IMG/VR virus record: IMGVR_UViG_3300031182_000006
DNA: 64,000 nt
From: an uncultured virus (IMG/VR IMGVR_UViG_3300031182_000006)
Lineage: Duplodnaviria; Heunggongvirae; Uroviricota; Caudoviricetes
Direction: 5' to 3' (one strand)
Part shown: positions 1 through 64,000 of the stretch, one piece after another
Position numbering within the stretch: the stretch's first letter is position 1
How the letters are laid out: each line of letters begins with the position of its first letter
Program-made: the position numbers and the translations under genes
Notes under the pieces: model-generated
What the model was told of the DNA's origin: nothing
The model's database searches: none
The model's input: the letters and a program-made list of their open reading frames with translations, nothing else

Positions 1-114
1 TTTTATGATGACAATAAAAATCGATGATTAATTTAATATATTTCGAGGGAAATAAAGTAGGGGACGCGAGTACTTACTCACATCCCCTACAGAATGATCA
101 ATGCTGGACGTTAG

Positions 115-627
115 TTAAAGGTAGTAGCTATGCTTCTTCTTTTCTTTCTTGCCACCTTCGTAGCTGAACGAAAGTGCACCGAAACCGCCGAACGGCTCGC
201 GCTCGCGTTCTTCACGGCCTTCGAAACGATCATCCCGGTCTCCATGATCTTCGCTGTTCTTCCGGACGATCCGTTCATACAGTTCAGCAGCTTCCTTGAT
301 ATCGAAATTCAGAATACCAAGAGCTTCGCTGATGCGCACGTCGCGCTCTCTGTCCGGGTCCGTAAGGCAGCGAATTTGGTTGATCATGTCGTGAACGACG
401 CGCAGAGCGTTGCTGATGTCGCGGCCCGGAATTTGTTCCATGGAAAAGGTTTCGCCGCAACGTTTGCACTCAAAGCGACCATCAGACAGAACACGAAGAG
501 CAAGCTTGCCGCTTTTCTTGCGGTGGCTGCAACGAGATACAATGCGCTTTTCTTTCTCACGGAGTTGACGACGCAGTTCGTAAAGATCGTTTCTTTCTTT
601 GTCGAATTCTTTGTTTTTCTTACCCAT
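115..627 (-). CDS. hypothetical protein with putative Zn-ribbon
   Basis: 170 aa, GGAGG RBS, CSH...CKRC motifs, hairpin terminator at 57-90. Confidence 0.7.
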   Translation of the reverse strand: MGKKNKEFDKERNDLYELRRQLREKEKRIVSRCSHRKKSGKLALRVLSDGRFECKRCGETFSMEQIPGRDISNALRVVHDMINQIRCLTDPDRERDVRISEALGILNFDIKEAAELYERIVRKNSEDHGDRDDRFEGREEREREPFGGFGALSFSYEGGKKEKKKHSYYL

Positions 628-857
628 CTAGTATTCCTCCTTAATTTGGTTATTTTTTTGTTTTCTCCAAAGTAAGTTTTAATTAAACTTACTCTTGAGA
701 CCTTAATAATTAGTTTCGCAAATAATAAAATACTGCAATTTTTCTACGATCCGCTAGGTGAAATTAATCGATATTAATCTCTCCTTTACAGAATATTATT
801 TATTTTCTTTCTGGCCTTATAATATAGATTCGAAATATTTATTAATTTTTTTCGGTT

Positions 858-891
858 AAAAGATCCTACGGAATATTCCGTAGGATCTTTT
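858..891. terminator. intrinsic terminator (perfect 34-bp palindrome)
   Basis: aaaagatcctacggaatattccgtaggatctttt directly after the stop of 893..1174. Confidence 0.8.
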
Positions 892-892
892 A

Positions 893-1174
893 TTAAAAAC
901 CAATGAAACGGCTATTAACGGTATCCCAGTCACTTTCACTTTTTACAATAACTATTGTTTGGATATGACCAATATGTTTAGCCACCCTAACCTTAGTTCC
1001 TTTAGGATCTTCAACTTCAAAGACGAGATGCTGAATACTTGGTATATAATTTTTGGCAAGTGAAAATCTATTATTTTTAGTAAAAAGATGGCGTGCAGAG
1101 TTGTCAAACACGAAACCAAGAATATTTTCTTCCCCAAAATATGCCACAGTTGCAAGAAAAATATCTTCTTCCAT
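893..1174 (-). CDS. hypothetical protein
   Basis: 93 aa, GAGGAGG RBS, start overlaps upstream stop (TAATG). Confidence 0.7.
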   Translation of the reverse strand: MEEDIFLATVAYFGEENILGFVFDNSARHLFTKNNRFSLAKNYIPSIQHLVFEVEDPKGTKVRVAKHIGHIQTIVIVKSESDWDTVNSRFIGF

Positions 1175-1338
1175 TACTTTTTCCTCCTCTTCTTTTTACG
1201 CTTACCTTTACCATGATGTAGGTTAAATTTCTTTTTTATTTCAGCTATTTTTTGCTCTCTTGTTTTATAAGGTTTAGGTTTAGCTTTAGGTAGCGCTTCC
1301 CCTATTTTTTCAAGTGCAAAAGGTACTTTTGGTAGCAT
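1174..1338 (-). CDS. small highly basic protein (54 aa, not in ORF track)
   Basis: MLPKVPFALEKIG...HHGKGKRKKKRRKK, GGAAGGAG RBS, stop overlaps next start. Confidence 0.65.
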   Translation of the reverse strand: MLPKVPFALEKIGEALPKAKPKPYKTREQKIAEIKKKFNLHHGKGKRKKKRRKK

Positions 1339-1411
1339 TAGTATTACTCCTTCCTACGTTTATATATTATTTAAGTGAAGTGTAATAAATAATCTAAAAG
1401 GAGTGTTTTAA

Positions 1412-1588
1412 ATGGGTAAAATGGAAGAAAAAATCTACGAAACACGGGCACGGCTCCATATGCACACTGAGAGTGCAGCAAGGAAAGTTCGCAGCACAAC
1501 GAACAAAATCATTCCGATTCACCCCAACCCGTACCATTTCGCGGTGAATATCAAAGATGGTATCCGCCGCATCTTCAAAAAATATTAA
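1412..1588 (+). CDS. small basic protein (58 aa, not in ORF track)
   Basis: MGKMEEKIYETRARLH...RRIFKKY, AAGGAG RBS, TATATATTAT motif at 1361-1370, terminator hairpin near 1629-1662. Confidence 0.65.
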   Translation: MGKMEEKIYETRARLHMHTESAARKVRSTTNKIIPIHPNPYHFAVNIKDGIRRIFKKY

Positions 1589-1662
1589 AATTGCCCTCCG
1601 GCGACCACTCATGGTCGATTTTGTCCCAGGCCTTGTCGATAACGACAAGGCCCTATTTTTTT

Positions 1663-2910
1663 CTATGCGACTTTATCAAATACATTTGATTTTTTTGTGG
1701 GTGATCTGAAAACTGGCTGCTTAGCCAAAATCAGACCCTTAACTGCACGAGTAATGGATGTATAAAGCCACTTATTATAGTACTCTTGGTCACCAATACG
1801 TTCGTCATATACGAAAACGTTATCGTACTGGGAACCTTGAGCCAAGTGTGCGGTAATTACATAACCAAACTGAAATTTATTATAGTTATTGAATTTAGAC
1901 ATGATATTTTCATTCTTAGCGGCTTCTGCCATGTCTGTGAAAAGATATCGATAATCTATTTCTACCTGTTCAAATATTTCTTCAGTTTTAAACTCGGGTC
2001 GAAAATCTATCTTAATAGATCTTCTATTATAACTTTCTAGGTCCATATCGTCGACATATCCAATCAACCCATTAATTAAACAAATTCCATTATCAATAGA
2101 TAGATTCCAATTATTTTGTCTGCAAATAAGCTTTTCTCCCAAAACAAGAGTGTCTTTCTGTTTGACTCCAATGATGTTTTGTCTATAATACTCTGTCATT
2201 CGTTGACGAGTAGAATTTTTCCCACAGATTATAATGTCTGCCTTTGAAAGCATTTGGTCTGTTATCATTTCCTTAGGAATGACAAAACACCTATCGCCAT
2301 ATTTACCAATAGGTATTTCTTCTCCCTTTATAGCCATCTGACTAAGAATAACAATGGGATCATTCTTAGCCTGACGCATGACCTCAGTGAGAATGAAATC
2401 TGGCTTAATAAGAAATGCAGGCTTACCGAATACTGGCGGTAACTGATTGAGATCCCCTAAAACAATCACAGGTAAACCAAAACTAAGTATGTCATTCTTA
2501 ATCTGCTCATTTATCATAGAACCTTCATCGACAACCAAAAGTTTAATATAAGGAGGAAGAAATTTTTTTCTCTCAAACCCCTTATATTTAACGACTCTAT
2601 TGTTCTTAATAACTTCATTTCCGTCTTCATCATAAAGAGTTTTATAGACTATGTCATAAAGGGATGCATGTATGGTTTTGGCTATATTACCACGGAGAGT
2701 TAACATCATCGCCGCTTTCCCGACATAGGCCATATATAAAACCTCATGGGGTTCAAGACCTATTCTTTCAATCATTAGTTCAATGATACTTGTTTTACCT
2801 GAACCAGCTGGTCCAGATATCTCATATGTCTGCTTGTATTGCGTTAACCACCATTTAGTACAGTCATTGAGCAATTCTTTTTGTTGTTCATTCAAATCAG
2901 CATAATCCAC
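1663..2910 (-). CDS. Dda/RecD-like SF1B DNA helicase
   Basis: Walker A GPAGSGKT, VVDEGSM, LGDLNQLPPV, TAHLAQGSQY, YTSITRA. Confidence 0.9.
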   Translation of the reverse strand: MDYADLNEQQKELLNDCTKWWLTQYKQTYEISGPAGSGKTSIIELMIERIGLEPHEVLYMAYVGKAAMMLTLRGNIAKTIHASLYDIVYKTLYDEDGNEVIKNNRVVKYKGFERKKFLPPYIKLLVVDEGSMINEQIKNDILSFGLPVIVLGDLNQLPPVFGKPAFLIKPDFILTEVMRQAKNDPIVILSQMAIKGEEIPIGKYGDRCFVIPKEMITDQMLSKADIIICGKNSTRQRMTEYYRQNIIGVKQKDTLVLGEKLICRQNNWNLSIDNGICLINGLIGYVDDMDLESYNRRSIKIDFRPEFKTEEIFEQVEIDYRYLFTDMAEAAKNENIMSKFNNYNKFQFGYVITAHLAQGSQYDNVFVYDERIGDQEYYNKWLYTSITRAVKGLILAKQPVFRSPTKKSNVFDKVA

Positions 2911-3020
2911 GGGGACAAGTACTCCCCCTTTCTCGAAAAAATAATTTATAAGAATGTATTTCCTTTTTTAACATGCTACATTAATTTAATACTGCGAATA
3001 TAGAGGTAGGTGGTAATTTT

Positions 3021-3389
3021 ATGATTGAAACGTTGGAAGATCTTAAACTTGAATCATTCGAATATGCATACTTGGTTGAAGATACATCCTATACAGCGGA
3101 TTCATTTCCTCTCTGGATGCCGAAGCTTCTTCCGTTAACAAATGGCTCGGCCAAGAGAGAAAATACCGTTGTTATAAACAACAATATTTTCATCAATGAA
3201 GTTAAACCAGAAACACCCTCATCCGTTTCTGCTAGAAATTATATTAGAATTCCAAAATACAGAAAGGCAGATTTTCTTTATAAGGTAGATAATTATCCTC
3301 ATAACACATCCATTAAAAGAGGGGCGTCCTTTTTGGTAAATGTGTTAAATAGTAATATTCAGACTATGTACGTTACAGATAATATTTAA
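3021..3389 (+). CDS. hypothetical, possibly virion protein
   Basis: 122 aa with RBS, upstream of a baseplate-like gene. Confidence 0.6.
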   Translation: MIETLEDLKLESFEYAYLVEDTSYTADSFPLWMPKLLPLTNGSAKRENTVVINNNIFINEVKPETPSSVSARNYIRIPKYRKADFLYKVDNYPHNTSIKRGASFLVNVLNSNIQTMYVTDNI

Positions 3390-3406
3390 TAAAGGAGAAT
3401 GGTATT

Positions 3407-3841
3407 ATGCCACCTTTAGGTATACCGGATTACGGGTCAATGCAAGGCCTTATAGATTACAGTAAGAGTCTTGATATTTCTCATGCTAAACTCCATTTCA
3501 AAACCCTCATACAATCTGAACAAAATAAACTTATCATCAATACGATGTCTATAATCGATAAATATTATGACGTTATAAAAGCAAATACAGTTGACTATCA
3601 AATGACAGATGCCGAATTAATAAAATATAAATTTCAACCCAAGTATCTCTCTTTTGATCTTTATGGTACGACCGAACTCTGGTCTCTTATCTTAAAGGTT
3701 AATAATATGCTTAGTGCTACCCAATTCACGAGAAGGAATATAAAGATCCTCACGAATAATATATTCTCTGTATTGAATGAGATTCTAATTCTTGAGGATA
3801 AAGAAATTAAAGAAAATAATTTGTTGGTATATAGGAAATAA
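3407..3841 (+). CDS. baseplate wedge protein, T4 gp53/LysM-like
   Basis: motif PKYLSFDLYGTTELWSLILKVNNM. Confidence 0.65.
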   Translation: MPPLGIPDYGSMQGLIDYSKSLDISHAKLHFKTLIQSEQNKLIINTMSIIDKYYDVIKANTVDYQMTDAELIKYKFQPKYLSFDLYGTTELWSLILKVNNMLSATQFTRRNIKILTNNIFSVLNEILILEDKEIKENNLLVYRK

Positions 3842-3939
3842 AGGAAGAGGTCAATTCCTCTTCCTTTATTTTTTTTTTCTTAGTAATCTCACTCACCAGA
3901 TTTATATATTATAGATCTGGAAAGGGGTGAGAAACGTCT

Positions 3940-4308
3940 ATGAAAACATTCAAAATTGAAGTATTGCATGTTCCTTCTTATATTGCATCTAGATGTGTCT
4001 CACAAATACCCCAAAAGATGTCAATTGCGGCAAAAGATAGCTTCGAAGCAATTAATTTATTTCTCACAAATGCAGTAAAAAGCATGGGAAATATCATTCA
4101 TGAAATAGCATCATATTTACAAGGTCCTTCCTTCATCATTAAAGACAATCATATCGAACTCGGAAAATATGTAATCTATATGAGAAGGAGCGCAGATAAG
4201 AGCGGGACTATTGTTACAGTAAAAGACTATCGCGGGATTACAGTACCCAATCTCGGCATTTATGTAAAAAGGGAAATCGAAGAACAAGAAAAATACTTCG
4301 TATGGTGA
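3940..4308 (+). CDS. hypothetical early protein
   Basis: 122 aa, TATATATTAT at 3903-3912, GGGGTG RBS, terminator near 4317-4352. Confidence 0.65.
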   Translation: MKTFKIEVLHVPSYIASRCVSQIPQKMSIAAKDSFEAINLFLTNAVKSMGNIIHEIASYLQGPSFIIKDNHIELGKYVIYMRRSADKSGTIVTVKDYRGITVPNLGIYVKREIEEQEKYFVW

Positions 4309-4366
4309 AATAAAAAATAAACGGCTATGGATTTATACCATAGCCGTTTATTTTTTTTATTAGAAC

Positions 4367-6052
4367 CTATGATGCCTTCTTATTGATAGCTGTGCTGAAA
4401 TCAAATACACTGTCAAAATCATCAGAGTCATCGACAACTTCTCTTTCAGTTGCATTTCTTTTACCTTTCTTAGCAACGAGATCAACAATTCCTTCAAAGT
4501 CAGAAGCAAGACTTTCTTCAGACAACGATGTTTCAAGATGAATATCATCAATAAGTCTAACTCTATTTCCGATTTCGAACGGATGGTTGAAATAACCAAG
4601 TTCATTTGGATTCGGATCTTTATAACGAAGTTTAACCCGCTTAAATGTAAGATAGAATTGATCAGTTCCACGTTTCTTTTCAACGTTGATAATACAACAC
4701 CAGTCGCTATTCTCGATAACTTCCCAGGCACTACCGACATTAGATCGACCGACAAACCTAGCGAGGTCCTCTTTATTCGCGGTCATAGCCGAGTCAATTG
4801 TAGTTGCGGCTTCCCGGTTCAGTTGGTGAGCTGTAATAACCGGAATGTCTTTATCTGTTGCCAGATTCTTGAGTTCGTTCGTAATATTTTTGAGTTCTTC
4901 TTTTTCATCCTTACCGCGCTCCGCTGGACGGATACGCTTAATATAATCAAGAACGAGAGCGATTACTTCTCCTCCCTCATCTTCGATATCTTCAATAATC
5001 GTATAAAGATCTGCTGTACTAATCGATCTATTCGGATAATATTTGATTATGATGTTAATATCATCTTCGTCATCAATACGAAGCTCACCTTTAGTTTTCA
5101 TCAACTTAACGATTTCTTTAGCCGTATAATTCCTAATATTTTCCGAAGATACACTCATATTGAATAAACGTTCCACAGACTCTTCAAGAGAGTTTTCCAT
5201 AGTCAACATAAGTACTGTCTTACGTTTACCTGCTTTTTTCGAAGGAACATCTTTATTATATTTCTTAATATCCCTCGCTGTCTTCAGAAGGATACCAGAT
5301 TTAAAACCTGCTGGGAGACCGAGATACATATAAAGACGTTTGGAGAAGTATCCCCCACCAAGTATAGCATTCAATTTTTTGATACCGCTTTTCAAAATTC
5401 TCGAAGGATCAATCAACCTGATAGCAATATCTTCGAGCGTTAAATCAAAGTTTTCATCAGCCAGATTTAACGTATCGACATCATCCAAGACCTGAGTCTT
5501 TCGAGTCTCCGCCAGGAGATCTCTTACCAAAGATAAAAGCTCTTCATTAATTTCCTTAAACGAATCATAATCTCCCGAATCAATTCTCTCGATAAGTTCA
5601 TAAAGTTCATCCTTATAATGGAAAATGAAAAAGTATTTAAGACGTTCTTGAATCGCTTTATTGATAAATTGAATTTCGTTGTAATTAATCTTTCGATAAT
5701 GGTCAAGATTGTTAATAATTTCATCGATTTCTTTATTCTGGGAATCGCTATCGCTTCGGCAATAGTTGATAATGATATTTTCGTTCTCCATTCCCTCAAT
5801 AAGTTTTGCATGAAGAGCACGTTTGATAAAATGAATTCTAGCTTCCATCTTTTCATTACCTTCATAAGCTCTTTCATCCAATACATCAAATAGCTTTTTC
5901 ATATTACTTAAGGCTTTTTTAGTCACTTGTCTTTTTGGAGTAAATATGTAACCGATAAACATGTTAAGCATAGATATGTCAAACTTAAGGAATATTTTTT
6001 TATCCTCATAAACTTTCTGTTTTTTATTATAACCCCAAGCCAATATTATCAC
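4367..6052 (-). CDS. DnaB-like replicative helicase
   Basis: GLPAGFKS Walker A variant, LTMEN, VLDYI, ITAHQLNR. Confidence 0.85.
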   Translation of the reverse strand: MIILAWGYNKKQKVYEDKKIFLKFDISMLNMFIGYIFTPKRQVTKKALSNMKKLFDVLDERAYEGNEKMEARIHFIKRALHAKLIEGMENENIIINYCRSDSDSQNKEIDEIINNLDHYRKINYNEIQFINKAIQERLKYFFIFHYKDELYELIERIDSGDYDSFKEINEELLSLVRDLLAETRKTQVLDDVDTLNLADENFDLTLEDIAIRLIDPSRILKSGIKKLNAILGGGYFSKRLYMYLGLPAGFKSGILLKTARDIKKYNKDVPSKKAGKRKTVLMLTMENSLEESVERLFNMSVSSENIRNYTAKEIVKLMKTKGELRIDDEDDINIIIKYYPNRSISTADLYTIIEDIEDEGGEVIALVLDYIKRIRPAERGKDEKEELKNITNELKNLATDKDIPVITAHQLNREAATTIDSAMTANKEDLARFVGRSNVGSAWEVIENSDWCCIINVEKKRGTDQFYLTFKRVKLRYKDPNPNELGYFNHPFEIGNRVRLIDDIHLETSLSEESLASDFEGIVDLVAKKGKRNATEREVVDDSDDFDSVFDFSTAINKKAS

Positions 6053-7266
6053 TCCCCAGATAAATACCTATCAAACAGGTATTCTCTCATTTTCTCTATC
6101 GAAATGTTTTTCTGATATTTCTCTTTAATATAACGCGAAATCTTTTCTTCTACGGGTATTTTCTTATCAAATATGAACCCATATCTTTCCAGAAGTATAT
6201 TAATTTTTCTTTCCATCTCTTTATTCTTAACTACTTTGCCGTTGTTGTTAATTTTCAATTTAAACTTCTTATACTTGCTGAATACACTGTTAAGCATTGA
6301 TGTTAACAATGAAGGATTTGGATGATTTTCAGGTATATTAACTTCTAAACGTAAATAATCCCTGTTATCTGCCAAATTGTCTACTAGTTTAACAAGATAA
6401 TCTATCTGATCTTCAATTGAATTATCTGGGTTGCAATCAACTTCCATAGTTTCAAATTTTCTAGCGGTTTTATTTACAATAAATTCGGTTTTAAATTCAG
6501 ATGTGATTGGCGAATAGCAAAATAAATAATATCCTTTATCCTCTTCTTCTCCAAATGCCCATCTTGAAAAAGAATTAGTGTAGAAAAATCTATTTTTGAT
6601 CACTATTTTTTTATGGATATGACCGAAAAAGATCGGACCTTTACAAATTTCGATAAGCTCATCGACTTTGAAGACCGGTGCTTTAGGCATAGTCATTTCA
6701 CTTTCTTGTGTTGCTGCCATATGTAATGCTTCTTGAATGAGTCCATGACCGAAAATACTATCATATTGCTTAGAAAAATAATCTTTATAGTATTCATTTT
6801 TATCTTCGATATATTCTTCTGGTATATACAACACATGATAATCTTCAAATAACCACTCAGATTCTACATTTTGGATAATTTTTACATCACAATCGGCATT
6901 TGTAAGTAATGCCTCGATTATTTCCAGTTGATTGTTATCATGAGATTCTGTACCTTTAACGATTCTCAGTTTAGAATTCTTTTTCGAGCAAATTTTTACT
7001 AATCTATTGAGAAATAATGCCAAATATTTAGCGTGACTTGAGTTAAAAGATATTTTATTATTAAGAGTATCCCCACAAAGGATAATAAAATCAAGAACCG
7101 GCATATTTTCAGCCGGTTCTAGAAGAGATTTTTCAATTTCATGAAACCAAATGTCAGCTTCAAAAGCTCCACAATGTAAATCTCCTACAGCTATCCCAAC
7201 ATATGCAGGATTTTTTATTTCAACCTTCAAGGATATTCCCCCATCCATCTCTAATATTAAGATCAT
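6049..7266 (-). CDS. SbcD/Mre11-like metallophosphoesterase nuclease
   Basis: GDLH, CGD, GTESHD, GHIH motifs; true start may lie slightly downstream. Confidence 0.85.
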   Translation of the reverse strand: MILILEMDGGISLKVEIKNPAYVGIAVGDLHCGAFEADIWFHEIEKSLLEPAENMPVLDFIILCGDTLNNKISFNSSHAKYLALFLNRLVKICSKKNSKLRIVKGTESHDNNQLEIIEALLTNADCDVKIIQNVESEWLFEDYHVLYIPEEYIEDKNEYYKDYFSKQYDSIFGHGLIQEALHMAATQESEMTMPKAPVFKVDELIEICKGPIFFGHIHKKIVIKNRFFYTNSFSRWAFGEEEDKGYYLFCYSPITSEFKTEFIVNKTARKFETMEVDCNPDNSIEDQIDYLVKLVDNLADNRDYLRLEVNIPENHPNPSLLTSMLNSVFSKYKKFKLKINNNGKVVKNKEMERKINILLERYGFIFDKKIPVEEKISRYIKEKYQKNISIEKMREYLFDRYLSGE

Positions 7267-7897
7267 ACCATGTATGAAATAAGTCCAAAAGTTTTTTAAA
7301 CGCTTCTATATATGGTTCTAGTTCAGTTCTTTGTATAAATTTAGGCTCTGCTTCTCCTTTATTTTTCAAAAGCAAAATAGCAACCTGATCAACTTGTTTA
7401 CCTTGTGATTCAAGTATCATACAATAAGCTGCTAGTTGTAAGAACATGGTTGCATAAAATCTCTTAGAGGTTTTATAATCCAAAATCGTATATTTATCAT
7501 TTATAAGTCCATAGAAATCACAAGTGCCACCAAATCTATCCGAAACTAAAATTTGCTCAGTAAAAATAGGTTCTACTTTATTTTTCTTATACCATGAAAG
7601 AAATGAATCAAAATACCTAATTACTGTTTGCTTATCTGAATAATCACCAATCCATATGTAATAGTATTTCATTACAAAAGCTCTGACTATACCATGAACT
7701 AATGTACCAATTCGTGATGTTTCTTCGAGTACATTATCTACATTTATACCCCTAAAGCCCATAATATTGGCCCATTTAGTTAGAAAAGGTTTATTTAATA
7801 TCTTCAAAATAGTTGTCACACTTGGAACCTCTATACCATCTTGATTAACATAGATGGTATGATCTTTACTATATTTCATTCTACTCATCCTCTTCAA
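7220..7897 (-). CDS. PD-(D/E)XK exonuclease
   Basis: PSVTTIL, GTLVH, GTCD, ILDYKTS, QLAAY. Confidence 0.8.
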   Translation of the reverse strand: MKRMSRMKYSKDHTIYVNQDGIEVPSVTTILKILNKPFLTKWANIMGFRGINVDNVLEETSRIGTLVHGIVRAFVMKYYYIWIGDYSDKQTVIRYFDSFLSWYKKNKVEPIFTEQILVSDRFGGTCDFYGLINDKYTILDYKTSKRFYATMFLQLAAYCMILESQGKQVDQVAILLLKNKGEAEPKFIQRTELEPYIEAFKKLLDLFHTWYDLNIRDGWGNILEG

Positions 7898-8048
7898 ACT
7901 GATCTACTTTTATCCTTATTATTATCTGTAGTATACGGGTTCGGATTTGTCTTTTTACAGTAGTAACAACCATAGCTCTTAACATATGGGTTATTTTTTA
8001 AACATCTTTCATTGATGAATGGATTCTTTACCATTTTTGACACCTCAA

Positions 8049-8508
8049 TTATAGTATAACATTCAATATTCTCAACGACTTCTTCTTAACGTCTTCGTTA
8101 ATTTTTTTAGTATGATCGCACCAAGCAAGATTTGTATATGTAAACTCACCCATATATTGGTTATCGTCTATTATGACAAAATTCTTTACAATGTTTTTAT
8201 TCTGATCCAACCATTGGCGTATTTCAATAGGTCGAATAGTTTTATCCATTTCTTGAACTAAAATAGGCGTACAGCCTATAAATTTATCAACAAGTCCATA
8301 TTTTCCCAATTCTTCTTTAATTGCCTCTATTGCCCATTCAAAATGGCGCCAATTGGACGAAATAACTATCCTAGCATCAGCTTCATGTACTATTTCTTTC
8401 AAATATTTCATAGCATGTTGTTCGAATGTAATATATCCTCTCTTGTTGGGCGATAGCATCATTTATCACCCCGTCTATATCCAAAAATATTATATTCAAT
8501 CTATCCAT
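8049..8508 (-). pseudogene. frameshifted HAD-family phosphatase (Swiss Army Knife RNA repair-like HAD)
   Basis: N-terminus MDRLNIIFLDIDGVIN from 8508 is out of frame with the IVISSNWR...FVIIDD body in ORF 8049..8462. Confidence 0.75.
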
Positions 8509-8684
8509 TTTCTCCACCGACTCTCTATGTCGACTCCATAAAGTAACCTTACAATAAAGTTGAGAATAAAATTTATTAGTAGAAATTTTAATATCAAAAT
8601 CTTATAACCCATGTGGGAGAATTAATAACTACGGTCTTCTTTAACAATCTATTAATATTAATCTGAGAAAGGTGGCTTAAAAGG

Positions 8685-9635
8685 ATGGCGACAAAATCTG
8701 CCGAATCAACCTTTGTATACAGGAATCTCAATTCCGGTGATGCCCTTAGTTTGGCAGTCTTAAATATTATTCAAAACGGTATTCCTCTTACAAAAATTAA
8801 TCTTGAAGAAGCATTTATCATTATCAATAAAAACTTCAAGTATCCTCTGAAACTTAAGGTTTTAGAAGCGGTTGAAGATGGTACTATTCGTCTTATCTAC
8901 TCTCCAACAAAAACCAGAGTCCCGACATGTCTTCCGTTTTTCTTAACTAAAGATCAAAGTGGTAAAATTGTGGCCTTTGTCCTCGTTGACCTCTACGGAA
9001 GACTTAACCCGGATACGATGGTTGTAAATATTGATCCGAAAAAGCTTTATACTATTATGGAGGCCGCTCTGTTAGCCATTACCTACCATCAAAGACATAG
9101 GGAAATTTCTAAACGTAACATTATCATCACCAATGGTGCCTTGATTTATTCTAACATGTTTGCTAGGGTCCTTAATAAGAAATATGCACTCAATGCAGAC
9201 AAAAGTAGGTTACACAAAGTCCAGTTCCTTGCTTCTAAATTCTATATGCTTAACGTTCTTGGATTGGAAGACAATGATATTACTCTTAACTATGCTCTCA
9301 AAAGTGTACCAAACGGTAATGTTTTCCAACTGAGAGAAGTTAACTCTGCTTTTGATGACAAAAACTATGAGGATCTGGGGACTTTTATTAAAGGTCTTAC
9401 TGATCCTAATCTGAATCTTGGTCTCAAGGACCTTACAGTTAGAGGTTATCTTGAGGCATTCATCACGATGTACGACGGATCTGCTTTATTTGCTCTCGAA
9501 CTCTTCCCGTACTTTGTATACACAGTTAATTCCGTAATAAATGGTGCATACCTCAATAATCAATATGTGCTTGAAGACATTGTTGATAAACATGGTGCTA
9601 AAATTTATGTCGATCTTATCGACTTTGTCCGCTAA
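8685..9635 (+). CDS. hypothetical, probable late/virion protein
   Basis: 316 aa, AACA-N6-TA at 8643-8654, terminator near 9647-9700. Confidence 0.7.
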   Translation: MATKSAESTFVYRNLNSGDALSLAVLNIIQNGIPLTKINLEEAFIIINKNFKYPLKLKVLEAVEDGTIRLIYSPTKTRVPTCLPFFLTKDQSGKIVAFVLVDLYGRLNPDTMVVNIDPKKLYTIMEAALLAITYHQRHREISKRNIIITNGALIYSNMFARVLNKKYALNADKSRLHKVQFLASKFYMLNVLGLEDNDITLNYALKSVPNGNVFQLREVNSAFDDKNYEDLGTFIKGLTDPNLNLGLKDLTVRGYLEAFITMYDGSALFALELFPYFVYTVNSVINGAYLNNQYVLEDIVDKHGAKIYVDLIDFVR

Positions 9636-9879
9636 ATAAAGGAAATGTGCATAAGGACAAGGGCTTAGAGTCATTATAGCCCGTCCTTATGCACATCTTT
9701 TTTGTACATTTACGTAATAAAAAAAAGTATAACTATATTTTTCATTTTATTTTTTAATAAGAAAGGGGAGGTTGAAAATGAAAAAATAATTATTTAGTCC
9801 CCCTATAATAAATAATTATTCCATGTAGCCCCCAGATTACCCTCGGGAGGTGCAGGAATTAAAGTACATGTAATAATGA

Positions 9880-10236
9880 TTGAAGCCTATGGACATGTAC
9901 AGAGAGAAAAAAATGTCGGAGGGGAGCGCGAGTGTTATGGTCGATCCATCAACTGTCGGGGGCTGGGCTGAACTCATCGACAAGTATGGTTTTGTCTTAA
10001 TTTTTGCAATCGTAAGTGGTGTGATCAACCTTTATTTTGTAACTCAAATTATACGAGGAAAACTTGTTCCTTATAGTATCCATAAGAGAAGTCTAGAGGA
10101 AGCTGATAGACTTCAAAAATCCATGGAAAAAGAACGTGCTCAGTACATGTCTAAATTGTTAGAATTTATGGGCGGACTTAAGCCTCATAAGGGGGACCCA
10201 AACAATGATGGAAAATATAGTGAGAGGTCAAAATGA
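9880..10236 (+). CDS. membrane protein of lysis cassette (holin-like)
   Basis: one hydrophobic segment YGFVLIFAIVSGVINLYFV; start may be an internal Met. Confidence 0.55.
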   Translation: MKPMDMYREKKMSEGSASVMVDPSTVGGWAELIDKYGFVLIFAIVSGVINLYFVTQIIRGKLVPYSIHKRSLEEADRLQKSMEKERAQYMSKLLEFMGGLKPHKGDPNNDGKYSERSK

Positions 10237-10423
10237 AAGTTTTCTCACTAGACTTCTACTTAAATTCTCACCAGGACTGGCTAGGGAGAAACAAAAGGTA
10301 GATAGTATGTGTCATAAATCAGATATTATCATTAAGCAGTATTCTGAATTGAGTAAAGAAATTAGAGACGAGGTTGATAGAAACCACTTTTCGACATTGC
10401 TCAATTACGAAAAGAGAGCATAG
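10205..10423 (+). CDS. hypothetical protein in lysis cassette
   Basis: 72 aa, overlaps upstream gene. Confidence 0.55.
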   Translation: MMENIVRGQNESFLTRLLLKFSPGLAREKQKVDSMCHKSDIIIKQYSELSKEIRDEVDRNHFSTLLNYEKRA

Positions 10424-10434
10424 TCATCTTCTAA

Positions 10435-10851
10435 ATGGGGGAGAAATACATGTTCCTACTTATTCCTGAAGAATTTCTACCCCTAATGTTGTTAATCTAC
10501 ACCATAGAGTTTGCTCTAATAATTGCAGCATTAGTGTTTTTAATTGATCATCTAATAATGAAATACAAAAAAGGTTTTATTAGTGTCTTTATGGGCACAT
10601 TAGCAATTCATTTCATATCTTTGGGTATATCTACCCTATCTGCTTTTCTTATCAATATTAGCGAGGAAAACAATTTTTCAGACAATATATTATTTCTTAT
10701 CTGGTTACTGTTAATTTTATCGAACATTGTTATGAGTATAACTTTTCTTATTATGATCTTTTTCTTTATTACAAAAAGATTTGACATCTACATCACTAAA
10801 TTGAGGAATGTAAATACATTAAAGGAGGATGAGAAGGATGTTGACAAATGA
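10435..10851 (+). CDS. membrane protein with about 3 TM segments
   Basis: three long hydrophobic stretches. Confidence 0.65.
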   Translation: MGEKYMFLLIPEEFLPLMLLIYTIEFALIIAALVFLIDHLIMKYKKGFISVFMGTLAIHFISLGISTLSAFLINISEENNFSDNILFLIWLLLILSNIVMSITFLIMIFFFITKRFDIYITKLRNVNTLKEDEKDVDK

Positions 10852-11131
10852 GTACAACGATCTCATTACGCTGATCGCAGAGAATCCCGATCTTGCTCTG
10901 ATCCCTATTGCTTTGCTCATCGGTAAAGCGGTAAAAATGAGCAAGATTAAGGACGAATTTATTCCGATCATCGTACTCGTAATTTCTTCGATCATTGGGT
11001 TTTTGATCGGAGGAGCGGATACCATTGCTGCTATCAAAGGTCTTGTCGCTGGTTTTGTTGCAGTTGGCGGCACTAGTGCTCTCAAACAACTTAACAAAGC
11101 TTCTTCCAATAGAAAAAATAATTCTGGATAG
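10829..11131 (+). CDS. holin
   Basis: small hydrophobic protein with KDEFIPII motif and basic C-terminus, directly upstream of endolysin. Confidence 0.75.
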   Translation: MRRMLTNEYNDLITLIAENPDLALIPIALLIGKAVKMSKIKDEFIPIIVLVISSIIGFLIGGADTIAAIKGLVAGFVAVGGTSALKQLNKASSNRKNNSG

Positions 11132-11231
11132 GAATAACACAATATAAGATGGATGGTCTCTGCTCTAATTGCGATCATCCATCTTATAAATAATTTTTTA
11201 ACACATAATACTAAAAGAGGGAGGGATAAAA

Positions 11232-12257
11232 TTGGCAAATTATAAAGCAAAAGTTGCTTGGGATGCCGGACATCTTGAAGATACCTTCGAGGTGGAAGGT
11301 GGAAAAGGCGTTATTGTCAATGGTGAAAAATTTGAAGAACATTGGTTCAATCTTGCAGTAGCTAAGAAAGCTGCCGAACTTGGCAAATATAATGGTATTG
11401 AACCGGTGTTAACACATGAAGCTCTTGCTGGTAAATCTAAAGATAATCTAACGACTCGCACCAATAAAGCTAAATCTGAGAAAGTTGACCTCTTGTTCAG
11501 TATTCACGCTGATGCCAGCGGTAACGCAAATGCTAAAGGTCACTGGGTCTTCTACTGGCACGCTGATACCAAAGCCAAAAAGTTAGCTGAAATTTGGGAT
11601 AAGTGGGCTGACAAACTTCTTCCCAATAACGACAGAAATACCGTAGCTTGTTCTCCTAATTCGTGGGCAAACTTCCACATGTGTCGTGTTCCCGCTTCCT
11701 ACGGTATTCCTGCAATCCTTATTGAACATGCATTTATGACAAACCTTGAAGATCTTGCTTATCTTAAAAGTGAGGAATTTCGTGATCTCTGTGCTGAAGC
11801 TGCAGTTCGTGCTGCTTGTGAGTATCTTGGTATTCCTTTTAGTAAACCTCCTGCATCTGCACCTACGAAACCTTTTGAAAAAGATCCGAGTGTCAAGTTC
11901 ATTGACGTCCCCAAAGGTCATTGGGCAGTAAACGCTATCAAACTGGTTTCGGATGAAAGTATTATTAATGGTTTCACTGACGGGCGCTTCGGTATTGGTG
12001 AAGATGTGACCCGTGAACAACTGGCAGTTGTCATCTGCAATTTGATCACTAGTAGAAAGGTTAAGGTGATTAACATGGGTAAACCCACCAAATTCACGGA
12101 TGTCCCCGACAATCACTGGGCAAAAACTTCTATTGACGTTGTAAGTGCTGCTGGTATCATGGAGGGTTATCCCGACGGCCGTTTCGGTCTCGGCAATACC
12201 GTGAAACGCGAAGAACTTGCTGTGGTTGTTTCGAGACTTATTGATACTAAAAAATAA
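11232..12257 (+). CDS. endolysin: N-acetylmuramoyl-L-alanine amidase (Amidase_3) with two SLH domains
   Basis: DAGH, E, SIHAD, ILIEHAFMTN; C-terminal FIDVPKGHWA..GFTDGRF..VTREQLA and FTDVPDNHWA..GYPDGRF. Confidence 0.9.
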   Translation: MANYKAKVAWDAGHLEDTFEVEGGKGVIVNGEKFEEHWFNLAVAKKAAELGKYNGIEPVLTHEALAGKSKDNLTTRTNKAKSEKVDLLFSIHADASGNANAKGHWVFYWHADTKAKKLAEIWDKWADKLLPNNDRNTVACSPNSWANFHMCRVPASYGIPAILIEHAFMTNLEDLAYLKSEEFRDLCAEAAVRAACEYLGIPFSKPPASAPTKPFEKDPSVKFIDVPKGHWAVNAIKLVSDESIINGFTDGRFGIGEDVTREQLAVVICNLITSRKVKVINMGKPTKFTDVPDNHWAKTSIDVVSAAGIMEGYPDGRFGLGNTVKREELAVVVSRLIDTKK

Positions 12258-12335
12258 TAAAATAAAGGATATCGCCATAAGGTGATATCCTTTATTTTTT
12301 TCTAATCTTCTGTTTAGTAGAACTTTATAGTAAAT

Positions 12336-15008
12336 ATGTTTTATAGGAGGTCGGAAAATATGAGCGGACAATATACTGGTCCAGATGAAATATTATATAA
12401 AGATGCAATGACATATGACACTTTTGAAGTAAAAGCTATGGAAGAAGCTCTCCATGATCTGAAGATAAATGCATTTAAATATCTTTATGATGCACAGAAA
12501 GATCTGGCTGATGTGCATCGGTTTGATCTTAAGATGAGCGATCTGGTAAGGACAAAGGTAAAGAAAACTGATACCGGTTTCAATTCTTACGTAGGTTTCT
12601 TGAATAGAAATTTCATTACCGAAAAACAAAGACACGCTTTTAAACAATCTCAATTCTACAACAGCGAAATTAGTATCCATGATACTGCAGCCAACCCAAG
12701 TTTATTTGCTTATACGTTTCTCGTGTTCATAAACGGGAAATTCTATGATAATATAAAGATTTTTTGTGATGAAGATAAAACCTATCTAGTCTTCAATGTC
12801 ATCACCAGTGGTACAGATGGAATACCTAAGGATCTTTTTGATAGTCTTCTTGCTGAAGATGCCAACATTACCGTATTTTTTGTCCCCAACTGTGCTTACG
12901 GTATCTATACAACTAATAGATACGTTTTGCTTAAATATAAAGATAATCTTGCCTTGAATAGATTCAATATTGAAAACAGCTTAGGTACTGAACAATCGTA
13001 CCTGACTTTCATCAATGATAATGATCTTCTCTTCGAGGGTGTAGTAGTAAATACTGTAAAATCAGGAGATATGCTTAGATTTACTGATGAAAATATCAAC
13101 GACTTCCAGAATAGATATGTGCATCTCAATATTTTTGGTTTTAGGCATTTACTTGATCAAATTGATTTACCGGGAACCCAAAAATTCTTCTCATTACCTG
13201 TAATGGATATGCCGATACCTGTTGAAAATATGATTATCTTTAAAAACACGCCTGATGGAAAGAAAGTATTCGCGCATGATATTGAAACAAAGATGTATTA
13301 TCCCAACGTGTATGAAATTTTAAATAATGACGATGATGAAGATCTTACTATCTATGTTTTTTATTTCGATGACACTCCAGTATCCGGAGGTTATCCTAAA
13401 TATAAAGATGAAATTGCTCTCTACCGGGCAACTATGAATCTGACAGCGGACGATTACCCACTTAACGTTCCGGAAATTATCAAAAATTATGATCCTGAGT
13501 CATTGATCTATGGTATTAAAGATTTTATCAATTCTGAAGACCATCCTAATCATTTGACGTATAAAGTAAATAAACTTAAGGAATGGATTAGAAAAGATCC
13601 ATCAAGAATGGTCTCATATCTTATAAAGCAAGTTAATACTTCCAATTCGTTCTACATTGATTGCTCGGATATAAATCTGGCTGAAAAATATAGGACGAAT
13701 AACTACAGTGAAGTTAAATATGAATATGAAAAGAAAGAATTTAATGAGCCTAGGTATGTTTTTGTCCTTCGGAGATATTATAATATCGATGAAATTTATT
13801 ATCGATTCTTTATTGATGGTAATAACTATTATCCTGATGAGGTTTATGTCGATGATTTTTATGAATACTATTATATTCCTATTACTCTTATTACCAACAC
13901 AAGTCTTATTGAAGTTGAGAAATTTGAAACCTTTGATCTTCATCAGGATATAGTATTTGATGAAGTTGATGAGAAAAAAGAAGTCGATCTCAATAAGAAT
14001 ATTCAAATTTATGCAAGCGATATCTTCTTTGTTAATTCTGAAACACAAGAATTTATTGATAAATCGAAATTTAAAATATCGTATGTAGACGTTTTTGAAA
14101 TAGAATTACCTACAAATTCATTCAAAAAGATACCAACTAAATTTTATGTGACTCTATTAGATCCATCCCTTGAAGGAGTTAATATTACTGTAAGAGTCAA
14201 GCAGTTCTTCCAGATTAAACACTATAAAATTAATAATGAAGAAGATAAAGGTGAAGCGTTCAATCTTATAATTGCAGCAGAAAACGATAAATCTAATATT
14301 AGAGTGTTTAAGAATGGGCGTCTTCTTCCCAATAACTATATTCATTTCTATCCATCTCTCACTTACGGTGGAACCAGCGTCGTTTTACCTGGTATTACTA
14401 GAGAAATTGGGGAAGAATATGTAGTGGACTACACACCGTATAAATATGAAGTCGTTTATAGTGCTAACACTATACCCAATACTGGACTTATTGATCTGAG
14501 CGGTCTCATTGATAAACCGTTTGATCTGAAATGGTTTGATGTCTACGTCAATGGCAGAAAATTAACTAAAGATAATATTGAGATTATTTCATCGACGATT
14601 ATTCTTGTGAAAAATGTACAAAGTGTAAAGAATTTTTATATCTATCAAAAGAACAGAGGTGCAGAATATTTTACCTTCGATATAAGTACTAATCCCGGAT
14701 TTGATAATTTTATTTGGACAACTATTGAAGATTTTCGAGATGCATTTATGGAAGGTAAACCTCTTCTCGATGACATTGAGCAAGATATTATCAGTGATAT
14801 CGTTGATATTATATCCATTGAAAGATCTGCGTTCTTTGAAGAATTTATAAAAGCTATTAAAATAATTAATCCTGATTTATATCAGATTCCTGATATATAT
14901 AAGACCAGATATTCGTCTATCTTTCAAGGTAACGTCGCTGTCTTAAATCCTGATGATAGTGATCCAATGGCTACCGGTCTTAAAGTTTTCCCCGATGAGG
15001 ATTTATAA
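12336..15008 (+). CDS. large virion structural protein (baseplate/tail region)
   Basis: 890 aa, repeated xFxNG beta motifs, upstream of tail fibres; likely start at 12360 after AGGAGG. Confidence 0.65.
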   Translation: MFYRRSENMSGQYTGPDEILYKDAMTYDTFEVKAMEEALHDLKINAFKYLYDAQKDLADVHRFDLKMSDLVRTKVKKTDTGFNSYVGFLNRNFITEKQRHAFKQSQFYNSEISIHDTAANPSLFAYTFLVFINGKFYDNIKIFCDEDKTYLVFNVITSGTDGIPKDLFDSLLAEDANITVFFVPNCAYGIYTTNRYVLLKYKDNLALNRFNIENSLGTEQSYLTFINDNDLLFEGVVVNTVKSGDMLRFTDENINDFQNRYVHLNIFGFRHLLDQIDLPGTQKFFSLPVMDMPIPVENMIIFKNTPDGKKVFAHDIETKMYYPNVYEILNNDDDEDLTIYVFYFDDTPVSGGYPKYKDEIALYRATMNLTADDYPLNVPEIIKNYDPESLIYGIKDFINSEDHPNHLTYKVNKLKEWIRKDPSRMVSYLIKQVNTSNSFYIDCSDINLAEKYRTNNYSEVKYEYEKKEFNEPRYVFVLRRYYNIDEIYYRFFIDGNNYYPDEVYVDDFYEYYYIPITLITNTSLIEVEKFETFDLHQDIVFDEVDEKKEVDLNKNIQIYASDIFFVNSETQEFIDKSKFKISYVDVFEIELPTNSFKKIPTKFYVTLLDPSLEGVNITVRVKQFFQIKHYKINNEEDKGEAFNLIIAAENDKSNIRVFKNGRLLPNNYIHFYPSLTYGGTSVVLPGITREIGEEYVVDYTPYKYEVVYSANTIPNTGLIDLSGLIDKPFDLKWFDVYVNGRKLTKDNIEIISSTIILVKNVQSVKNFYIYQKNRGAEYFTFDISTNPGFDNFIWTTIEDFRDAFMEGKPLLDDIEQDIISDIVDIISIERSAFFEEFIKAIKIINPDLYQIPDIYKTRYSSIFQGNVAVLNPDDSDPMATGLKVFPDEDL

Positions 15009-15083
15009 TAAAGAAATAAGAGATCCCCTATACAAGTCTTTTGTATGGGGGGTTCTCTTTTTTGAAAACATTATAATAAATTA

Positions 15084-15734
15084 TTGGATGTCTGTGTAAA
15101 GGAGGATACAGTCATGGCTGATATGAATAGGTTTGCTGTTTCTGCTCTTAGTAGAGACAGAAAGGCAGAAGCATTGCCTGAAGAACTATTAGTTCATAAA
15201 CCGACAGGTCAAATGCTGATTAAAAGACCGGATGGTCGTATTATATCATATGATAAAATTTCACGTCTTAAAACTCATATAGATTTTTTAGAATCCAGTC
15301 ATAGTATTATTGGTATCGATGGTGATCTCTGTCTGTTGGAATTGGATCACATAGAACTACCGAATACTGTACAATATGAATCTAATATACTTGACAACCC
15401 TCTTACTTTAGGCGATTCACCTGTATCGAAAATTTTAATATCCATGGATATTGATTGTATGGAATTTGTAAATGGGGAAGCTTTTATCTTAAGAGATCTT
15501 CCAAGCATCAGGTTCGAATTCGAATTTGTTGATGAAAATGATCAAACTCATTCTGTAACTAAAACTGTACCTCTAAATAAACTATCGACAAATATTTTTA
15601 ATGTATTGAATTACAGTCCTAATTCTACGCCTATGAATGCAACACTAAATGGTATTTACATTGAAGAAAATCCTTCTAACGTTGGTAAGGTTTTGGAAAA
15701 TATACTGCATAGTATATTAATTATTTTAGAATAA
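15084..15734 (+). CDS. putative tail-associated protein
   Basis: 216 aa in structural operon, AACA-N6-TA at 15067-15078. Confidence 0.6.
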   Translation: MDVCVKEDTVMADMNRFAVSALSRDRKAEALPEELLVHKPTGQMLIKRPDGRIISYDKISRLKTHIDFLESSHSIIGIDGDLCLLELDHIELPNTVQYESNILDNPLTLGDSPVSKILISMDIDCMEFVNGEAFILRDLPSIRFEFEFVDENDQTHSVTKTVPLNKLSTNIFNVLNYSPNSTPMNATLNGIYIEENPSNVGKVLENILHSILIILE

Positions 15735-15753
15735 AAAGGCGGGTGATTTTTAT

Positions 15754-16188
15754 ATGGCAACTTTAAGAAAATTAAAAAACTTCAGCGAAAATAACCTAAC
15801 AACATTGGATAAAATTATCGCTATAACTCTCGGAGATTCCGATATAGATTGGTATGATGAAACCAAAATTTATAATGCCGATGATTTAATTATTAGGGTA
15901 AATCCTTCTACTGGGAAGAAGGAGATTTTATCTTGTAAAAAATCCGGGGCGACTGGTCCATTTGATATTAATGATTGGCAAGTTGTAAACATGACCAATA
16001 TTTCATCAACTAGCGTAATCCCAGTATCTGAAGAAGAACCTCCGAATCCAAAACCGAATATGATTTGGTTTAAAAATATGGGGGAGTCACCAGATTTCGG
16101 TGACAACATTATAATAATTATAGGTAATGTTAGTCTCGACGGAACAACCGAATTTTGGTTTGATTCCAATAACAGAGACGGCGAATAG
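15754..16188 (+). CDS. putative tail-associated protein
   Basis: 144 aa, VSEEEPPNPKPNMIWF motif typical of tail-fibre modules. Confidence 0.6.
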   Translation: MATLRKLKNFSENNLTTLDKIIAITLGDSDIDWYDETKIYNADDLIIRVNPSTGKKEILSCKKSGATGPFDINDWQVVNMTNISSTSVIPVSEEEPPNPKPNMIWFKNMGESPDFGDNIIIIIGNVSLDGTTEFWFDSNNRDGE

Positions 16189-16221
16189 AAAAACAGTAAA
16201 AGAAAGGGGGTAAGATGAGAA

Positions 16222-18375
16222 ATGAGCAGTAAAAACATTCAGATTCGTCACAAGAATGGTAGTGAATGGGATAATTTATACCCAAAAACAAAAGCGGAAT
16301 TAGTAGAAGGTCTTGATGAGCAACTTGCCGGAAAGGTTGATAAAGAAGAAGGTAAAGGTCTTTCTACTGAAGATTATACTACAGAAGAAAAGAATAAACT
16401 TGCGGGCATTGAGGAAGGAGCCAACAAATACGTTCATCCAACTAGTGCTGGTAATAAACATATTCCTTCTGGCGGTGCGCCTAACCAGGTACTTAAATAT
16501 GGCGGTTCGTCAGGAACCGCAACATGGGGTGCTCTGACATCTGCAGATATTCCTACATTGGCTCTTAGTAAGATTTCCGATGCAGGTACAGCAGCTTCCA
16601 GAGATATCGGTACTTCTGCTGGTAATGTGCCTGTATTGGATAGCAATGGTAAACTTGATGTTAATGTCCTTCCTGCAATTGCTATTTCGGATACTTTCGT
16701 TGTCGGAAGCGAAGGAGAAATGCTGGGTCTTACTGCGGAAGTTGGTGATATCGCGGTACGATCGGATATCAACAAAACATTCATTTTGAGAGCAGAACCT
16801 GCATCCGTAGTTGGCAACTGGCAAGAACTTTTGACTCCGACTTCCCCTGTACAATCTGTTGCAGGTAAAACCGGTGCAGTTACACTGGTTAAAGGTGACG
16901 TGGGACTCGGAAACGTCCAAAACTATGGAATAGCAACACAGGAAGAAGCAGAAGCCGGAACGTCCGATACCGCGTACATGACGCCGCTTAAAACAGCGCA
17001 GGCGATTGCTGCACTTGCACCCGCGCCGGATGCTTCGGAAGTTTCGCTTAGTTCACCGAATTTCACTTCTACCAACGTCCGGGATGGAATGGATGAACTT
17101 TTTCAATCTGTCAGTGATGGGAAAAATCAGATCGCTTCCGCCATCACTGACATGGGACAGTCTGCTTCAGGAGGCGACACGTTTGCGCAGTTGTCAAGCA
17201 AAATTCGGGACATCTCCAAGGACGCGAACGCGGCTGTTGGGGATGTTTTGACCGGTAAGACGTTTTATCAGGGCGGAGTAAAGCGCACCGGCACGATGCC
17301 CAATAACGGATCGGTTTCCCAAACGCTGACATCACAAGGCGAAGAATACACGATCCCGGAGGGATACCACGACGGCACCGGCACGGTCACGACCGACATC
17401 GTGAATCTGTCCGCAGGAAATATCCGAGCCGGTGCGACGGTAGGCGGCGTTGATGGTACGTTCACTAGCGACGCGACAGCCACGGCTGGTCAAATCTTGT
17501 CTGGCCGGACGGCGTATGTTAACGGCTCGAAGGTAACCGGCAGCATGATCAACAATGGAGCCGTCAGTCAAACCTTGACCACGCAGGGGGCGTCGTACAC
17601 AATCCCGGCAGGTTATCACAATGGCAGCGGCACAGTCACGGCCAATATCACCAACTTGACGGCGGCCAATATCAAGGCTGGTACGACGGTCGGCGGCGTA
17701 TCTGGAACATTCACAAGCGACGCAACCGCAACAGCCGCACAAATCTTGTCTGGCCGGACGGCGTATGTTAACGGCTCGAAGGTAACCGGCACGATGCCAG
17801 TCAAAACAAATGATTATGGCGCACCGCGTACAGGCCAAACTGGGCGTCTGTATGTGACACCGGAAGCAGGATACCATGACGGGACTGTAAGGGTCTATAC
17901 GGACGACGCTAATTTTAATGCTGCCAATATCAAGTCTGGGGTTACGCTGTTCGGAATAACCGGTACGTATGCGCCGATTTCCGTAGGTAGTACAACCCTG
18001 ACATTTAACCGATCCGGCTCCGGTAACAATGTTACGTCGATTATCTATTATGCGAATTACACGCCGCCCAAGACAAACTTTTTGGGGTCGTTCCAAATAC
18101 CCGTTACGTTCACAATCGGGAACATTGAATATAAAGGAGACCCGTTTAACAGCATCACGATCGGATATCCGACAAACCTAATCTTCGGCTATGGTTTGTA
18201 CATTGTCGACCCGACCGTTAATGCAGAAATACAAATCAGCGCCATTTATAATAGTAGCACTGGCCGTATTCAACTACAGATTGGTAACCCGTCCACAGCA
18301 AGTCCTAAAGCGTTGTTTACCAATATCAGCACCAATAGCTTTACAGCGGGTTTACGGTATGTTTCATGGGAGTGA
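16222..18375 (+). CDS. chimeric tail fibre protein (native N-terminus plus captured C-terminus)
   Basis: LYPKT, GANKYVHP, VQSVAGKTGAV modules; ~83-aa TIPxGYHxG/DATATA repeats; abrupt GC rise after ~16900. Confidence 0.85.
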   Translation: MSSKNIQIRHKNGSEWDNLYPKTKAELVEGLDEQLAGKVDKEEGKGLSTEDYTTEEKNKLAGIEEGANKYVHPTSAGNKHIPSGGAPNQVLKYGGSSGTATWGALTSADIPTLALSKISDAGTAASRDIGTSAGNVPVLDSNGKLDVNVLPAIAISDTFVVGSEGEMLGLTAEVGDIAVRSDINKTFILRAEPASVVGNWQELLTPTSPVQSVAGKTGAVTLVKGDVGLGNVQNYGIATQEEAEAGTSDTAYMTPLKTAQAIAALAPAPDASEVSLSSPNFTSTNVRDGMDELFQSVSDGKNQIASAITDMGQSASGGDTFAQLSSKIRDISKDANAAVGDVLTGKTFYQGGVKRTGTMPNNGSVSQTLTSQGEEYTIPEGYHDGTGTVTTDIVNLSAGNIRAGATVGGVDGTFTSDATATAGQILSGRTAYVNGSKVTGSMINNGAVSQTLTTQGASYTIPAGYHNGSGTVTANITNLTAANIKAGTTVGGVSGTFTSDATATAAQILSGRTAYVNGSKVTGTMPVKTNDYGAPRTGQTGRLYVTPEAGYHDGTVRVYTDDANFNAANIKSGVTLFGITGTYAPISVGSTTLTFNRSGSGNNVTSIIYYANYTPPKTNFLGSFQIPVTFTIGNIEYKGDPFNSITIGYPTNLIFGYGLYIVDPTVNAEIQISAIYNSSTGRIQLQIGNPSTASPKALFTNISTNSFTAGLRYVSWE
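16827..16901 (+). repeat. 75-bp direct repeat, copy 1
   Basis: identical to 18859-18933. Confidence 0.95.
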
Positions 18376-18425
18376 AATCGTGATGACGAGAGAGGACTCA
18401 TTATACAGATCGCATCGGCGGCCAA

Positions 18426-18578
18426 GCCGAGCAATATAAACAAATCACCGGATTTGATTATGAAGCGTAAGGCTCCGCCGAATAGGCGGGGCCTCATAAT
18501 CTGCACAGTGTGGTACAATTAGACGCTATGACGGCAGAAGAATATGAGCAGATTACGAGCGAGCCGTACACACCCTAA
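18426..18578 (+). pseudogene. two XkdX-like gene remnants
   Basis: AEQYKQITGFDYEA* (18426-18470) and MTAEEYEQITSEPYTP* (18528-18578) resemble the XkdX C-terminal ITxEEYxxITG motif. Confidence 0.65.
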
Positions 18579-18600
18579 TTAGGCGCAGAGACGTGTAATT

Positions 18601-18627
18601 AGACCCTGCTTAATGCGGGGTCTTTTT
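18601..18627 (+). terminator. intrinsic terminator
   Basis: agaccctgc-ttaat-gcggggtct followed by T-run. Confidence 0.8.
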
Positions 18628-18639
18628 GTTGACTTCGTA

Positions 18640-18668
18640 GTGACAAAAGGGAAATTTTATACGATAAT
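18640..18668 (+). promoter_or_regulatory. sigmaA-like promoter inside the captured segment
   Basis: GTGACA-17 bp-GATAAT. Confidence 0.5.
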
Positions 18669-18775
18669 AGTGTTAAAGTACTCGTAAAGTACGATTACGT
18701 TACCGTCGCTGGAAGGGGTGGAAAAGTTCCGATGGACTTTACGAGCCTTGGAGAGTACGGCGTAGGAATCGCGTC

Positions 18776-19453
18776 ATGACTTCTCCCGATGGTATAAACT
18801 GGACGATTCGTTCAACTCCGGCGGATAACAACTGGTATTCCGTCACTTATGGCAACGGACTTTTGACTCCGACTTCCCCTGTACAATCTGTTGCAGGTAA
18901 AACCGGTGCAGTTACACTGGTTAAAGGTGACGTTGGTCTTGATAATGTTGAAAACTACGGTATCGCTTCTCAAGCTGATGCTGAAGCCGGAACAGCAAAT
19001 AATAAATACATGACCCCTGCGAGAGTTAAGCAAGCAATTGATGCGTTTGCTGCTCCTAAAGAGCATCAACATGTCGCTTCGGATATCACTCAAGATTCGA
19101 CTCACCGTTTTGTAACTGATGCAGAAAAAGCTGCATGGAATGCAAAAGCAGACAAAACGGTAGCTACTACCAGCAATAACGGCTTGATGTCGTCCGCTGA
19201 TAAAGCAAAACTCGATGGAATCGAAGCTGGCGCCAATAAGTACGTACATCCGACTGGCGATGGTAATCTCCATGTGCCTCCAACTGGAACCAGCAACAAC
19301 AATAAAGTGCTGAAAGCAGGGGCTACTGCTGGAAGCCTTTCCTGGGGTTATGTTAATTGGAATGAAGTAGATGGTAAACCTGTTAACCTTGCATCTATTG
19401 TGGTTTCTGGTACTGAACCTACAAATGCTGATTTCTGGTATCAGGAAATTTAA
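18776..19453 (+). pseudogene. displaced native C-terminal half of the tail fibre gene
   Basis: foreign MTSPDGINWT...YGNGL fragment joined to repeat copy 2 and native-GC sequence; in frame with 16222 if the insert is removed. Confidence 0.7.
18859..18933 (+). repeat. 75-bp direct repeat, copy 2
   Basis: identical to 16827-16901. Confidence 0.95.
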
Positions 19454-19670
19454 TTTAATCTATTTGTGAATAGTCTATAAATTAAATGAAAAAACACTTT
19501 TTGGGGTCGGATGGATTAAAAAGTCCATCCGACCGCCAAGTTTCTATTATAATATAGACAGACAACTATATTTACCAAAATTTAAATGGAAAACAAAAAT
19601 GTAATAAATATTTATTCTATCTGTATTTATAAGGAGAATTAACAAAATATAAAGAACGGAGGTATTTTAA

Positions 19671-20420
19671 ATGGCAAAAAATATACTACAGAAACAATAC
19701 GTACCTGGTGTCGGATGGGTTGAGCTTCATCCAATTACTAAAGCGTCCAATATTATAGATTCAAACGGTCTTAGTGTACAAGAGCATATTGATGCTAAAA
19801 ATCCACATGGAACTGATAAAAGTGATGTAGGTCTTGGTAATGTTGAAAACTATGGTATTGCATCTAAAACTGAAGCCGAAGCCGGAACTGCAAGTAACAA
19901 GTACATGACACCACAAAGAACTTCCCAGGCAATTGCAGCTTTGTCGCCTGTGAAGTCGGTTGCTGGTAAGACGGGTGCAGTGACTCTCGTAAAGGGAGAT
20001 GTAGGTCTCGGAAACGTTGAGAACTATGGCATTGCATCTAAAACTGAAGCCGAAGAGGGAACTGCAAGTAATAAGTATATGACTCCTGAGAGAACATCTC
20101 AGGCGATTGCTGTTCAAGCCCAGGCTATTGCAGATGAAGTTGAAAACAGATCAAAAGAGTATGCTGATCTGTTGATGGAACAGAAGATTATTGAAATTCC
20201 TTCTAGGTCAGGTAAAGACGAGAATGGAATTTTCACGATCGTTGAATATTACAGACCAAATAATACATTAGCACGAAAAACCGAACTTAGCGGTGGGTCG
20301 TCTCCGAATTATACAACAAGAACCATAACCTTCTATGCAGAAGACGGTATGACTGTGACAAAAACAGTCACAAGAACCTTAATTTATGATGAGGATGGAG
20401 ATTTCCTGCGAGAAGAATAA
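19671..20420 (+). CDS. tail fibre-related protein
   Basis: two copies of VGLGNVENYGIASKTEAExGTASNKYMTP; AACA-N6-TA at 19592-19603. Confidence 0.75.
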   Translation: MAKNILQKQYVPGVGWVELHPITKASNIIDSNGLSVQEHIDAKNPHGTDKSDVGLGNVENYGIASKTEAEAGTASNKYMTPQRTSQAIAALSPVKSVAGKTGAVTLVKGDVGLGNVENYGIASKTEAEEGTASNKYMTPERTSQAIAVQAQAIADEVENRSKEYADLLMEQKIIEIPSRSGKDENGIFTIVEYYRPNNTLARKTELSGGSSPNYTTRTITFYAEDGMTVTKTVTRTLIYDEDGDFLREE

Positions 20421-20702
20421 AAATAAGGGATAAGGTATTTAACCTTATCCTTTATTTTTTTACATTGAAATTCACTTCAAAAATATCATCCTAATTACAG
20501 TTATTTTTCCATCGTTAATAGAGATTAATAAAAATAAGAATTTCGTGACAAAAACAGATACATAATAAGATAAAAAATATCCTTAAATGTCATATGATTA
20601 ATTCTATTTCATCATAACCAAAAAATTGTGAGATCTCAAATCTCGGGAACTCAAATTGTAATTGAGTTTGTGAGTAAAATTATAGATTAATAAAAAATTG
20701 GG

Positions 20703-22841
20703 GTGAAAGAAGTGAACGATTTAATTTATCATGGGTTAATTGGGAAAAAAATTGATTCTGTAGAGGTGCTAAATAATGAATTTATTGCTACAGATGACAA
20801 TGTGGAGCTGGCTAGTTCATATAATTTACCTAATACTGGACGCTCTGTCTCATTCTCTCCCGATGGTCAATATATAGCTGTAGGACATAGTGGTTCTCCT
20901 TATTTTACTCTATTAAAAAGAAATGGAGATAATGTAAAACTAGCTAGTAATTATATATTACCTAGTACTGGCTATGGTGTATCATTCTCTCCCGATGGTC
21001 AATATATAGCTGTAGCACATACTGCTTCTCCTAATTTTACTTTACTAAAAAGAAATGGAGATAATGTAGAATTAGCTAGTACTTATACATTACCTGGCAA
21101 TGGAAACTCTGTATCATTCTCTCCTGATGGTCAATATATAGCTGTAGGATATGATCTTTCTCCTCGTTTTACTTTACTAAAAAGAAATGGAGATAATGTA
21201 GAATTAGCTAGTAATTATATATTACCTGGTATTGGACGTTCTGTCTCATTCTCTCCCGATGGTCAATATATAGCTGTAGGGCATTATGCTTCTCCTTATT
21301 TTACTCTATTAAAAAGAAATGGAGATACTGTAGAACTAGCTAGTACTTATACATTACCTAGTGATGGCTTAGGTGTATCATTCTCTCCTGATGGTCAATA
21401 TATAGCTGTAGCACATAATGGTTCTCCTTATTTTACTTTACTAAAAAGAAATGGAGATAATGTAGAATTAGCTAGTACTTATACACTATCTAACTATGGC
21501 TTTGGTGTATCATTCTCTCCCGATGGTCAATATATAGCTGTAGGATATTATGGTTCTCCTTATTTTACTTTACTAAAAAGAAATGGAGATAATGTAGAAT
21601 TAGCTAGTACTTATACATTACCTGGCAATGGCACGGGTGTATCATTCTCTCCCGATGGTCAATATATAGCTGTAGGACATTTTAGTTCTCCTTATTTTAC
21701 TCTATTAAAAAGAAATGGAGTACAAGAAGCCATCGAAATTAAAACTAAAGTAAATGTTATTAAAGAAATTGATGGTCAGTTAAAAGAGGTTAAAAGTAAT
21801 AAGATATTTAGAGATGTAAAAGAATTAGTTTATAAGAATAATTATGAAAAAGTACTACTAGCTGATACTTATACATTACCCAATATCGCCACGGGTGTAT
21901 CATTTTCTCCCGATGGTCAATATATAGCTGTAGGACATTATGATTCTCCTTATTTTACTTTACTAAAAAGAAATGGAGATAATGTAGAATTAGCTAGTAA
22001 TTATACATTAACTGGTAATGCTGGAGGTGTATCATTCTCTCCTGATGGTAAATATATAGCTGTAGCATATTATGGTTCTCCTTATTTTACTCTATTAAAA
22101 AGAAATGGAGATAATGTAGAACTAGCTAGTACTTATACATTACCTAGTTATGGCCATGGTGTATTATTCTCTCCCGATGGTCAATATATAGCTGTAGCAC
22201 ATTGGGGTTCTCCTCATTTTACTTTACTAAAAAGAAATGGAGATAATGTAGAACTAGCTAGTAATTATACATTACCTGATATTGGCTTGAGAGTATCATT
22301 CTCTCCCGATGGTCAATATATAGCTGTAGGACATTATGGTTCTCCTTATTTTACTCTATTAAAAAGAAATGGAGATACTGTAGAACTAGCTAGTACTTAT
22401 ACATTACCTGGTGCTACCGAAAATGTATCATTCTCTCCCGATGGTCAATATATAGCTGTAGGATATTATGGTTCTCCTTATTTTACTCTATTAAAAAGAA
22501 ATGGGGATACTGTAGAATTAGCTAGTAATTATACATTACCTAATATTGGATACTCTGCCCCATTCTCTCCCGATGGTCAATATATAGCTGTAGCACATAA
22601 TGGTTCTCCTTATTTTACTTTACTAAAAAGAAATGGAGATAATGTAGAATTAGCTAGTACTTATACATTACCTGGTGATGGCTATAGTGTATCATTCTCT
22701 CCTGATGGTCAATATATAGCTGTAGGACATAATGGTTCTCCTTATTTTACTTTACTAAAAGCAGGAGGAACTTTTTCAAAAACCCCTCCAATCTTTATTG
22801 AATATAGAGGTAAAAGATATAAGATGCGTACAATTAATTGA
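20703..22841 (+). CDS. tandem 7+7-blade beta-propeller protein A, putative receptor-binding protein
   Basis: 14 copies of a 44-aa WD40-like repeat (SFSPDGQYIAV), split 7+7 by a ~40-aa linker. Confidence 0.85.
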   Translation: MKEVNDLIYHGLIGKKIDSVEVLNNEFIATDDNVELASSYNLPNTGRSVSFSPDGQYIAVGHSGSPYFTLLKRNGDNVKLASNYILPSTGYGVSFSPDGQYIAVAHTASPNFTLLKRNGDNVELASTYTLPGNGNSVSFSPDGQYIAVGYDLSPRFTLLKRNGDNVELASNYILPGIGRSVSFSPDGQYIAVGHYASPYFTLLKRNGDTVELASTYTLPSDGLGVSFSPDGQYIAVAHNGSPYFTLLKRNGDNVELASTYTLSNYGFGVSFSPDGQYIAVGYYGSPYFTLLKRNGDNVELASTYTLPGNGTGVSFSPDGQYIAVGHFSSPYFTLLKRNGVQEAIEIKTKVNVIKEIDGQLKEVKSNKIFRDVKELVYKNNYEKVLLADTYTLPNIATGVSFSPDGQYIAVGHYDSPYFTLLKRNGDNVELASNYTLTGNAGGVSFSPDGKYIAVAYYGSPYFTLLKRNGDNVELASTYTLPSYGHGVLFSPDGQYIAVAHWGSPHFTLLKRNGDNVELASNYTLPDIGLRVSFSPDGQYIAVGHYGSPYFTLLKRNGDTVELASTYTLPGATENVSFSPDGQYIAVGYYGSPYFTLLKRNGDTVELASNYTLPNIGYSAPFSPDGQYIAVAHNGSPYFTLLKRNGDNVELASTYTLPGDGYSVSFSPDGQYIAVGHNGSPYFTLLKAGGTFSKTPPIFIEYRGKRYKMRTIN

Positions 22842-25203
22842 TATGGGGATTTAAAATAAAAGATTTATATTTACATGAAATAATAAAAAGACATGCTTCA
22901 GCAAAAATACTAAAAAAAAATAAATTCAATTATACTGATGATGGACTAAATCTTATAAGATCATATATTTCATCATATATTGTATATGATGTGTCATTTC
23001 CCCCTTTGGTCAATTTATTCACGGTTCGTGACACGCTTTTCACCTTATTAAAGGCTAGTGATATATTTAAATCAAACCCCTTCCCAACTATTGTCGAATG
23101 TAGAGGGAGAAAATATAGAGTTAGGGAAAAATCTTAATAAAGGAGGTAAGTAATTTGGAAGAGCTTTATTTTCACGAATTGCTACGACAAGGCGTTTCAG
23201 TAAATATTCTAAATAATAAATTTATTGCTACAGATGACAATGTGGAGCCGGCTAGTTCATATAAATTGCCTAACTATGGCTATAGTGTTTCATTCTCTCC
23301 CGATGGTCAATATATAGCTGTAGGACATGTTGGTTCTCCTCGTTTTACTTTACTAAAAAGAAATGGAGATAATGTAGAATTAGCTAGTACTTATACATTA
23401 TCCGATACTGGACGCTCTATCTCATTCTCTCCCGATGGTCAATATATAGCTATAGGACATAGCGGTTCTCCTGGTTTTACTTTACTAAAAAGAAATGGAG
23501 ATAATGTAGAACTAGCTACTAAATATACATTACCTGATGTTGGATATGGTACGGCATTCTCTCCCGATGGTCAATATATAGCTGTGGGACATAATGGTTC
23601 TCCTTATTTTACTCTATTAAAAAGAAATGGAGATAATGTAGAACTAGCTAGTACTTATACATTATCCGCTACTGGACGTTCTGTCTCATTCTCTCCCGAT
23701 GGTCAATATATAGCTGTAGCACATGCTGGTTCTCCTCGTTTTACTTTACTAAAAAGAAATGGAGATAATGTAGAACTAGCTAGTACTTATACATTACCTA
23801 GTGATAGCTTTGATGCATCATTCTCTCCTGATGGTCAATATATAGCTGTAGCACATTATGTTTCTCCTCATTTTACTCTATTAAAAAGAAATGGAGATAA
23901 TGTAGAACTAGCTAGTACTTATACATTACCTAGTACTGGCTTGGGTGTATCATTCTCTCCCGATGGTCGATATATAGCTGTAGCACATTATGGTTCTCCT
24001 TATTTTACTTTACTAAAAAGAAATGGAGATAATGTAGAACTAGCTAGTACTTATACATTACCTAGTGTCGCCATGGATGTATCATTCTCTCCCGATGGTC
24101 AATATATAGCTGTAGGATATATTAATTCTCCTCCTTATTTTACTCTATTAAAAAGAAATGGAGTACAAGAAGCCATCGAAATTAAAACTAAAGTAAATGT
24201 TATTAAAGAAATTGATGGTCAGTTAGAAGAGGTTAAAGGTAATAAGATATTTAGAGATGTAAAAGAATTAGTTTATAAGAATAATTATGAAAAAGTATTA
24301 CTAGCTAGTACTTATACATTACCTTTTACTAGCTTGGATGTATCATTCTCTCCCGATGGTCAATATATAGCTGTAGAACATAATAGTTCTCCTTATTTTA
24401 CTTTACTAAAAAGAAATGGAGATAATGTAGAACTAGCTAGTACTTATACATTACCTGGTGGTGCCGAAGGTATATCATTCTCTCCCGATGGCAAATATAT
24501 AGCTGTAGCACATTATGGTTCTCCTTATTTTACTTTACTAAAAAGAAATGGAGATAATGTAGAATTAGCTAGTACTTATACATTATCTGACGGTGGCTAT
24601 GGTGTATCATTCTCTCCCGATGGTCAATATATAGCTGTAGGACATCATGGTTCTCCTTATTTTACTCTATTAAAAAGAAATGGAGATAATGTAGAACTAG
24701 CTAGTAATTATACATTACCTAGTAATGGCTTGGGTGTATCATTTTCTCCCGATGGTCAATATATAGCTGTAGGATATAATGGTTTTCCTTATTTTACTTT
24801 ACTAAAAAGAAATGGAGATAATGTAGAATTAGCTAGTACTTATACATTACCTGGTACTAGCTATGGTGTATCATTCTCTCCCGATGGTCAATATATAGCA
24901 GTGGGACATTTTGGTTCTCCTTATTTTACTCTATTAAAAAGAAATGGAGATAATGTAGAATTAGCTAGTACTTATACATTACCTGGTAATGCCGAAGATG
25001 TATCATTCTCTCCCGATGGTCAATATATAGCTGTAGGACATTGGGGTTCTCCTTGTTTTACTCTATTAAAAAGAAATGGAGATAATGTAGAACTAGCTAG
25101 TAATTATACATTACCTGGTACTAGCTATGGTGTATCATTCTCTCCCGATGGTCAATATATAGCAGTGGGACATAGCGATTCTCCTTATTTTACCCTATTA
25201 AAA
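20796..25203 (+). repeat. 28 coding tandem repeats of about 132 bp in four arrays of seven
   Basis: near-invariant tcattctctcccgatggtcaatatatagctgtag and ctaaaaagaaatggagataatgtagaa frameworks. Confidence 0.95.
22838..23137 (+). CDS. collapsed paralog of the propeller genes
   Basis: shares LYxHE..NKF..TDD start, FTLLKA, and ExRGxxY end, with one degenerate blade. Confidence 0.65.
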   Translation: MIWGFKIKDLYLHEIIKRHASAKILKKNKFNYTDDGLNLIRSYISSYIVYDVSFPPLVNLFTVRDTLFTLLKASDIFKSNPFPTIVECRGRKYRVREKS

Positions 25204-25278
25204 GCAGGAGGAACTTTTTCATCACAAAATCCTATTATTATAAAATATAGAGATGTCGAATACGAACTTGTGTGGTAA
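23155..25278 (+). CDS. tandem 7+7-blade beta-propeller protein B, putative receptor-binding protein
   Basis: same architecture and near-identical linker as 20703..22841; AAGGAGG RBS. Confidence 0.85.
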   Translation: MEELYFHELLRQGVSVNILNNKFIATDDNVEPASSYKLPNYGYSVSFSPDGQYIAVGHVGSPRFTLLKRNGDNVELASTYTLSDTGRSISFSPDGQYIAIGHSGSPGFTLLKRNGDNVELATKYTLPDVGYGTAFSPDGQYIAVGHNGSPYFTLLKRNGDNVELASTYTLSATGRSVSFSPDGQYIAVAHAGSPRFTLLKRNGDNVELASTYTLPSDSFDASFSPDGQYIAVAHYVSPHFTLLKRNGDNVELASTYTLPSTGLGVSFSPDGRYIAVAHYGSPYFTLLKRNGDNVELASTYTLPSVAMDVSFSPDGQYIAVGYINSPPYFTLLKRNGVQEAIEIKTKVNVIKEIDGQLEEVKGNKIFRDVKELVYKNNYEKVLLASTYTLPFTSLDVSFSPDGQYIAVEHNSSPYFTLLKRNGDNVELASTYTLPGGAEGISFSPDGKYIAVAHYGSPYFTLLKRNGDNVELASTYTLSDGGYGVSFSPDGQYIAVGHHGSPYFTLLKRNGDNVELASNYTLPSNGLGVSFSPDGQYIAVGYNGFPYFTLLKRNGDNVELASTYTLPGTSYGVSFSPDGQYIAVGHFGSPYFTLLKRNGDNVELASTYTLPGNAEDVSFSPDGQYIAVGHWGSPCFTLLKRNGDNVELASNYTLPGTSYGVSFSPDGQYIAVGHSDSPYFTLLKAGGTFSSQNPIIIKYRDVEYELVW

Positions 25279-25355
25279 AAAAATACTACATCTACATTTT
25301 AATAAATAAATTATAAAAAAACATCTATTAAAATCTAAATGGGAGGTATACATTT

Positions 25356-25655
25356 ATGCCAATCGTAAGTGGTGAACAAATCGCCCCTGATAAAATCCGG
25401 GTGAGGTCGATAACTTATACAACGAACACTCCACCGAACGACAATTGGTATTCGGTTCCATCAGTACCCGAATGGCCAGAGGTTGAAATCGGGAAGCGAC
25501 CTGAGATGTATTTTAATCCACAGACAAAGGAGTTCAGCTTTGAGATTGTTGATGCTCCTTTGACTCCGGAACAAGAAAAAGATCTCGAAATTCAACGTCT
25601 GAACCAGCTTCTTGACGATGCTACAAGCTTATTATTAGAAAACGAGGTGTTGTAA
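25356..25655 (+). CDS. putative tail fibre assembly chaperone
   Basis: small protein after fibre genes, MYFNPQTKEF motif, C-terminal coiled coil. Confidence 0.6.
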   Translation: MPIVSGEQIAPDKIRVRSITYTTNTPPNDNWYSVPSVPEWPEVEIGKRPEMYFNPQTKEFSFEIVDAPLTPEQEKDLEIQRLNQLLDDATSLLLENEVL

Positions 25656-25656
25656 T

Positions 25657-25788
25657 ATGAGCGGAATTGATCAAAGAAAGCTTAATCTTTACAAGTGGAT
25701 GCTGGAAAAGGGTAAAATTCAGTACAACGAAATTCCAGAGAATTATCGTAGCCAGATCAATCCTCCGCAGGAACAGTCTGAGGAGTAA
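25657..25788 (+). CDS. small tail-associated protein (43 aa, not in ORF track)
   Basis: MSGIDQRKLNLYKWMLEKGKIQYNEIPENYRSQI..., GAGGTG RBS, terminator near 25793-25826. Confidence 0.7.
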   Translation: MSGIDQRKLNLYKWMLEKGKIQYNEIPENYRSQINPPQEQSEE

Positions 25789-25864
25789 TAAACAAACGCT
25801 GCAAGGAACTATCCTTGCAGCGTTTTTACTGCTTTTTTCACAAAAAAATAAAGAGCAAGAGGTG

Positions 25865-27994
25865 TTATTTCCTCTTGCTCTTCAGAGACATAATCGGCAT
25901 ACTGCGTAATTTGAAACTCTTGACAGCCTGCTCCATAAAATACTCTTGGACATTGAATGGAACAGGACTTTTCAAAAGTTCGTACTGATTGTCTTTATTG
26001 AGAATGTAGGTGTTGAATGTGTCGCGGAAATACATTTTCAAAATAGACAAGAGTTTATTTCTGGAATTTTCGTCCGTAATCGGAACCAGAAGTTCAACCC
26101 GTCTGTCCAAATTCCGCGTCAACATATCAGCACTTGAAATGAAAATATCTGACTTTCCATTATTGTAGAAGAAGTAAATTCTACTATGCTCTAGAAATCT
26201 ACCAACAACACTCTTGATGCTGATGTTCGAATTGATTTTCTTCATCGAGCATATACCTCTACAGATAATGGATATCTTGACACCCTGCTCAGAGGCCTCA
26301 TACAGCTTCTTGATAATACCCAGATCAGAAAGGGAGTTAAGCTTCAACGTAATGAAAGCTTGTCTACCCTTTTGAGCATTCTCGATCTCTCGATCGATAA
26401 GCTGATACAATCTCAATCTCAGATTGTACGGAGCATAGAAAATTTTGCTCACTTCGTCTCTGGGATCGGAGAAACCTGACAAGACATTAAATATCGTCAA
26501 CAGGTCATCCGCTATTTTGCTGCTGGATGTGAAGTAGGAAATATCGGTATAGATTGACGCAGTCTTGTCGTTGTAATTTCCTGTACCGATATGGCAATAC
26601 GTTTTGAGATTTTTCTTTCCTTTCCTCACAACCAATATAAATTTACAATGTGTTTTCAACTCCTCAATACCATAGATCAATTTACAGCCGGATACTTTTA
26701 GTTTTTCTATCAACGACATATTTCTATTCTCATCAAACCTTGCTTTAATTTCGAGAAGAACACTTACCTGCTTTCCTCTTTCAGCAGCCCTACACAACGC
26801 CTCGACAATCGGGGACTCCGCAGAAGATACTCTATACAGAGTCAATTTGATTGCCAAGACATCATTATCCTCGGCCGCATGTTCGAGGAATTTGATAACC
26901 GGTGTGAACGACTCGTAAGGGTGATGAAGAATGAGATCGCCGTTGTCGATAGCAGTAAACATATCGTGCTCGCCGATCAGATCTTCTGGATACTGAGGGT
27001 TGAACGGGTCGTACTCGTAAGCCGCATTTCTTATCGGCTTACTTAAGAGAAACGACATGTCTACGATGTTTTCACATTTAAACACTTGCCTCTTGTCAAT
27101 GTCGAAGATTTTGGTCAGAAGTTTGAGGGTTTCCTTAGGAACATCACTGTCGATATCCATGAAGATGGGTTTACTAAACTCCCGTTTAATGAGAGTTTCC
27201 CTCATTCGGTCGACAATATAAATATCCCGTCTTCCCTCAATTTCAATATCCGCCTCACGAATGATTCTCATACATCCCCTATAGATGATACTCTTGTTGA
27301 TAAATACCTTGTGGAGAAAATTAAAGATAATATCCTCCAACAAGATATATCGTTCTTCATCGCTCTCGTCAGTCTCAATCTTGTACAAACGATCAAGACC
27401 ATGGAGTGGGATGATGGACATTACATTCAGATTTGGATTTTTCTTGTCCCCTAGAGAAGCTATTATGCATAGCTGCTTAGATTTAATAAGGGGAAATTCT
27501 TTGGTTGAGTCAAAGGTGATCGGGGTCAGCAACGGATAAATGTTTCTTTCGAAAAGCTTTCTTACATAATCAACTTCCTTTTCACTGAGATGCTTGAACT
27601 TACAAATCGTGAAATTGTTTTTACGCAGTTTCTTTCTCAGTTTTTCAAAGCTTTCTTGCTGGATTTCTTTGAAAGAAATAATTTCCCGGAGCAAGAGTTC
27701 ATATTCTTGCTCCGGGAGAAGACCAGCAATATCCGTTTCTGTATACCCCAATCTGAGTTTATTAAGGATAGATGAAAATCTAACCATAATAAACTCATCC
27801 AGGTTCGATTCCGTGATACCCAAGAACTTAAGTCTCTCCAAAAGAGGAACCTCAGTTCTCATAGTTTGATGGAGAACCCTTTTATTGAACTCCATCCAAC
27901 TCAATTCACGATTCATATAGAATCCTGGATTATTAAACTTTGACCTAATCCTATCTCTTTCAACGTCGAAGAGATCACTAAGATTGTTAGTCAT
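25865..27994 (-). CDS. ppk1: polyphosphate kinase 1
   Basis: NRELSW, SNLDEF, HHPYESF, TLYR, KARFDE, KTHCK, GTGNYN, GRFLEHSR, RNLDRRVE; full length 709 aa. Confidence 0.95.
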   Translation of the reverse strand: MTNNLSDLFDVERDRIRSKFNNPGFYMNRELSWMEFNKRVLHQTMRTEVPLLERLKFLGITESNLDEFIMVRFSSILNKLRLGYTETDIAGLLPEQEYELLLREIISFKEIQQESFEKLRKKLRKNNFTICKFKHLSEKEVDYVRKLFERNIYPLLTPITFDSTKEFPLIKSKQLCIIASLGDKKNPNLNVMSIIPLHGLDRLYKIETDESDEERYILLEDIIFNFLHKVFINKSIIYRGCMRIIREADIEIEGRRDIYIVDRMRETLIKREFSKPIFMDIDSDVPKETLKLLTKIFDIDKRQVFKCENIVDMSFLLSKPIRNAAYEYDPFNPQYPEDLIGEHDMFTAIDNGDLILHHPYESFTPVIKFLEHAAEDNDVLAIKLTLYRVSSAESPIVEALCRAAERGKQVSVLLEIKARFDENRNMSLIEKLKVSGCKLIYGIEELKTHCKFILVVRKGKKNLKTYCHIGTGNYNDKTASIYTDISYFTSSSKIADDLLTIFNVLSGFSDPRDEVSKIFYAPYNLRLRLYQLIDREIENAQKGRQAFITLKLNSLSDLGIIKKLYEASEQGVKISIICRGICSMKKINSNISIKSVVGRFLEHSRIYFFYNNGKSDIFISSADMLTRNLDRRVELLVPITDENSRNKLLSILKMYFRDTFNTYILNKDNQYELLKSPVPFNVQEYFMEQAVKSFKLRSMPIMSLKSKRK

Positions 27995-28066
27995 TATTTT
28001 TTACCTCCACAAGGTTCGAATCTTATTACGCTAATAATATATATTTTAACCTACTTTTATTATTTA

Positions 28067-28696
28067 TTACCAATATGCTATTTCATTTCTCCACTCAGGA
28101 AATTCTTCGGTTAAAATTCTTTCTGCCTCCATACATAATCCTTCGTAGAGTTTATCCATCATTGTGTCCCAATTAAATACCAATGTTTGTACTTCATCAT
28201 ATGGAAGAATTTTCGCTATATCAATCTCAAAAGACGTCTCAATTGACTTTTTACCAGCATCAGTAAAATGCATAATGACTCTAGGGATAGCACCATCTTT
28301 CCGTATAATTTCCAACTGATAATTAAACCTTTTAAGAAATTTTATGCTGTTTTCTTTTGTGTTGATTTCAGCCCTAATTCTTCCAAAAGCATCAACCAAT
28401 TCCTCAGTATGTTTACCAGTTTTAACATGAATCCATCTTTCAGGTAATAGCACTTCGGCAGTCTTATTATTTAAGGAAAGCACTTTAAAATCGTTCATTA
28501 TTAATATAGTAAAAAATCTCTCATTTGCTGGTTGACTAGGAATTACAGTTTTAAAGTTCAATATATGCCTATTCTCCATTCTATTGAAAGCAATCTCATA
28601 ACTGCCCAATATTTTAAGAGTTTCTTCTTTCATAGTTTTTATACCTCCAATTTCCATTTGGAAAAATAAAAAAAAAATAGATATGTATTCACTCAT
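28067..28696 (-). CDS. hypothetical protein, paralog of 28714..29268
   Basis: LPExW motif and FPEWRNEIAYW C-terminus. Confidence 0.65.
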   Translation of the reverse strand: MSEYISIFFLFFQMEIGGIKTMKEETLKILGSYEIAFNRMENRHILNFKTVIPSQPANERFFTILIMNDFKVLSLNNKTAEVLLPERWIHVKTGKHTEELVDAFGRIRAEINTKENSIKFLKRFNYQLEIIRKDGAIPRVIMHFTDAGKKSIETSFEIDIAKILPYDEVQTLVFNWDTMMDKLYEGLCMEAERILTEEFPEWRNEIAYW

Positions 28697-28713
28697 ACAT
28701 ATCTAACTAATTA

Positions 28714-29268
28714 TTATTTCCAATATTTTAATGGATTTTTCCAATTGGGATATTTTACATTCATTATACCCTCCGCGTGTATCTTAAGGGAATTCATGAA
28801 ATTTGCTCCTCTGTTGGCATTAATATTATACGAATATGCTTTAAAATTGATAAGATCATTAAGGGAAATAGACTCTAAGCAAGTATTGTTATCACAATTT
28901 ATACTAATGATTTTCATCATAATATTAGTAGGTTCCACTGTTTTTCTATCTTTATCATAAGTGTAATCTACTATGATTCTATAGCTATAGTATGGTAAAA
29001 TCTTTACCTGACGTCTTTTATGCTCAATGAGTAATCTCGGTCTACCTTCATTATCTAAAATACAATCCTCATAATCAGTGATTTTGCTATATGTCCACCC
29101 GTCGGGAAGACCCAAATATACACCCAAGTTATATTTACCAAGTACATTAAAACCATTGTCGATGATAAATTTATCAAATGACCCAGAATCTACGACCATT
29201 TCATCTGAGCCAAATATTATGTAGTTAGGTATATTTATCCTTTGTTCGTCTCCTGATAAAGTATTCAT
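28714..29268 (-). CDS. hypothetical protein
   Basis: LPDGW motif and YPNWKNPLKYW C-terminus. Confidence 0.65.
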   Translation of the reverse strand: MNTLSGDEQRINIPNYIIFGSDEMVVDSGSFDKFIIDNGFNVLGKYNLGVYLGLPDGWTYSKITDYEDCILDNEGRPRLLIEHKRRQVKILPYYSYRIIVDYTYDKDRKTVEPTNIMMKIISINCDNNTCLESISLNDLINFKAYSYNINANRGANFMNSLKIHAEGIMNVKYPNWKNPLKYWK

Positions 29269-29367
29269 GAAGCGCTATCTCCTTCCGGAAAATACCCTAT
29301 TAGTTTTCTGTAATTTAAAAAATAAAAATATACGTGCTAGCTTATGGACGCGCTAGCACGTATATTT

Positions 29368-30645
29368 TTATTTTTCTTCGTCGATCTTGTGAATCCTGGC
29401 AATTAAATCATTGATAAGGAAAAGATTAATATACATCAACATCCTATAGGTAGACACTGTGTTAGTCTTATTTACAGTAAGGATGAGATTTTCGTAATCA
29501 AAACTGTAGTCGGTTTCATTATCAAGAACATCATTATCTTTGAAAACAAAAACTTTTATAAGTGAATCCATAGAAATACCTTGTTTAAGATAATATTTAA
29601 TGCAATTCTTAATTCCATCATTGATTAAATGTGAAACATCCAACGTGTCGGGAGTTCTATTTGTCGAAACCTTAAATAGTGGTGCAATATAGAGCTCCCA
29701 CCCCGCAGGAGGTTCGACTAGATTGTAAAGATTATTTATAGTGAAAATGGGAATGATCTTATTGTCGTTCTCAATATCGAATTCAATTTGCTCAATAATA
29801 TCCTTTCTTTCAGTAAAGAAATAATACAAACCGGATGTATTGAATTCAGTGGTAACGGTGAAATTAATTGCATAGGAGTCGGCAACAAATCCCCTCTTAG
29901 ATCCATCATCCATAGAAAGACCGGTGAACATAGCATCGACTGTAGCAGGATAATATCTGAAAAACTCATCATTTCCTGTAGAATTCTTCATCTTATAGGT
30001 AAGAGGATATAAAGAGCATTTATTGAAATAGTCCAAAATGGATTTAATATCATCTCTATCTATTCCGGCAACACATGCCACACCTTTGATCAAATTTCTA
30101 TGGATGTTACTTTCGAGAAATGTATTTATATAGAATGGATGCTCATGCCTTATCACGTTTTTCAAATAAAAATATTGATTAATTTGTTCCATTTGCTGTT
30201 CAACTATAATTGTACAATCAAAATTCATTCTCATACGATTCATTAAGAATTTAATATGAGTATTATTGTCTTTATCTTCAAAGAATGGTTGCAGGTTTCC
30301 ATAATCCAAGTCAATATAATTATCGGTTATTCTAGATGTAAGGAGGGTTCCTGCAAGAAAAGCATCATCATTAGATTCAATTCTAGGTCTTACAATAAGC
30401 ATTGGTTTTCTTCTCTTAATAAATTCTTTATTGGTGTTATCGAAAATATTGAAATATCTAAACGCTGCTGTCGAGGATATGTTCACCGTATTGAAATAGT
30501 TCTTAGGAAATAATTTTTTAATATATTCCGTTATAAAAGCGGTCATATTGCCGAATGTATGAGCAAGTGACATGTGAGCTACCGCTATCTCCATTTCGAT
30601 CACTCCTTTTAAATATTGTTTTTGTGAGTTAAAAGAAAAAAACAA
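29368..30645 (-). CDS. hypothetical, possibly virion protein
   Basis: about 410-425 aa; likely start near 30594 after AAGGAG. Confidence 0.65.
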   Translation of the reverse strand: MFFSFNSQKQYLKGVIEMEIAVAHMSLAHTFGNMTAFITEYIKKLFPKNYFNTVNISSTAAFRYFNIFDNTNKEFIKRRKPMLIVRPRIESNDDAFLAGTLLTSRITDNYIDLDYGNLQPFFEDKDNNTHIKFLMNRMRMNFDCTIIVEQQMEQINQYFYLKNVIRHEHPFYINTFLESNIHRNLIKGVACVAGIDRDDIKSILDYFNKCSLYPLTYKMKNSTGNDEFFRYYPATVDAMFTGLSMDDGSKRGFVADSYAINFTVTTEFNTSGLYYFFTERKDIIEQIEFDIENDNKIIPIFTINNLYNLVEPPAGWELYIAPLFKVSTNRTPDTLDVSHLINDGIKNCIKYYLKQGISMDSLIKVFVFKDNDVLDNETDYSFDYENLILTVNKTNTVSTYRMLMYINLFLINDLIARIHKIDEEK

Positions 30646-30675
30646 ACCTTACCCATCAGGTAAGGTTTGTTTATC

Positions 30676-31236
30676 TTATTTAAAGAATTGAACGATACCT
30701 TTCTCTGTCATAATGCCTCCAATACGCATACCAAAGTGATCCTTTTTCATGATGACCACTTCAAATCCAGCCTCTTCCAGCGTCTGTAAAGCTTTAGGAT
30801 GAGCCAATCCCTGATAAGTGAAAATTGCTTCGCAGCATAAGTCATTCAATTCACCATCAGGATCTTCGATGAGATTGGCTTTGGAGACGATATTATCATC
30901 TGTTTCAATTTCTTTCAGCCGCCTGATAAGATTTTGGACTTTTTCGGCTTTATAATACAATAGTTCTATAGCGAGATTGAATGGGACTCTAGCTATAGCC
31001 CTAACACCGATTGAATACAAATATCTGAAAATTTCTTCTCGTTGGGTCGAAGTTGTATCGAACGTTTTGTTAACATGAATGCCACCATAGAAGATAGAAT
31101 CTAAATTTTCTCTGCGATGGCTTTGCAATTCTTCGAGAACGAATATTCCATTCTCATCATTATATTCAATGAGTATAAAAGCTCCCTTAAAACGATCTTT
31201 ATAATAAATAGGTTTTTCAATTTTAATAATTCCCAT
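30676..31236 (-). CDS. hypothetical early protein
   Basis: 186 aa, AGGAGG RBS, TATATATTAT at 31283-31292. Confidence 0.65.
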   Translation of the reverse strand: MGIIKIEKPIYYKDRFKGAFILIEYNDENGIFVLEELQSHRRENLDSIFYGGIHVNKTFDTTSTQREEIFRYLYSIGVRAIARVPFNLAIELLYYKAEKVQNLIRRLKEIETDDNIVSKANLIEDPDGELNDLCCEAIFTYQGLAHPKALQTLEEAGFEVVIMKKDHFGMRIGGIMTEKGIVQFFK

Positions 31237-31329
31237 GAAGATTTTCCTCCTAAGAATTTATTTATTATTGATATTCACGTTTATAATATATATTTTTATA
31301 AACTAAATTTACAAAAAAACACTAAAAAA

Positions 31330-31355
31330 ATCACTAACGCTTCAACGTTAGTGAT
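31330..31355 (-). terminator. intrinsic terminator
   Basis: atcactaacg/cgttagtgat stem with T7 tail on the minus strand. Confidence 0.8.
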
Positions 31356-31369
31356 CAAAGTTTTAATCG

Positions 31370-31562
31370 ACCAGGCGGCCACCGGAAACCGTCCATCGCG
31401 CCCGTCTATGCGCACGAGGTCGCAGCAAAAATAGCCGTCAGGAAAGCGGGTCGCAGGGCAGCGACCGATCCCCGCTAACCCAGACAGCTCCGGGAAGTGC
31501 CGCAATACCGCATGAGGGCTTCGCTCGGCCATCCGCCGAAACACCCGGTGACCGTCCTGGTT
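31370..31562 (-). ncRNA. structured ncRNA of about 193 nt, 6S-like size and shape, family unassigned
   Basis: very GC-rich island; 5' and 3' ends pair; nested helices; promoter motif at the 5' end and terminator downstream. Confidence 0.7.
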
Positions 31563-31611
31563 ACTAAATAGTTCCATAAATAATAAAAAAATTATATAAT
31601 TTTTTTATTAT

Positions 31612-32139
31612 TTATGAAGTTTTTTGTGCTTGATATTTTCTATAATAGTCATCTTTAGTATACAGGGTATCCATAAACTTTCCATCTCTCCAAAACTCAA
31701 CACCTTCGCATCCGGTTCTACTTTCATAGATATCGAAAGCACTATCGATATCCGGGCCATTATATAAAACAACAGCCTCACCACGCGAAGATCTGAAGAC
31801 AAGGAAGAGATCGTTTGCTTTAACATCCATTTTTGTTTTGAGGAACTCTTTTGCCATCATATCACGTGCATCCAGTATCTGCTTCTTGATCCTGAATGCA
31901 TAAAAATCTTTGTCATCGTAAAGATTAATAAATTTTGTGCGTTCTCTTTCTTCTTTATTTTGCATCAGATCGATATAGACAATCGAATCCGTATCGATCA
32001 CAAACCACTTGTCATTGGGATATTTGAATCTGAGATACAGGGACCAGAACTCATTGTGGCTCTGATCATGAAGATAGCAAACTTTCCTCGTCTTGGAGTA
32101 AAGGGCATAGATTTTATACATGTTTGCCATGTTTATCAT
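31612..32139 (-). CDS. hypothetical protein
   Basis: 175 aa ORF in minus-strand run. Confidence 0.6.
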   Translation of the reverse strand: MINMANMYKIYALYSKTRKVCYLHDQSHNEFWSLYLRFKYPNDKWFVIDTDSIVYIDLMQNKEERERTKFINLYDDKDFYAFRIKKQILDARDMMAKEFLKTKMDVKANDLFLVFRSSRGEAVVLYNGPDIDSAFDIYESRTGCEGVEFWRDGKFMDTLYTKDDYYRKYQAQKTS

Positions 32140-32159
32140 CTTCCCTTCATTAAAAATAG

Positions 32160-32879
32160 TTAATTATTATTAAATTTATCTTTGAATTCTTTTATGCTGT
32201 TAAGATTAAATGAAGAATGTAATTTATCTGCTACCCAAACATCCAACTGGGGTTTTTCTTTCTTATGACGATTAAATGCTTTAAGTGCCTTTTCTGAATC
32301 AACACCGTTGTACACCGTGGTCATTACGAGATTGGGCATAATTGTAACTTGAAAGATTGGGGCCATTTTATTACCAAACAAATTAGTTCCGGGAATTATT
32401 TTGAAGTTATTGATATCCTTAAGACTAAGCGTATAAACCGTCTCACGTTTATCAATAACCTCAATCGTGCCAGGATAATCTTTGGGTACTTTATAACGCT
32501 TTTTCAACCACCTGAGATTTTCTTCAACCAATTCCTCTCTGGTATTAAACACTAACCCATAAAAGTTTATAACGAGCCAGTTTTGTCCCTCTCCCTTTGC
32601 AAACAATTCTGCCGCACTAGGAGGAAGCCCTAAGGCTTCTCCTATTGCCATATTCATATCGAAAGCTCTACCTTTCTTTCGACCTTCTCTCATCTTATTT
32701 TCAAACTCGATCATCATATCACGAGTTTGAAAAAAGATCATGAATCCCCTATCCAACTTGATAAAAGGAAAGCCTTTCTCTCTTAAACTGTTAACAAATT
32801 CTTTCTCATTATTCTTGAATATAATTGCTGGCTTAAAACCGTCAAGAAAGAATTTAAGTGAGGCATATTGTGGCTGCAT
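32160..32879 (-). CDS. hypothetical protein
   Basis: 239 aa, AAGGAG RBS; C-terminal YNGxD segment resembles that of 31612..32139. Confidence 0.65.
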   Translation of the reverse strand: MQPQYASLKFFLDGFKPAIIFKNNEKEFVNSLREKGFPFIKLDRGFMIFFQTRDMMIEFENKMREGRKKGRAFDMNMAIGEALGLPPSAAELFAKGEGQNWLVINFYGLVFNTREELVEENLRWLKKRYKVPKDYPGTIEVIDKRETVYTLSLKDINNFKIIPGTNLFGNKMAPIFQVTIMPNLVMTTVYNGVDSEKALKAFNRHKKEKPQLDVWVADKLHSSFNLNSIKEFKDKFNNN

Positions 32880-32903
32880 ATAAATCGGCTCCTTATTTAT
32901 TAA

Positions 32904-33125
32904 TTAATTAATTACTTTTTCTTCAATAATAACACCATATTTATCCAGAACTTCCTTCACACCATTGACAGAAAACAGTTCTTCGATAAATAATTTGGCC
33001 GTATTATGCATATCTTCCAATGTACCGGTTGCAGGTAATTTCAAATTAATATTGCCAATTCCAATAACGATGTAGCCAGGCTCTGTATTAATTGAAAGGA
33101 TTTTCTCTTCAGTAGCTTCCATCAT
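32904..33125 (-). CDS. hypothetical protein
   Basis: 73 aa, GGTGG RBS. Confidence 0.55.
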   Translation of the reverse strand: MMEATEEKILSINTEPGYIVIGIGNINLKLPATGTLEDMHNTAKLFIEELFSVNGVKEVLDKYGVIIEEKVIN

Positions 33126-33229
33126 GTCTTACCACCCATAGTTTTTATTTTTTACCATATTGTACCTGTAAAAATTAATTGAAAAAATGATGATGAGAAG
33201 TAGAGTTTTCTCTACTTCTCATCATCATT

Positions 33230-34609
33230 TTATTCATCGTCGTCGTCATCATCGTAACCGTACGCGCCGGAGTGGGTCTCTTCAGGAGAAGACATACGAT
33301 ATTTATTGACAAACCTCATTGCAGAGTCGGAACGATTCTTAAACATTTTCAAATGTGCTTCTCTACTAGAGATTAAGATCTCCCTTGCTTTCTCAAGAGC
33401 CTCTTCTATAGTCAACTCTTGATTACCGGCCAAAATATATCGGACTGTCGTCATGAGCTCTTTCAGAGATGCCATAGGGAAACCTTCGCTATATTTCACG
33501 AAAAGTTCAACCACACCATCATCGCTGTCTGGAATGTTATCATTTTTGAAAGTTTTGTATTCAGCGAGGATGTCCCCGATTTTACGGCTTTCAAAGTAAT
33601 ATCTCCGGGTTAATTCCGACGGATTGTCGATCTTATAAGTACGGTCGAAACGACCGGACCTATTCATAAATGCTGGGTCAATTTTATCAGGGTAATTAGT
33701 AGTTCCGATGAAGAATATGCCAGATTTAACTTCAATACCGTCAAGAATATTCAGTAATTCGGATCGATTACGTTCATTGACAAACGAATCAAAGTCTTCG
33801 ATGATAATGATTGCTTTCTTTCCATCTAACGCTTTCACTAAAGAAGACAAAATCTTCGGAAGATTTCTAACTCGAGTAATAACAATTTTAGTGATTTTGG
33901 GCAAGCGTCTAATGATTTCACGAATAGTTGCGCTCTTCCCATTACCAGGGTCGCCATAGAGGATGATTCCTCGCTTATATGGAATCTGCATTTTTTCATA
34001 AATTCTCTTAGTTTCGTCCCTGAAAAAGATCTCAATATCATTCATGACTTCACTAAGAGGGGAGTTTTCCTCAAATACAAGATTTTCATCCGCTACTTTT
34101 TTCTTAATTGCAGCAACTGGTCTAATGGGCTCATCGTCATTATCAGTAATTTCGATATACTCACCAGCACTACACTTGAAATCGATATCCTTAAATAAGT
34201 TCTTGGTTGAATCTTGCCTAAGAAGTTTCTTGATATTTTTAGAAAATTTCCTAAGATAATCTGTATCTACTAAAAACACACAATAGATCGAAAAGTTCTT
34301 AGTTGTATAGAAGAGAATTGAATTTATCTTTTTGGATACTGCAATACGATGAAAGTTATCGAAATTGATCGACATGTCAAAAATGTTAACTTCGCTAGGC
34401 TGTGGAAGCGTATCGGCATATTTATAAACGTTACCTATATCCTTAAATTTGAATTTTTTCATAATTTCTTTCATTATTTCTTCTCGATGAACATAAAATT
34501 CAATTCTTTGATATTCGCCTTTTTCAAGACAAACTTCATATTCAGGATGTACCTCGTTCACCAACTTGAGTAACGACTGTTCCATTGAATAACTGAAATC
34601 AGATGCCAT
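33230..34609 (-). CDS. AAA+ ATPase
   Basis: GDPGNGKS, IIIEDFD, TTNYPDKIDPA, RSGRFD. Confidence 0.9.
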   Translation of the reverse strand: MASDFSYSMEQSLLKLVNEVHPEYEVCLEKGEYQRIEFYVHREEIMKEIMKKFKFKDIGNVYKYADTLPQPSEVNIFDMSINFDNFHRIAVSKKINSILFYTTKNFSIYCVFLVDTDYLRKFSKNIKKLLRQDSTKNLFKDIDFKCSAGEYIEITDNDDEPIRPVAAIKKKVADENLVFEENSPLSEVMNDIEIFFRDETKRIYEKMQIPYKRGIILYGDPGNGKSATIREIIRRLPKITKIVITRVRNLPKILSSLVKALDGKKAIIIIEDFDSFVNERNRSELLNILDGIEVKSGIFFIGTTNYPDKIDPAFMNRSGRFDRTYKIDNPSELTRRYYFESRKIGDILAEYKTFKNDNIPDSDDGVVELFVKYSEGFPMASLKELMTTVRYILAGNQELTIEEALEKAREILISSREAHLKMFKNRSDSAMRFVNKYRMSSPEETHSGAYGYDDDDDDE

Positions 34610-34629
34610 TGTACTATATCCTCCTATGT

Positions 34630-35061
34630 TTATTCTGGTCTTTTTTCGCCCACCAACATTTGTAGAGCAATGGAATATTTATTTAATCTTTTCAGATCTT
34701 TTTCAGTAATTTCTTTCAAACGCTTAGTAATCATATTGTCTTCAATATCAAAAATTTTTATTTTAGTAGCTAATTCGTTGGTTTTCACTCTCATAATAAA
34801 GTCATCGTAAGATTCGTTAGGTCTTCTCGTGAGACAATCAATTGCGTTAATAACTTCCTCAGAAAAACCATATTCTCTGAGATTATCAATGGTTATATTA
34901 GTATCTTCAACGACATCATGTAAAAGAGCAACGATTCTTTCTTCATCAGTATCACATTTTGTCATAACTCTAATTGGATGGAGAATATATTGCTCTCCAC
35001 CTTTATCAACCTGTCCTTTATGAGCATTTGCTGCTATTATAAGAGCTTCCGTCAAGTCCAT
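34630..35061 (-). CDS. HD-domain protein, small alarmone hydrolase (Mesh1/SpoT-HD)-like
   Basis: AHKGQVDK, YILHP, ALLHDVVEDT, KIFDIEDN. Confidence 0.8.
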   Translation of the reverse strand: MDLTEALIIAANAHKGQVDKGGEQYILHPIRVMTKCDTDEERIVALLHDVVEDTNITIDNLREYGFSEEVINAIDCLTRRPNESYDDFIMRVKTNELATKIKIFDIEDNMITKRLKEITEKDLKRLNKYSIALQMLVGEKRPE

Positions 35062-35118
35062 TTTTTTCTCCCTTCAAAATAATAGGATAAAAAAGAGGAT
35101 AAGAGAAAACTCTTATCC

Positions 35119-36534
35119 TCAAATATTATTGAACTCGTAAAGACCAATCAATTGGTCTTTAAGAAGATTGAATTCATTGTTAAACAACCCGTCGTTCCTA
35201 GAAATGAACATATTAAGTCTCGGATTAAATGCCCTGAACGCCTTTTTCAGTTCTTTCGTTTTCAGTGACACAATATTGAGAACGTCACCATCGAAGTCCG
35301 CGTTCAAGACAGTGAGAACTTGAATCGGAATCGACATGGTATAATCCTCTTCGTGTGCACGTTTAATGTCAATAACTTTCATACAGAGTACCGATCCATA
35401 GTTAATGGTTGGATTCCGGTTAATGATCATAGCCGGTTTCCATTTCTTAACGATGTACATCATCACTTCATAGATCTTAGGGTCGAAGTTTATTGTTGCC
35501 TTATACCATTCCTCATATGCTTCGTTATGAGTAATTCTCTCCATTTTGGCCAGAAGAGCAATTATCTCATATTTGTACAATTCGAGGAACGTTAAATACC
35601 CCAGACGAATTTCATCTGCTCTCAAAGTTGGATCGGGGATAACAACGTTTCTTGCAGAAAAGTTGATTCGACCACCAAGAAGCTGATACCTGATATGCCC
35701 ATCTTTTTGGTTAACTTGATTGAATACAAGTTGCCAAAGTTCATTAACTTTCTTTTGAATTACAGACAAGGTTACAGCTTCTCCGAGTTTTTCTTTCTTT
35801 TTCCTCTGACGAGTCGTCAGGAGAGACTCATCATGAAGAAGTCTACTTAATGCAAAGATCGTTTCATATTTTCTATCAAAGCTACTAAAGAAGAAGTTTT
35901 CACCTCTAAACGAGACCGGTCGAAGAACCGACGAGTATACCGGGATACAAGATGCAAAAACTTTGTCCTTATCCCTCATAATCTCATCGAAAAGTTCCGT
36001 TTGTTTATTCTTCTTCTTTTCGTAGAAATAATCCATAATCTCTTCGAATCTTTCACGAAACTCGATCAACCCAATACCTTTAAATGGACTTTTTCCTTTC
36101 TTGCTAATAATTTCACCATCTCTGGTGATTTCTTTGTCGTATTCAATGATTTCACTGAAAGCTTTATCGCCAATGGCGACTTTAAGCATTCTATAGAACA
36201 ACGGTTGAATAATAGCATAATCGCCGAGTTTAATCCAACCGGTAACTTTCATATTCACGTCACGAAAGATTACTTTATGTCCACAAATTTTACATACCTC
36301 GCCTTCGTATACACGACCTTTAAGTTCCTTACATCTACAGCTATATCTTTCCGAGAATGCATCTTCGTCTTCCCAATCGGTCGCAAACCTAGGCGATTGA
36401 ATACCATTGAATGATTTTTCTTCTTTATTTTTTATGAATGCGTAATCCGTAACTTCAAAACCGTTTCCGGTAATAAAACTAATTTCACATTGTTCATCCC
36501 AACTAATTTTCTTCAATTGTACAGTTTTACCCAT
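35119..36534 (-). CDS. multisubunit RNA polymerase beta' N-terminal (catalytic) subunit
   Basis: Zn finger CRC...CKIC, GRINFSAR, NRNPT, catalytic NADFDGD. Confidence 0.92.
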   Translation of the reverse strand: MGKTVQLKKISWDEQCEISFITGNGFEVTDYAFIKNKEEKSFNGIQSPRFATDWEDEDAFSERYSCRCKELKGRVYEGEVCKICGHKVIFRDVNMKVTGWIKLGDYAIIQPLFYRMLKVAIGDKAFSEIIEYDKEITRDGEIISKKGKSPFKGIGLIEFRERFEEIMDYFYEKKKNKQTELFDEIMRDKDKVFASCIPVYSSVLRPVSFRGENFFFSSFDRKYETIFALSRLLHDESLLTTRQRKKKEKLGEAVTLSVIQKKVNELWQLVFNQVNQKDGHIRYQLLGGRINFSARNVVIPDPTLRADEIRLGYLTFLELYKYEIIALLAKMERITHNEAYEEWYKATINFDPKIYEVMMYIVKKWKPAMIINRNPTINYGSVLCMKVIDIKRAHEEDYTMSIPIQVLTVLNADFDGDVLNIVSLKTKELKKAFRAFNPRLNMFISRNDGLFNNEFNLLKDQLIGLYEFNNI

Positions 36535-36669
36535 CTAACCATTCCTCCCTCTGACACATCTCTTAATGTACAGTTAAGCAGGTTTTATTATTTAATTTCT
36601 AGACCTTGAAATAATATATAAACGATTAAAAGATAAAAAAAGTTAGGGGGGTGGTTTGTCCCACCCCAC

Positions 36670-37212
36670 CTAGAAAATAAGACCTTCGTTAACAGGTTTT
36701 TCCGAATCAAAGAGAAAATTAGCTAGATCACTGGGGATTTTTTCTCTACGACCGAAAAACCTTCTATCGCTATCGAGATCTTTGATGAAATATCTGTTAC
36801 ACGTCCAAACATGTCCACAACTATCTATAACGGTAACCCAGAAAAGACTTTTAGAATCGACAATGATAACGTACTTCAATATCTTCTCTCTATGAAACCG
36901 CAGGAATTCATCATGGATCTCATATAATTGACGTGGTTTGAAACCAAATATTTTCCAACGCTTAAGTAGAGATATGTATTTTTCCTTCAGAAACTCCGGA
37001 TCGGGTTGAAGATGTTTGACGGAACATACAAAAACCTCTCCGGTTTCCAATGATTCGACTCTTGCCATTGGTCCATTTATAGATCCGGTAAGGATATTTT
37101 TAACCACCACGGTTTTGGTTCCTTCATGTACGCCTCTGAGATTATTTCCAACATCCCAGTGATACACTTTATACTTTTCGATTTTAAGAAGCTTTTCGAA
37201 ATTCATTACCAT
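36670..37212 (-). CDS. hypothetical early protein, paralog of 37314..37892
   Basis: shared LLK.E...Y.WDV...H.GTK...SxETGEVF.C...LQ.DPE. Confidence 0.7.
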   Translation of the reverse strand: MVMNFEKLLKIEKYKVYHWDVGNNLRGVHEGTKTVVVKNILTGSINGPMARVESLETGEVFVCSVKHLQPDPEFLKEKYISLLKRWKIFGFKPRQLYEIHDEFLRFHREKILKYVIIVDSKSLFWVTVIDSCGHVWTCNRYFIKDLDSDRRFFGRREKIPSDLANFLFDSEKPVNEGLIF

Positions 37213-37313
37213 TCACCCTCCAATGTTGCTATTATTTATTGACTATAATGATAATATATAAACATATGTGACGAAAAAACAAAAAAAATGTGGGGTTGAA
37301 TCCCCCCCACATT

Positions 37314-37892
37314 TTAATCTTTAAGAATGAGATCATATTCGTAATCGTCGGGCTCGGGAATGTGGTCTACTTCTTCCTTCAAAGCGTCCAAATGTTGCTC
37401 AACAGACCATTTATCTTCCAGGCCCTTTATGTTTAAGACATTGATATAATCAACAATTCCGTCGTTATTAATAGCTTTAACAAGATTTCGTTGTTCCGGT
37501 GTTGGATCGGGAACGAGCACATATTTAGACCTTTTCCCTATACTTACCGTCCTTAGTAAATCCGACAGTTCATAAATATATGATGGTTTTACCCTAGTGC
37601 GTTTCCAATAACGCATAGTGGCCCGATATTTCTTTTTCAAAATTTCTGGATCTTGCTGAAGCCATGCCGGATCACATTCAAATACTTCCCCAGTTTCAAT
37701 AGATTTCACTTCTGCCAGGGGATATTCTCTATAGGGTCGTTCAACGAAACCAAGGAGTTTGACCTTTTTAGTCCCTCTATGAAGGGAGTGCAGAATTTTT
37801 CTAACGTCCCAATAATAAATTTTCCCTTCCTCGACTTTGAGAAGATTTTTACAGTTCATTTTTTTGATACCTCCTAATTTATTTACTATCAA
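37314..37892 (-). CDS. hypothetical early protein
   Basis: paralog of 36670..37212; likely start 37859. Confidence 0.7.
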   Translation of the reverse strand: MIVNKLGGIKKMNCKNLLKVEEGKIYYWDVRKILHSLHRGTKKVKLLGFVERPYREYPLAEVKSIETGEVFECDPAWLQQDPEILKKKYRATMRYWKRTRVKPSYIYELSDLLRTVSIGKRSKYVLVPDPTPEQRNLVKAINNDGIVDYINVLNIKGLEDKWSVEQHLDALKEEVDHIPEPDDYEYDLILKD

Positions 37893-37970
37893 ATTAATAA
37901 TATATAATCATATCTTCCGAATTGACTGCGATTATAAAAAAAATAAATGAGTGAGAGATCTCTCACTCAT

Positions 37971-38228
37971 TTACTTAAAGAATACCGTGACTCCTTTATC
38001 ATAATCTTTTATGATTATTTGTACCTCTGTTACGAGATGCTTTAAACTTGCCAACCCACTCCGCACTTCAACAACCGCATCATAATCCCTCATTTCTTCT
38101 TCTGTTATTTCCTTCTTTTCTTCTTCGTTATCAGGATCAATAATTTTAATGTTTAAATTATGAATATTTTCTTCAATATTTACGATTCCATTTCTAACAG
38201 ATATGATTATCCTTTCCATATCTTTCAA
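37971..38228 (-). CDS. hypothetical early protein
   Basis: 85 aa, TATATATTAT at 38259-38268. Confidence 0.6.
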   Translation of the reverse strand: MKDMERIIISVRNGIVNIEENIHNLNIKIIDPDNEEEKKEITEEEMRDYDAVVEVRSGLASLKHLVTEVQIIIKDYDKGVTVFFK

Positions 38229-38322
38229 CCCCTTATTTTTCCATTTACGATTAGTTTAATAATATATACTCATATCTTGAAATATAAAAACCAAATTAAA
38301 AAAATGTAAACGAGCGAGAAAA

Positions 38323-38787
38323 CTAACTTCTCGCTCGTTTATTCAAAATGCGCCTTATTTTCCATGTGTATTTTTCTGTCAATCCCGTTTTTCTATCACA
38401 CTTTACAAGATTTTCTTTAACCAAGCCCAAATCGAAGTCGTCATCGTCGATTACAACATAGCCCGTTATAAGTACCATTTTAGTAATTGTTTCGAGGAAA
38501 GCCTTGATTTCAAGATCCCGTCGACCCAACTCATCAGTTTTTCCAATTATTCTATCAGCAATAACGTTGTTGTAGTGTCTGAATATGTTTCTAAGCTCCT
38601 CCACGGTACGACCTATTCTCCAAGAAGAACTCACTATAATCCACGCATTATTTTCAACAAGAATATTTCTTAGAGTTCTAATTGCTCTTGGAGACATTTC
38701 AAGACCAAAATGTACTTCTGGATCGGATGGGTATGGATGATCTTCACAATTCATTACTCCGTCTATGTCCAAAAATATAAGTTTCAT
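38323..38787 (-). CDS. HAD-family phosphatase (Swiss Army Knife RNA repair-like HAD)
   Basis: FLDIDGV, VSSSWR, VVIDD. Confidence 0.85.
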   Translation of the reverse strand: MKLIFLDIDGVMNCEDHPYPSDPEVHFGLEMSPRAIRTLRNILVENNAWIIVSSSWRIGRTVEELRNIFRHYNNVIADRIIGKTDELGRRDLEIKAFLETITKMVLITGYVVIDDDDFDLGLVKENLVKCDRKTGLTEKYTWKIRRILNKRARS

Positions 38788-38811
38788 TTTTTATCATCTC
38801 CTTATCATTTT

Positions 38812-39351
38812 TTATTTCTTTTTCTGAATTTTTCTCCACATGGTCTTATTTGAATATTTCTTCTTGCCAGTAATTTCCTTTCCAAACCATTCCGGAGCAA
38901 TAAAATTTTTCATTTCAATAAGATTTCTGAATTCGACTTCTACAACTATAGTGTTAAAATCACGATACTCGTCAATTTCCAAAAGATAGTCATCCATTTC
39001 AAGAGTTGTGCGCTTTTTGACTAATGGTTTAAAACCACTAGACTTCAGCAATTTATTATAAATTTCTTTACTGATTTCTATTTCGTTTTCTACACGATAA
39101 CCCGATTCTATATCTTTCTTGACTGTAAGGACAAATTTATCTTTAGGAGCAGATTCGTTTTTCGGAAAAAGATTTGTAATATGACGAATTCTAACTTCTT
39201 CATCTTTAGTAATAGCTATATAGCTTTGCTTAATCCTTTCCACAGAGACTTTTTGAATATTCCCTTTTTCAATTATCTTCTTAGGGAACCTTTCCAAAAG
39301 AAATTTCCTTTCAATCTCGAAACTCATACACCAATCACTTCCTTTACTCAA
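38812..39351 (-). CDS. CYTH / triphosphate tunnel metalloenzyme
   Basis: EIERKFL, EVRIR, LTVK, KKR, VEVEF, PEWFGKEIT. Confidence 0.88.
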   Translation of the reverse strand: MSKGSDWCMSFEIERKFLLERFPKKIIEKGNIQKVSVERIKQSYIAITKDEEVRIRHITNLFPKNESAPKDKFVLTVKKDIESGYRVENEIEISKEIYNKLLKSSGFKPLVKKRTTLEMDDYLLEIDEYRDFNTIVVEVEFRNLIEMKNFIAPEWFGKEITGKKKYSNKTMWRKIQKKK

Positions 39352-39425
39352 ATAAATGATTTATTTTTTACTTAAAAAAATAATATATAATCGTAAACTT
39401 ATAAAAAAATAAAGAAGGCCTGTGA

Positions 39426-40289
39426 TTACCACAGGCCTTCTTTTTCCCATTTTTCAATGTTCTTGGCCAAAATAGCCTGAACTTCCTTGGGACATTTTTT
39501 GATTTTCGACACACTAATCATATCGCTTGCGCCGACAAGGTTCGGATTTTCTTTCGTATCAGCGTAGTCGACGAACCATACATGTGCATCTCTTGGCCAA
39601 ATCGGCATAAACTCGAAATGACTCTCGATGCTCCTGATGGTCATGATAAAACCTTGTCGCACATCTTGACTGAAATTGAGACCTTCAAGAATGTCGATCC
39701 ACGGCCCTCTATTCAATCGACACTTCTCCACTTTTTGGATGGCGTCTTTGAGTTCGTCCGTAAGGACGATATCCTCATAGCCGGCACCCTCAATCCATTT
39801 CGAAGGAACGAAAACTTTTTCCACTGGCTTGGTGTATTTGAAGAACCCGTAAAGATTGGCATCGTTGATACCGAACTTATTTCCATACGAGGTTCCCCAC
39901 ACCAAAAGTCCTTTTGCGGAATGGTAGTAGAGAATAGCTTCCTCGATAGAGGGCTTACAATAATCACTCTCGATAATGTAATCGTATCTGAGAGCTTCTT
40001 TGAAACCTTCGACCTGCAAGATTTTCTTGAAGTTCTCCCAGGACGTGCCGGTACGCGTATCACCGATCGAAGCCAACACACGCTCTTTAATTTCGTTGAC
40101 ATATGCAGAAACTCCCAGGAGTTTCATTTTTTCGGGATCGGTGAACTCGCCGAATGATTTCTTGACCATTTCCTCGGTAATTTCCATCGGATCGATGTTC
40201 ATAACATCTCTTACGAAATTCAAATATGCTTCGCTCAGCGTCTTTGCCATATTTAATTCATCTCCTTGGTAATTATTTACTATAATCAT
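39426..40289 (-). CDS. hypothetical early protein
   Basis: about 275-287 aa, TATATATTAT at 40294-40303; likely start 40250. Confidence 0.7.
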   Translation of the reverse strand: MIIVNNYQGDELNMAKTLSEAYLNFVRDVMNIDPMEITEEMVKKSFGEFTDPEKMKLLGVSAYVNEIKERVLASIGDTRTGTSWENFKKILQVEGFKEALRYDYIIESDYCKPSIEEAILYYHSAKGLLVWGTSYGNKFGINDANLYGFFKYTKPVEKVFVPSKWIEGAGYEDIVLTDELKDAIQKVEKCRLNRGPWIDILEGLNFSQDVRQGFIMTIRSIESHFEFMPIWPRDAHVWFVDYADTKENPNLVGASDMISVSKIKKCPKEVQAILAKNIEKWEKEGLW

Positions 40290-40355
40290 GGATATAATAT
40301 ATAAATATAAGTTAGAAATTTTCTAAAATAAAATTATCGCGGAATCTGACCATCA

Positions 40356-41279
40356 CTAGATTTTACTTAGATCTAATTTGATATCAAAAATACTTTCCAA
40401 AGGAAAACCTGCTCGTTTTTCCCTTCCTCCACCGCCAAGTGTCGCGGCAATTTCATTAAGTTTGATATCGTCTTTCATTGTACGAATGGAAGCTCTTCCA
40501 GTACTTAAAGAGCAAACCATTGCGATATCAATATCACTATTATACTTACAAATTTGAGATGCGATCGTAGAAATATGTTGTTCGGCAAAAACAACACCAA
40601 TGCGATAGCCGGATCTGCTTGTGTAAGTTTTCATTTCCCGTCTTTTACCATCTACATATCTTCTTATTCTGAACTTTTCTTCTTTAAGAAGAATTTTTTC
40701 TTCAGATGTCCATTCCGTTTCAATATTTTCAGTAAATCTTTCAATGAACCTTTCCTTCCCTTTAATAGACAAAAGAAGGTTAAGTTCATTGGCCTTCTCA
40801 TTATGAAGACGCATCCATTCAAATGTGTCCCATTGACGAACTAATTCAGAAAATGCTACTATCTCGTCTTCTTTATCTATGAAACCTTGTTCTAATAAAT
40901 AATCAGACCACAAGGAAGTGCCACATGTTTTAACCATGCGTCCTTTAACTTCCTTTTCCTTTGATACAAATGCCCATGTATATTGGTTAAGCCACATTGC
41001 ACGCTCATGATGGTCGAGAAGTATAAATTTCGTATTAGGTAATTCTTTATCTGCTTTTTCTATGAGTTTTGCTGTATTTTCATCAACGCTTATATCAGTT
41101 ATAACAACCATGCTATAAGAAAAGTAACCTCGTAGAAGCGATCCGACGAAATCAGAAACTCGCCTATTGATATTCTCATAATCACATAGATCATACGAGA
41201 CTGAGGGAAAAGTTCTTTGGGAAATTACTACTGCTCCTATCCCATCAGTATCTATATGAGAAAAATGTTTGATAATCAT
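40356..41279 (-). CDS. DHH/DHHA1 phosphoesterase
   Basis: HIDTDG, ITD, LDHH, C-terminal GGGGR in place of GGGH. Confidence 0.85.
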   Translation of the reverse strand: MIIKHFSHIDTDGIGAVVISQRTFPSVSYDLCDYENINRRVSDFVGSLLRGYFSYSMVVITDISVDENTAKLIEKADKELPNTKFILLDHHERAMWLNQYTWAFVSKEKEVKGRMVKTCGTSLWSDYLLEQGFIDKEDEIVAFSELVRQWDTFEWMRLHNEKANELNLLLSIKGKERFIERFTENIETEWTSEEKILLKEEKFRIRRYVDGKRREMKTYTSRSGYRIGVVFAEQHISTIASQICKYNSDIDIAMVCSLSTGRASIRTMKDDIKLNEIAATLGGGGREKRAGFPLESIFDIKLDLSKI

Positions 41280-41296
41280 TACAATACCACCCCAAT

Positions 41297-41815
41297 TTAT
41301 TCATTATCGGTCTGACTCCTTGGTTTAAAAATTCTCTCCGATTCATTGTCGTTATTAAATCTACGAACGGTATTTTCAATAACGCACATAAGTGCATGTG
41401 GAATGTTGAATCGTTTAGAGTTATGAATAAGACTAGCATAAATATCCCCGTCAACATGCCTTTTAACTGCGGCCATCCAGTCAGCTACCATCTCGATAAG
41501 ATCCAAAAGATCCATATCTTGAACACCGTTCTCATAATGCTCGGGATGATGGCTATTGGAAGCATAATGATTTTCAAGGGCCGGTTTCAATTCTTCCAAG
41601 AGTGTTTTATATTCAGGAGAACCATAGGTTGTATTTCTAAGACGCGAAATAACCCTATCAAAATACGGCGCTTCTTTTTCACTGAATTTAGAAAAATCAT
41701 GAACGACGGCACGTTTGGTTAATTCAGAAATGAAATGTGCCATATTTTCGCCTACTGCCTTCTTATGGTCGAGAGTTTGCAAAATATGTTCCGTGGTCAT
41801 ATGACATACCTCCAA
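41297..41815 (-). CDS. HD-fold protein (DUF5662-like)
   Basis: HDFSKF, HYASNSHHPEH, EMVADW. Confidence 0.75.
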   Translation of the reverse strand: MEVCHMTTEHILQTLDHKKAVGENMAHFISELTKRAVVHDFSKFSEKEAPYFDRVISRLRNTTYGSPEYKTLLEELKPALENHYASNSHHPEHYENGVQDMDLLDLIEMVADWMAAVKRHVDGDIYASLIHNSKRFNIPHALMCVIENTVRRFNNDNESERIFKPRSQTDNE

Positions 41816-41913
41816 AAAAAATAATAATTTAATGGTTTGTTTTTAAGCAAATAAATATACACTAGCAGGCATTAACGACCTGCTAGTGTATATTTTCTTA
41901 TATAATTCAGTTT

Positions 41914-43266
41914 TCAATCTTCGTAATCAGCCGGAGAGATAGAAAATCCAATGGGAGCCGCTCTGTTAATGTGATGCATAAAATCACCCTTCTTTTGGCT
42001 CGCATCAACCTTTTCAATCTCTTTCATGACTTTCGATATATCTACTGAACCAGTTTGATATTTATAAAGTGCGCAGGAAATAAAGATTTCATTGAGAGTT
42101 GCCATGGGCATACCTTTGGTTCTAGAAATGATTTCTTCAAGTTGCTCTTCAGTTATAATATCGAGAATATTCCTATCGATAAGATATTGTCTTCTAATTT
42201 CAGCAGAAGGTTGTTTAATTTCATAAGATCTATCAAAACGACCAGCTCGGTTCATCAAACCCGGATCAATTTTATCCGGATAGTTTGTTGTTCCGATAAT
42301 AAATACCCCTTCATTTACAGAAATGCCGTCAAGCATATTGAGAAAAGTCGATCTGCAGCTTTGGGGCATAGAATCAATGTCTTCGATTATCAAAAGAGAA
42401 GATAACGCGCTTTGTTTGATTTCTGAGAATATCAAGTAGATTGATTCACTGGTTGTGTATTCGGTTACCTGCCAATAGTAAATCGGAACTTTACCAGCAA
42501 TCGATTTAATCAATGAACGTATTAACGTAGTTTTCCCATTACCAGGTCTACCATAGAGAAGTATTCCACGACGATACGGGATGTTATATTTTTGATAGAA
42601 ATCTTTTCCTTCGTGGTCAAAAAATTGATTCACAAACATGAAAATTTGTTCTTTCAAATCATCGTCGAGATAAATTCTTTCATCTCTGATAGCTGTATCA
42701 ACTATTTCATTTCTACGCTCCATTCCGGACCGGGTATCCATAATAAAGCGAATATGACGCAATTTCTTTTCTCTTAGTGCTTGCATAGAATGTAATATGT
42801 AACTTTTAACATTAGCAGCATTTTCTCCGAAGAACAACGTATATTCTTCCATCCTACCATTACCTATAATATATACAAACGTTGCAATAAATACGTTAAA
42901 CTTTTCATGATACATTAATGTATTTGAAAAATTGACATCTGCACCATGAGATCCTTCTTGGGCACCCTCTAAGCTATATACAACTAAATCAATACCTTTA
43001 TTAATTTCTTCATGAGAAATATCTAACGGAATACTGATCACATCACTTATGATTGCAACTCTCTTCAGTTCCCCATTCTTAATCTGATCAGATATTACGT
43101 CCAAACACTCATAGAAAGTTGTATATAATTTTACATCGGTTCCAAAAGTGTTTTTAATATATTCTCGAATTTTCCTCACATGAAAAGTATATTCGATACT
43201 TCTAGGAATATCTACTTTTGTAAGACCTTCTGTTTCTACCACAACGTTACTTTCAAATTTTTCCAT
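41914..43266 (-). CDS. AAA+ ATPase, paralog of 33230..34609
   Basis: GRPGNGKT, IIEDID, TTNYPDKIDP, RAGRFD. Confidence 0.9.
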   Translation of the reverse strand: MEKFESNVVVETEGLTKVDIPRSIEYTFHVRKIREYIKNTFGTDVKLYTTFYECLDVISDQIKNGELKRVAIISDVISIPLDISHEEINKGIDLVVYSLEGAQEGSHGADVNFSNTLMYHEKFNVFIATFVYIIGNGRMEEYTLFFGENAANVKSYILHSMQALREKKLRHIRFIMDTRSGMERRNEIVDTAIRDERIYLDDDLKEQIFMFVNQFFDHEGKDFYQKYNIPYRRGILLYGRPGNGKTTLIRSLIKSIAGKVPIYYWQVTEYTTSESIYLIFSEIKQSALSSLLIIEDIDSMPQSCRSTFLNMLDGISVNEGVFIIGTTNYPDKIDPGLMNRAGRFDRSYEIKQPSAEIRRQYLIDRNILDIITEEQLEEIISRTKGMPMATLNEIFISCALYKYQTGSVDISKVMKEIEKVDASQKKGDFMHHINRAAPIGFSISPADYED

Positions 43267-43372
43267 TCTCTCTTAACTCTCCTCTCTTATTAATTATTCG
43301 GTAAAAATAATATATAAAAAACTCCAGTGGAGTTTATATCCACTGGAGTCTTGTTTATTCTAATTTTGAAAA

Positions 43373-43939
43373 TTAAGAATCGAAAAGCGGCTTAAAGCAT
43401 TGATATACCTTACAGTCATGCTGTGGTGTAGGGCAACCTGAACCAGGAGATGGTGTGGGGCAATCTGGTTCATAAGGGGTTGGGCAGCCGTCAACCGGTG
43501 TGATTGGTGTAGGACAACCACAGTCACCAGGGTCATCCGGTTCACAATCAGTATATCTTGTAATGATATCATGGCTGAAAATATCATTAATATGTAAACC
43601 TGTTCTAAATCTAAAATTCGGTGACTGGATGGGAGAATTCATAAGTGTATATATCCTTAGGGTTTCAACACTAATGTCAGCCATGAAACCGTCATATTTA
43701 CCTTTGGAAAGAATATCTGCCTCAGTATACCAAGCCACGGTACATCCTGCAAGATTATTTAAATGAAATGCTCGTTCACGTGTTGCAAAAATAGGAATAC
43801 CAGTTTGCCTTGCAACTTCTACAAACGCCATATCTCTACTCATATGGTTAACATCTTTATCAATCAAAATAAGTTTTCCGCTATCAAGATTATCTATAAT
43901 TATCATTTTAATAGAATTCTTACTTGGTTGGATTAACAT
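43373..43939 (-). CDS. hypothetical protein with Cys/Pro-rich CPTP repeats
   Basis: four CPTP units in C-terminal third. Confidence 0.65.
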   Translation of the reverse strand: MLIQPSKNSIKMIIIDNLDSGKLILIDKDVNHMSRDMAFVEVARQTGIPIFATRERAFHLNNLAGCTVAWYTEADILSKGKYDGFMADISVETLRIYTLMNSPIQSPNFRFRTGLHINDIFSHDIITRYTDCEPDDPGDCGCPTPITPVDGCPTPYEPDCPTPSPGSGCPTPQHDCKVYQCFKPLFDS

Positions 43940-43957
43940 TCCTCATCCTTCCCTTCC

Positions 43958-45178
43958 TCAAAGAATCAACGTTTCAGGTTTAACTTCGGTAATTTTAGCC
44001 GTACTATTATGGAATTTTTTCATTGAAAGATTGAGCAAGGATGATGAAACCCGTGCTGCTGTAAGGCCGATATTGTCAATTTTAAGTTTATCATACATTG
44101 CCCCTGCACATACCCGACAAAGCTTTTTGCTTACGCAATACAACGGGGAACGCATTTTGACAATTTGTCCAACGAATTTATTCATGTTGGATTCATCAAG
44201 GAGGACAAGTTTACCATTCTGAATAATATAACGATACAAGAAATCATTAATATTTTTATCTGTAAGAAGAACGGTCATATATCCTTTACTACCACAATCG
44301 CTACCTGGTTTATCAAGTACAACAGCCTGTAGAGCAGCAATGATTTGCTTACTGAAATAACCCGAGACAGCAGTTCCGATAGCTTTAGGATATGCACCTG
44401 TAATAATCGCATTCGCATAAACTGGAAGATCTTCTTTCTTAATACCTTCCATAAGATTAGTTTCAACAATATCAAATTCACCAGTGGAAGGATTAAATAC
44501 TGGTCCCTTCATAACACTGATATTTTTAAAGTTGTTATCAAAGGAACCGCGAGCACCAGATTTATACAAATCAAGACCATGGTCCCCTTCCAACTCTTTA
44601 GCTGCAACATCTAGAAGTTCTTTTTCGATTTTAACAGCAGTAATAACATCACCCTTTTTGAGTTTATCTTTATTTTCCTTAATAAGTTCATCCCGTCTTT
44701 TGATAACTTTGGGATGTGGTTTCAGTGTACCCATAGTGAAAGAGCCACTAATTACAGAGTGAAATTGCATTCCGAGCCATTGGGTTCGATTGAGATAATC
44801 GACCATTGAAGGGACGTCAATTTCATCGTTCAAGAGAGCTTTAGCAAGCTTATCTTCGATTTTATTCACCGCGGCAGAATTAAGTGGAGTGTTAATATAT
44901 CCAAGAACTTTTTGGAATTTTTCCTCCACGATAAGTTTATTATAAATAAACAAACCTGCGTTTGTTGTAACCTTAGTTGTATTAAAATATTCTCCGGGAT
45001 TGAGGTCAAATTCATCGCTGGTTTTCATACGGGGAGGAATAATCTTAAATTTTCCATTTTCAACAACTGATCTTGATGCAAATAGTGAAAGAAGTAGAGA
45101 AAATGTTATATCTTCTCTTTTTAAAGAGAGTAAATATTCTTTATCTTTTTGGGATAATTTTCTACCCATCCTAATCAC
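43958..45178 (-). CDS. multisubunit RNA polymerase beta' C-terminal subunit
   Basis: SGARGS, bridge helix TAVSGYFSKQ, DCG, RSPLYC..CRVCAG, trigger loop LSMKKFH. Confidence 0.9.
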   Translation of the reverse strand: MIRMGRKLSQKDKEYLLSLKREDITFSLLLSLFASRSVVENGKFKIIPPRMKTSDEFDLNPGEYFNTTKVTTNAGLFIYNKLIVEEKFQKVLGYINTPLNSAAVNKIEDKLAKALLNDEIDVPSMVDYLNRTQWLGMQFHSVISGSFTMGTLKPHPKVIKRRDELIKENKDKLKKGDVITAVKIEKELLDVAAKELEGDHGLDLYKSGARGSFDNNFKNISVMKGPVFNPSTGEFDIVETNLMEGIKKEDLPVYANAIITGAYPKAIGTAVSGYFSKQIIAALQAVVLDKPGSDCGSKGYMTVLLTDKNINDFLYRYIIQNGKLVLLDESNMNKFVGQIVKMRSPLYCVSKKLCRVCAGAMYDKLKIDNIGLTAARVSSSLLNLSMKKFHNSTAKITEVKPETLIL

Positions 45179-45251
45179 CTCTAGCCGTTATTAATTATAA
45201 ATCTGTTGTTATAACCAAAAAAAAGAAGACCCCCTTGCGATTATCTATATA

Positions 45252-45722
45252 TTAATGAAAAACTTTATTTAGGCTTCTGAAGAAAGCCCTATCTATTCTC
45301 TTCTCCGGAAGAATATCGTTTGTCGAAACGATGACACGCCTAAGGTTGAATATACTACCTGCAATTTTTATTCTGTCTATCATAGTTTGCATAGGCAAAC
45401 CAACAAAAATTTCCGTCCATACAAGTTCTTTCTCTTTAAAAAATACATATCCAGCTTTTGTTTTTATAGAACTGTCTTCGAATTTAGCGTGGGAAACAAG
45501 AACGGCTGCGGGCTCCACCTTAAGATACCATTCGACAAAATTGATGAGGAACAGCGAATCAGACTTATGATGATACAAAAACTGTAGATCACAAAGCAGA
45601 TTTGAACAAGAGTTGACTGCGATGTTCGTATTTGTGTAAAGCGTCTTTTTAGCTCGTCCTCCACAAAACGCACAAGAATTAACAGCTTTACCGTAATTGC
45701 TTATTGTTTGTAATACTGCCAT
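45252..45722 (-). CDS. Cys-rich putative zinc-finger protein
   Basis: CAFC...CSNLLC...H. Confidence 0.6.
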   Translation of the reverse strand: MAVLQTISNYGKAVNSCAFCGGRAKKTLYTNTNIAVNSCSNLLCDLQFLYHHKSDSLFLINFVEWYLKVEPAAVLVSHAKFEDSSIKTKAGYVFFKEKELVWTEIFVGLPMQTMIDRIKIAGSIFNLRRVIVSTNDILPEKRIDRAFFRSLNKVFH

Positions 45723-45749
45723 TTTTTATTCACTCCTTATATTTTTTTA

Positions 45750-46283
45750 TTAATAGATCAATCGTTCAATTACTTCCCTCGGTATATATGACATGAGAAC
45801 TCTGTCGAGTATAATGATTTTTCGCCCTTTTATATCAAATTCCTTGAATAAGCGTTTAGTTAGTTCATCGATCGTTGTGTCCACAAGAATCGTTGTCCAT
45901 ATGTAACCTCCTTTATCGGAAGGGACAATGAACCCTGCTTTAGTTAACTCTTTAATTCCACTTTGCTTATATCGCATTTTTCCAATCAAAATACCAGCAG
46001 GTTGCACTCCGAGTTCTTTCTCCAAAATGCCTATGATCCTACTATTCGGGTGGCTAATATAATTATGAAGTAGCTCGCATTTGATACTATCACAAATACT
46101 TTTTTCACATTTAACCACAGAAATATCACCGCAAAAATATGTGGCTTGCTTACCGCATATAACACATTTAAACCTAGAGTGGTATTTGCAAACTATATTT
46201 CCTTTAAGAGCGTCATTAAAACAAACTGAGCCTTGTGAATCAACAAATATACATTTTTGCTCCAAAAAAACACACCTCGCCAA
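45750..46283 (-). CDS. Cys-rich putative zinc-finger protein
   Basis: multiple Cys/His clusters including CKYH, CVIC, CDSIKC. Confidence 0.6.
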   Translation of the reverse strand: MARCVFLEQKCIFVDSQGSVCFNDALKGNIVCKYHSRFKCVICGKQATYFCGDISVVKCEKSICDSIKCELLHNYISHPNSRIIGILEKELGVQPAGILIGKMRYKQSGIKELTKAGFIVPSDKGGYIWTTILVDTTIDELTKRLFKEFDIKGRKIIILDRVLMSYIPREVIERLIY

Positions 46284-46512
46284 AAACCGGTATTATTTCT
46301 TTCAATTGAACTTGGACATATGACACAAATAATAAATAAAATTTTATTAATTAACCCTTTATTTATTAACTCTGTCATATATCCAAGCATTATAATTATT
46401 TGAATTATCCATATTTATTATACCTCTCTATTTTATAATTTTTAATTATAAATACTTTATTCGTTATAATGATAAAATAAAGGCGGGTGTTAAAAAGGTT
46501 TCACCTCCTTAA

Positions 46513-46872
46513 TTAAATAACGAACGAAAACATTTTCGGACTTAAAACCGAAAAGTCAAAATACCTTTGACTGAGATTTGAGCGTTTGATGAAATTTACA
46601 CACCCGCCTTTAATCTTTTTTACAGCCTTACGGATTTTGTCTTCGAGAGTAATTCCCAAGAGACGTTCAAAGAAATTTGGTGCTTCGACGATTACTTTAT
46701 ATCGTTCGGTGCAAATGTCGGCTCCAGGAAGTTCCCGGTACAAAGAAGCAAAGACTACTACTCCACCTTCAAGTTCTTCAAACTCTTGAATATTGAACCG
46801 TGCATAAAATTCCTCATTAATGATAACATGGCCTGCATCTTCATTGACACACCGCATTATCGCGTTATACAC
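46513..46872 (-). CDS. hypothetical protein
   Basis: 119 aa, GAGGTG RBS. Confidence 0.6.
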   Translation of the reverse strand: MYNAIMRCVNEDAGHVIINEEFYARFNIQEFEELEGGVVVFASLYRELPGADICTERYKVIVEAPNFFERLLGITLEDKIRKAVKKIKGGCVNFIKRSNLSQRYFDFSVLSPKMFSFVI

Positions 46873-46884
46873 ATTATCACCTCT

Positions 46885-47499
46885 TTATTCTGTTTTCTTA
46901 GATTTATAGTGCTTCTCGATCAATAAGGCCGTTTCGATGAAATCCTTATTGATTGTTAAGATAACCTCCTTGTTATTGGTTATATTGAAATTCTTGACAA
47001 GAATATCCAAATCGAGTTTAGCTGCCTTATCGATCAATTCGCTGGTTTCGTCAATGTAATCTCCATTAAACAGCTCAGGATTGACCTTGACAACGAACCT
47101 AGTTTCCAGAACTCCGCTTTCATTCCGAATGATGAATTGAATTTTTACGGGATCTTCAAATTCCCCTTTATCGATGATCTTGACTTTAGGTTTGCTCAGA
47201 AGTTTCTTTATTTTGTTATACAAAATTCGCACATCCTTGGTAGTGCGAATGAGAGGCTGAACGAAAAGCGGAGTTATGATATACATTCCAGATTGTGATA
47301 ATTCTTTCTTGTAAACGAAGTTACCGGACAGGCTTTTCCTTGTTACAGTAACTTTGGAATTTCCTCGTTCGCGGGAGAAGATGAGGATTCCATTAACGGC
47401 ATTATACTCCTTATCGAAGTATAACCTTTCATTTTTGCCGTTGGTGCGGTTGAAGATGGAACCGCTTTTGGTGAGAAAAATAAACATATTATTTTTCAT
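46885..47499 (-). CDS. hypothetical early protein
   Basis: 204 aa, TATATATTAT at 47593-47602. Confidence 0.65.
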   Translation of the reverse strand: MKNNMFIFLTKSGSIFNRTNGKNERLYFDKEYNAVNGILIFSRERGNSKVTVTRKSLSGNFVYKKELSQSGMYIITPLFVQPLIRTTKDVRILYNKIKKLLSKPKVKIIDKGEFEDPVKIQFIIRNESGVLETRFVVKVNPELFNGDYIDETSELIDKAAKLDLDILVKNFNITNNKEVILTINKDFIETALLIEKHYKSKKTE

Positions 47500-47687
47500 A
47501 AACTTTTGAATCCCCTAAGCCTTGGTAAAAGGAGATTCTTATGTCCACTCCCCTCTTTATAATTATTAATTTTTTTTGATTGATTCACGATTATAATATA
47601 TAATTTTCGCTGCTAAAATTACTAAAAAACATAAAAAAATGGCATAGATGGTGAGTTTTCAATCACCATCTATGCCATTATTTACCA

Positions 47688-48599
47688 TTAGGAAGTATAA
47701 ATACGGTATACGATCGTCAGATCTTTGTTGGCGGTAAGCATTTCGTTGTTGATATTGATCTTCGAGAACATTTTTACTTGCTTATAGTCCTCACTACCAT
47801 CAGCAAGTTCACCTTTTACACCTGTAAACAGGCCGATGGAGTTAATCCGCGCTTTTTCGATTTCGCCAATATTTTCAAAATATTCGCGACAATCGAGTTT
47901 CGAGATCTTCAAAATCATTTCTACGAATGTTTCGATCGGGTCTGTGCGAGAGGTGTTATGAACATCCGGTTCAACTTCGGTTCCATCCTCGTCACCTTCG
48001 CCATCAGCCCAGAGGACTTTAATTACCGGATCTGTTTCAAACCTCTTCAGGAAGTAAGAGATTTTACCGTCACCTTCAGTGCGACGGAACCAATACTTGT
48101 CAACATCCGCAGCATCCAACGGTTGATCCGTTTGACGGAACGGAATCATGTCGTCGATTTCACGATCAACAAAACGTACATCGTGCACTGAAGTAATCGT
48201 ATCGCCAGCGCCACCAATACCAACACCGAAGAGGCATACACCATTTCCTTTGGGATATGTTTCAGTAATCGGCGGACCGTCGGTAGCAATACCCATGATA
48301 TCGTTGAGATACGCTACAGTAAGCGGAGAAATAACGTTGAATACTTTCTCCAGAACGAAGAGAGCTCCGCCAAGGACGATCATGTTTTGATCATCGAACC
48401 GTTTCTCTTCGAACAAAACTTCACCCAGTTCATTCTGTCCAAGATAGCCATAACCGCCGATAACACGCGTCTTAAAAACAGATTTTCCGCTTCTGGCAAT
48501 TTGATTTCCGATAACCTTATCATAGGAGTTAAGGGTATCATTAAGCGTTAAAATTTTCGGTTTACTCATTCGTACATTCCACCCTTTCGATATTTTCAT
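47688..48599 (-). CDS. putative baseplate/tail structural protein
   Basis: NMIVLGG, FGVGIGG, INSIGLF, IVYRIY end; likely start 48569. Confidence 0.65.
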   Translation of the reverse strand: MKISKGWNVRMSKPKILTLNDTLNSYDKVIGNQIARSGKSVFKTRVIGGYGYLGQNELGEVLFEEKRFDDQNMIVLGGALFVLEKVFNVISPLTVAYLNDIMGIATDGPPITETYPKGNGVCLFGVGIGGAGDTITSVHDVRFVDREIDDMIPFRQTDQPLDAADVDKYWFRRTEGDGKISYFLKRFETDPVIKVLWADGEGDEDGTEVEPDVHNTSRTDPIETFVEMILKISKLDCREYFENIGEIEKARINSIGLFTGVKGELADGSEDYKQVKMFSKININNEMLTANKDLTIVYRIYTS

Positions 48600-48612
48600 T
48601 ATTAATATGTTT

Positions 48613-51543
48613 TTAGATTTCTCTTTGTATTATGATTTTGTCGCGCATATTTAACTGTGTTTTGTTAATAATCTGTTTGTTTAATGAATGTATAATTGAT
48701 TTGTATCTAAATGTAAAATCATCTATCAGCTTTTTATATGCGGTAATGGATTTAAGTTTATCGTGTGTATTGAATGATTTGTCTTTACTGGTGAATGTAG
48801 CACTGAAACCTTGTTTTTCATAAAAACTTAAAATATCTCTAAATTCATCGCTAGTAATTATTTGATAAAGTTCATCTGCAATAACTTTGATTGATTCGTC
48901 TTTGAATAAAAAGTCCGATGTACTGCTCCTAAGTTTATCATAGATATTAAAGTCTTTATCCTTCAATGTAAACGATTCGCTGAATTTATATTTATCGGCA
49001 ACATCTAAATCTTCGCTAAATTTATTCTCTACACTTAAACTGTGTAAATCATCATTAAGTACTTTCAACGTCGAGTCTTTTAATGTGAACCCTACATTCA
49101 TAGATTTAATTATATCAAAAAAAGTCATCGGGTCTTTGTGCAAAATAGTACAGAGAAATTCTTGTCTTTCGTATGGGGATAAGATATCTTTTAAAAACAT
49201 AGTGACAAATAATCCGATATTATCGTTCAATTTAAGAAGATTTTTAAATTGTGATCTAACTTCTATATCATCTAAACCATCTTCCAACAATTGTTGGTCG
49301 GAGAGTTTAATATTAGAAGTCATATGAATAAAATCAAGTAATTCTAAGAAATCTTTTTCGCTCAATCCGGCACCAACCTTAACGCTATCTGCATATTTCA
49401 TAATGAGACCTGTATCTGTTTGTGCAAAAGTTTTGGTCATCGATTTGATCTTACCGATAACTCTAATCATATTGAAATATCTGCTATCAAGAAGATAAAG
49501 AATATTAAAGGATGTTAAGTCTGTGGTATAAGATTTAAAGAATCTTATCAATGTAACTGCTGCATTTAATAGCAAGCTATTAGATTCGTTGATAATATAG
49601 AGATATTTGAGGTCTGTTACCAATTGATTTAACCTGAAAAGAATATGCTCTACATATTCACCTATTAAATCAGTTTCAACTTCTTCTACAAATTGGGCCA
49701 TCATATGATCTCTATCCCACAAATATTCGATAAAAGTCTCAGCAACTTCTCCGTCACTTTTTCTAAACAAGTTTTCCATATGTTGAGTTACCATCAAAGT
49801 ATCATATAATTTACGATAAGCATGATACTCTTCTATTGTCTGAACTGAACTTAGTTTTTCGACAAGAAAATCGTTAAGATCTCGGATATTGGCATAGATT
49901 CTATTCACGTCTGCAGGAGTACTAATAGTTAGATTTTCCAAATATTTATTAATTTCAGAGTGGTCGAGATATTTATTGTTTCTGATTTCATTCCTAATAA
50001 TACGAAAATCTAAGTTAAAATTAAAGCCCATAACTGTGAGGGTTTTGCTAGGAGTATGAATAATATTACCGGCCATATTTGTTTTCTTGGCTATGAGAGC
50101 ACACAAAAGAACAGTTATATCGAAAAGATTTATATCCTTATCTTCGAACATTCGTGGGAGTTTAATAGTCACAGTATTTAATTCGTCTTTTTTATCGATG
50201 AGCATATTGAAAATATAAGATATTTCAAAAAGCATTTCCGTTAATTTGTACATGACATTCATGCTTAAGTATTTGGATTCGATAAAGTTAAATTCGCTCT
50301 CGTAGATAGTTTTCTTAAGCTCATCGTCTTCGTCCCACCAATAAGGGTCTTCAATAACAACCTGGGTGTAATCCAGGATATTAGTATTATCTGACAAAGC
50401 TAAGGCGAGATTCCTTTCTCGCAGTTCTACAGATTGGAAGAAGAGTTTATACATAGTTTCATAATCGGGAACAATTTTAACACCATCTTCGGTGACGATT
50501 TCTTTGGTTGCGAAAATAGGATTACCTTGGTCATCAAATCTATGCTCTTTAAACAAAAAGTATTTATAGATCTTTATGTTATCTAATCCAAGGAGTGAGC
50601 AGATATCATAAAGGACTTTATCTGTACCCTTATAACGCAAAAGAGTATTAAGGTTGCGAATGAGAATTCTCTGATAGTCAATGGGTAGATTTTGAATAAA
50701 CGGAACTCTATACGCATCAAAAATCATTTTAATAGAAGCAAGGTCATAGAAATCGTATTCAATACCATATTTGAAGGTGTTTGAAATAAGTCTTTGGATG
50801 GTCATAACCATTATCATCATTGCGATAAAATTATCATAGTACTCATACTGCTTACCAAAGTTTCTATTATAAATAACTGACATATAGTATTCCCGACATT
50901 GGTTATACGTGGTATTGAAATCCTCATTAAACGCATCAGGAATATCATTCGTCATACGCAGAATGGTGAAATTCTTGGCCGAACGAGCAAAAACGATACT
51001 TATCGCATTTTTACCCAAATAATTAAGATATTTCTTAGTTGGGTTGGCTTCAATGATTGGTTTTAAATACCCGTTAGATTCCAATAAGCTAATTTCTTCA
51101 TTAGTATATTCATGAATTGGCGTATTAGGATTGAGGCCGAGTTCAATGCAGATATCTGTATCTACATAAATAAAATTGATATCTTCGATATCTGGCTTAC
51201 CGTTGAGCATCCTATAATAATTATTCTTTTCGACATAAGAATCGACAATAATTTTTCTCTGCTCTTCAACAACTCGATCTCGCAAAGATCTAGGGATTAA
51301 GTATTTATCATTGACATATTTGATCGCCAAGTCTATATCAGACACACCGGCATTAATAATAGCCTGAAGATCAAATCTCTGATATGTGTTAAAAGAATCC
51401 ATTTTCTGGGCTGCGTAAAGATAAAGGTCGGATTCTCTTTTAGAATCAACTGTCTCAAACTGTCTTGCCTTATTTTCATATTTAACCGTAATGCTATTGA
51501 TAATCTTTCTAAGATCTCTAAATATGGAATCGATTAATTGCAT
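48613..51543 (-). CDS. large virion protein, baseplate wedge-like
   Basis: 976 aa, EKNNYYRML and LLRYKGT motifs, late-type promoter motif. Confidence 0.65.
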   Translation of the reverse strand: MQLIDSIFRDLRKIINSITVKYENKARQFETVDSKRESDLYLYAAQKMDSFNTYQRFDLQAIINAGVSDIDLAIKYVNDKYLIPRSLRDRVVEEQRKIIVDSYVEKNNYYRMLNGKPDIEDINFIYVDTDICIELGLNPNTPIHEYTNEEISLLESNGYLKPIIEANPTKKYLNYLGKNAISIVFARSAKNFTILRMTNDIPDAFNEDFNTTYNQCREYYMSVIYNRNFGKQYEYYDNFIAMMIMVMTIQRLISNTFKYGIEYDFYDLASIKMIFDAYRVPFIQNLPIDYQRILIRNLNTLLRYKGTDKVLYDICSLLGLDNIKIYKYFLFKEHRFDDQGNPIFATKEIVTEDGVKIVPDYETMYKLFFQSVELRERNLALALSDNTNILDYTQVVIEDPYWWDEDDELKKTIYESEFNFIESKYLSMNVMYKLTEMLFEISYIFNMLIDKKDELNTVTIKLPRMFEDKDINLFDITVLLCALIAKKTNMAGNIIHTPSKTLTVMGFNFNLDFRIIRNEIRNNKYLDHSEINKYLENLTISTPADVNRIYANIRDLNDFLVEKLSSVQTIEEYHAYRKLYDTLMVTQHMENLFRKSDGEVAETFIEYLWDRDHMMAQFVEEVETDLIGEYVEHILFRLNQLVTDLKYLYIINESNSLLLNAAVTLIRFFKSYTTDLTSFNILYLLDSRYFNMIRVIGKIKSMTKTFAQTDTGLIMKYADSVKVGAGLSEKDFLELLDFIHMTSNIKLSDQQLLEDGLDDIEVRSQFKNLLKLNDNIGLFVTMFLKDILSPYERQEFLCTILHKDPMTFFDIIKSMNVGFTLKDSTLKVLNDDLHSLSVENKFSEDLDVADKYKFSESFTLKDKDFNIYDKLRSSTSDFLFKDESIKVIADELYQIITSDEFRDILSFYEKQGFSATFTSKDKSFNTHDKLKSITAYKKLIDDFTFRYKSIIHSLNKQIINKTQLNMRDKIIIQREI

Positions 51544-51572
51544 GAAATCATCTCCTTCCTAAATACTACTAA

Positions 51573-51594
51573 AACATTATATTAACCTAATGTA
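51573..51594. promoter_or_regulatory. overlapping divergent WACW-N6-TA promoters
   Basis: AACA-ttatat-TA-acctaa-TGTA; both strands use the TA at 51583-51584. Confidence 0.55.
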
Positions 51595-51630
51595 GAATAA
51601 ATATTTTTACTGTAAGGGGGACGATGAAAC

Positions 51631-52272
51631 ATGTTTGACAATATCCCAAACATAAATTTTAAGAAAACAAGCAGAAATCCCACGATCGACTCAGCCGATA
51701 GTAACTACGAGCTCCCCTTCTATAAAGATATTGATTATTTTTCCAATATAGATAATTTTGTCAACTTTATTAATGCTACCAAGAGAATGGTCAGAAGATC
51801 TAAAGATTATGATATGTACAAAGCTTATATTATAAATGAAGTTGGCCTCGAAAGATGTCAGGTTCTTTCTAATGTTGAGGGTGATGACAACGTCGATATT
51901 GAAATGCATCATGGACCCATTCTTACACTTTTCGACGTGTTGCAAATAATGGCCGACCATCTCCTGAATAACGGAGAAAAATTAACCACATTCGATCTCG
52001 CCGATCTGTGCTTGGAAGAGCACTTTAATAATAATATCCAGGTTGTTATGTTATCTAAAACTGTTCATGAGCAGGTACATGAAGGAAACATTTTCATCAA
52101 CTTTAAACAAGGTTTTGGTGATATTAATACGTTTCTCCGTAAATATAAAGACGGAATAAGTAAAGAACACATCAATAAAATTCAAGCATATATTGATAAA
52201 TCAAAACAATATGACAGTTTTGATAATGGCGTTCTCAAACTTTCCGGTTTTGTTAAAAACTGGAATGAATAA
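51631..52272 (+). CDS. His-rich HNH-like protein, paralog of 61872..62540
   Basis: IEMHHGP.LTLFD...LSKTVHEQVH. Confidence 0.65.
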   Translation: MFDNIPNINFKKTSRNPTIDSADSNYELPFYKDIDYFSNIDNFVNFINATKRMVRRSKDYDMYKAYIINEVGLERCQVLSNVEGDDNVDIEMHHGPILTLFDVLQIMADHLLNNGEKLTTFDLADLCLEEHFNNNIQVVMLSKTVHEQVHEGNIFINFKQGFGDINTFLRKYKDGISKEHINKIQAYIDKSKQYDSFDNGVLKLSGFVKNWNE

Positions 52273-52284
52273 AAAAGAAAGGGT

Positions 52285-52674
52285 TTGGTGAGCACCCATA
52301 TGGAAAGAATTTACATTCTCACAGCATTATTTATTTTATTTGCAATTTTAGGTTTATTTATTCTTCGTCCACAGAGACAAAAGGAAAGTCCTACCATGGA
52401 GTATGAGCTTCTGATGGCTATTCTCGAAACAACTATTCAGAGAGAAATTAAAGTGAAAATGGATGATTACACCCTCCGGGGTGTTAAATTCCCCTCTGAT
52501 TACATGGAAGAAGTGCGTGAAGTCTGTCAGCGTATTGTAAGAGGAATCAGTCCTTTTATGTGGGAAGAACTTGAATTCTTTCACCCTAGAAAATACATTT
52601 TAGACAAGATAAATAAGGATGTACAACAATTCTTTATCACTTTCATTCGTGAGAATAAGCCTATAACAAGATAA
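52285..52674 (+). CDS. membrane-anchored hypothetical protein
   Basis: N-terminal TM helix; likely ATG at 52300 with GGTGA RBS. Confidence 0.65.
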   Translation: MVSTHMERIYILTALFILFAILGLFILRPQRQKESPTMEYELLMAILETTIQREIKVKMDDYTLRGVKFPSDYMEEVREVCQRIVRGISPFMWEELEFFHPRKYILDKINKDVQQFFITFIRENKPITR

Positions 52675-52715
52675 AAAAAATAAATGCCTAACCATATGGT
52701 TAGGCATTTATCTTT

Positions 52716-53243
52716 TTAGTACGTAAGCATGAATGAATCCATGACGTCATTGAATTTTCGAGCAATGACGTGAATGTTAGACGGAATCATGACCTGATAC
52801 GTTTCCATTTCCAGGTCACGATCAGTCAGACTGCGCACCGGTCTAGCCCGGATTCCATACTCCTTATGCAGGAAAGTGAAGATATAGGAGATCGTCTTTC
52901 TGTCGTCCCACCGGCGAGAATGGAAATTCGGTTTACAATTGAACCGATCTCCATATTCGTTTATGTGTTCCCAGTTTTGACGAACAGAAATGAAGAATTC
53001 GATGAACGTCTTGGCAAGAGCTGCATTGTTTTTGAAGAGCTCGTTCTCGATACCGATAAGTGAATATTGTGTATCAACTTCATTCATGGCCGGCTCTGTG
53101 TACATACCGACATCCTTAATTTCAACCCTGTTGTCGACCGCAAAATCGAAAATCTTGCGATCAATGTTACTCTCATACGCCCTACTGCCAACCACCGTAG
53201 GGTCTTTTGCGATGACGAGAAAGACTTTGGTTGCCATTTTCAA
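52716..53243 (-). CDS. hypothetical early protein
   Basis: 175 aa, AAGGAG RBS, TATATATTAT at 53282-53291. Confidence 0.65.
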   Translation of the reverse strand: MKMATKVFLVIAKDPTVVGSRAYESNIDRKIFDFAVDNRVEIKDVGMYTEPAMNEVDTQYSLIGIENELFKNNAALAKTFIEFFISVRQNWEHINEYGDRFNCKPNFHSRRWDDRKTISYIFTFLHKEYGIRARPVRSLTDRDLEMETYQVMIPSNIHVIARKFNDVMDSFMLTY

Positions 53244-53305
53244 ATCGCTCCTTATTTATTTTATAAATAATATTCGGTTTTATAATATATATTTCAATTT
53301 CCAAT

Positions 53306-54061
53306 CTATACCAAAATACTTATGAGTGGTATTAAATATCTATTGAAATTGTAATTAATATTTATTTTATTAATGTCTCTTACATCCATTGCTCCAATAC
53401 TTTCGTTGAAAAGACTCTCGTTAAGTCTAAAAAGAGACTGTCCATTCAGTTCCCGATAGAAGCCCAAATCGAGAGTCTTATTCTTATATTCTTCAATAAA
53501 ACTCCTTAGAAGGGTAATAACTTTCTTTCTCGATGATATCTCATTCATTTTAAAGAAATTGTGTAGAAAATCAAGCATGTATGGTTTATGGAGTTCCAAT
53601 AATTCATCTTTTATTCCTTTAACATGAATGTCATGATTTTTATTATAATAAAATTCATATTTATTCAAATAATAATACGAAGTGTAAAAATTCTTCTCAA
53701 CGAATTTAATGTTATCAAACTCTGTGTTACTACAACGTTTCAGGGAAATTACTGCGTCTTTCTTGATAGATAAAACATCGTCTGACTCTAAGCTATTACT
53801 TTCAAAAAACCAACGTCGCACTTCAACGAATTTCTCATTAAGAGCTTTACCAAATTCTTTATCGGCTTTAATATATAAACCTATCTGGATGGCTCTATGT
53901 TGTTTAGATAGGCGATCCAAATATTTTATTCTTTCCTCACTCAATAACTTAAAACGCTTCACAAGGTTAAATCCTGCTTCCTGTATATCATATTCGATTA
54001 TTTCATTCGATATCAAATATGGAATATCTTTATTTAAATAATTATGTTTTTTATATAACAT
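53306..54061 (-). CDS. hypothetical protein, possible polymerase palm-like domain
   Basis: IIEYDIQEAG and SIKKDAV resemble polymerase motifs A and C. Confidence 0.45.
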   Translation of the reverse strand: MLYKKHNYLNKDIPYLISNEIIEYDIQEAGFNLVKRFKLLSEERIKYLDRLSKQHRAIQIGLYIKADKEFGKALNEKFVEVRRWFFESNSLESDDVLSIKKDAVISLKRCSNTEFDNIKFVEKNFYTSYYYLNKYEFYYNKNHDIHVKGIKDELLELHKPYMLDFLHNFFKMNEISSRKKVITLLRSFIEEYKNKTLDLGFYRELNGQSLFRLNESLFNESIGAMDVRDINKININYNFNRYLIPLISILV

Positions 54062-54078
54062 TGGGAATCCTCTCCCGC

Positions 54079-54612
54079 TTAAGAAGTAGATGTCGCCACA
54101 CCGCCATTTATAAAATTATCTAATATGTTAGTCACAAATTTCATATAATCCTCTCGGAATTTATAATCTCTCGAATGGAGATCCGTATCAAAGATTCTAA
54201 CAGACCTCTCCTCCATATAAAGTTGATAATTCTTAGGTTTCATTTCCGTTATTAAAAATATTCTGCCTTTATATGTATAGAAAGGTATAGAATCCCTCAA
54301 GACAAAATATTCTCTTGAAGGTCTTAAGAAACCAATGACCCTAGCCTTATCCTCTACAGTAATAAGTTCATTTTGAATATATCTAAGAAATTTGAATATA
54401 AAAAGAGTTTTATTATTTAAAAATTCCGCTTTTATAATGATATTTTCTTTAGTCGCTTCCATTTCTCTCAATTTAATATTCTCTTCCCTTGTTAATAACT
54501 GCGTCAATTCAATAAACCTACCCAATGTATATTTATCTTTATCAGGATACACATTTATCATAAAAAAAGGATTTATCATATTAATTGAATCTTTAATAGG
54601 TTCATTTTTCAT
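54079..54612 (-). CDS. hypothetical protein, paralog of 54658..55182
   Basis: shared P.KDKY, FYTYKG.IF, I.DTD..Y.F..DY. Confidence 0.7.
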   Translation of the reverse strand: MKNEPIKDSINMINPFFMINVYPDKDKYTLGRFIELTQLLTREENIKLREMEATKENIIIKAEFLNNKTLFIFKFLRYIQNELITVEDKARVIGFLRPSREYFVLRDSIPFYTYKGRIFLITEMKPKNYQLYMEERSVRIFDTDLHSRDYKFREDYMKFVTNILDNFINGGVATSTS

Positions 54613-54657
54613 GAAAAAATTCCTCCTGTGATGATGGATAATTATTAATTTTTACCA

Positions 54658-55182
54658 TTACTTATTTTTCTCCACTGAGTCTATAAATTCATTAAATATT
54701 TTCGGAATGTAATCTTTATAATCATCCTCAAAAATATATTCTTTCATACGATTATCTGTGTCCCAAATTTCAACTCGTTGTGTTTTAAACAAAGAATGAT
54801 CAGATCTTTCTTTCTTCACTATAAATATTTTTCCTTTATAAGTATAAAAATAAATTACATCTCCTGAATACATGTAGCTTTCAGGCAGTAAAAGACCAAT
54901 AAATTTAGCTGCTTCTTCCGATAATAAGAACTGATCCTGGATAAAATTAAGAACTTTAAACAGAGATTCAATTTCTTTAATTAAAGTGCCCTCTACAATC
55001 ATATCATCTTGGCTAGTATCAACCCTATTTGAACCAATACCGCTTTCTGTTTTCAATAAATCAATTAATTTTGTCACATTTCTTTGGTTATATTTATCCT
55101 TACTCGGGAAAAATTTAATAAAGAACGAAGGAAACGATCTGTTCTCTGTAGATGGTTCGAAATTATACTTCATAAATAACAC
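54658..55182 (-). CDS. hypothetical protein
   Basis: paralog of 54079..54612. Confidence 0.7.
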   Translation of the reverse strand: MLFMKYNFEPSTENRSFPSFFIKFFPSKDKYNQRNVTKLIDLLKTESGIGSNRVDTSQDDMIVEGTLIKEIESLFKVLNFIQDQFLLSEEAAKFIGLLLPESYMYSGDVIYFYTYKGKIFIVKKERSDHSLFKTQRVEIWDTDNRMKEYIFEDDYKDYIPKIFNEFIDSVEKNK

Positions 55183-55287
55183 ACTCCTTCTACATTCCTT
55201 ATTAGTCGATTGTTTTTTGAACCGTTAAATTCAAATATTGCGTATAAATAATATCTATTTCTTTTGTATTTTAATTAACAGTAAAAT

Positions 55288-55347
55288 AAGGGTGCTCACC
55301 CACCTTAGAATCGTGTAGGGACCTTAAATAGGACCTACACGGTTTTT
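55288..55347 (+). ncRNA. candidate small RNA of about 60 nt
   Basis: AACA-N6-TA at 55277-55288, then cgtgtagg/cctacacg terminator with T-run; no ORF. Confidence 0.5.
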
Positions 55348-55397
55348 AATTTTTTACAAAAAAATAAACCTTCGTAAAGAAGGTCTATGTATAGATA

Positions 55398-55913
55398 CTA
55401 ATCCGCTATCCATTCAATATTCTTTACTCTCATTTCCATTTCAAAATGTATCCTAAAAATATCCTCCTGAGTTAAGTTCAGTCTTTCCATATTTTCTTCT
55501 AGTATTTGTGCGGTCTCTCTAAGTGCCAGTATAGCATTTTCAAAACCTATAATCTTAGCCGCAACAGCATCTGCTTCCAACTCGTCTCTAGATACTCGTC
55601 CTTCGATTCTTGCTTTTTCTCTCTCGTCTCTAATATAACTATCATCGACATGACCTAACGTATTATGCGCTAATTCATGAAAGATAACAAACCTTAAGAA
55701 ATTTTCCGAATAAAGATTGGAGAATTCTTCATCGATAAAGACACCCATGGAAAGTGCAAAGAAAGGATTATTGAATAACTTTAAAGAAGGACCTACAAAT
55801 ACGGGAGCTGAATAATTACTATATTCCTTAAACTTCTCAGAATTGATGATCGCTATATCATATTTAGAACCTAAAACTTTCTCATATGTTTTTTGCATCA
55901 TTAACACCTCCAA
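55398..55913 (-). CDS. zinc metallopeptidase-like protein
   Basis: HELAH and downstream ELEAD. Confidence 0.75.
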   Translation of the reverse strand: MEVLMMQKTYEKVLGSKYDIAIINSEKFKEYSNYSAPVFVGPSLKLFNNPFFALSMGVFIDEEFSNLYSENFLRFVIFHELAHNTLGHVDDSYIRDEREKARIEGRVSRDELEADAVAAKIIGFENAILALRETAQILEENMERLNLTQEDIFRIHFEMEMRVKNIEWIAD

Positions 55914-56022
55914 AATTTTATTTATTATCGTATATCAAATTTATAATGTGTAATCGTCTATTCAAAAAAGACGAAAAAAATAAGAGTCGTAGTATATACT
56001 ACGACTCTTATTTTCCATTCGA

Positions 56023-56694
56023 TCAGGATGCAATTTTCTTGAGGATCTTTTTGATGAGTTTCTTCTTGCCCATATCCTCATCAACCTTGATCCTCTTATC
56101 GGCAGCAATCTTTCGAAGCTCTTTTCTACTGAGCTTCTCAAGTTTCTTCCGAATTTTATCTTTGTCGATATCAGCATTGAGCTGAACACCGTGGCGTTCC
56201 ATGGATTCGAACTTACGACCGAGAATCTTAGTCACTTCATCTTTGTTCTTGATGCTTCCAGCTTTCTCAGGTCCTTTTTCCAGGTACTTATCCCACGAAT
56301 ACGTCTTAAGTTGATACGTTGCTTCAATGTATTCACAGAGAAGCTTGACGTATTTTCTTTCCCATTCCGACTTCGAGCACAGAATGACAACCTTCATGTC
56401 ATATACGACAGCTGCTTTGACCATAACCGAGATAAACGCCTCGACTTCCGGATCTTGCAGCTGATTCATATATGCCTTCTTATAAGGTTTACTTTCCCCA
56501 CTCACATAAAGGCTGATTACTGACGGAGTTGGAATGAGACGAGGGAAGCTCATGATGTTTTTCGGTTTATTCTCAATGTCTTTGATCTTGATGTCTTCGC
56601 TAATGAGAATAAACTGATACTCGTCGGTATTCTTCACATTCGGAAGAAACTCTTTAAAGAACTTCTTCGAGTTCATTCTGATAATTACACCCAT
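56023..56694 (-). CDS. hypothetical protein with basic C-terminal helical domain
   Basis: 223 aa; LEKLSRKELRKIA...KKKLIKKIL resembles Rho-N/HeH-type folds. Confidence 0.6.
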   Translation of the reverse strand: MGVIIRMNSKKFFKEFLPNVKNTDEYQFILISEDIKIKDIENKPKNIMSFPRLIPTPSVISLYVSGESKPYKKAYMNQLQDPEVEAFISVMVKAAVVYDMKVVILCSKSEWERKYVKLLCEYIEATYQLKTYSWDKYLEKGPEKAGSIKNKDEVTKILGRKFESMERHGVQLNADIDKDKIRKKLEKLSRKELRKIAADKRIKVDEDMGKKKLIKKILKKIAS

Positions 56695-58355
56695 TGGTTT
56701 TTACCTCCACGATTGAATTTATTGTTAAGTCTATCACGATCTGCTCGCTCTTGAAGATCTTCATACTCGTCTTCATATTTGTTTTGAGACTCGTCGTCTT
56801 GTTCGTCAGTTAAACCACCAAGAGCTTGAAGTTCCCGACGAAGTTTTTCTGCCTCATCTTCTTCATCGGATTGAACCTCCTCCGAGGGATCTTCCTGGGG
56901 TTCAGTATCCTCATTTTCAGATGCCGGCTCGGAAGAATCCACATCTTCCTCTTCCGTGGTCTCAGCTTGCTCTTCTTCAGGCGTTTCGTCAACAGTTACA
57001 TCTTCGTCACCACCATCTTTGTTTTCAGTCGCAACAGGTGCCGATTCATTTTGCACTTCTTCAGACGATTCATCCTTTTTCGGCTCCTCTACAGCTACGA
57101 CTTTCGTCTCCTCAGTGCTCTGAACGGTAACATTCCCGTCGCTAATCTGGGTAGTTTTCGTATGTTCGACCACTACCGTCGGCACAGGTTCAGTTTGTTT
57201 ACCACTCTTTGCGGAGGAGATTTTCTTAAGGTCTTCCATTGCGCGCTCATATGCGTCTTCAGGGTCAACATGAAATTGCTGCCGGTATCGAGGACCCTGG
57301 TTTTGGTTACCATGTGGTGGCTTCCGTTCTTGTTGTTTTTGCTCTTCCACCAGCTTCTTCAATTTCACTTTGTCAGTTATTTCTACACTGTTTCGATAAA
57401 CCTTTACTTGATACTGGTTTCCATTTTCCGCCGGTCGGTTAATGGTGGGAGTATCAACGCGTCTCATACTCTTCAAGAGTTCGAGGGTGTTGTCGTATGC
57501 GTCTCCTTCTCTCCCGGAATTGAATTCGCCAGGTCTTCCTTGGTTCATCTCTTCTTCCTCCTCTACATCGTCTTTGGGAGTGAAATACTTGGAGGGCTTT
57601 TCCTCCCTCCTGGTGGTAGTTTCACTCGCCGTTTCAAACTCTCCGACTTCACTTGTGAGTTTGAAACTCATTTCCTTTGCTATAATGTTTTCTTGCATTT
57701 CTTGTTCAAATGGTATCATTCTCCTTAGGTCTTCAAATTTATACTTTTTGCCGCACTTCGGACAAACCATTTCATAGAAATTGACATCGTAATCGAGAAT
57801 GGTCTGATCGTTACGGCAAATAATCTGCTCTGGATTCACCCTATAAATATGGGCGAAGTCCAGAATCACAAGCTTACCGTCATCTCTATACCCCCAGTTA
57901 AGAAAGTTCTTCGTAACGGCACCCACGTCTCCCAACAAATAGGTTTCCGCAAGTACCGCCAAGATCTGTCTCACCTCATCAATCCGTTCAATGAATTCTT
58001 CCCGAGAGATTACCGTCACATATTCATGAACAGAAATGAGGTCATTAGTTTCATAAGTTTTAACTACAAATGGCTGAAGCTCTTTGGATAATTTAAACTC
58101 GTTTACATTATCACGTTTACCTTGTTGGTCAAACGCAATTTTGAAAACGAAGTTGTCGATAAGGATCGCCATCCGGTTTGTACCTGGACCAAGCTCGGCA
58201 TGATCAATACCATGCTTGTTCAGAACATTGAGAATCATGTCTGCTTTGACATTGTTGTTCCCAATTGTTCTGTCCATACAAATCCGGTCGAGATCCACCA
58301 ATGCTTCAGGAGTAAAATATTGGTGTATTCTACTACGAAGTCTTTTGGTTGGCAT
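56685..58355 (-). CDS. protein kinase-like domain with Zn ribbon and acidic tail
   Basis: LGPGTNR, VFKIA, NVNE, D..N, ILDFA; CRND...CPKC; E/D-rich C-terminus. Confidence 0.7.
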   Translation of the reverse strand: MPTKRLRSRIHQYFTPEALVDLDRICMDRTIGNNNVKADMILNVLNKHGIDHAELGPGTNRMAILIDNFVFKIAFDQQGKRDNVNEFKLSKELQPFVVKTYETNDLISVHEYVTVISREEFIERIDEVRQILAVLAETYLLGDVGAVTKNFLNWGYRDDGKLVILDFAHIYRVNPEQIICRNDQTILDYDVNFYEMVCPKCGKKYKFEDLRRMIPFEQEMQENIIAKEMSFKLTSEVGEFETASETTTRREEKPSKYFTPKDDVEEEEEMNQGRPGEFNSGREGDAYDNTLELLKSMRRVDTPTINRPAENGNQYQVKVYRNSVEITDKVKLKKLVEEQKQQERKPPHGNQNQGPRYRQQFHVDPEDAYERAMEDLKKISSAKSGKQTEPVPTVVVEHTKTTQISDGNVTVQSTEETKVVAVEEPKKDESSEEVQNESAPVATENKDGGDEDVTVDETPEEEQAETTEEEDVDSSEPASENEDTEPQEDPSEEVQSDEEDEAEKLRRELQALGGLTDEQDDESQNKYEDEYEDLQERADRDRLNNKFNRGGKNQWV

Positions 58356-58383
58356 CTATCTCACCTTTTCTTAGTTTTATTTT

Positions 58384-59367
58384 TTATTTAAAGATGTCTG
58401 CAACTGTAAACGATTCCATTTCAGCCTGGAAGTCTTCGAAGCTATCATAACCTCCATCTGTCATCAGTTGGACAATCAGATTATCCTGATTATATGCGTC
58501 TTTCTTCTTCTTTTTCTTTTTCTTCTTTTCATCTTTAAAGATCTTCGAAATTCTCTTGCTAACACCAGCTTTACGCATGAGTTTAACAGAATTCCAGCCG
58601 AGCTTACCAAGCTCTCTATAGATGGAAACTTCGTCCATCGATTCTTTATTCATATATTGACCACGGAAGAATACAACCTCACGTTCTTCTTCTCTGGTAT
58701 CACGAAGTTTCTTAGCAAACGTACCGTCGCAATAATCCGACAAAGAGAAGACAGTATCATCACTTTCTTTCTTGTAATTTCCGCTATTTTTGGTCCGGAA
58801 ATATTCTTCCAAGAATTCAATACTATTCGAAATATTTTTCAAAGAAATTTTACGAGACGACTTAATCTCACCTTTTCTGATGAGTTTCTTAACAATTTTC
58901 TTTTTCTTTTTATCAACGTTTTTACTTCCGAAAACCCGAACAACGCCTTCTTTATTTTTTTCATTCTCAGGAACGTATAAATTCTCGATCTTATCGAGTG
59001 TTTCTTCATTGATATCGTAACTTCTCCGCTTACTGATGATAATATTGTTTTTCAATGAAAATTTATTGAGTTCGTTAAGTTTGAGTCCCGGTTTAGGCGG
59101 AATAAACTCTGTAACCTGATTATATTTAATTTTCAATTTAAGAATTTCAACGCCACCATACTTCTTTGCCAACAACGACATGTATTCATTATAGATGGTA
59201 ACTGCTTTGAGAAAATCTGTGATGTCCTTATATCTTCTGCGAATCCTTCTAGCTTCCCGTTCAAGTTCGCTGGAAGGTTCGTCGTTGAATCTATGATAGT
59301 TATCACCGAAATCTTGCACATATACTTCGAGTAATGCGCTTTTAGCAGTTCCGAAATTAATCTGCAT
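58384..59367 (-). CDS. hypothetical Lys-rich protein
   Basis: 327 aa, GAGGAGG RBS, TATATATTAT at 59407-59416. Confidence 0.7.
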   Translation of the reverse strand: MQINFGTAKSALLEVYVQDFGDNYHRFNDEPSSELEREARRIRRRYKDITDFLKAVTIYNEYMSLLAKKYGGVEILKLKIKYNQVTEFIPPKPGLKLNELNKFSLKNNIIISKRRSYDINEETLDKIENLYVPENEKNKEGVVRVFGSKNVDKKKKKIVKKLIRKGEIKSSRKISLKNISNSIEFLEEYFRTKNSGNYKKESDDTVFSLSDYCDGTFAKKLRDTREEEREVVFFRGQYMNKESMDEVSIYRELGKLGWNSVKLMRKAGVSKRISKIFKDEKKKKKKKKKDAYNQDNLIVQLMTDGGYDSFEDFQAEMESFTVADIFK

Positions 59368-59504
59368 TTATTTTTCCTCCTCATTAATACGATTTTCGAT
59401 GTAGTTATAATATATATTCTATTTTTAAATAAAAAATGTTAGAGTGATATTTACTAAAAAATATCACTCTAACATTTGTCTTTATTTTTTATTCTTGTTT
59501 CTAT

Positions 59505-60326
59505 TTAGGAGGTTAGAACGTCAATCGCCCAGCTATCGAGCTCATCTTTTAGACGGTCCACCTCGGAGAGATCAAAGCAGAAAACATCATGTTTCTCAGG
59601 CTCCCCAGATTTGATCTTACTGATGAAATCTTCGTTTATCTCGTTTACATCTATTTGGTAAATAAGCCCTATATGTTCGAGATCTGTGAATGTTTTTGTT
59701 TTAAGCAGACCAAAAGTTGGGTACTCAGGAATGGATTTGAGGATTTTGTCTTTGATCGAACTATCCTCAAACATAAGTTCTTCTTCGATCTCTCTCTTAA
59801 TAGACAGACGCAAATAATTTATTTCGGGATTAAAATAGATCTCAGGACTGAATTCGACGTGTCCTTGGATCAATGTGATCTTTTTTGCTATACGATTATT
59901 TTCATTAGTTTTAAGCATAATCACTTTCTTCCCGTCAGTAATAAATGCGCCTACGACAATCTGTCTGTATCTAACATCATATTCAGCGTCACAGCGCTGA
60001 ATAAATCGTACAAAAGGATCTTGTGTATAAAGCAATTTATTACTAAAAACAAAGTTTCCGTCATGAGCCAGTTCTTGTTCTTTTGAGTTTACATTCAAAG
60101 TAAAGACGGGCCAATCCGAATCCTCTGTGTAAATTATGTCAGATGCCAGACAGAGAAGATATTTTGAATATTTTTCTTTGTCGAACCTGAGAAGAGAGTT
60201 TCTCAGCTCATATTTGATATAGTTATAGCTATCGGAATCTACTGGGTGTTTACGGAGTTCAGACTCAAGATCCCGAATCCTCTCCAATGTTACGGGACTC
60301 TCCCGATCCATATAATTTTCGGACAT
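59505..60326 (-). CDS. NUDIX hydrolase
   Basis: GHVE...KREIEEEL Nudix box variant; RCDAEYDVRYRQI. Confidence 0.75.
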   Translation of the reverse strand: MSENYMDRESPVTLERIRDLESELRKHPVDSDSYNYIKYELRNSLLRFDKEKYSKYLLCLASDIIYTEDSDWPVFTLNVNSKEQELAHDGNFVFSNKLLYTQDPFVRFIQRCDAEYDVRYRQIVVGAFITDGKKVIMLKTNENNRIAKKITLIQGHVEFSPEIYFNPEINYLRLSIKREIEEELMFEDSSIKDKILKSIPEYPTFGLLKTKTFTDLEHIGLIYQIDVNEINEDFISKIKSGEPEKHDVFCFDLSEVDRLKDELDSWAIDVLTS

Positions 60327-60359
60327 TTAAAAGCTCCTTTCCGTTTCTACTTCCCCATA

Positions 60360-61004
60360 TTAATTTGTTTTTTGAGATTTATTTTTTAATTTATATTCTT
60401 CATATGCTTCTTTAACACCTTTATCACAGAGCGAGTTTTGAAGGATGATAAACGCAAATTCTTCATCGCTAACCTTACAATTATTAAATTTTTCAAATTT
60501 TTTCTTAACTTGTTTCATATTTTTACTAGAAACATGTGAGTTTACATGAAAGAATTCAACCTTGATCTTTTTCTCTTTCTTCAACCACTCTATATATGCA
60601 AAAGATTTCAATATCTCTTCTTGATTGATAACTGGCTCATTGTTCGAATTATACAAAATACCATTTTTCGCTCTCCTTATCCAACCATATATCCATTTAG
60701 TTAAGGAATTATAATAAAGCATCGAATCGGTAAAAACTTTTACTTGATATTCTCCTTTATATAATTCACTTTCTTTGATTTTTTGAACAACCCATTCCAA
60801 ACCTTTTCTAATAGCATTGATTTCTGAGAAATTTCCTGTCGCATTTACATTGACATTTTTCTCCTCATATGCCAACTCAGGCTTAGAATTATCTATAACA
60901 TGCAACACACGAACTGATGTTACAGAATCGAATTTAGGTGGTTTTTCTTGGGTTCGAAATTGGCCACCATCAGTAAATATGAGAAACTTTATCATCATAG
61001 TCAC
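60360..61004 (-). CDS. ribonuclease HI-like protein
   Basis: FTDGG, EINAI, TDS, HVNSH, NSLCD. Confidence 0.85.
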   Translation of the reverse strand: MTMMIKFLIFTDGGQFRTQEKPPKFDSVTSVRVLHVIDNSKPELAYEEKNVNVNATGNFSEINAIRKGLEWVVQKIKESELYKGEYQVKVFTDSMLYYNSLTKWIYGWIRRAKNGILYNSNNEPVINQEEILKSFAYIEWLKKEKKIKVEFFHVNSHVSSKNMKQVKKKFEKFNNCKVSDEEFAFIILQNSLCDKGVKEAYEEYKLKNKSQKTN

Positions 61005-61005
61005 C

Positions 61006-61320
61006 TCATTCTTCTATGCATGTTATGTATTCGGGTGGTATAACATCAATCGCAATTAATTCATCATCATATACTCCCTGAATAAGTGGGAAATCATCCG
61101 GTAGAGTTACCTTTAAAATTACAGTTTCCTCATCTTCGCCAAAGAAATCTTCGTCCATCCAACTACCCAAAGCATCTTCTAATGCTTCAATTGTTTTAAA
61201 TAAATAAACTCCTTTCGGATCATTTACACGTATGGTATTTTTACCAATTTGTGGAATAAGCCCTTGTTTCATTATGGATTCTTTATTTTCTGCTTTTGTT
61301 ATATGATAACAATAACGCAT
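61006..61320 (-). CDS. ADP-ribosyltransferase-fold protein
   Basis: YHIT...SIMKQGL.P, VYLF, E...IPPEYI. Confidence 0.6.
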   Translation of the reverse strand: MRYCYHITKAENKESIMKQGLIPQIGKNTIRVNDPKGVYLFKTIEALEDALGSWMDEDFFGEDEETVILKVTLPDDFPLIQGVYDDELIAIDVIPPEYITCIEE

Positions 61321-61369
61321 TTTTACATCACCTTACCTAAAAGTTGCTCAAAAAAATGAACTATAATAT

Positions 61370-61451
61370 AAGGCGGCCGCCTTGCCATCTGGTTTGACCT
61401 CCTTCATCCCATTGGGCTTGTATACATTCGTTGTATACAGGCCGCCTTTTT
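61370..61451 (+). ncRNA. candidate small RNA of about 80 nt with anti-SD sequence
   Basis: AACT-N6-TA at 61359-61370; aaggcggcc/ggccgcctt closing stem with T-run; ACCTCCTT at 61397-61404. Confidence 0.55.
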
Positions 61452-61505
61452 ATTCTATAAATAAAAAATATACCGTATACCTTCATTGAGGTATACGGTA
61501 TATTT

Positions 61506-61844
61506 TTATTGTCTTTTTACCGAAATGACATCAAATTTATACTCATTAAATCCGTTAAACAACGAATCATCAACTTCAAGTAAAAGGGAGTTACGAATTC
61601 TTCCTTTGATATATGCATCATTGTCATATCTAAACTCTTTTTTCACAGCTTCGGTAAGCTGGTCTTTGAAGTTTTTCATTGCCGCATAAGGTACAAATTC
61701 TCCGGTCTCGCGGCCAGCAAAGTCGTAATCTTCTAGTTTAAGTTCGGGAAAACCAATAACAATACAGCTTATTTTCTTCGTTTCATCATTTCTCCCAATT
61801 AGTACCCTAAACGAAAAGATAGTTGGTTTATCATAGAACATCAT
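61506..61844 (-). CDS. hypothetical protein
   Basis: 112 aa, GGAGG RBS. Confidence 0.6.
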   Translation of the reverse strand: MMFYDKPTIFSFRVLIGRNDETKKISCIVIGFPELKLEDYDFAGRETGEFVPYAAMKNFKDQLTEAVKKEFRYDNDAYIKGRIRNSLLLEVDDSLFNGFNEYKFDVISVKRQ

Positions 61845-61871
61845 ACCCTCCGCCGTCCTCTCCCAAGATCA

Positions 61872-62540
61872 TTATTTAGTAACAATTTCGTCTAGAGTTT
61901 CTGGAAGAATGAATCCATCGACCTCAAGATAAGTATATTTCGTTTCAATAATACTCATATCTTGTTTTTCAATTTCTTTCGACATTTTAAGTTTAATTTG
62001 GAGCATTTCCTTGAGATCGTCAGAGATATATTCATCATATTCCTCGATGAATTGAATGAAATTTCCTCTGACGTTTTGAAGCGGGATAAAAAGTTTACCA
62101 GAATGTACCAATTGATGAACAGTGGTTGACAAGGGAATAAGACCGACCTTGTTCTGATAATGAAGTTTCATAACTTCTTTCGCAATCTTGAGCGGTCTGA
62201 TCGGATTTCCCTCACGAATCCATTTTTCAAGCACAATTTGGGTAATATCATAAAGGGTAAAAGGTTCGTGATGAATCTCAATGGACACTTTACCTTTACC
62301 GTTTTTTACCACACCTTGAAAGAATGAGCATTGTGTCATGTCAATATATTCACGCAGGTAACCAGTATAGTCTTTATTTTCAAGAGATGAGCGAACATCC
62401 CGCTCGATGCTTTTGATTAACTTAACTTTATCTTTATCAGATGTAATGACAACATTTCGACTTGTCGGGGGAATATTTTCTATTCTTTTTACCTCTATTT
62501 TACTATCATTGGTGTAAGATTCAATCTTAGGTAATCGCAT
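61872..62540 (-). CDS. His-rich HNH-like protein
   Basis: IEIHHEPFTLYD...LSTTVHQLVH. Confidence 0.65.
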   Translation of the reverse strand: MRLPKIESYTNDSKIEVKRIENIPPTSRNVVITSDKDKVKLIKSIERDVRSSLENKDYTGYLREYIDMTQCSFFQGVVKNGKGKVSIEIHHEPFTLYDITQIVLEKWIREGNPIRPLKIAKEVMKLHYQNKVGLIPLSTTVHQLVHSGKLFIPLQNVRGNFIQFIEEYDEYISDDLKEMLQIKLKMSKEIEKQDMSIIETKYTYLEVDGFILPETLDEIVTK

Positions 62541-62590
62541 TTTTTAACCCCCTCTACTGAAGTTTTAATTCATAGTGTTACATGACGGAT

Positions 62591-62839
62591 TTAGATTTCC
62601 ACAAGCATATTTTCTACAACGTTTTCAACCTTTTCCTCAATATCTTCATTGTCATGATCGTATTCAGGAATATTTGAAACCAATTTCTTGATTTCAGGAT
62701 CGTTTTCCGCACCGATCACAGCAATATCGGGGTCATTGAGAAAAATATCTTTAACGTCTACCGAATTTTCAAGTACAGAATCATTCACAGATTCCTGTTC
62801 TTTATATTTATGAATAGATTTTTTAAGATCGTTAAACAT
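62591..62839 (-). CDS. small acidic protein
   Basis: 82 aa, GGGGAG RBS. Confidence 0.6.
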   Translation of the reverse strand: MFNDLKKSIHKYKEQESVNDSVLENSVDVKDIFLNDPDIAVIGAENDPEIKKLVSNIPEYDHDNEDIEEKVENVVENMLVEI

Positions 62840-62867
62840 ACCAATCTCCCCTTATGAGGTTTTTACA

Positions 62868-63314
62868 TTAATGTTTTAGGACGACGTAGTTGATTATCTC
62901 TTTCATATCAAAATACTCATCGGGGGTAACGCATGATTCTCCATCTTCATCCAAATCTTCAAGTATCCTCTGTATAAAAATAAAAAACTGAGCTAAAATC
63001 TTTCTCTCCTTTTTACCAAATTTAATATATTTCGCCATTTTCTTTATTTCGCTATAAAATAAACCCAATTCTTCAATCCTACCTAAAGCTATTGCTTTAG
63101 CCTCATCCAACTCATAGTCGAATAGGGCCATCTTATACAAAGGATTCCATCTCAATTCACGATCTTCAATATCCTCCACCCCGGTTGTATCTATATCCGA
63201 CACTTTACAAATGTCATAGTTCTTAAATCCTCTTGATTTCAAAAATGACTTTAATATCTTCTTTTTCCTAGCGTAACCAACAAAATTATTATTTCGAAAG
63301 ATCAAATAGATCAT
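62868..63314 (-). CDS. hypothetical protein, paralogous family
   Basis: similar layout to 63311..63796. Confidence 0.65.
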   Translation of the reverse strand: MIYLIFRNNNFVGYARKKKILKSFLKSRGFKNYDICKVSDIDTTGVEDIEDRELRWNPLYKMALFDYELDEAKAIALGRIEELGLFYSEIKKMAKYIKFGKKERKILAQFFIFIQRILEDLDEDGESCVTPDEYFDMKEIINYVVLKH

Positions 63315-63796
63315 TCGCTCACATTCCTTCCAATTATTTTAAATGCCATTTTTCCAAGATTGAAGAAAATATCCTCAGGTGAATCTTCATCGGGAGCTAT
63401 TTCATATTCGAATCTATTGGAATATTCATTGAGATGATGAATGACCATGGAAATAAATTCCAATACTGTTGTATATTCATCATCCTTCAGTTTCAAAAAT
63501 GGTAATATTCCCTCAAAAAGATTTTTTAGTGTAGAATTTATATCCAAGATCATTTGATCAAATGATATACTAAAGTATTCGAACTCATCTGGGAACATTA
63601 CTACTCCCGAGACAAGTACTGCATTTATGTCTATTTCTCTTAAATATTCTTCTATTTCATCAGCATCAACTTTCTCAATTTTGTATTGTTTCATATCTCT
63701 TTGCTTCTTGAAACATTTTAAAATTTCTTTATTTGGTATAATCCCTATAAGGGAGTAATCTTGGTCTATATCAAGTACTGCATATACTTTTCCCAT
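63311..63796 (-). CDS. hypothetical protein, paralogous family
   Basis: 161 aa, AGGAGG RBS. Confidence 0.65.
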   Translation of the reverse strand: MGKVYAVLDIDQDYSLIGIIPNKEILKCFKKQRDMKQYKIEKVDADEIEEYLREIDINAVLVSGVVMFPDEFEYFSISFDQMILDINSTLKNLFEGILPFLKLKDDEYTTVLEFISMVIHHLNEYSNRFEYEIAPDEDSPEDIFFNLGKMAFKIIGRNVSE

Positions 63797-63810
63797 AATT
63801 TTACCTCCTT

Positions 63811-63999
63811 TTATGGGTCAAATACTCCAAGGGCAGGTTCTATAATTTTATCCATTTTGAAAAATCTATCGTTAACCATTTGGTATTCGAATATGTTACA
63901 TTCCATAGATTTTTCACTATATTCTTTTTGATGCATGACGACTATCTCAATGAAATCCATCAAAATAGTCATCTCATTTTTATCTAATTTAATGATAGG
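63811..63999 (-). CDS. partial CDS running off the window, third paralog
   Basis: PIIKLDKNEMTILMDFIEIVVMHQKEYS aligns with PFLKLKDDEYTTVLEFISMVIHHLNEYS. Confidence 0.6.
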   Translation of the reverse strand, partial: PIIKLDKNEMTILMDFIEIVVMHQKEYSEKSMECNIFEYQMVNDRFFKMDKIIEPALGVFDP

Positions 64000-64000
64000 C

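Follow-up and report, generated by a model that had tools for sequence, protein, structure and literature searches.

In the window, which is the whole 64,000-nucleotide stretch of viral DNA that was analysed, two neighbouring genes, here called A and B, each encode fourteen near-identical 44-residue blades in two seven-bladed propellers, the surface loops varying from blade to blade. The pattern is best explained by ordinary recombination between blades together with selection for new loops, a combination for which fungal immune receptors are the known precedent. We consider it probable that the blades form a pool evolving in concert, in which recombination homogenises and shuffles, point mutation and diversifying selection make the loops, and the products likely bind the host. 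According to this proposal, A and B would be stand-alone tandem seven-bladed WD40/PD40 propellers in a jumbo phage's tail-fibre region, and one shared pool would comprise the 28 blades of the two genes as well as those found in alleles and paralogues of related phages. Gene conversion and unequal crossing-over would be the forms of homologous recombination between in-register blades, whether these lie in one gene, in different paralogues or in phages that infect the same cell, and the process would run on an evolutionary rather than a per-infection timescale. This would keep the 132-nt scaffold near-uniform and move patches of ~40-70 nt, each with one loop, while ordinary point mutation would supply new loops, which diversifying selection would retain, acting on some eight codons in each blade.

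Tandem Repeats Finder identified two arrays with a period of 132 nt in the window (14.6 copies at 20846-22760 and 14.5 copies at 23277-25193, with 80% matches each). Each translated gene contains 14 SPDG anchors at an exact spacing of 44 residues, except for one step of 86/87 residues over the central linker, so that A and B are each composed of seven blades, a linker and seven blades. All 14 blades are in phase within gene A, and likewise within gene B, one blade corresponding to 132 nt or 44 residues. Blade limits were taken from the blade coordinates and the codon alignment:

16222..20420, + strand: three tail-fibre-like genes immediately upstream of A and on the same strand, with tail, tail-fibre and virion-structural PHROG matches
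20703..22841, + strand: gene A (ORF list), 712 aa, with an N-terminus of ~34 aa, seven blades, a linker of 45 aa, seven blades and a C-terminal tail of ~20 aa
20805..21728, + strand: blades A1-A7 (7 x 132 nt), propeller 1 of A
21720..21854, + strand: linker of gene A (VQEAIEIK...NNYEKV), a low-confidence beta hairpin in the model
21855..22778, + strand: blades A8-A14, propeller 2 of A
22838..23137, + strand: 99-codon ORF, its translation showing a diverged A/B-type N-terminus, one degenerate blade and a C-terminus
23155..25278, + strand: gene B (ORF list, Pfam, PHROG), 707 aa, architecture as in A
23245..24171, + strand: blades B1-B7, propeller 1 of B, with one additional codon in loop 2 of B7
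24163..24297, + strand: linker of gene B, compared with the A linker
24298..25221, + strand: blades B8-B14, propeller 2 of B
25356..25655, + strand: 99-aa ORF downstream of B (ORF list; weak PHROG hits only)

The linkers of A and B had been described as nearly identical in spite of diverged termini, and, in fact, they differ at 2/135 nt, whereas the N-termini share 70/102 nt and the C-termini 49/81 nt; scaffold differences between blades amount to 4.8/87 nt.

Both genes matched propeller profiles in Pfam well above the cut-offs of 20.9 bits for PD40 and 27 bits for WD40 (141.3 and 112 bits for A, 133.2 and 101.5 bits for B), and gene A matched phrog_19311 (E 5.2e-69). The AlphaFold2 model of the gene A product contains two propellers with four strands per 44 residues (mean pLDDT 82.9; 369/712 residues with pLDDT >=90; blades mostly 86-96; residues 340-380, in the linker region, below 50). 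Foldseek with this model retrieved tandem seven-bladed propellers as top matches, 2ymu ranking first by sequence (phmmer E 3.1e-85) as well as by fold (E 1.5e-34, 33% identity). By profile and predicted fold, A and B are members of the WD40/PD40-type beta-propeller superfamily, with four-stranded blades in seven-bladed rings. A receptor of the NLR/STAND type with a WD40 sensor was also considered and rejected, since the Pfam matches of both genes were confined to propeller families, with neither a NACHT/NB-ARC nor an effector domain, the N-terminus having ~34 residues. Neither Pfam nor the model revealed a recognisable anchor domain in the termini.

Variation is concentrated in eight hypervariable codons per blade (10-14, 29, 30 and 33), and the scaffold is nearly invariant. 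By pairwise Nei-Gojobori counting, dN/dS in the 28 blades was 2.19 at the eight hypervariable codons versus 0.11 at 30 scaffold codons, and in 56 blades 2.11 versus 0.21; scaffold dS was 0.16. A DSSP map of the model places codons 10-14 and 29, 30 and 33 in or beside the D-A and B-C loops, which, judging from strand topology, would share one propeller face; it assigns the invariant SPDG and NGD segments to the A-B and C-D turns, which the meander topology would put on the opposite face. Codon 10 shows every one of the four combinations of adjacent bases (AGT, GGT, AAT, GAT), A and G alternating at both positions, and most hypervariable codons retain T at the third position (NNT); both features suggest that novelty comes from point mutations that recur and are positively selected. 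The original prediction that conversion between blades is the diversifier is not supported on this point, because conversion cannot create loop variants; the codon patterns point to recombination as shuffler and homogeniser, and to recurrent point mutation under selection as the putative origin of new loops.

The sharing of short variants, from which that prediction started, is real: all seven motif examples were found when the 28 blades were aligned by codon (GGA-NNN-TCT in A1, A3, A4, A13, B2 and B4, with p = 1.9e-5 for GGA12 x TCT14; AAC-TAT-GGC in A6 and B1, with p = 0.008 for AAC-TAT; AGT-GAT in A5 and B5, p = 0.15; GGC-AAT in A3 and A7, p = 0.026; ACG-GGT in A7 and A8, p = 0.24; CAT-TGG-GGT in A10 and B13, with p = 0.28 for the TGG29 context; GGT-ACT-AGC-TAT-GGT with GCA-GTG in B12 and B14, p = 0.0026; one-sided Fisher tests within the 28 blades). 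Four of the seven nominally exceed chance and three (AGT-GAT, ACG-GGT and TGG29) lie within it; only GGA12 x TCT14 and the B12/B14 loop with GCA-GTG would remain significant after a correction for the examples having been picked post hoc. In a set of 124 blades, in which blades with a one-codon insertion were left in their original register and two blades were missed by the anchor pattern, identical 15-nt loop-1 cassettes were shared by 37 pairs, against 3.35 under codon independence (p = 0.0003), while sharing of loop-2 haplotypes was not above chance (114 against 103 expected, p = 0.28).

Pairs that share a loop-1 cassette also differ about half as often at synonymous sites on either side of it, in codons 6-9 and 15-19 (0.047 versus 0.099, p = 0.0045; segment boundaries and marker sets of this test, of the four-marker test and of the segment tests were chosen after the alignment had been viewed, and p-values are uncorrected for multiplicity). 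Differences were not lowered at codons 20-26 or 31-38, and this restriction to the vicinity of loop 1 suggests tracts of ~40-55 nt that are identical by descent. Loop 2 is unlinked to the shared loop-1 cassettes; none of the 25 blade pairs identical at codons 26-38 had <=1 difference over codons 6-19, and none of the 12 pairs identical at codons 6-19 had <=1 difference over codons 26-38.

Synonymous markers in the scaffold are shuffled among blades. The 34 blades that could be scored for four of them carry 11 haplotypes, whereas a maximum of 5 is expected without recombination or recurrent mutation, and all four gametes are present in 49/105 scaffold-marker pairs. The neighbouring codons Leu36 and Leu37 are tightly coupled (29 CTA-TTA, 25 TTA-CTA, 2 TTA-TTA and 0 CTA-CTA; r2 = 0.87), and their haplotype is in equilibrium with every marker at least 20 nt away. 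Leu36 is CTA in 6/14, 8/14, 9/13, 7/14, 6/14 and 7/13 blades of individual alleles and in 7/9 of the partial allele 26A, and K22 is spread in allele 25B over 7/13 blades (permutation p = 0.002). Scaffold-site distances within a gene equal those between genes (0.062-0.084; five genes in two phages), and positional orthology is almost absent (p = 0.22 for A against B at non-hypervariable codons; p = 0.035 for gene A against its allele in the related viral contig G002). Taken together, these observations indicate that blades were exchanged within and between paralogues. The recombination test proposed with the original prediction, PHI, was run with four window sizes and reached significance with none of them (p = 0.89, 0.88, 0.58 and 0.13), 62% of informative site pairs being incompatible whatever their distance; linkage disequilibrium (r2) falls to the sampling baseline past ~9 nt, a decay that saturation by recurrent mutation could equally cause. 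Short-patch recombination as a shuffler of loops finds support in markers, cassettes and synonymous flanks, and none in PHI or in the three motif examples at chance level.

The non-significant PHI and the chance-level sharing of loop 2 would also be expected if the array had been recently amplified from one or a few blades, in the absence of conversion, with loops diverging by selected point mutation only and shared motifs representing convergence or remnants of the duplication order. The mostly NNT hypervariable codons, the four base combinations at codon 10 and dN/dS above 2 agree with such a history, as does the nearest solved structure, the highly repetitive 2ymu, whose family is read as recently amplified (PMC9218822). 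Nevertheless, a star-like burst cannot yield mutually incompatible synonymous dimorphisms at intermediate frequency in most alleles, the linkage of loop-1 cassettes to synonymous flanks argues against it, and the marker tests point to differing genealogies of synonymous markers and loop cassettes. Mosaic tracts, and a module shared with G002, were identified as well:

24840..24909, + strand: 70-nt tract of B12 identical to B14, codons 5-28, candidate conversion tract (codon alignment)
25104..25173, + strand: the B14 partner of this tract (codon alignment)
21390..21464, + strand: 75-nt tract of A5 identical to A13, codons 20-44 (blade comparison)
22572..22646, + strand: the A13 partner of this tract (blade comparison)
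22756..25426, + strand: 2.67-kb stretch identical to G002 except for 1 nt (23523), its left breakpoint inside blade A14

The B12/B14 tract includes four non-consensus bases, among them the rare synonymous pair GCA-GTG, and is bordered by differences on both sides, and A5 and A13 form a mosaic pair, being identical over 75 nt yet different at 14 nt in the first 19 codons. In G002, blades a10-a12 have a common tract with a unique synonymous TCC31 and an unrelated loop 1, and allele 26A is itself mosaic, with 396 nt identical to the G002 allele and divergence from blade 8 on. A distant relative (G003) possesses the same gene of 7 + linker + 7 and the same C-terminus with heterogeneous blades (57-58% identity), so that the architecture predates the split from it, which argues for concerted evolution rather than a recent origin of the array. 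With these mosaics and this older architecture against it, we regard recent amplification as unlikely, and prefer the concerted pool of blades.

Exchange is also observed between genomes, since outside the 2.67-kb module G002 matches the window in three short stretches only, at 66-71%. All sequences compared are short-read metagenome assemblies, and blade order and mosaics could in part be chimeras made by assemblers on near-identical scaffolds in multi-strain samples. Identical stretches of up to 75 nt between repeats would favour such errors, contigs from four public runs were broken up throughout the arrays, and a Podospora study states that WD40 arrays of this kind were not reconstructable from Illumina assemblies (PMC12222747). 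But an independent viral contig from a different data set (L004/G001) is identical over 8,628/8,628 nt, including the whole of gene A, a third assembly (L006/G002) contains gene B with a single mismatch, no array departs from the reading frame or from the 7 + 7 count, and the markers are shuffled inside the reproduced genes themselves (28 blades), which makes an artefactual origin of the pattern quite improbable. In practice, these propeller genes are easily mis-assembled, and their alleles are wholly different between otherwise related contigs. The blade number, proposed to be held at seven by selection, is indeed seven in all four arrays of the window, but B alleles of 14, 4 and 1 blade exist among related contigs, the short ones being possibly collapsed assemblies.

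Diversity-generating retroelements of phages and bacteria aim variation at ligand-binding residues of a phage or conflict protein, mostly at codon positions 1 and 2, and A and B superficially resemble their targets in that variation falls mostly on these positions of NNT codons, with many potential donor blades in one genome. Programmed, high-frequency rewriting of loops during infection could use such a retroelement or a cassette conversion similar to that of pilin or vlsE. In Neisseria pilE/pilS and Borrelia vlsE, short patches pass non-reciprocally from one homologous segment to another, giving new variable-region combinations on constant frameworks, from silent donors to one expression site and with high-frequency switching; in A and B, by contrast, every blade is expressed within its gene and no high-frequency switching was seen. 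An RVT_1 search gave no match in G001, G002 or G003 (the latter two rated 100% complete), no reverse transcriptase was found among the 66 window ORFs scanned, and the variable sites are not adenine-specific but switch between A and G, C and T, and other bases, in either direction, so that a retroelement target is very improbable. No silent promoterless cassette array was present, two or more anchors occurring in the window only in genes A and B, and identical genes stand in independent assemblies and very different genome backgrounds. Programmed rewriting is accordingly the reading to which we give least credence, and nothing in the sequences appears to indicate a fast or dedicated mechanism of loop change.

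The closest known case is that of the WD40 repeats of the Podospora anserina HNWD genes (het-d, het-e, nwd). Two studies describe near-identical WD40-type repeats in concerted evolution within and between paralogues, a handful of codons in each repeat that are positively selected for diversity and lie on the interaction face, repeat numbers that vary, a double propeller, and a supply of mutations followed by reshuffling and selection (Paoletti, Saupe and Clave 2007, PMC1805685; PMC12222747). A and B share these traits, the single face of their selected codons being a prediction from strand topology. The repeat identity within genes, 80% matches over 14.5 copies, reaches the ~80% criterion of HNWD-type repeats. 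Unlike HNWD, A and B stand alone in a phage tail-fibre region, lacking NACHT/NB-ARC and effector domains, have eight hypervariable codons instead of four, show no RIP, and exchange also across phage genomes. They share with the cyanobacterial 'WRAP' propeller 2ymu the 14 near-identical blades in two seven-bladed propellers; for that propeller no synonymous substitutions are reported, which is read as a very recent amplification of a single blade (Pereira and Lupas 2022, PMC9218822), whereas the A/B scaffold has synonymous polymorphisms that are shared and shuffled, its architecture being older than its homogeneity.

The products of A and B are most likely variable binding surfaces used in host attachment, a role drawn from context: the tail-fibre-like genes upstream, an arrangement repeated in G002 and G003, the fusions in G002 of the propeller scaffold to a long repeated-domain array (G2c) and its occurrence within a 1,685-aa protein (G2d), and the fusions of database relatives to beta-helix, fn3, LamG and F5/8-C domains (precomputed Pfam lists) all suggest a putative virion or adhesin function. 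Beta-propeller receptor-binding domains also occur in Gram-positive phages; the platform of Staphylococcus phage phi11 is five-bladed and is not known to be internally repetitive. The tail module of phi11 is described as encoding a host-recognition device in which a propeller forms the head that binds the host (PMC4901313), and A and B, also in a tail module, are likened to it by architecture and context, their binding being putative. If this role is correct, phages would evolve host-recognition surfaces as fungi evolve WD40 immune sensors, keeping a repeat scaffold uniform by recombination while loop variants are mutated, shuffled and passed across genes and genomes, so that jumbo phages would have a way to diversify receptors that needs no retroelement. 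We also hypothesized, more doubtfully, that the 132-nt scaffold is a portable homology by which all blades, paralogues and co-infecting relatives could donate cassettes of 40-70 nt to a community-wide loop library reaching distant jumbo phages. This would be a reverse-transcriptase-independent counterpart of receptor diversification of the retroelement or lamprey type, following changes of the host surface, and the near-identical module in two phages that elsewhere are 66-71% alike would be a snapshot of such an exchange. If the binding role is correct, these genes would also offer a natural set of >100 loop variants on a single scaffold, usable in tests of binding specificity.

The 99-codon ORF between A and B looks like a collapsed one-blade paralogue, as suggested by its sequence, which matches gene B weakly (E 1.3e-4, 40% identity), gave no hit in Pfam and PHROG searches and is the same in G002; this one-blade relic is at variance with a fixed blade number within the window. 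The 99-aa ORF downstream of B accompanies the module, being present after B in L006, L023, L024, L026 and L032.

Genes A and B, each with 14 blades of 44 codons arranged as seven, a linker and seven, lie next to tail-fibre-like genes, together with two short ORFs:

16222-20420, plus strand: three tail-fibre-like genes, with matches to tail and virion PHROGs
20703-22841, plus strand: gene A, from the ORF list, followed by a 99-codon ORF
22838-23137, plus strand: 99-codon ORF between A and B, overlapping the A stop by 4 nt
23155-25278, plus strand: gene B, from the ORF list
25356-25655, plus strand: second 99-codon ORF, 3' of B, from the ORF list

Tandem Repeats Finder returned a period of 132 nt with 14.6 and 14.5 copies, and each protein contains 14 SPDG anchors, 44 residues apart, with a single 86/87-residue step that spans the linker. 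Both proteins were scored as PD40/WD40 propellers (Pfam), and the AlphaFold2 model of A consists of two propellers (mean pLDDT 82.9), with low confidence limited to the N-terminus (1-31), the linker (340-380) and the C-terminus (689-712). Fold comparison (E 1.5e-34) and sequence comparison (E 3.1e-85) both give 2ymu, entitled 'Structure of a highly repetitive propeller structure', as the nearest solved structure.

Aligned by codon, the 28 blades give 132 columns, 60 variable and 43 informative, with variation clustered at codons 9-16 and 27-33. Outside these clusters we noticed dimorphisms at Leu2 (CTA/TTA), Thr/Asn5, Pro19 (CCC/CCT), Gly/Ala27 and His/Tyr28, as well as a coupled pair, Leu36-Leu37, which reads TTA-CTA or CTA-TTA. 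The leucine codons 2, 36 and 37 are CTA/TTA dimorphic near 50% in most alleles examined (blades at 20805-25221). The original prediction listed seven short variants recurring in new combinations across blades and genes, and all of them are present in the alignment; the observation is real. As associations, GGA12-TCT14 (Fisher p = 1.9e-5) and the B12/B14 loop with GCA-GTG (p = 0.0026) are solid, AAC-TAT (p = 0.008) and GGC-AAT (p = 0.026) follow, but AGT-GAT (p = 0.15), ACG-GGT (p = 0.24) and the TGG29 context (p = 0.28) are within chance. The linkers of A and B differ at 2/135 nt and the termini are much more diverged, as had also been noted.

In the strand map of the A model the hypervariable codons fall within or adjacent to the D-A and B-C loops, and the invariant SPDG and NGD turns correspond to the A-B and C-D turns. 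Since these loops and turns are on opposite sides of a four-strand meander, the hypervariable residues of each propeller should, by strand topology, share one face. A binding role of the two proteins is plausible.

Pairwise Nei-Gojobori counts on the 28 blades, which give a crude estimate of dN/dS, yielded 2.19 for codons 10-14, 29, 30 and 33 (dN 0.72, dS 0.33) and 0.11 for 30 scaffold codons (dN 0.018, dS 0.16); in a set of 56 blades the ratios were 2.11 and 0.21, respectively. A third-position T is mostly kept at hypervariable codons 10, 11, 14, 29, 30 and 33, but not at 12 and 13. Codon 10 occurs as AGT, GGT, AAT and GAT, i.e. every combination of two adjacent bases, which excludes recombination as the origin of these variants and argues for recurrent point mutation filtered by selection.

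Short-patch exchange between blades, the diversifier originally proposed, was examined by several tests, all on short-read assemblies, with segments picked post hoc and nominal, single-test p-values. PHI, weak here owing to clustered multi-state sites, was not significant in any of four windows (43 informative sites; p = 0.89, 0.88, 0.58 and 0.13 at 6, 12, 24 and 48 nt). Incompatible pairs make up 62% of informative site pairs, at whatever distance. Mean r2 is 0.12 at up to 3 nt, 0.11 at 4-9 nt and then about 0.05, the sampling baseline, so that linkage decay over all common variants amounts to an excess at short range only (Spearman p = 0.15). Distances in loop 1 (around codons 10-14) and loop 2 (around 29-33) are uncorrelated in Mantel tests (r = 0.08, p = 0.22; r = 0.002, p = 0.48), and blades grouped by genome or by gene showed no differentiation. 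By themselves, the PHI, linkage and Mantel nulls fit free shuffling and mutational saturation equally.

Scaffold markers discriminate better. Four gametes were seen in 49 of 105 scaffold-marker pairs, and four synonymous markers, for which 5 haplotypes is the maximum without recombination or recurrence, form 11 haplotypes in the 34 scorable blades of 56, and 11 in the 16 scorable window blades. Leu36 and Leu37 are almost always in opposite states (CTA-TTA 29, TTA-CTA 25, TTA-TTA 2 and CTA-CTA 0 among 56 blades), a coupling too strong for a pair of independent hot spots, and the pair is in equilibrium with Leu2, Gly12 GGC/GGA, Pro19 and the loops. These synonymous variants have a similar intermediate frequency in most alleles examined, which a star-like burst cannot yield. 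In addition, within-gene distances equal between-gene distances (A, B and three genes of the related contig G002), and positional orthology is weak (p = 0.22 for A vs B at non-hypervariable codons; p = 0.035 for A vs the G002 allele).

The 124 blades compared, from 12 gene copies, contain 98 different loop-1 cores, and 37 pairs are identical in loop 1 vs 3.35 expected with independent codons (p = 0.0003); loop 2 has no such excess (114 pairs vs 103). After removal of two blades representing one and the same allele segment, 35 loop-1-identical pairs remained, and these showed fewer differences in codons 6-9 (0.37 vs 1.10, p = 0.004) and 15-19 (0.63 vs 1.11, p = 0.0105), with no reduction in codons 20-26 or 34-38. 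When the count was restricted to synonymous differences, the flanks gave 0.047 vs 0.099 (p = 0.0045) and codon 2 gave p = 0.035, with no effect in codons 20-26 (p = 0.95) or 31-38 (p = 0.76). Linked loop-1 flanks with an unlinked remainder indicate shared cassettes identical by descent over about 40-55 nt. None of the 25 pairs identical over codons 26-38, nor of the 12 identical over codons 6-19, has one difference or fewer in the other segment.

Individual tracts can be followed: B12/B14 share 70 nt with the rare GCA-GTG pair; A5/A13 share 75 nt, with 14 nt different in the first 19 codons; G002 blades a10-a12 have a common tract marked by TCC31, a unique synonymous codon, and by the rare residues Ile26, Arg38 and Lys1, their loops 1 being unrelated; and G002 blades a1/a2 are identical except for the Leu36/37 pair. 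Over 396 nt, through blades 5-7 and most of the linker, allele 26A from a related contig is the same as the G002 allele, and divergence sets in at loop 1 of blade 8; in allele 25B, likewise from a related contig, Lys22 has spread to 7/13 blades (p = 0.002). Short-patch exchange is thus supported by the marker and flank tests, although not by PHI, and blade-to-blade exchange is a shuffler and homogeniser, not the origin of new loops.

In G003, a distantly related viral contig (57-58% identity), there is a homologous gene of 7 + linker + 7 layout, its C-terminus also homologous, with blades far more unlike one another; since the architecture is kept with heterogeneous blades, the uniform scaffold of the window lineage reflects homogenisation rather than a recent origin of the architecture. 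G001 (L004), from a separate data set, is identical to the window over 8,628 nt, a stretch that takes in the whole of gene A. Gene B recurs in G002 (L006) with one mismatch; in gapless alignment, 22756-25426, which runs from the end of A through the 99-codon ORF and B into the next ORF, has one mismatch. Gene A is about 10% diverged from the G002 allele, with differences in all 14 blades, and the flanks are unrelated. Elsewhere, 40 kb of the window have only three counterpart stretches in G002 (66-71% identity). A near-identical module in otherwise distant phages looks, from these alignments, like a recent transfer of 2.67 kb between jumbo phages, with the left junction inside blade A14. G002 has the scaffold in two more genes, one behind a long repeated-domain array and one inside a 1,685-aa protein. 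On a 210-kb metagenome contig, L027, a 1,974-aa protein (1629-7550) with 17 blade anchors, the same propeller but more diverged (56%), adjoins the A and B genes.

The blade number, held by selection according to the original prediction, is indeed seven in all four window arrays, but B-type genes of related contigs have four blades (L024:5915-6616, 234 aa) or one (L026:1739-2044, 102 aa), both with intact N- and C-termini. The ORF at 22838-23137 has a single degenerate blade between an N-terminus of diverged A/B type and a C-terminus like that of A; it is identical in G002 and, judged by its sequence, looks like an old one-blade collapse. These short forms may have arisen by genuine contraction through unequal recombination or may be collapsed assemblies; in public runs the arrays are represented by short contig pieces, many joints of which are probably repeat artefacts. 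In run X2, possibly the source sample, 44 of 46 contigs have at least 99% identity.

We found no sign of a purpose-built or fast diversification mechanism: RVT_1 is absent from G001, G002 and G003 (the latter two rated complete) in a search that gave matches in control genomes, no reverse transcriptase was found among the 66 window ORFs scanned, and A and B are stable across assemblies. The combination of processes is that described for the Podospora het-d/het-e WD-repeat family, whose repeats evolve in concert both inside a gene and across paralogues, vary in number, have a few codons under selection on the interaction face, and are first mutated and then reshuffled (PMC1805685; PMC12222747). 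A and B differ in their setting: they are double propellers that stand alone in the tail-fibre region of a phage, with exchange between phage genomes. The proteins most closely related to them are the highly repetitive WD40 propellers of Pereira and Lupas, who interpret arrays of this kind as recent amplifications and whose data set contains some viral proteins (PMC9218822). Among publications represented mostly by titles and abstract openings, we found none on hypervariable repeat propellers in phage tail modules. The phage GenBank collection gave no megablast match and seven tblastn records, all below 60% identity, and protein database matches are dominated by generic WD40 proteins, the best 120 of 928 being at most 67% identical to the query.

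The source of the window is a large phage; a 212-kb viral contig is identical to it across the 5.7 kb compared. The window encodes DnaB-like and Dda-like helicases, an SbcD-like nuclease, an SLH-domain amidase endolysin, an RNA-polymerase beta-prime-like fragment, RNase H and a polyphosphate kinase. The last of these, at 25865-27994 on the minus strand, is a complete polyphosphate kinase 1 with the full set of four PPK domains; it lies directly downstream of the A/B module and may be an auxiliary metabolic gene. Rfam and tRNA scans of the window gave no RNA genes, and its promoter-like matches were rejected, as they simply recur in step with the blades. The tail-fibre genes (16222-20420) have a markedly raised G+C content (0.49 at 16-18 kb vs about 0.34 elsewhere). 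ORF 16222-18375 contains internal repeats of about 85 residues each; a near-identical peptide block, LLTPTSPVQSVAGKTGAVTLVKGDVGL...NYGIA, is common to ORFs 16222 and 18776, and ORF 19671 has a shorter version of it (SPVKSVAGKTGAVTLVKGDVGLGNVENYGIA). Two separate ORFs, 8049-8462 and 38323-38787 (minus strand), match the HAD domain of 'Swiss Army Knife' RNA repair proteins.

Follow-up and report, generated by a model that had tools for sequence, protein, structure and literature searches.

The tail-fibre locus of the window (the whole 64,000-nucleotide stretch analysed here, from an uncultured Caudoviricetes virus) contains two genes, A and B, that an earlier note described as antibody-like hypervariable beta-propeller arrays, which raises the question of what these genes encode and how they diversify. 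Known sources of diversity in phage receptor-binding proteins are DGRs, invertases, point mutations and the swapping of modules; DGRs act on the hypervariable surface of such proteins, and tentaclins are reportedly named alongside them. We give a probability of about 0.65 to the reading that A and B are late-made WD40-like double propellers serving as binding heads at the tail-fibre tip, with blades diversified by patch exchange.

Gene A (20703..22841, + strand; 712-aa ORF with an N-terminal HG tag) and gene B (23155..25278, + strand; 707-aa ORF), in which HE replaces HG near the N-terminus, each encode 14 units with a 44-aa period and a spacing of 86/87 aa, the linker, after unit 7. In A, propeller 1 (blades 1–7; 20802..21725, + strand) and propeller 2 (blades 8–14; 21852..22775, + strand) flank a non-repeat linker (21726..21851, + strand) that hardly changes across the alleles or between them and gene B (0–4 differences in 138 nt, 8 genes; pLDDT < 50), while the blades of B occupy 23242–24168 and 24295–25218. 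The claim of two genes with 7+7 repeats of 44 aa was borne out by the ORF list, the unit spacing and a TRF period of 132 in both genes. A probably begins at GTG 20712 and not at 20703, since a purine-rich stretch precedes it and the N-terminus then equals that of the alleles in length. Domain searches showed that both genes consist of repeats plus short tails only, and detected no NTPase or effector domain. Units within A and B differ by a mean of 15.8–17.1 per 108 nt (~85% identity), and over the 28 units 19/44 columns were invariant as amino acids and 9/44 as codons. The framework is not invariant at silent sites, as had been proposed, but varies there (pS 0.137, mainly from few dimorphic codons). 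Entropy peaked at columns 11–15, after TYTLP, and then at 28–31 and 34, confirming that variation is concentrated in two short segments.

Profile searches matched the arrays to WD40 (112 bits) and PD40 (141 bits), both above cut-off, and the AlphaFold2 model had four strands per 44-aa unit, with pLDDT mostly 80–95 within repeats. Foldseek matched double propellers (best PDB entry 2ymu, E 5e-33, 34% identity). The profile matches and the model support the predicted four seven-bladed propellers. The canonical WD40 signature is GH...WD; here there is no GH before strand a and no WD after strand c, and because both are missing we call the blades WD40-like. Comparing the AlphaFold2 secondary structure with entropy identified the variable segments as the d-a and b-c loops, which the topology given in the available part of PMC1805685 assigns to the top face. 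The opposite-face loops (SPDG and NGD turns), equally exposed, were nearly invariant, and the structural check suggested earlier supports variable loops on one face.

Allelic variation among relatives, which the earlier note had asked to see compared, was strong. Same-position blades shared with the window gene numbered 0/9 in L022 (PPK 99.6% identical), 0/4 in L014 (upstream spacer 100% identical) and 0/14 in L034 (flanks 98–99% identical). Between alleles, ~35% of loop bases differed compared to ~6% of framework bases and 0–4/138 linker bases, and the 139 distinct blades from 8 contigs carried 103 distinct first-loop sequences and 135 loop combinations. Since variation is limited to one face of each ring, and that face is almost completely different between close relatives, A and B probably act as fast-changing heads that bind the host from the tail fibre. 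Entirely different 14-blade alleles of B occur in L034 and L029, and B has shrunk to four blades in L020 and one in L022; together with HE in place of HG, this shrinkage indicates that B may be dispensable. All 7 complete full-length genes found carry exactly 7+7 blades, and isolated inserts carry 7. In relatives, a cadherin-like stalk protein and proteins bearing LamG have these blades as inserts. The blades also follow tail-fibre domains on the C-terminal side in P0013, P0020, P0025, P0061 and P0065; in P0001, by contrast, the propeller is N-terminal to the fibre. GenBank phages yielded 7 records with relatives of A, all distant (best 35%).

Between A and B lies a decayed one-blade paralogue (22838..23137, + strand) made of an N-terminus, one blade and a C-terminus. 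Its alignment scores were 92 with the N-terminus of B (best shuffle 42), 80 with the C-terminus of A (45) and 74 with a one-blade allele (54 for the best shuffle). It is identical in L003 and frameshifted in 4/4 other alleles translated, and judging from these comparisons is probably a pseudogene left behind by array collapse. In run X4, the first loop of the window's B was found on depth 286 of 518 only; as contig depths are no shares and the start of gene A also fits there, this split is only a hint of within-sample variation.

We also assessed loop composition and selection. Measured against the window's proteins, the 7 columns that varied most among the 139 blades were enriched in Tyr (19.2%, background 4.6%), Gly (24.7%, background 4.9%), Ser (13.2%, background 6.0%) and Asn (10.1%, background 6.4%). 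The proposed richness did not extend to Asp (4.7%, background 6.8%), His (1.5%, background 1.6%) or Trp (0.9%, background 0.8%). Lys was absent from loop residues. Frequency-weighted pairwise rates gave a loop pN/pS of 2.2 (95% interval 1.2–6.0), and loop pN exceeded framework pS (0.43 vs. 0.14, ratio 3.2, 1.7–7.0). Held-out alleles gave a ratio of loop amino-acid to framework silent change of 1.95 (P = 7e-4), and framework N/S was 0.41–0.46 (P < 0.01). The suggested dN/dS check thus divided by method, as the allele-count N/S inside loops (0.92–1.48) was not significantly above 1. Silent variation was ~2x higher in loops than in the framework (P = 0.001–0.047), which local hypermutation or relaxed constraint would also predict. 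Loop amino-acid change 2–3-fold above framework silent change therefore demonstrates selection on the loops only in part.

Loop codons showed linkage to neighbouring silent markers (P = 8e-9 and 3e-27) and none to markers farther away (P = 0.2–1.0), and r2 dropped with distance inside the unit. The window's pool contained 981/1080 loop codons of other alleles, but only 13/108 whole first-loop segments. L028 carries a private framework variant in 4/4 of its blades, and arrays have collapsed to 4-blade and 1-blade alleles and the one-blade relic. Framework distances differed by gene (P = 0.016 without L028) and not significantly by genome (P = 0.098; 0.65 without L028), and so do not support genome-wide concerted evolution. 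Positional memory of blades was faint at most (5/43 gene pairs at P < 0.05, ~2 expected). No clear recombinase candidate emerged from G002, where a RecA-like match fell below the cut-off, or from G003, which had none.

The genes around the arrays support the claimed position in a tail locus. Upstream are a tail-fibre-like gene (16222..18375, + strand; 717 aa; PHROG tail and minor tail protein matches to E 5e-17), a tail-fibre-like ORF that is possibly a fragment (18776..19453, + strand; 225 aa; PHROG virion structural and tail matches), with no long ORF in 18376–18775, and a short fibre/adaptor gene (19671..20420, + strand; 249 aa; PHROG virion structural, E 2e-32). The last ~70 aa of the short fibre product form an unnamed domain (motif SGG.SP.YTTRT) that had no family in the Atlas, was found in 816 clusters at E ≤ 0.001 and also forms the end of the tail fibre annotated in phage D6E. 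L003, L020 and L029 retain it although their upstream fibres are otherwise unrelated. An HG-tagged gene directly follows this domain at 34/35 other loci vs. 0/70 control ORFs, and temperate and jumbo phages alike conserve the slot of A (fibre domain, HG-tagged head, two small genes), consistent with a tail-tip position. Slot heads had a weak propeller match in 9/29 cases and no match in 20/29, and the single-sequence fold of the L057 head reached a pLDDT of 41.5. Downstream, a 99-aa gene (25356..25655, + strand), putatively for a fibre-assembly or chaperone protein, matched the same-slot gene of four unrelated phages (HHalign 96.4%), with Atlas leads to YomQ_N (0.91) and, under the bar, Caudo_TAP_N. 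The 43-aa gene in the XkdX slot (25657..25788, + strand), conserved in L003, L020 and L029, had no Pfam match itself, and 2/4 slot equivalents matched Phage_XkdX. Calling these genes chaperone-like found no naming match in Pfam or NCBIfam.

We propose that the fibre C-terminal domain is the docking site of the propeller head. The modeled complex of a fibre domain trimer with A scored 0.52, in the tool's weak range, compared to 0.00 for the best of 3 controls; runs agreed in at least 37% of contacts, with partner pLDDT of at least 81. The score mark was reached by 116/157 solved and 2/215 mismatched pairs, with 18 solved pairs and both mismatches at or below 0.60, and the fibre–A job is unlike this calibration. 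The N-terminus of A comes in two types that accompany two fibre-end types, a pairing that linkage alone could explain. The late-type promoter motif noted earlier is present as AACA-N6-TA (20553..20564, + strand), which matches the AR9 late promoter consensus (PMC5312081, partial text), but occurred in 8/43 upstream segments vs. 6.0 in shuffles (P = 0.24), and we do not use it as support because it is not enriched over chance.

Loop codons could also be written by a targeted mutator, whether a DGR acting in trans or some other local hypermutation process, which would fit both the raised silent variation in loops and several loop columns whose third codon position remains T/C, as in AAY-derived codons. 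The window ORFs scanned gave no RVT_1 match, nor did either set of records (0/3 and 0/2; two rated 100% complete, the window's nearest 67% complete). The window held no further copy that could act as template repeat, and the copies in G002–G004 lie in coding arrays, as do all strong unit matches in G003. Adenine was present in only 0–14% of blades at the variable positions of columns 13, 15 and 31, and a 20-nt pattern had 9 genome hits, one with real blades in a prophage-like array and 8 with short matches only. We rejected a DGR, having found no reverse transcriptase, template or adenine signature in the records and arrays covered. Loop codons moving in blocks with silent markers, and an array matched at 100% in two other assemblies (L001 and L002), make any targeted mutator highly improbable; the short-range linkage, with reverse transcriptase and template not found, points to diversification by recombination between blades. 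'Antibody-like', which implies a diversity-generating machine, was therefore an overstatement, since alleles are stable across assemblies and gene B is 1 nt from its copy in L003, a distant phage. Still less probable is that the differences between alleles arose mainly when short reads of the repeat were wrongly assembled, although Illumina reads do mis-assemble HNWD arrays of similar unit length (PMC12222747, partial text), and L022, which has a one-blade B and two blades in common with L003, may be chimeric or collapsed. Mis-assembly cannot generate the observed number of distinct first loops, exact repeats in the window's arrays are shorter than 100 nt, and the L029 insert recurs in L008. 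Run X1 contained the A–B junction allele without change, as did run X6 for the part from position 22731 on; X6 is an RNA library, whose junction we discount as expression because contigs reaching 40 kb mean that DNA may be present.

The function of the variation could also be read differently. Young propellers amplified from one blade, of the kind described by Pereira and Lupas, might have surface loops that drift under relaxed constraint while recombination homogenises the framework, without an adaptive binding role, in line with the allele-count ratio near 1, the collapsed alleles and pseudogene, and the continuous amplification and decay described for such propellers (10.1101/2022.03.13.484165, partial text). 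We consider this unlikely given the near-invariant turns of the equally exposed opposite face, the skewed, Lys-free loop composition, the constant 7+7 count and the frequency-weighted pN/pS. A target other than the infection receptor is about as unlikely, whether the proteins are decoys, auxiliary adhesins (for the S-layer, biofilm or plant matter) or bind host defence proteins inside the cell. In its favour, comparable WD40 arrays already known work as sensors within cells (available part of PMC1805685), related blades occur in P0015 and P0021, which we read as resembling cellular surface proteins, B and the relic lack the HG tag, and one phage has 42 such blades in four genes; against this, A occupies a conserved slot between tail fibre and XkdX-type genes in temperate and jumbo phages, and neither gene has an NTPase or effector domain.

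On the preferred reading of tail-tip binding heads, A and B would be expressed late and displayed on the fibre tip of a jumbo phage infecting a Firmicute, with A probably docking on the fibre C-terminal domain by non-repeat segments that include the HG tag. Short patches would pass between blades of one gene, from one gene to another and among phages infecting the same cell, and any blade could donate to any other because one DNA framework is common to all. Such exchange would keep the framework uniform and deal a finite pool of loop segments, supplied by point mutation, into new combinations, while selection would maintain the framework and 7-blade count and favour or preserve varied top-face loops. 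More tentatively, the locus may be a self-donating diversifier free of reverse transcriptase, in which HG-tagged heads plug into a widespread fibre-tip domain and the blade re-invades other virion proteins. Its identical blade frameworks would serve as handles for recombination, by which the 28 loop pairs are dealt anew, perhaps aided by a higher local mutation rate, quickly enough for host switching within a population. If the proteins are receptor-binding heads, the natural alleles at hand make it tractable to test how a binding repertoire is built up by concerted evolution together with selection, and the array would be a natural binder library on a constant scaffold. The conserved cassette of fibre domain and HG-tagged head would flag, in many phages of Firmicutes, a receptor-binding gene that lacks annotation, as in D6E, where the gene in the head slot is not annotated.

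Our literature search found no phage counterpart of a fungal-NLR-like mode in which propeller repeats exchange patches and diversify one face. Like DGR targets, A and B have a hypervariable surface on a probable receptor-binding protein, but with no reverse transcriptase or template found, variation that is not adenine-templated, block inheritance and 28 targets per genome. WRAP (PDB 2ymu), part of a STAND ATPase, is read as a recent amplification in the available part of 10.1101/2022.03.13.484165, whose main text does not contain the word 'phage'; it shares 14 near-identical blades arranged as two 7-blade propellers, whereas in the phage arrays loop variation has reached saturation and one close strain differs from the next in its alleles.

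Closer analogies than antibodies are T-even gp38 and fungal HNWD repeats. For gp38 on gp37, docking and receptor binding have been shown (PMC3157838, partial text), and there too a separate head gene directly follows the fibre, its N-terminal attachment part co-varies with the fibre C-terminus, and hypervariable segments alternate with conserved sequence, in gp38 motifs that act as crossover points. In gp38, however, four segments are swapped between phages, compared to 28 near-identical donor blades per genome here; the fold is unrelated, Pfam and PHROG gave no gp38 homology or glycine-rich motif core for the propellers, and docking here is modeled only. The HNWD/NWD genes of Podospora anserina (het-d, het-e) carry WD40 repeats >80% identical in DNA (PMC1805685 and PMC12222747, partial texts) and, as far as these texts describe, share with A and B the high repeat identity, double 7-blade propeller and length polymorphism, and repeat exchange within and between genes, matched in the phage by linkage decay, shared segments, lost positional identity and the L028 variant. 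Variable codons fall in the d-a loop and b-c turn of the top face, the sites under selection in the fungal repeats. Unlike their fungal counterparts, the phage genes lack NACHT and HET domains and lie in a viral tail-fibre cassette, with no RIP-like mutation source found for their arrays, and their 44-aa blades have a longer b-c loop and a number mostly held at 7+7. A and B work like HNWD repeats but are not HNWD genes.

Both gene A (20703-22841) and gene B (23155-25278) comprise 14 units of 44 amino acids in two blocks of seven, as the earlier note had described. Within the unit, 19 of 44 columns were invariant, and variation was maximal at columns 11-15 (first loop) and at columns 28-31 and 34 (second loop). 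The remaining columns, the framework, had been described as nearly invariant even at synonymous sites, which did not hold: silent diversity was 0.137, with a few dimorphic codons contributing most. Tyr, Gly, Ser and Asn were enriched in the loops, as proposed, while Asp, His and Trp were not. At columns 37-38, a double silent swap (CTA TTA vs. TTA CTA) showed near-50:50 proportions in nearly all genes (73 and 59 of 139 blades), and its two changes were almost never separated. The promoter-like motif agreed with the AR9 late consensus, as far as this is given in the accessible part of PMC5312081, but was not enriched.

Blades of A and B matched propeller families including WD40 and PD40 (Pfam). 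A single-sequence AlphaFold2 model (mean pLDDT 81.4, pTM 0.51) predicted four strands per unit, with pLDDT under 50 at the N-terminus, linker and C-terminus, and the best PDB structural match was 2ymu. In the model's secondary structure, the first variable segment covers the d-a loop and the start of strand a, and the second the b-c loop. Selected codons of the fungal WD40-repeat (HNWD) genes sit in these same loops on the top face, according to the accessible text of PMC1805685, and by this topology the variable sites of A and B would also map to the top face, in line with the clustering on one face that had been expected.

To assess allelic variation, viral and metagenome contigs were scanned, and 15 genes on 8 of them supplied 141 blades, with duplicate records, the near-identical B of contig L003, and blades that were partial or old and degenerate set aside. 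Of these blades 139 were distinct; they carried 135 different combinations of loops and 103 different sequences of the first loop. Comparison with related phages showed the strong variation anticipated: the polyphosphate kinase (PPK) gene of L022 is 99.6% identical to that of the window, the upstream spacer is unchanged in L014 and the flanks of L034 match at 98-99%, yet these contigs had 0/9, 0/4 and 0/14 same-position blades in common with the window gene. Differing bases amounted to ~35% in loops, ~6% in framework and 0-4 of 138 in the linker. Across 43 gene pairs, only two same-position blades were identical, both between L003 and L022, and positional similarity reached P < 0.05 in five pairs. 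Alleles are nevertheless stable enough to pass between phages, since L001 and L002 matched the window at 100% and L003, a distant phage, has a copy of gene B that differs by a single base, next to a gene A that is entirely different. Identity across the whole cassette (L003 2409-7435) is 94.75%, against 34% for the PPK protein, and the tail-tip module of L003 would thus represent a recent horizontal transfer.

Several patterns bear the signature of short-tract conversion and unequal exchange between blades. Loop codons showed tight linkage to neighboring silent markers but none to distant markers, and r2 inside the unit decayed from 0.13 to 0.02. Among loop codons of other alleles, 981/1080 were already present in the window's 28 blades, a figure inflated by common codons, while only 13/108 whole first-loop segments were. 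A private framework variant of L028 was present in 4/4 of its blades; gene B was shortened to four blades in L020 and one in L022, possibly through assembly collapse; and between the two genes lies a 99-codon ORF (22838-23137), a decayed paralogue with one blade, whose frame is intact in the window and L003 but shifted in all four other alleles translated (L020, L022, L029, L034). Framework distances clustered by gene, not by genome. The array is real and varies between strains, and there is good support for recombination as its driver. The array is not a target of a diversity-generating retroelement: RVT_1 was found neither in three records (two rated 100% complete) and two further fragments nor among the window ORFs scanned, copies of the unit are parts of coding arrays, several variable positions seldom have adenine, and linkage is in blocks.

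For selection on the loops, the two estimates differ. Pairwise pN and pS were 0.43 and 0.19 in loops and 0.04 and 0.14 in framework, giving ratios of loop pN to framework pS of 3.2 (1.7-7.0) and to loop pS of 2.2 (1.2-6.0), which agrees with the elevated loop dN/dS that had been predicted. Because loop columns were selected on window blades, alleles were also counted in 111 held-out blades; loop change was 1.95 relative to framework silent changes (P = 7e-4) but 1.03 relative to loop silent changes, in a count that saturates and is biased towards silent steps. The prediction stands only in part. Silent changes in loops were about twice the framework level by this count. The loop variation could reflect relaxed constraint, local hypermutation or balancing selection accompanied by hitch-hiking, although hypermutation of a constant kind is countered by the identity of L001 and L002 and by the near-identical gene B in a distant phage. 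Purifying selection acts on the framework (0.41-0.46).

Related blades also occur elsewhere. In relatives, fresh seven-blade copies were found terminating a cadherin-like stalk and within LamG-bearing proteins (L005 7874-10945; L006 10126-15183 and 2027-6967; L027 1898-7822), in L027 amid older blades of this type that have degenerated, and from these inserts into large proteins the blades appear to have been repeatedly re-amplified. Of at least 120 homologues, 17 were selected, and among these tail-fibre domains precede the propeller in five and tail-spike domains follow it in one. Related repetitive blades with variable loops were seen in P0015 and P0021, which look like cellular surface proteins, and, with a different framework, in the tail-fibre protein P0025.

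The gene upstream of A (19671-20420) ends in a ~70-residue domain that persists where the remainder of the fibre has been exchanged, for example for YadA-head repeats in L003. This domain was found in 816 clusters, and the annotated tail fibre of phage D6E also terminates in it. The following ORF had HG within its first 14 residues at 34/35 other loci (exception L049), which are related to each other and not an independent count, compared to 0/70 control window ORFs; L041 has HG near the start and L040 lacks it. Near the N-terminus, A has the HG tag and B has HE. Heads in this slot were mostly 200-620 residues, with weak propeller matches in 9/29, and were followed by a ~100-residue gene homologous to 25356-25655 and a ~45-residue gene, which was XkdX in 2/4 tested. 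This unnamed cassette, comprising a fibre with the SGG.SP.YTTRT domain, an HG-tagged variable head, the ~100-residue gene and an XkdX-type gene, is widespread in Firmicute phages (19671-20420, L045-L081); in D6E its head gene lacks annotation. A complex model of three fibre domains with A scored 0.52 (best control 0.00), a value the method grades as weak support, with contact agreement of at least 37% and partner pLDDT of at least 81. The calibration mark was reached by 116/157 solved and 2/215 mismatched pairs, and scores at or below 0.60 included 18 solved pairs and both mismatches. The model hints that A may dock on the fibre domain, raising the odds only modestly because synteny already made docking likely. 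Upstream, a 400-bp stretch without a long ORF (18376-18775) lies inside a GC-richer fibre block (~50% GC at 16000-19000), and the next ORF opens with a segment resembling part of a BNR-type repeat; the fibre gene here may be broken or newly acquired.

The window derives from a jumbo phage, as it encodes a multisubunit RNA polymerase fragment, DnaB-like helicase, PPK and SLH-domain amidase and exactly matches sections of viral contigs of 163 kb and 212 kb. The PPK (PPK1, 25865-27994) adjoins the tail cassette, as in L003, and the Amidase_3 endolysin with SLH domains (11232-12257) points to an S-layer-bearing host. These SLH domains, together with a related array on a Firmicutes contig, suggest a Firmicute host. 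That array (L087 1-1200, a MAG contig) is followed by the ~100-residue gene of the cassette and one that looks amidase-like, and is probably a prophage.

A and B are probably receptor-binding or adhesive fibre heads, and recombining propeller heads at the fibre tip are the best explanation as a whole, with a probability of roughly 0.65. Literature searches, which covered subscription journals thinly, returned no phage description of such arrays, though supplements of 10.1101/2022.03.13.484165 may list such proteins. Recently amplified propellers, viral ones included, are known from the accessible part of that study. As far as the accessible texts describe these systems, A and B are not gp38 family members but occupy a position like that of this T-even fibre-tip adhesin (PMC3157838), and are not HNWD family members but have a repeat system that works alike (PMC1805685, PMC12222747).

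Follow-up and report, generated by a model that had tools for sequence, protein, structure and literature searches.

A candidate stand-alone gene for an abundant, structured non-coding RNA in an AR9-like jumbo phage

The DNA analyzed here (the window) is a stretch of 64,000 nucleotides from an uncultured virus (IMG/VR IMGVR_UViG_3300031182_000006), an AR9-like jumbo phage. On its minus strand, at positions 31370 to 31562 and between two genes of the same strand, lies an island for a 193-nt RNA that is 65% GC in a phage of 35% GC. The GC maximum over 100 nt at this island is 0.68, while the window mean is 0.354. RNA positions (p) convert to window coordinates as 31563 - p. A second record, G001, is from the same phage, and the two together hold about 203 of 212 kb. 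The preliminary description of this locus proposed an unannotated rod-like RNA in a phage with its own RNA polymerases and suggested a 6S-type decoy. We indeed found a multisubunit RNA polymerase (phrog_2987, E 7.6e-70). The fold statistics, RNA contigs, and metatranscriptome depth given below define the RNA as discrete, non-coding, structured, highly abundant, and encoded on the minus strand.

The folding signal is stronger on the minus strand. At 37 C, the minimum free energy (MFE) of the minus-strand RNA was -97.6 kcal/mol compared to -82.8 +/- 4.6 for shuffled sequences (z -3.25; 1 of 200 shuffles as good), and at 65 C, the z-score was -3.91 with none of 200 shuffles as good. The plus strand gave a z-score of -1.56, with 12 of 200 shuffles as good, and two other GC-rich islands of the same phage gave -0.30, -0.68, and +1.02. 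The ends of the RNA close in a stem, as had been described: positions 2 to 7 pair with 188 to 193 (mean pair probability 0.97), and positions 9 to 19 pair with 177 to 187 (0.94), leaving A8 bulged. This places the 5' arm at 31544 to 31561 and the 3' arm at 31370 to 31386. Every minus-strand element listed in the preliminary description is present, including the nested helices GCCC/GGGC, AUGCG/CGCAU, UUGCGGCA/UGCUGCGA, AGCUGUC/GACGGCU, AGCGG/CCGCU, and GGUCGC/GCGACC, as are G-U pairs that favor this strand (6 at 65 C, 10 at 37 C). However, the rod shape itself stood only in part. It was the MFE structure at 55 and 65 C, where it carries one side hairpin, but at 37 C the MFE structure was a multibranched fold, and GCCC/GGGC and AUGCG/CGCAU occurred only in a competing fold (-96.0 kcal/mol), with pair probabilities near 0.08. 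The two folds thus lie within 1.6 kcal/mol of each other.

Two further parts of the structure were predicted with high pair probabilities. The side hairpin (31525 to 31539, positions 24 to 38, loop GGAUG) has a mean pair probability of 0.89, sits within a large asymmetric loop (20-43/164-176), and is predicted at all three temperatures (37, 55, and 65 C). The long apical arm (31420 to 31505, positions 58 to 143) consists of four helices with inner loops and a hexaloop, with helix probabilities of 0.74 to 0.95. Natural variation among the known copies is limited to two sites, both structure neutral. An A-to-G change at position 14 turns an A-U into a G-U pair in the closing stem, so the pair is kept on the minus strand only, and the loss of one base in the U run at positions 131 to 135 lands in an inner loop of the apical arm. 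Because the homologues are only near-identical copies, the covariation that had been looked to for support does not appear, and the fold therefore stands as a thermodynamic prediction. Three structural resemblances were considered and dropped: a bulge-helix-bulge splicing motif (pairing on either side of the CCGG helix is normal), a tRNA-like D-arm at positions 32 to 41 (ARAGORN negative), and a CsrA-type sponge (the five GGA triplets are about what base composition predicts).

The RNA is framed by a promoter-like motif and a terminator. An AACT-N6-TA motif runs from 31573 to 31562 on the minus strand, and, as the preliminary description had it, its last A (31562) is both the predicted +1 and the first base of the RNA at the foot of the stem. 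This motif resembles the AR9 late promoter used by the non-virion RNA polymerase, for which PMC5312081 gives the consensus AACA-(6N)-TA/G, transcription starting at its last base. The fourth base is T here compared to A in AR9. Within 70 nt upstream of 75 open reading frames (ORFs), AACW-N6-TA was counted 15 times, compared to 5 times on the antisense strand and 5.7 +/- 2.3 times in shuffles; the motif is short and common, with 92 copies on both strands of the window. An alternative sigma-70-like promoter, TTCATA-16-TATAAT, is predicted at 31591 to 31618 on the minus strand (10 of 12 consensus matches); the consensus scan gave 4 such sites compared to 2.0 +/- 1.5 in shuffles, which is not evidence of use. 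Behind the upstream gene, at 31585 to 31606 on the minus strand, is an all-A/T hairpin, A7-TTATATAA-T7, both arms of which are one base shorter (A6/T6) in the variant contig L016. A CRISPR-DR66 match in this AT-rich upstream region (31571 to 31592; 20.9 bits, E 0.4) was taken as chance.

On the 3' side, an intrinsic terminator (31321 to 31356, minus strand), made up of a 12-pair hairpin at 31356 to 31329 and a T run, follows 13 nt behind the RNA, and here too the preliminary description was right. The next gene (30676 to 31236) has its own AR9-type early promoter match, TATATATTAT-N6-G, at 31276 to 31293 on the minus strand; the corresponding AR9 consensus, according to PMC5312081, is AAATATATATTAT-(6N)-G. 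Since this gene has an early promoter of its own, the RNA is not its 5' leader.

An ORF of 93 amino acids (31296 to 31577) overlaps the RNA, and its translation would speak against an RNA gene. In favor of coding, the frame is open across the entire island, and GC by codon position is 0.69/0.55/0.72. However, the start codon (ATG, 31577) precedes the predicted +1 and lacks a GGAGG-type ribosome-binding site, and the frame continues through the terminator. A one-base deletion in L018, X12, and X17 shifts the frame and shortens the ORF to 56 amino acids. The ORF matched no Pfam or PHROG family, and among 1.84 billion representative proteins there were four matches at E <= 0.001, of which two were its own variants and two were repetitive proteins at 28 to 38% identity, leaving no real homologue. 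These data bring the protein-coding reading close to refuted, and we give next to no credence to the island encoding this protein.

Environmental RNA data show that a discrete and abundant transcript exists. In metatranscriptome X10, word depth was 9,355 to 135,105 over 31388 to 31555 compared to 39 to 47 on the flanking genes, a 200- to 2,900-fold excess of RNA over its flanks; the uncovered stretches at 31340 to 31387 and 31556 to 31579 are not evidence of absence. In X16, the RNA was covered at a depth of 19, and most flanking bins were at 0. RNA contigs from two studies, X16 (31371 to 31554) and X17 (31371 to 31602), both end at 31371, the foot of the stem, where a DNA contig continues. 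All three data sets are assembled contigs that give no strand, exact ends, or true levels, and DNA is possibly present in the libraries. Because the X16 and X17 contigs stop short of the terminator, we infer that the 3' end is trimmed back to the stem. The X17 contig extends to 31602, 40 nt upstream of the predicted +1, which implies that some read-through RNA or DNA exists.

These data bear on whether the RNA acts in cis, either as a 3' stabilizer of the upstream mRNA or as a leader or riboswitch of the downstream gene. Its position between two same-strand genes would suit such an element, as would the X17 contig joining it to 40 nt of upstream sequence. However, a terminator and a separate early promoter precede the downstream gene, X10 depth exceeds that of the upstream gene 200- to 2,900-fold, and X16 covers the RNA while leaving most flanking bins empty. 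The riboswitch form was dropped on this arrangement of terminator and promoter and on the lack of any Rfam riboswitch match. We consider a cis role very improbable.

We then looked at the place of the RNA among known families and related phages. Rfam release 15 gave no match at the gathering score across the whole window, and a search of 31200 to 31750 gave eight matches up to E 10, none of them to a 6S, SRP, ribozyme, or riboswitch model. As a control, RF00013 was detected in 5 of 14 control genomes and was above the cut-off in 4. ARAGORN found no tRNA or tmRNA genes in the window. Searches of 50,697 phage records with blastn, in both a near and a distant mode, gave no useful homologue, and 72,556 plasmids held no copy. 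Across 2.9 million viral contigs, three exact-segment scans gave 13 loci, of which 3 lay on the phage's own contig and the other 10 scored <=17 bits with the covariance model, driven by the seeded 17-mer; the loci of the third scan had no tRNA (4 of 4) and no Rfam family (3 loci searched). The covariance model R1 likewise had no match in the loci of five relatives or in five whole records. On the evidence of these sequence searches, the RNA belongs to no recognized RNA family, and its relatives are only near-identical copies.

The locus is a lineage-specific, accessory insert. Related jumbo phages have the gene order RNA polymerase gene, g32904, g29368, polyphosphate kinase, and the RNA and its three neighbors are missing; by covariance model, the RNA was absent from all four complete relatives. 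We dropped the idea of an analogous RNA at the same place in the relatives because their variable regions there are packed with ORFs. The flanking 175- and 186-amino-acid proteins have relatives among viral contigs only from the same phage, and in metagenome contigs the 175-amino-acid protein was found at three loci, all 100% identical and all from this phage. No PHROG family was found for the 175-, 186-, or 93-amino-acid ORFs, and the protein atlas yielded no usable lead for either flanking protein. Since even sister phages have no relative of the RNA, it has the look of an accessory gained recently, by invention or by capture. Separately, the phage polyphosphate kinase matched 15 loci in genome contigs at 31 to 38% identity across unrelated phyla, which names no host.

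Capture raises the question of whether the island has a function at all. It may be foreign GC-rich DNA, or a MITE-like palindromic element with 17-bp terminal inverted repeats, that has no function of its own and whose RNA accumulates only because the hairpin resists nucleases. The inverted ends are there, and in favor of this reading the locus is an orphan island of 65% GC in a variable, lineage-specific insert of a 35% GC genome. The phage also carries two other GC-rich islands (100-nt GC up to 0.70) with coding-like GC by codon phase, and the RNA island has a mild phase bias (the values given above for the ORF). As those islands look like captured coding DNA, a foreign origin without function is possible for the RNA too. 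However, the element occurs once in the roughly 203 of 212 kb covered, has no copy in the plasmid, phage, or viral-contig collections (copies in host genomes are possible), and shows no target-site duplication at its ends. Its fold beats shuffled sequences while those of the other islands do not, the phage promoter +1 and phage terminator frame it to the base, and a 200- to 2,900-fold excess is large for a decay product. We therefore hold a functionless origin to be unlikely, though it deserves more weight than a cis or coding role.

The specific proposal of the preliminary description was that the RNA is a 6S-type decoy, which would mimic an open promoter and sequester the host housekeeping holoenzyme while the phage polymerases carry on. 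The size and abundance are indeed 6S-like (193 nt; X10 word depth up to 135,105 compared to 39 to 47 on the flanks), a long stem closes the ends, and the phage has its own multisubunit polymerase. The rod predicted at 55 to 65 C, with its large asymmetric loop (20-43/164-176) between the 18-pair stem and the long arm, would be compatible with 6S-type polymerase binding. The family identity, however, did not hold up: the Rfam scan that had been suggested found no 6S, SRP, or ribozyme model at the gathering score or up to E 10, and all four complete relatives lack the RNA; these too have the phage polymerase. In addition, the large loop is 19 nt from the 5' end rather than central, the rod is not the MFE structure at 37 C, and a promoter of the late type suits host shut-off poorly. 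Among the best literature matches listed, none describes a phage-encoded 6S-like RNA. A decoy of host polymerase therefore seems to us improbable.

One contig suggested a different form of the RNA. L016, which may derive from RNA or DNA, is a haplotype distinct from the window (99.9% identical, two gaps). It runs from the upstream gene into RNA positions 1 to 181 and then from position 19 onward; in positions of the RNA model, 15 to 181 is directly joined to 25 to 171. The joint lies at a palindromic CCGG with 4 nt of identity (CCGG 15-18 = CCGG 178-181), which defines an inner unit of 163 nt (31386 to 31548, minus strand; positions 15 to 177), the placement being ambiguous by 4 nt. The recorded ORF P0002 was predicted from L016. 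One X10 contig (depth 13,208) terminates at 31548 (position 15) against adapter, and therefore one possible unit is 15 to 177. The joint could reflect a circular RNA, a concatemeric RNA, or a reverse-transcriptase template switch.

We hypothesized that the functional form could be a covalently closed 163-nt circle or head-to-tail multimer, excised at the inner end of the closing stem. The joint in L016, the record of its ORF, and the X10 contig ending at position 15 all favor this. However, the three RNA runs (X10, X16, and X17) reported no joint, and L016 may not be RNA. A reverse transcriptase that stalls in a stem and switches template leaves a short identity at the joint; the 4-nt CCGG is the footprint expected of this, and at a depth of 10^5 such switches would enter assemblies even if rare. 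If the RNA were cut before C15 and after U177, the 5' overhangs would be 4 nt long, which is not of the RNase III type. No self-cleaving ribozyme model matched at the Rfam gathering score or up to E 10. A Pfam scan of the 73 window ORFs found no RNA ligase or reverse transcriptase, and G001 had no RtcB, PF09414, or PF09511 ligase and no RVT_1, for a combined coverage of about 203 of 212 kb. A circle or multimer is a possibility that we hold only tentatively. The fuller version, in which the inner 163 nt of a late transcript are excised at CCGG and circularized without intron, ribozyme, or phage ligase to become an ultra-stable polymerase decoy, is quite improbable in our judgment.

In a particular variant of this improbable reading, the decoy would target the phage's own polymerase. 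An unpaired UGUU at positions 20 to 23 adjoins the closing stem and reads 3'-UUGU-5'. According to PMC9209446, the AR9-type non-virion polymerase recognizes this sequence as its promoter element, which is uracil dependent and lies on the template strand. With its spacing to U12, the site fits 5 of the 6 specified bases of that element. Because RNA has uracil by nature, the molecule could be a "6S RNA" for the viral rather than the host polymerase.

Taken together, we give about even odds to this island being an independent gene of an AR9-like jumbo phage with its own multisubunit polymerases, and to its product being a stable and highly structured non-coding RNA. Our best reading is a late RNA that would be stable and act in trans, probably by binding protein. 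In this model, the non-virion (late) polymerase of the phage would start at A 31562, the first base of the 18-pair GC-rich closing stem, and transcription would end at the terminator 13 nt past the stem. Removal of the AU-rich linker and terminator would then leave a molecule of about 192 nt with both ends locked in the stem, and part of the pool may be shortened further to an inner core starting at position 15. The RNA would build up to very high levels and act in trans, most likely holding a bound protein, for which host RNA polymerase is only one candidate.

Few stable non-coding RNAs are known from phages, and most of them lack an explanation. The present one is unusually well defined, being one gene with its own promoter and terminator and stem-locked ends, and in one environmental sample it is hundreds to thousands of times as abundant as neighboring genes. 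Should it bind a polymerase or a defense protein, a phage group whose transcription does not depend on the host would have a new RNA tool for taking that host over. Should the 163-nt circle prove real, a bacterial virus would be making a circular RNA from a DNA gene by some unknown route.

Several known systems resemble this RNA in part. 6S RNA (RF00013) is a decoy of the bacterial housekeeping polymerase, and in its general architecture it shares with the phage RNA its size (about 190 nt), its very high abundance, a long stem that closes the ends, and, if the 55 to 65 C prediction is taken, a large internal loop between two duplex arms. The phage RNA differs in that it has no covariance-model match, its loop, with a side hairpin in it, is placed close to the 5' end, and it is phage encoded with a late-type phage promoter and not conserved in related phages. 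Retron msr-msd and the DRT2 rolling-circle template are template RNAs of reverse-transcriptase systems. As in these, the RNA ends are paired in a long stem, and the joint coincides exactly with the stem's inner end, a site from which a polymerase could jump. However, RVT_1 was absent from five of five records (including G001) and from the window, and, unlike DRT2, there is no endless open frame, as a concatemer over four units has 3 to 5 stops in each frame on both strands. The small stable RNAs of T4 are phage-encoded, intergenic, and non-coding. So, as described in the Grad-seq study PMC8545117, on which the comparison with 6S architecture also drew, are the stable non-coding RNAs of PhiKZ, which like the present RNA come from a large phage. 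A sequence relation to these RNAs would not be expected. Compared by description with the PhiKZ candidate of about 100 nt in that source, the present RNA is about twice as long, is extremely GC-rich relative to its genome, and has a head-to-tail joined form. Finally, the metatranscriptome RNAs cited in PMC12571901 are likewise small, GC-rich, folded into rods or branches, and joined head to tail, whereas the present RNA matches no ribozyme model and has a gene in phage DNA, flanked by its own promoter and terminator.

The RNA runs on the minus strand from 31562 to 31370, 193 nt in all (G 69, C 57, U 43, and A 24); positions within it are counted as 31563 minus the window coordinate. It lies between two minus-strand genes without a PHROG or Pfam family, one upstream at 31612-32139 (175 amino acids) and one downstream at 30676-31236 (186 amino acids). 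The mean GC content of the window is 35.4%, and the RNA stretch, with a 100-nt maximum of 0.68, is the top of six islands of at least 0.55. At 37°C, the RNA had a minimum free energy of −97.6 kcal/mol compared to −82.8 ± 4.6 for shuffles (z −3.25), a value equaled by 1 of 200 dinucleotide shuffles. At 65°C, the relevant temperature if the host is thermophilic, z was −3.91 and 0 of 200 shuffles were equal. The plus strand of the locus gave a z of −1.56 (12 of 200 shuffles equal). As a control for GC content, we folded two GC-rich islands of the same phage (1786-1990 and 2257-2450 of L047, a stretch in G001, the record of another part of this phage), which stayed flat with z scores of −0.30, −0.68, and +1.02. 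The structured minus-strand RNA of the preliminary description is therefore confirmed beyond chance.

The closing stem is predicted to pair positions 2-7 with 188-193 and 9-19 with 177-187 around a bulged A8 (pair probabilities, 0.94-0.97), and the long apical arm at positions 58-143 has predicted pair probabilities of 0.74-0.95. The rod described earlier held up in part. Together with a side hairpin at 24-38, it is the optimum fold at 55 and 65°C, but at 37°C its GCCC/GGGC and AUGCG/CGCAU helices belong to a −96.0 kcal/mol fold that lies 1.6 kcal/mol above the optimum, with a probability of ~0.08. Among the stable helices, G-U pairs number 6 at 65°C and 10 at 37°C; they would be mismatched on the opposite strand and favor the minus strand as originally proposed.

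The window encodes a multisubunit RNA polymerase subunit at 35119-36534 (phrog_2987, E 7.6e-70; Pfam RNA_pol_Rpb1_2), and other genes by Pfam include a DnaB-like helicase, an RNase H, a polyphosphate kinase, and an amidase with SLH domains. Two adjoining proteins of ~710 amino acids (20703-22841 and 23155-25278) consist of WD40/PD40-type beta-propeller repeats. The early-promoter octamer TATATTAT has 24 copies in the window on both strands together and stands at most 80 nt upstream of 12 of the 75 ORFs; with a 70-nt upstream limit, there are 12 copies versus 5 within coding sequence. It is identical to the core of the early promoter consensus reported for AR9, AAATATATATTAT-(6N)-G (PMC5312081). 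The late consensus from the same source is AACA-(6N)-TA/G, with the start at the last base (PMC5312081). Within 70 nt upstream of ORFs, AACW-N6-TA occurred 15 times in sense versus 5 in antisense, and 300 shuffles gave 5.7 ± 2.3 (maximum, 16) versus the 15 observed. Its density was 2.88 per kb upstream of genes versus 0.79 per kb within genes.

A late-type motif of this kind, AACT-ATTTAG-TA, lies directly before the RNA (31573-31562, minus strand) with a predicted start at A31562, one base ahead of the closing stem. The AACT variant also precedes genes at 12336 and 61006. Such sequence matches favor a role of the motif as late promoter of the non-virion polymerase without proving it. A site resembling the sigma-70 consensus, TTCATA-16-TATAAT, is found at 31618-31591 on the same strand. 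After a 13-nt AU-rich linker 3′ of the RNA, a terminator-like hairpin of 12 pairs with a T run follows at 31356-31329 (minus strand); both the +1 at the stem start and the terminator that had been noted from the sequence are thus in place. Beyond the hairpin, the minus strand carries an early-type promoter, TATATATTAT-N6-G, predicted to serve the next gene. Because a terminator hairpin and then a separate early-type promoter stand behind the RNA, we conclude that it forms a transcription unit by itself rather than a leader.

Part or more of 31200-31750 was present in 20 listed runs, six of them RNA libraries, and we compared three RNA runs (X10, X16, and X17) and one DNA run (X12). X10 covered 31388-31555 at a summed word depth of 9,355-135,105, with contigs of the flanking genes at 38.6 and 47. 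X16 gave a 184-nt contig (31371-31554) of depth 19, with most flanking bins at 0, and X17 gave a 230-nt contig (31371-31602) that extends 40 nt upstream of the predicted start. Assembled contigs carry neither strand nor true level and RNA libraries may contain DNA, but the 200- to 2,900-fold excess of the RNA over its flanks cannot be DNA. The X16 and X17 contigs share an end at 31371, one base inside the stem foot, and no RNA contig extends to the terminator, whereas the X12 contig (6,418 nt) is continuous past 31371 on the downstream side. The shared end hints, though weakly, at a 3′ end near 31371, and our reading is that the RNA is probably trimmed back to the stem. An X10 contig of depth 13,208 terminates at 31548 (position 15) right at adapter sequence, which marks a prevailing end of the molecule or else a strong stop of the reverse transcriptase.

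A 93-amino-acid ORF (31296-31577) overlaps the RNA. It begins upstream of the predicted +1, crosses the terminator in frame, and has no GGAGG-type ribosome-binding site of the sort that precedes neighboring genes. In L018 (a variant contig), X12, and X17, the loss of one U from the run at 131-135 cuts it to 56 amino acids. An HMMER search with this one frame of the locus against 1.84 billion representative proteins gave four matches at an E value of ≤0.001. Two were its own variants, and we took the other two as spurious, being repetitive proteins that align along short repeats (38% and 28% identity). On the frameshift, the start before +1, the missing ribosome-binding site, and the frame through the terminator, we rejected a protein-coding reading. 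There are three haplotypes, namely, A14/U5 in the window, G14/U5 in P0001 (a variant of the ORF on record), and G14/U4 in L018, X12, and X17. Through A14>G, an A-U pair in the closing stem becomes G-U, a change that is fold-neutral on the minus strand only; the missing U falls in an inner loop and is also fold-neutral. These two sites are all the variation seen, and the fold is a thermodynamic prediction. Behind the upstream gene, an all-A/T hairpin has arms of 7 in the window (31585-31606) and of 6 in variant contig L016 (1524-1543), both arms having changed together.

The upstream protein, used as query against metagenome contigs, found three loci, each 100% identical in that protein. In L016 (1,898 nt; 99.9% identical to the window, 2 gaps), the upstream gene is followed by RNA positions 1-181 and then directly by position 19 onward to the contig end, with a repeat unit of 163 nt. 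The ORF predicted from it is P0002 on record. The position of this joint is uncertain by 4 nt, as the CCGG of 15-18 recurs at 178-181; the two copies form the palindromic top of the predicted closing stem. The assembled contigs of X10, X16, and X17 held no such joint, and L016 may derive from RNA or DNA. The joint could reflect a real circle or multimer, for which the X10 molecule end at position 15 would set the unit as 15-177; we consider a real circle possible but doubtful. Against a dedicated phage pathway, RtcB, PF09414 ligase, and RVT_1 were each found in 0 of 5 records, PF09511 ligase was not found in one record (a weak negative, as the control was also without a match), and all four were absent from 73 window ORFs. 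An HAD domain of the “Swiss Army Knife” RNA-repair type is present in two proteins (8049-8462, E 7e-19; 38323-38787, E 8e-22), and the searches gave no accompanying RNA ligase or RtcB. Reverse-transcriptase template switching remains as an explanation for the joint. The enzyme would stall 4 pairs into the very stable stem or run off the template at a 5′ end at position 15, and the self-complementary CCGG of the cDNA end would re-anneal to CCGG 178-181 on the same or another molecule, yielding exactly the L016 joint; at a depth of 10^5, even rare events would assemble. Tandem duplication in DNA also remains. A DRT2-like endless frame was ruled out, as each of the concatemer's six frames has stops.

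Rfam 15 gave no match at the gathering score in the whole window. To an E value of 10, it gave eight in 31200-31750, the best being a CRISPR-repeat model (20.9 bits) in AT-rich sequence upstream of the RNA. None was 6S, SRP, RNase P, tmRNA, riboswitch, or ribozyme, so the 6S candidacy raised at first found no backing in either scan. The window holds no tRNA or tmRNA; elsewhere in the same phage, a tRNA trio (Leu-TAA, Met-CAT, and Thr-TGT) coincides with a GC island (L048 8958-9224, ~109 kb in G001). The RNA had no blastn match in phage and plasmid collections. We searched five related jumbo phages (four rated complete), whose polymerase subunit is 60 to 67% identical, with R1, a covariance model built for the RNA, and it matched none of their 21-kb loci or whole records. 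Their gene order is polymerase gene, g32904 homologue, variable stretch, g29368 homologue, and polyphosphate kinase, with no counterpart of 32160-32879, 31612-32139, the RNA, or 30676-31236; the variable stretches of two (L014 and L015) are densely filled with ORFs. Since the relatives lack the RNA and its neighbors, it lies in a lineage-specific accessory insert. Full-length polyphosphate kinase 1 (25865-27994) adjoins the g29368 homologue in all five relatives at 60 to 66% identity, compared to only 31 to 38% for bacterial matches. The homologue of the polymerase gene at 35119-36534 is in two to four pieces, ~0.4 to 1.4 kb apart, in three AT-rich relatives (L011 10001-12468, L012 10001-11787, and L013 8177-13097), which suggests introns or inteins; in L012 and L013, GC-richer spots directly follow the last piece.

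G001 is 100% identical to the window as far as 23330, where it stops, and the two cover ~203 of the 212 kb of contig IMGVR_UViG_3300031466_000001. R1 found no second copy of the RNA in these ~203 kb. The main nonfunctional alternative sees the locus as GC-rich DNA that was captured, or as a small palindromic element; the same phage has two further GC-rich islands resembling coding DNA. We hold this alternative to be unlikely, since the RNA folds better than shuffles, has phage signals framing it to the exact base, and occurs as a single copy.

Those two islands (L047 1786-1990 and 2205-2450; 81.8 to 82.5 kb in G001) reach a 100-nt GC of 0.70, fold no better than shuffles, and have coding-like codon-phase GC (0.75/0.50/0.69 and 0.77/0.46/0.61) with protein-like minus-strand frames. 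The second ends in a hydrophobic stretch followed by a GC-rich terminator-like hairpin, and an early-type promoter faces into the first on the opposite strand. Both resemble foreign genes, or parts of genes, that the phage has captured. In the window at 16222-18775, a 717-amino-acid ORF without a Pfam family holds a ~1-kb GC-rich island (16923-17917, to 0.65), where a 254-amino-acid ORF is open on the opposite strand; the following 400-nt intergenic stretch (18376-18775) appears by eye to be GC-richer too and to include sequence resembling a sigma-70 promoter. A charge-rich 170-amino-acid ORF without a Pfam family (115-627, minus strand; GC to 0.62) has a late-type motif upstream. The ~110 nt at 20000-20112 have two further copies close by in this phage, at 159257-159367 (86% identity) and 156331-156442 (69% identity) of G001.

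Taken together, the RNA is a separately transcribed, end-protected, extremely abundant, noncoding accessory RNA. Because of these properties, we give about even chances to a trans-acting RNA whose shape would carry its function, in the simplest case through protein binding. A 6S-type mimic of an open promoter is a more specific proposal. The fold predicted at 55 to 65°C, in which a large asymmetric loop (24 nt with hairpin versus 13 nt) separates an 18-pair stem from a long arm, would make such a mimic not absurd. However, the family model had no match, the loop is off-center, the RNA is missing from sister phages that carry the same polymerases, and its promoter belongs to the late type; we judge this proposal quite improbable. 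The AR9 non-virion polymerase is reported to use a uracil-dependent template-strand element, 3′-UUGU-N6-AU-5′, and can start on single strands (PMC9209446). In the predicted fold, unpaired UGUU at positions 20-23 reads 3′-UUGU-5′ as in that element, and the N6 spacing places U at +1 and C for A at −1, so that five of six specified bases match. As UGUU is expected ~0.7 times by chance in the RNA, estimated from base composition, a mimic for the phage's own non-virion polymerase is only a lead.

In the small share of matching titles and abstracts covered, the literature held no phage-encoded 6S-like RNA and no jumbo-phage circular RNA, which is weak evidence of novelty. The RNA is a phage-encoded, stable structured RNA without a family, real, well defined, and very abundant. 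The circle is its most exciting feature, yet it has an ordinary rival. Among the closest known things, 6S RNA is alike in size, abundance, and closed ends, and stem-closed templates of reverse-transcriptase systems and the viroid-like circles described from metatranscriptomes also come near; the RNA is a member of none of these. The stable RNAs of T4 are unexplained stable RNAs of a large phage, as are the candidate RNAs reported from PhiKZ Grad-seq (PMC8545117), and the RNA stands beside both sets without belonging to either.
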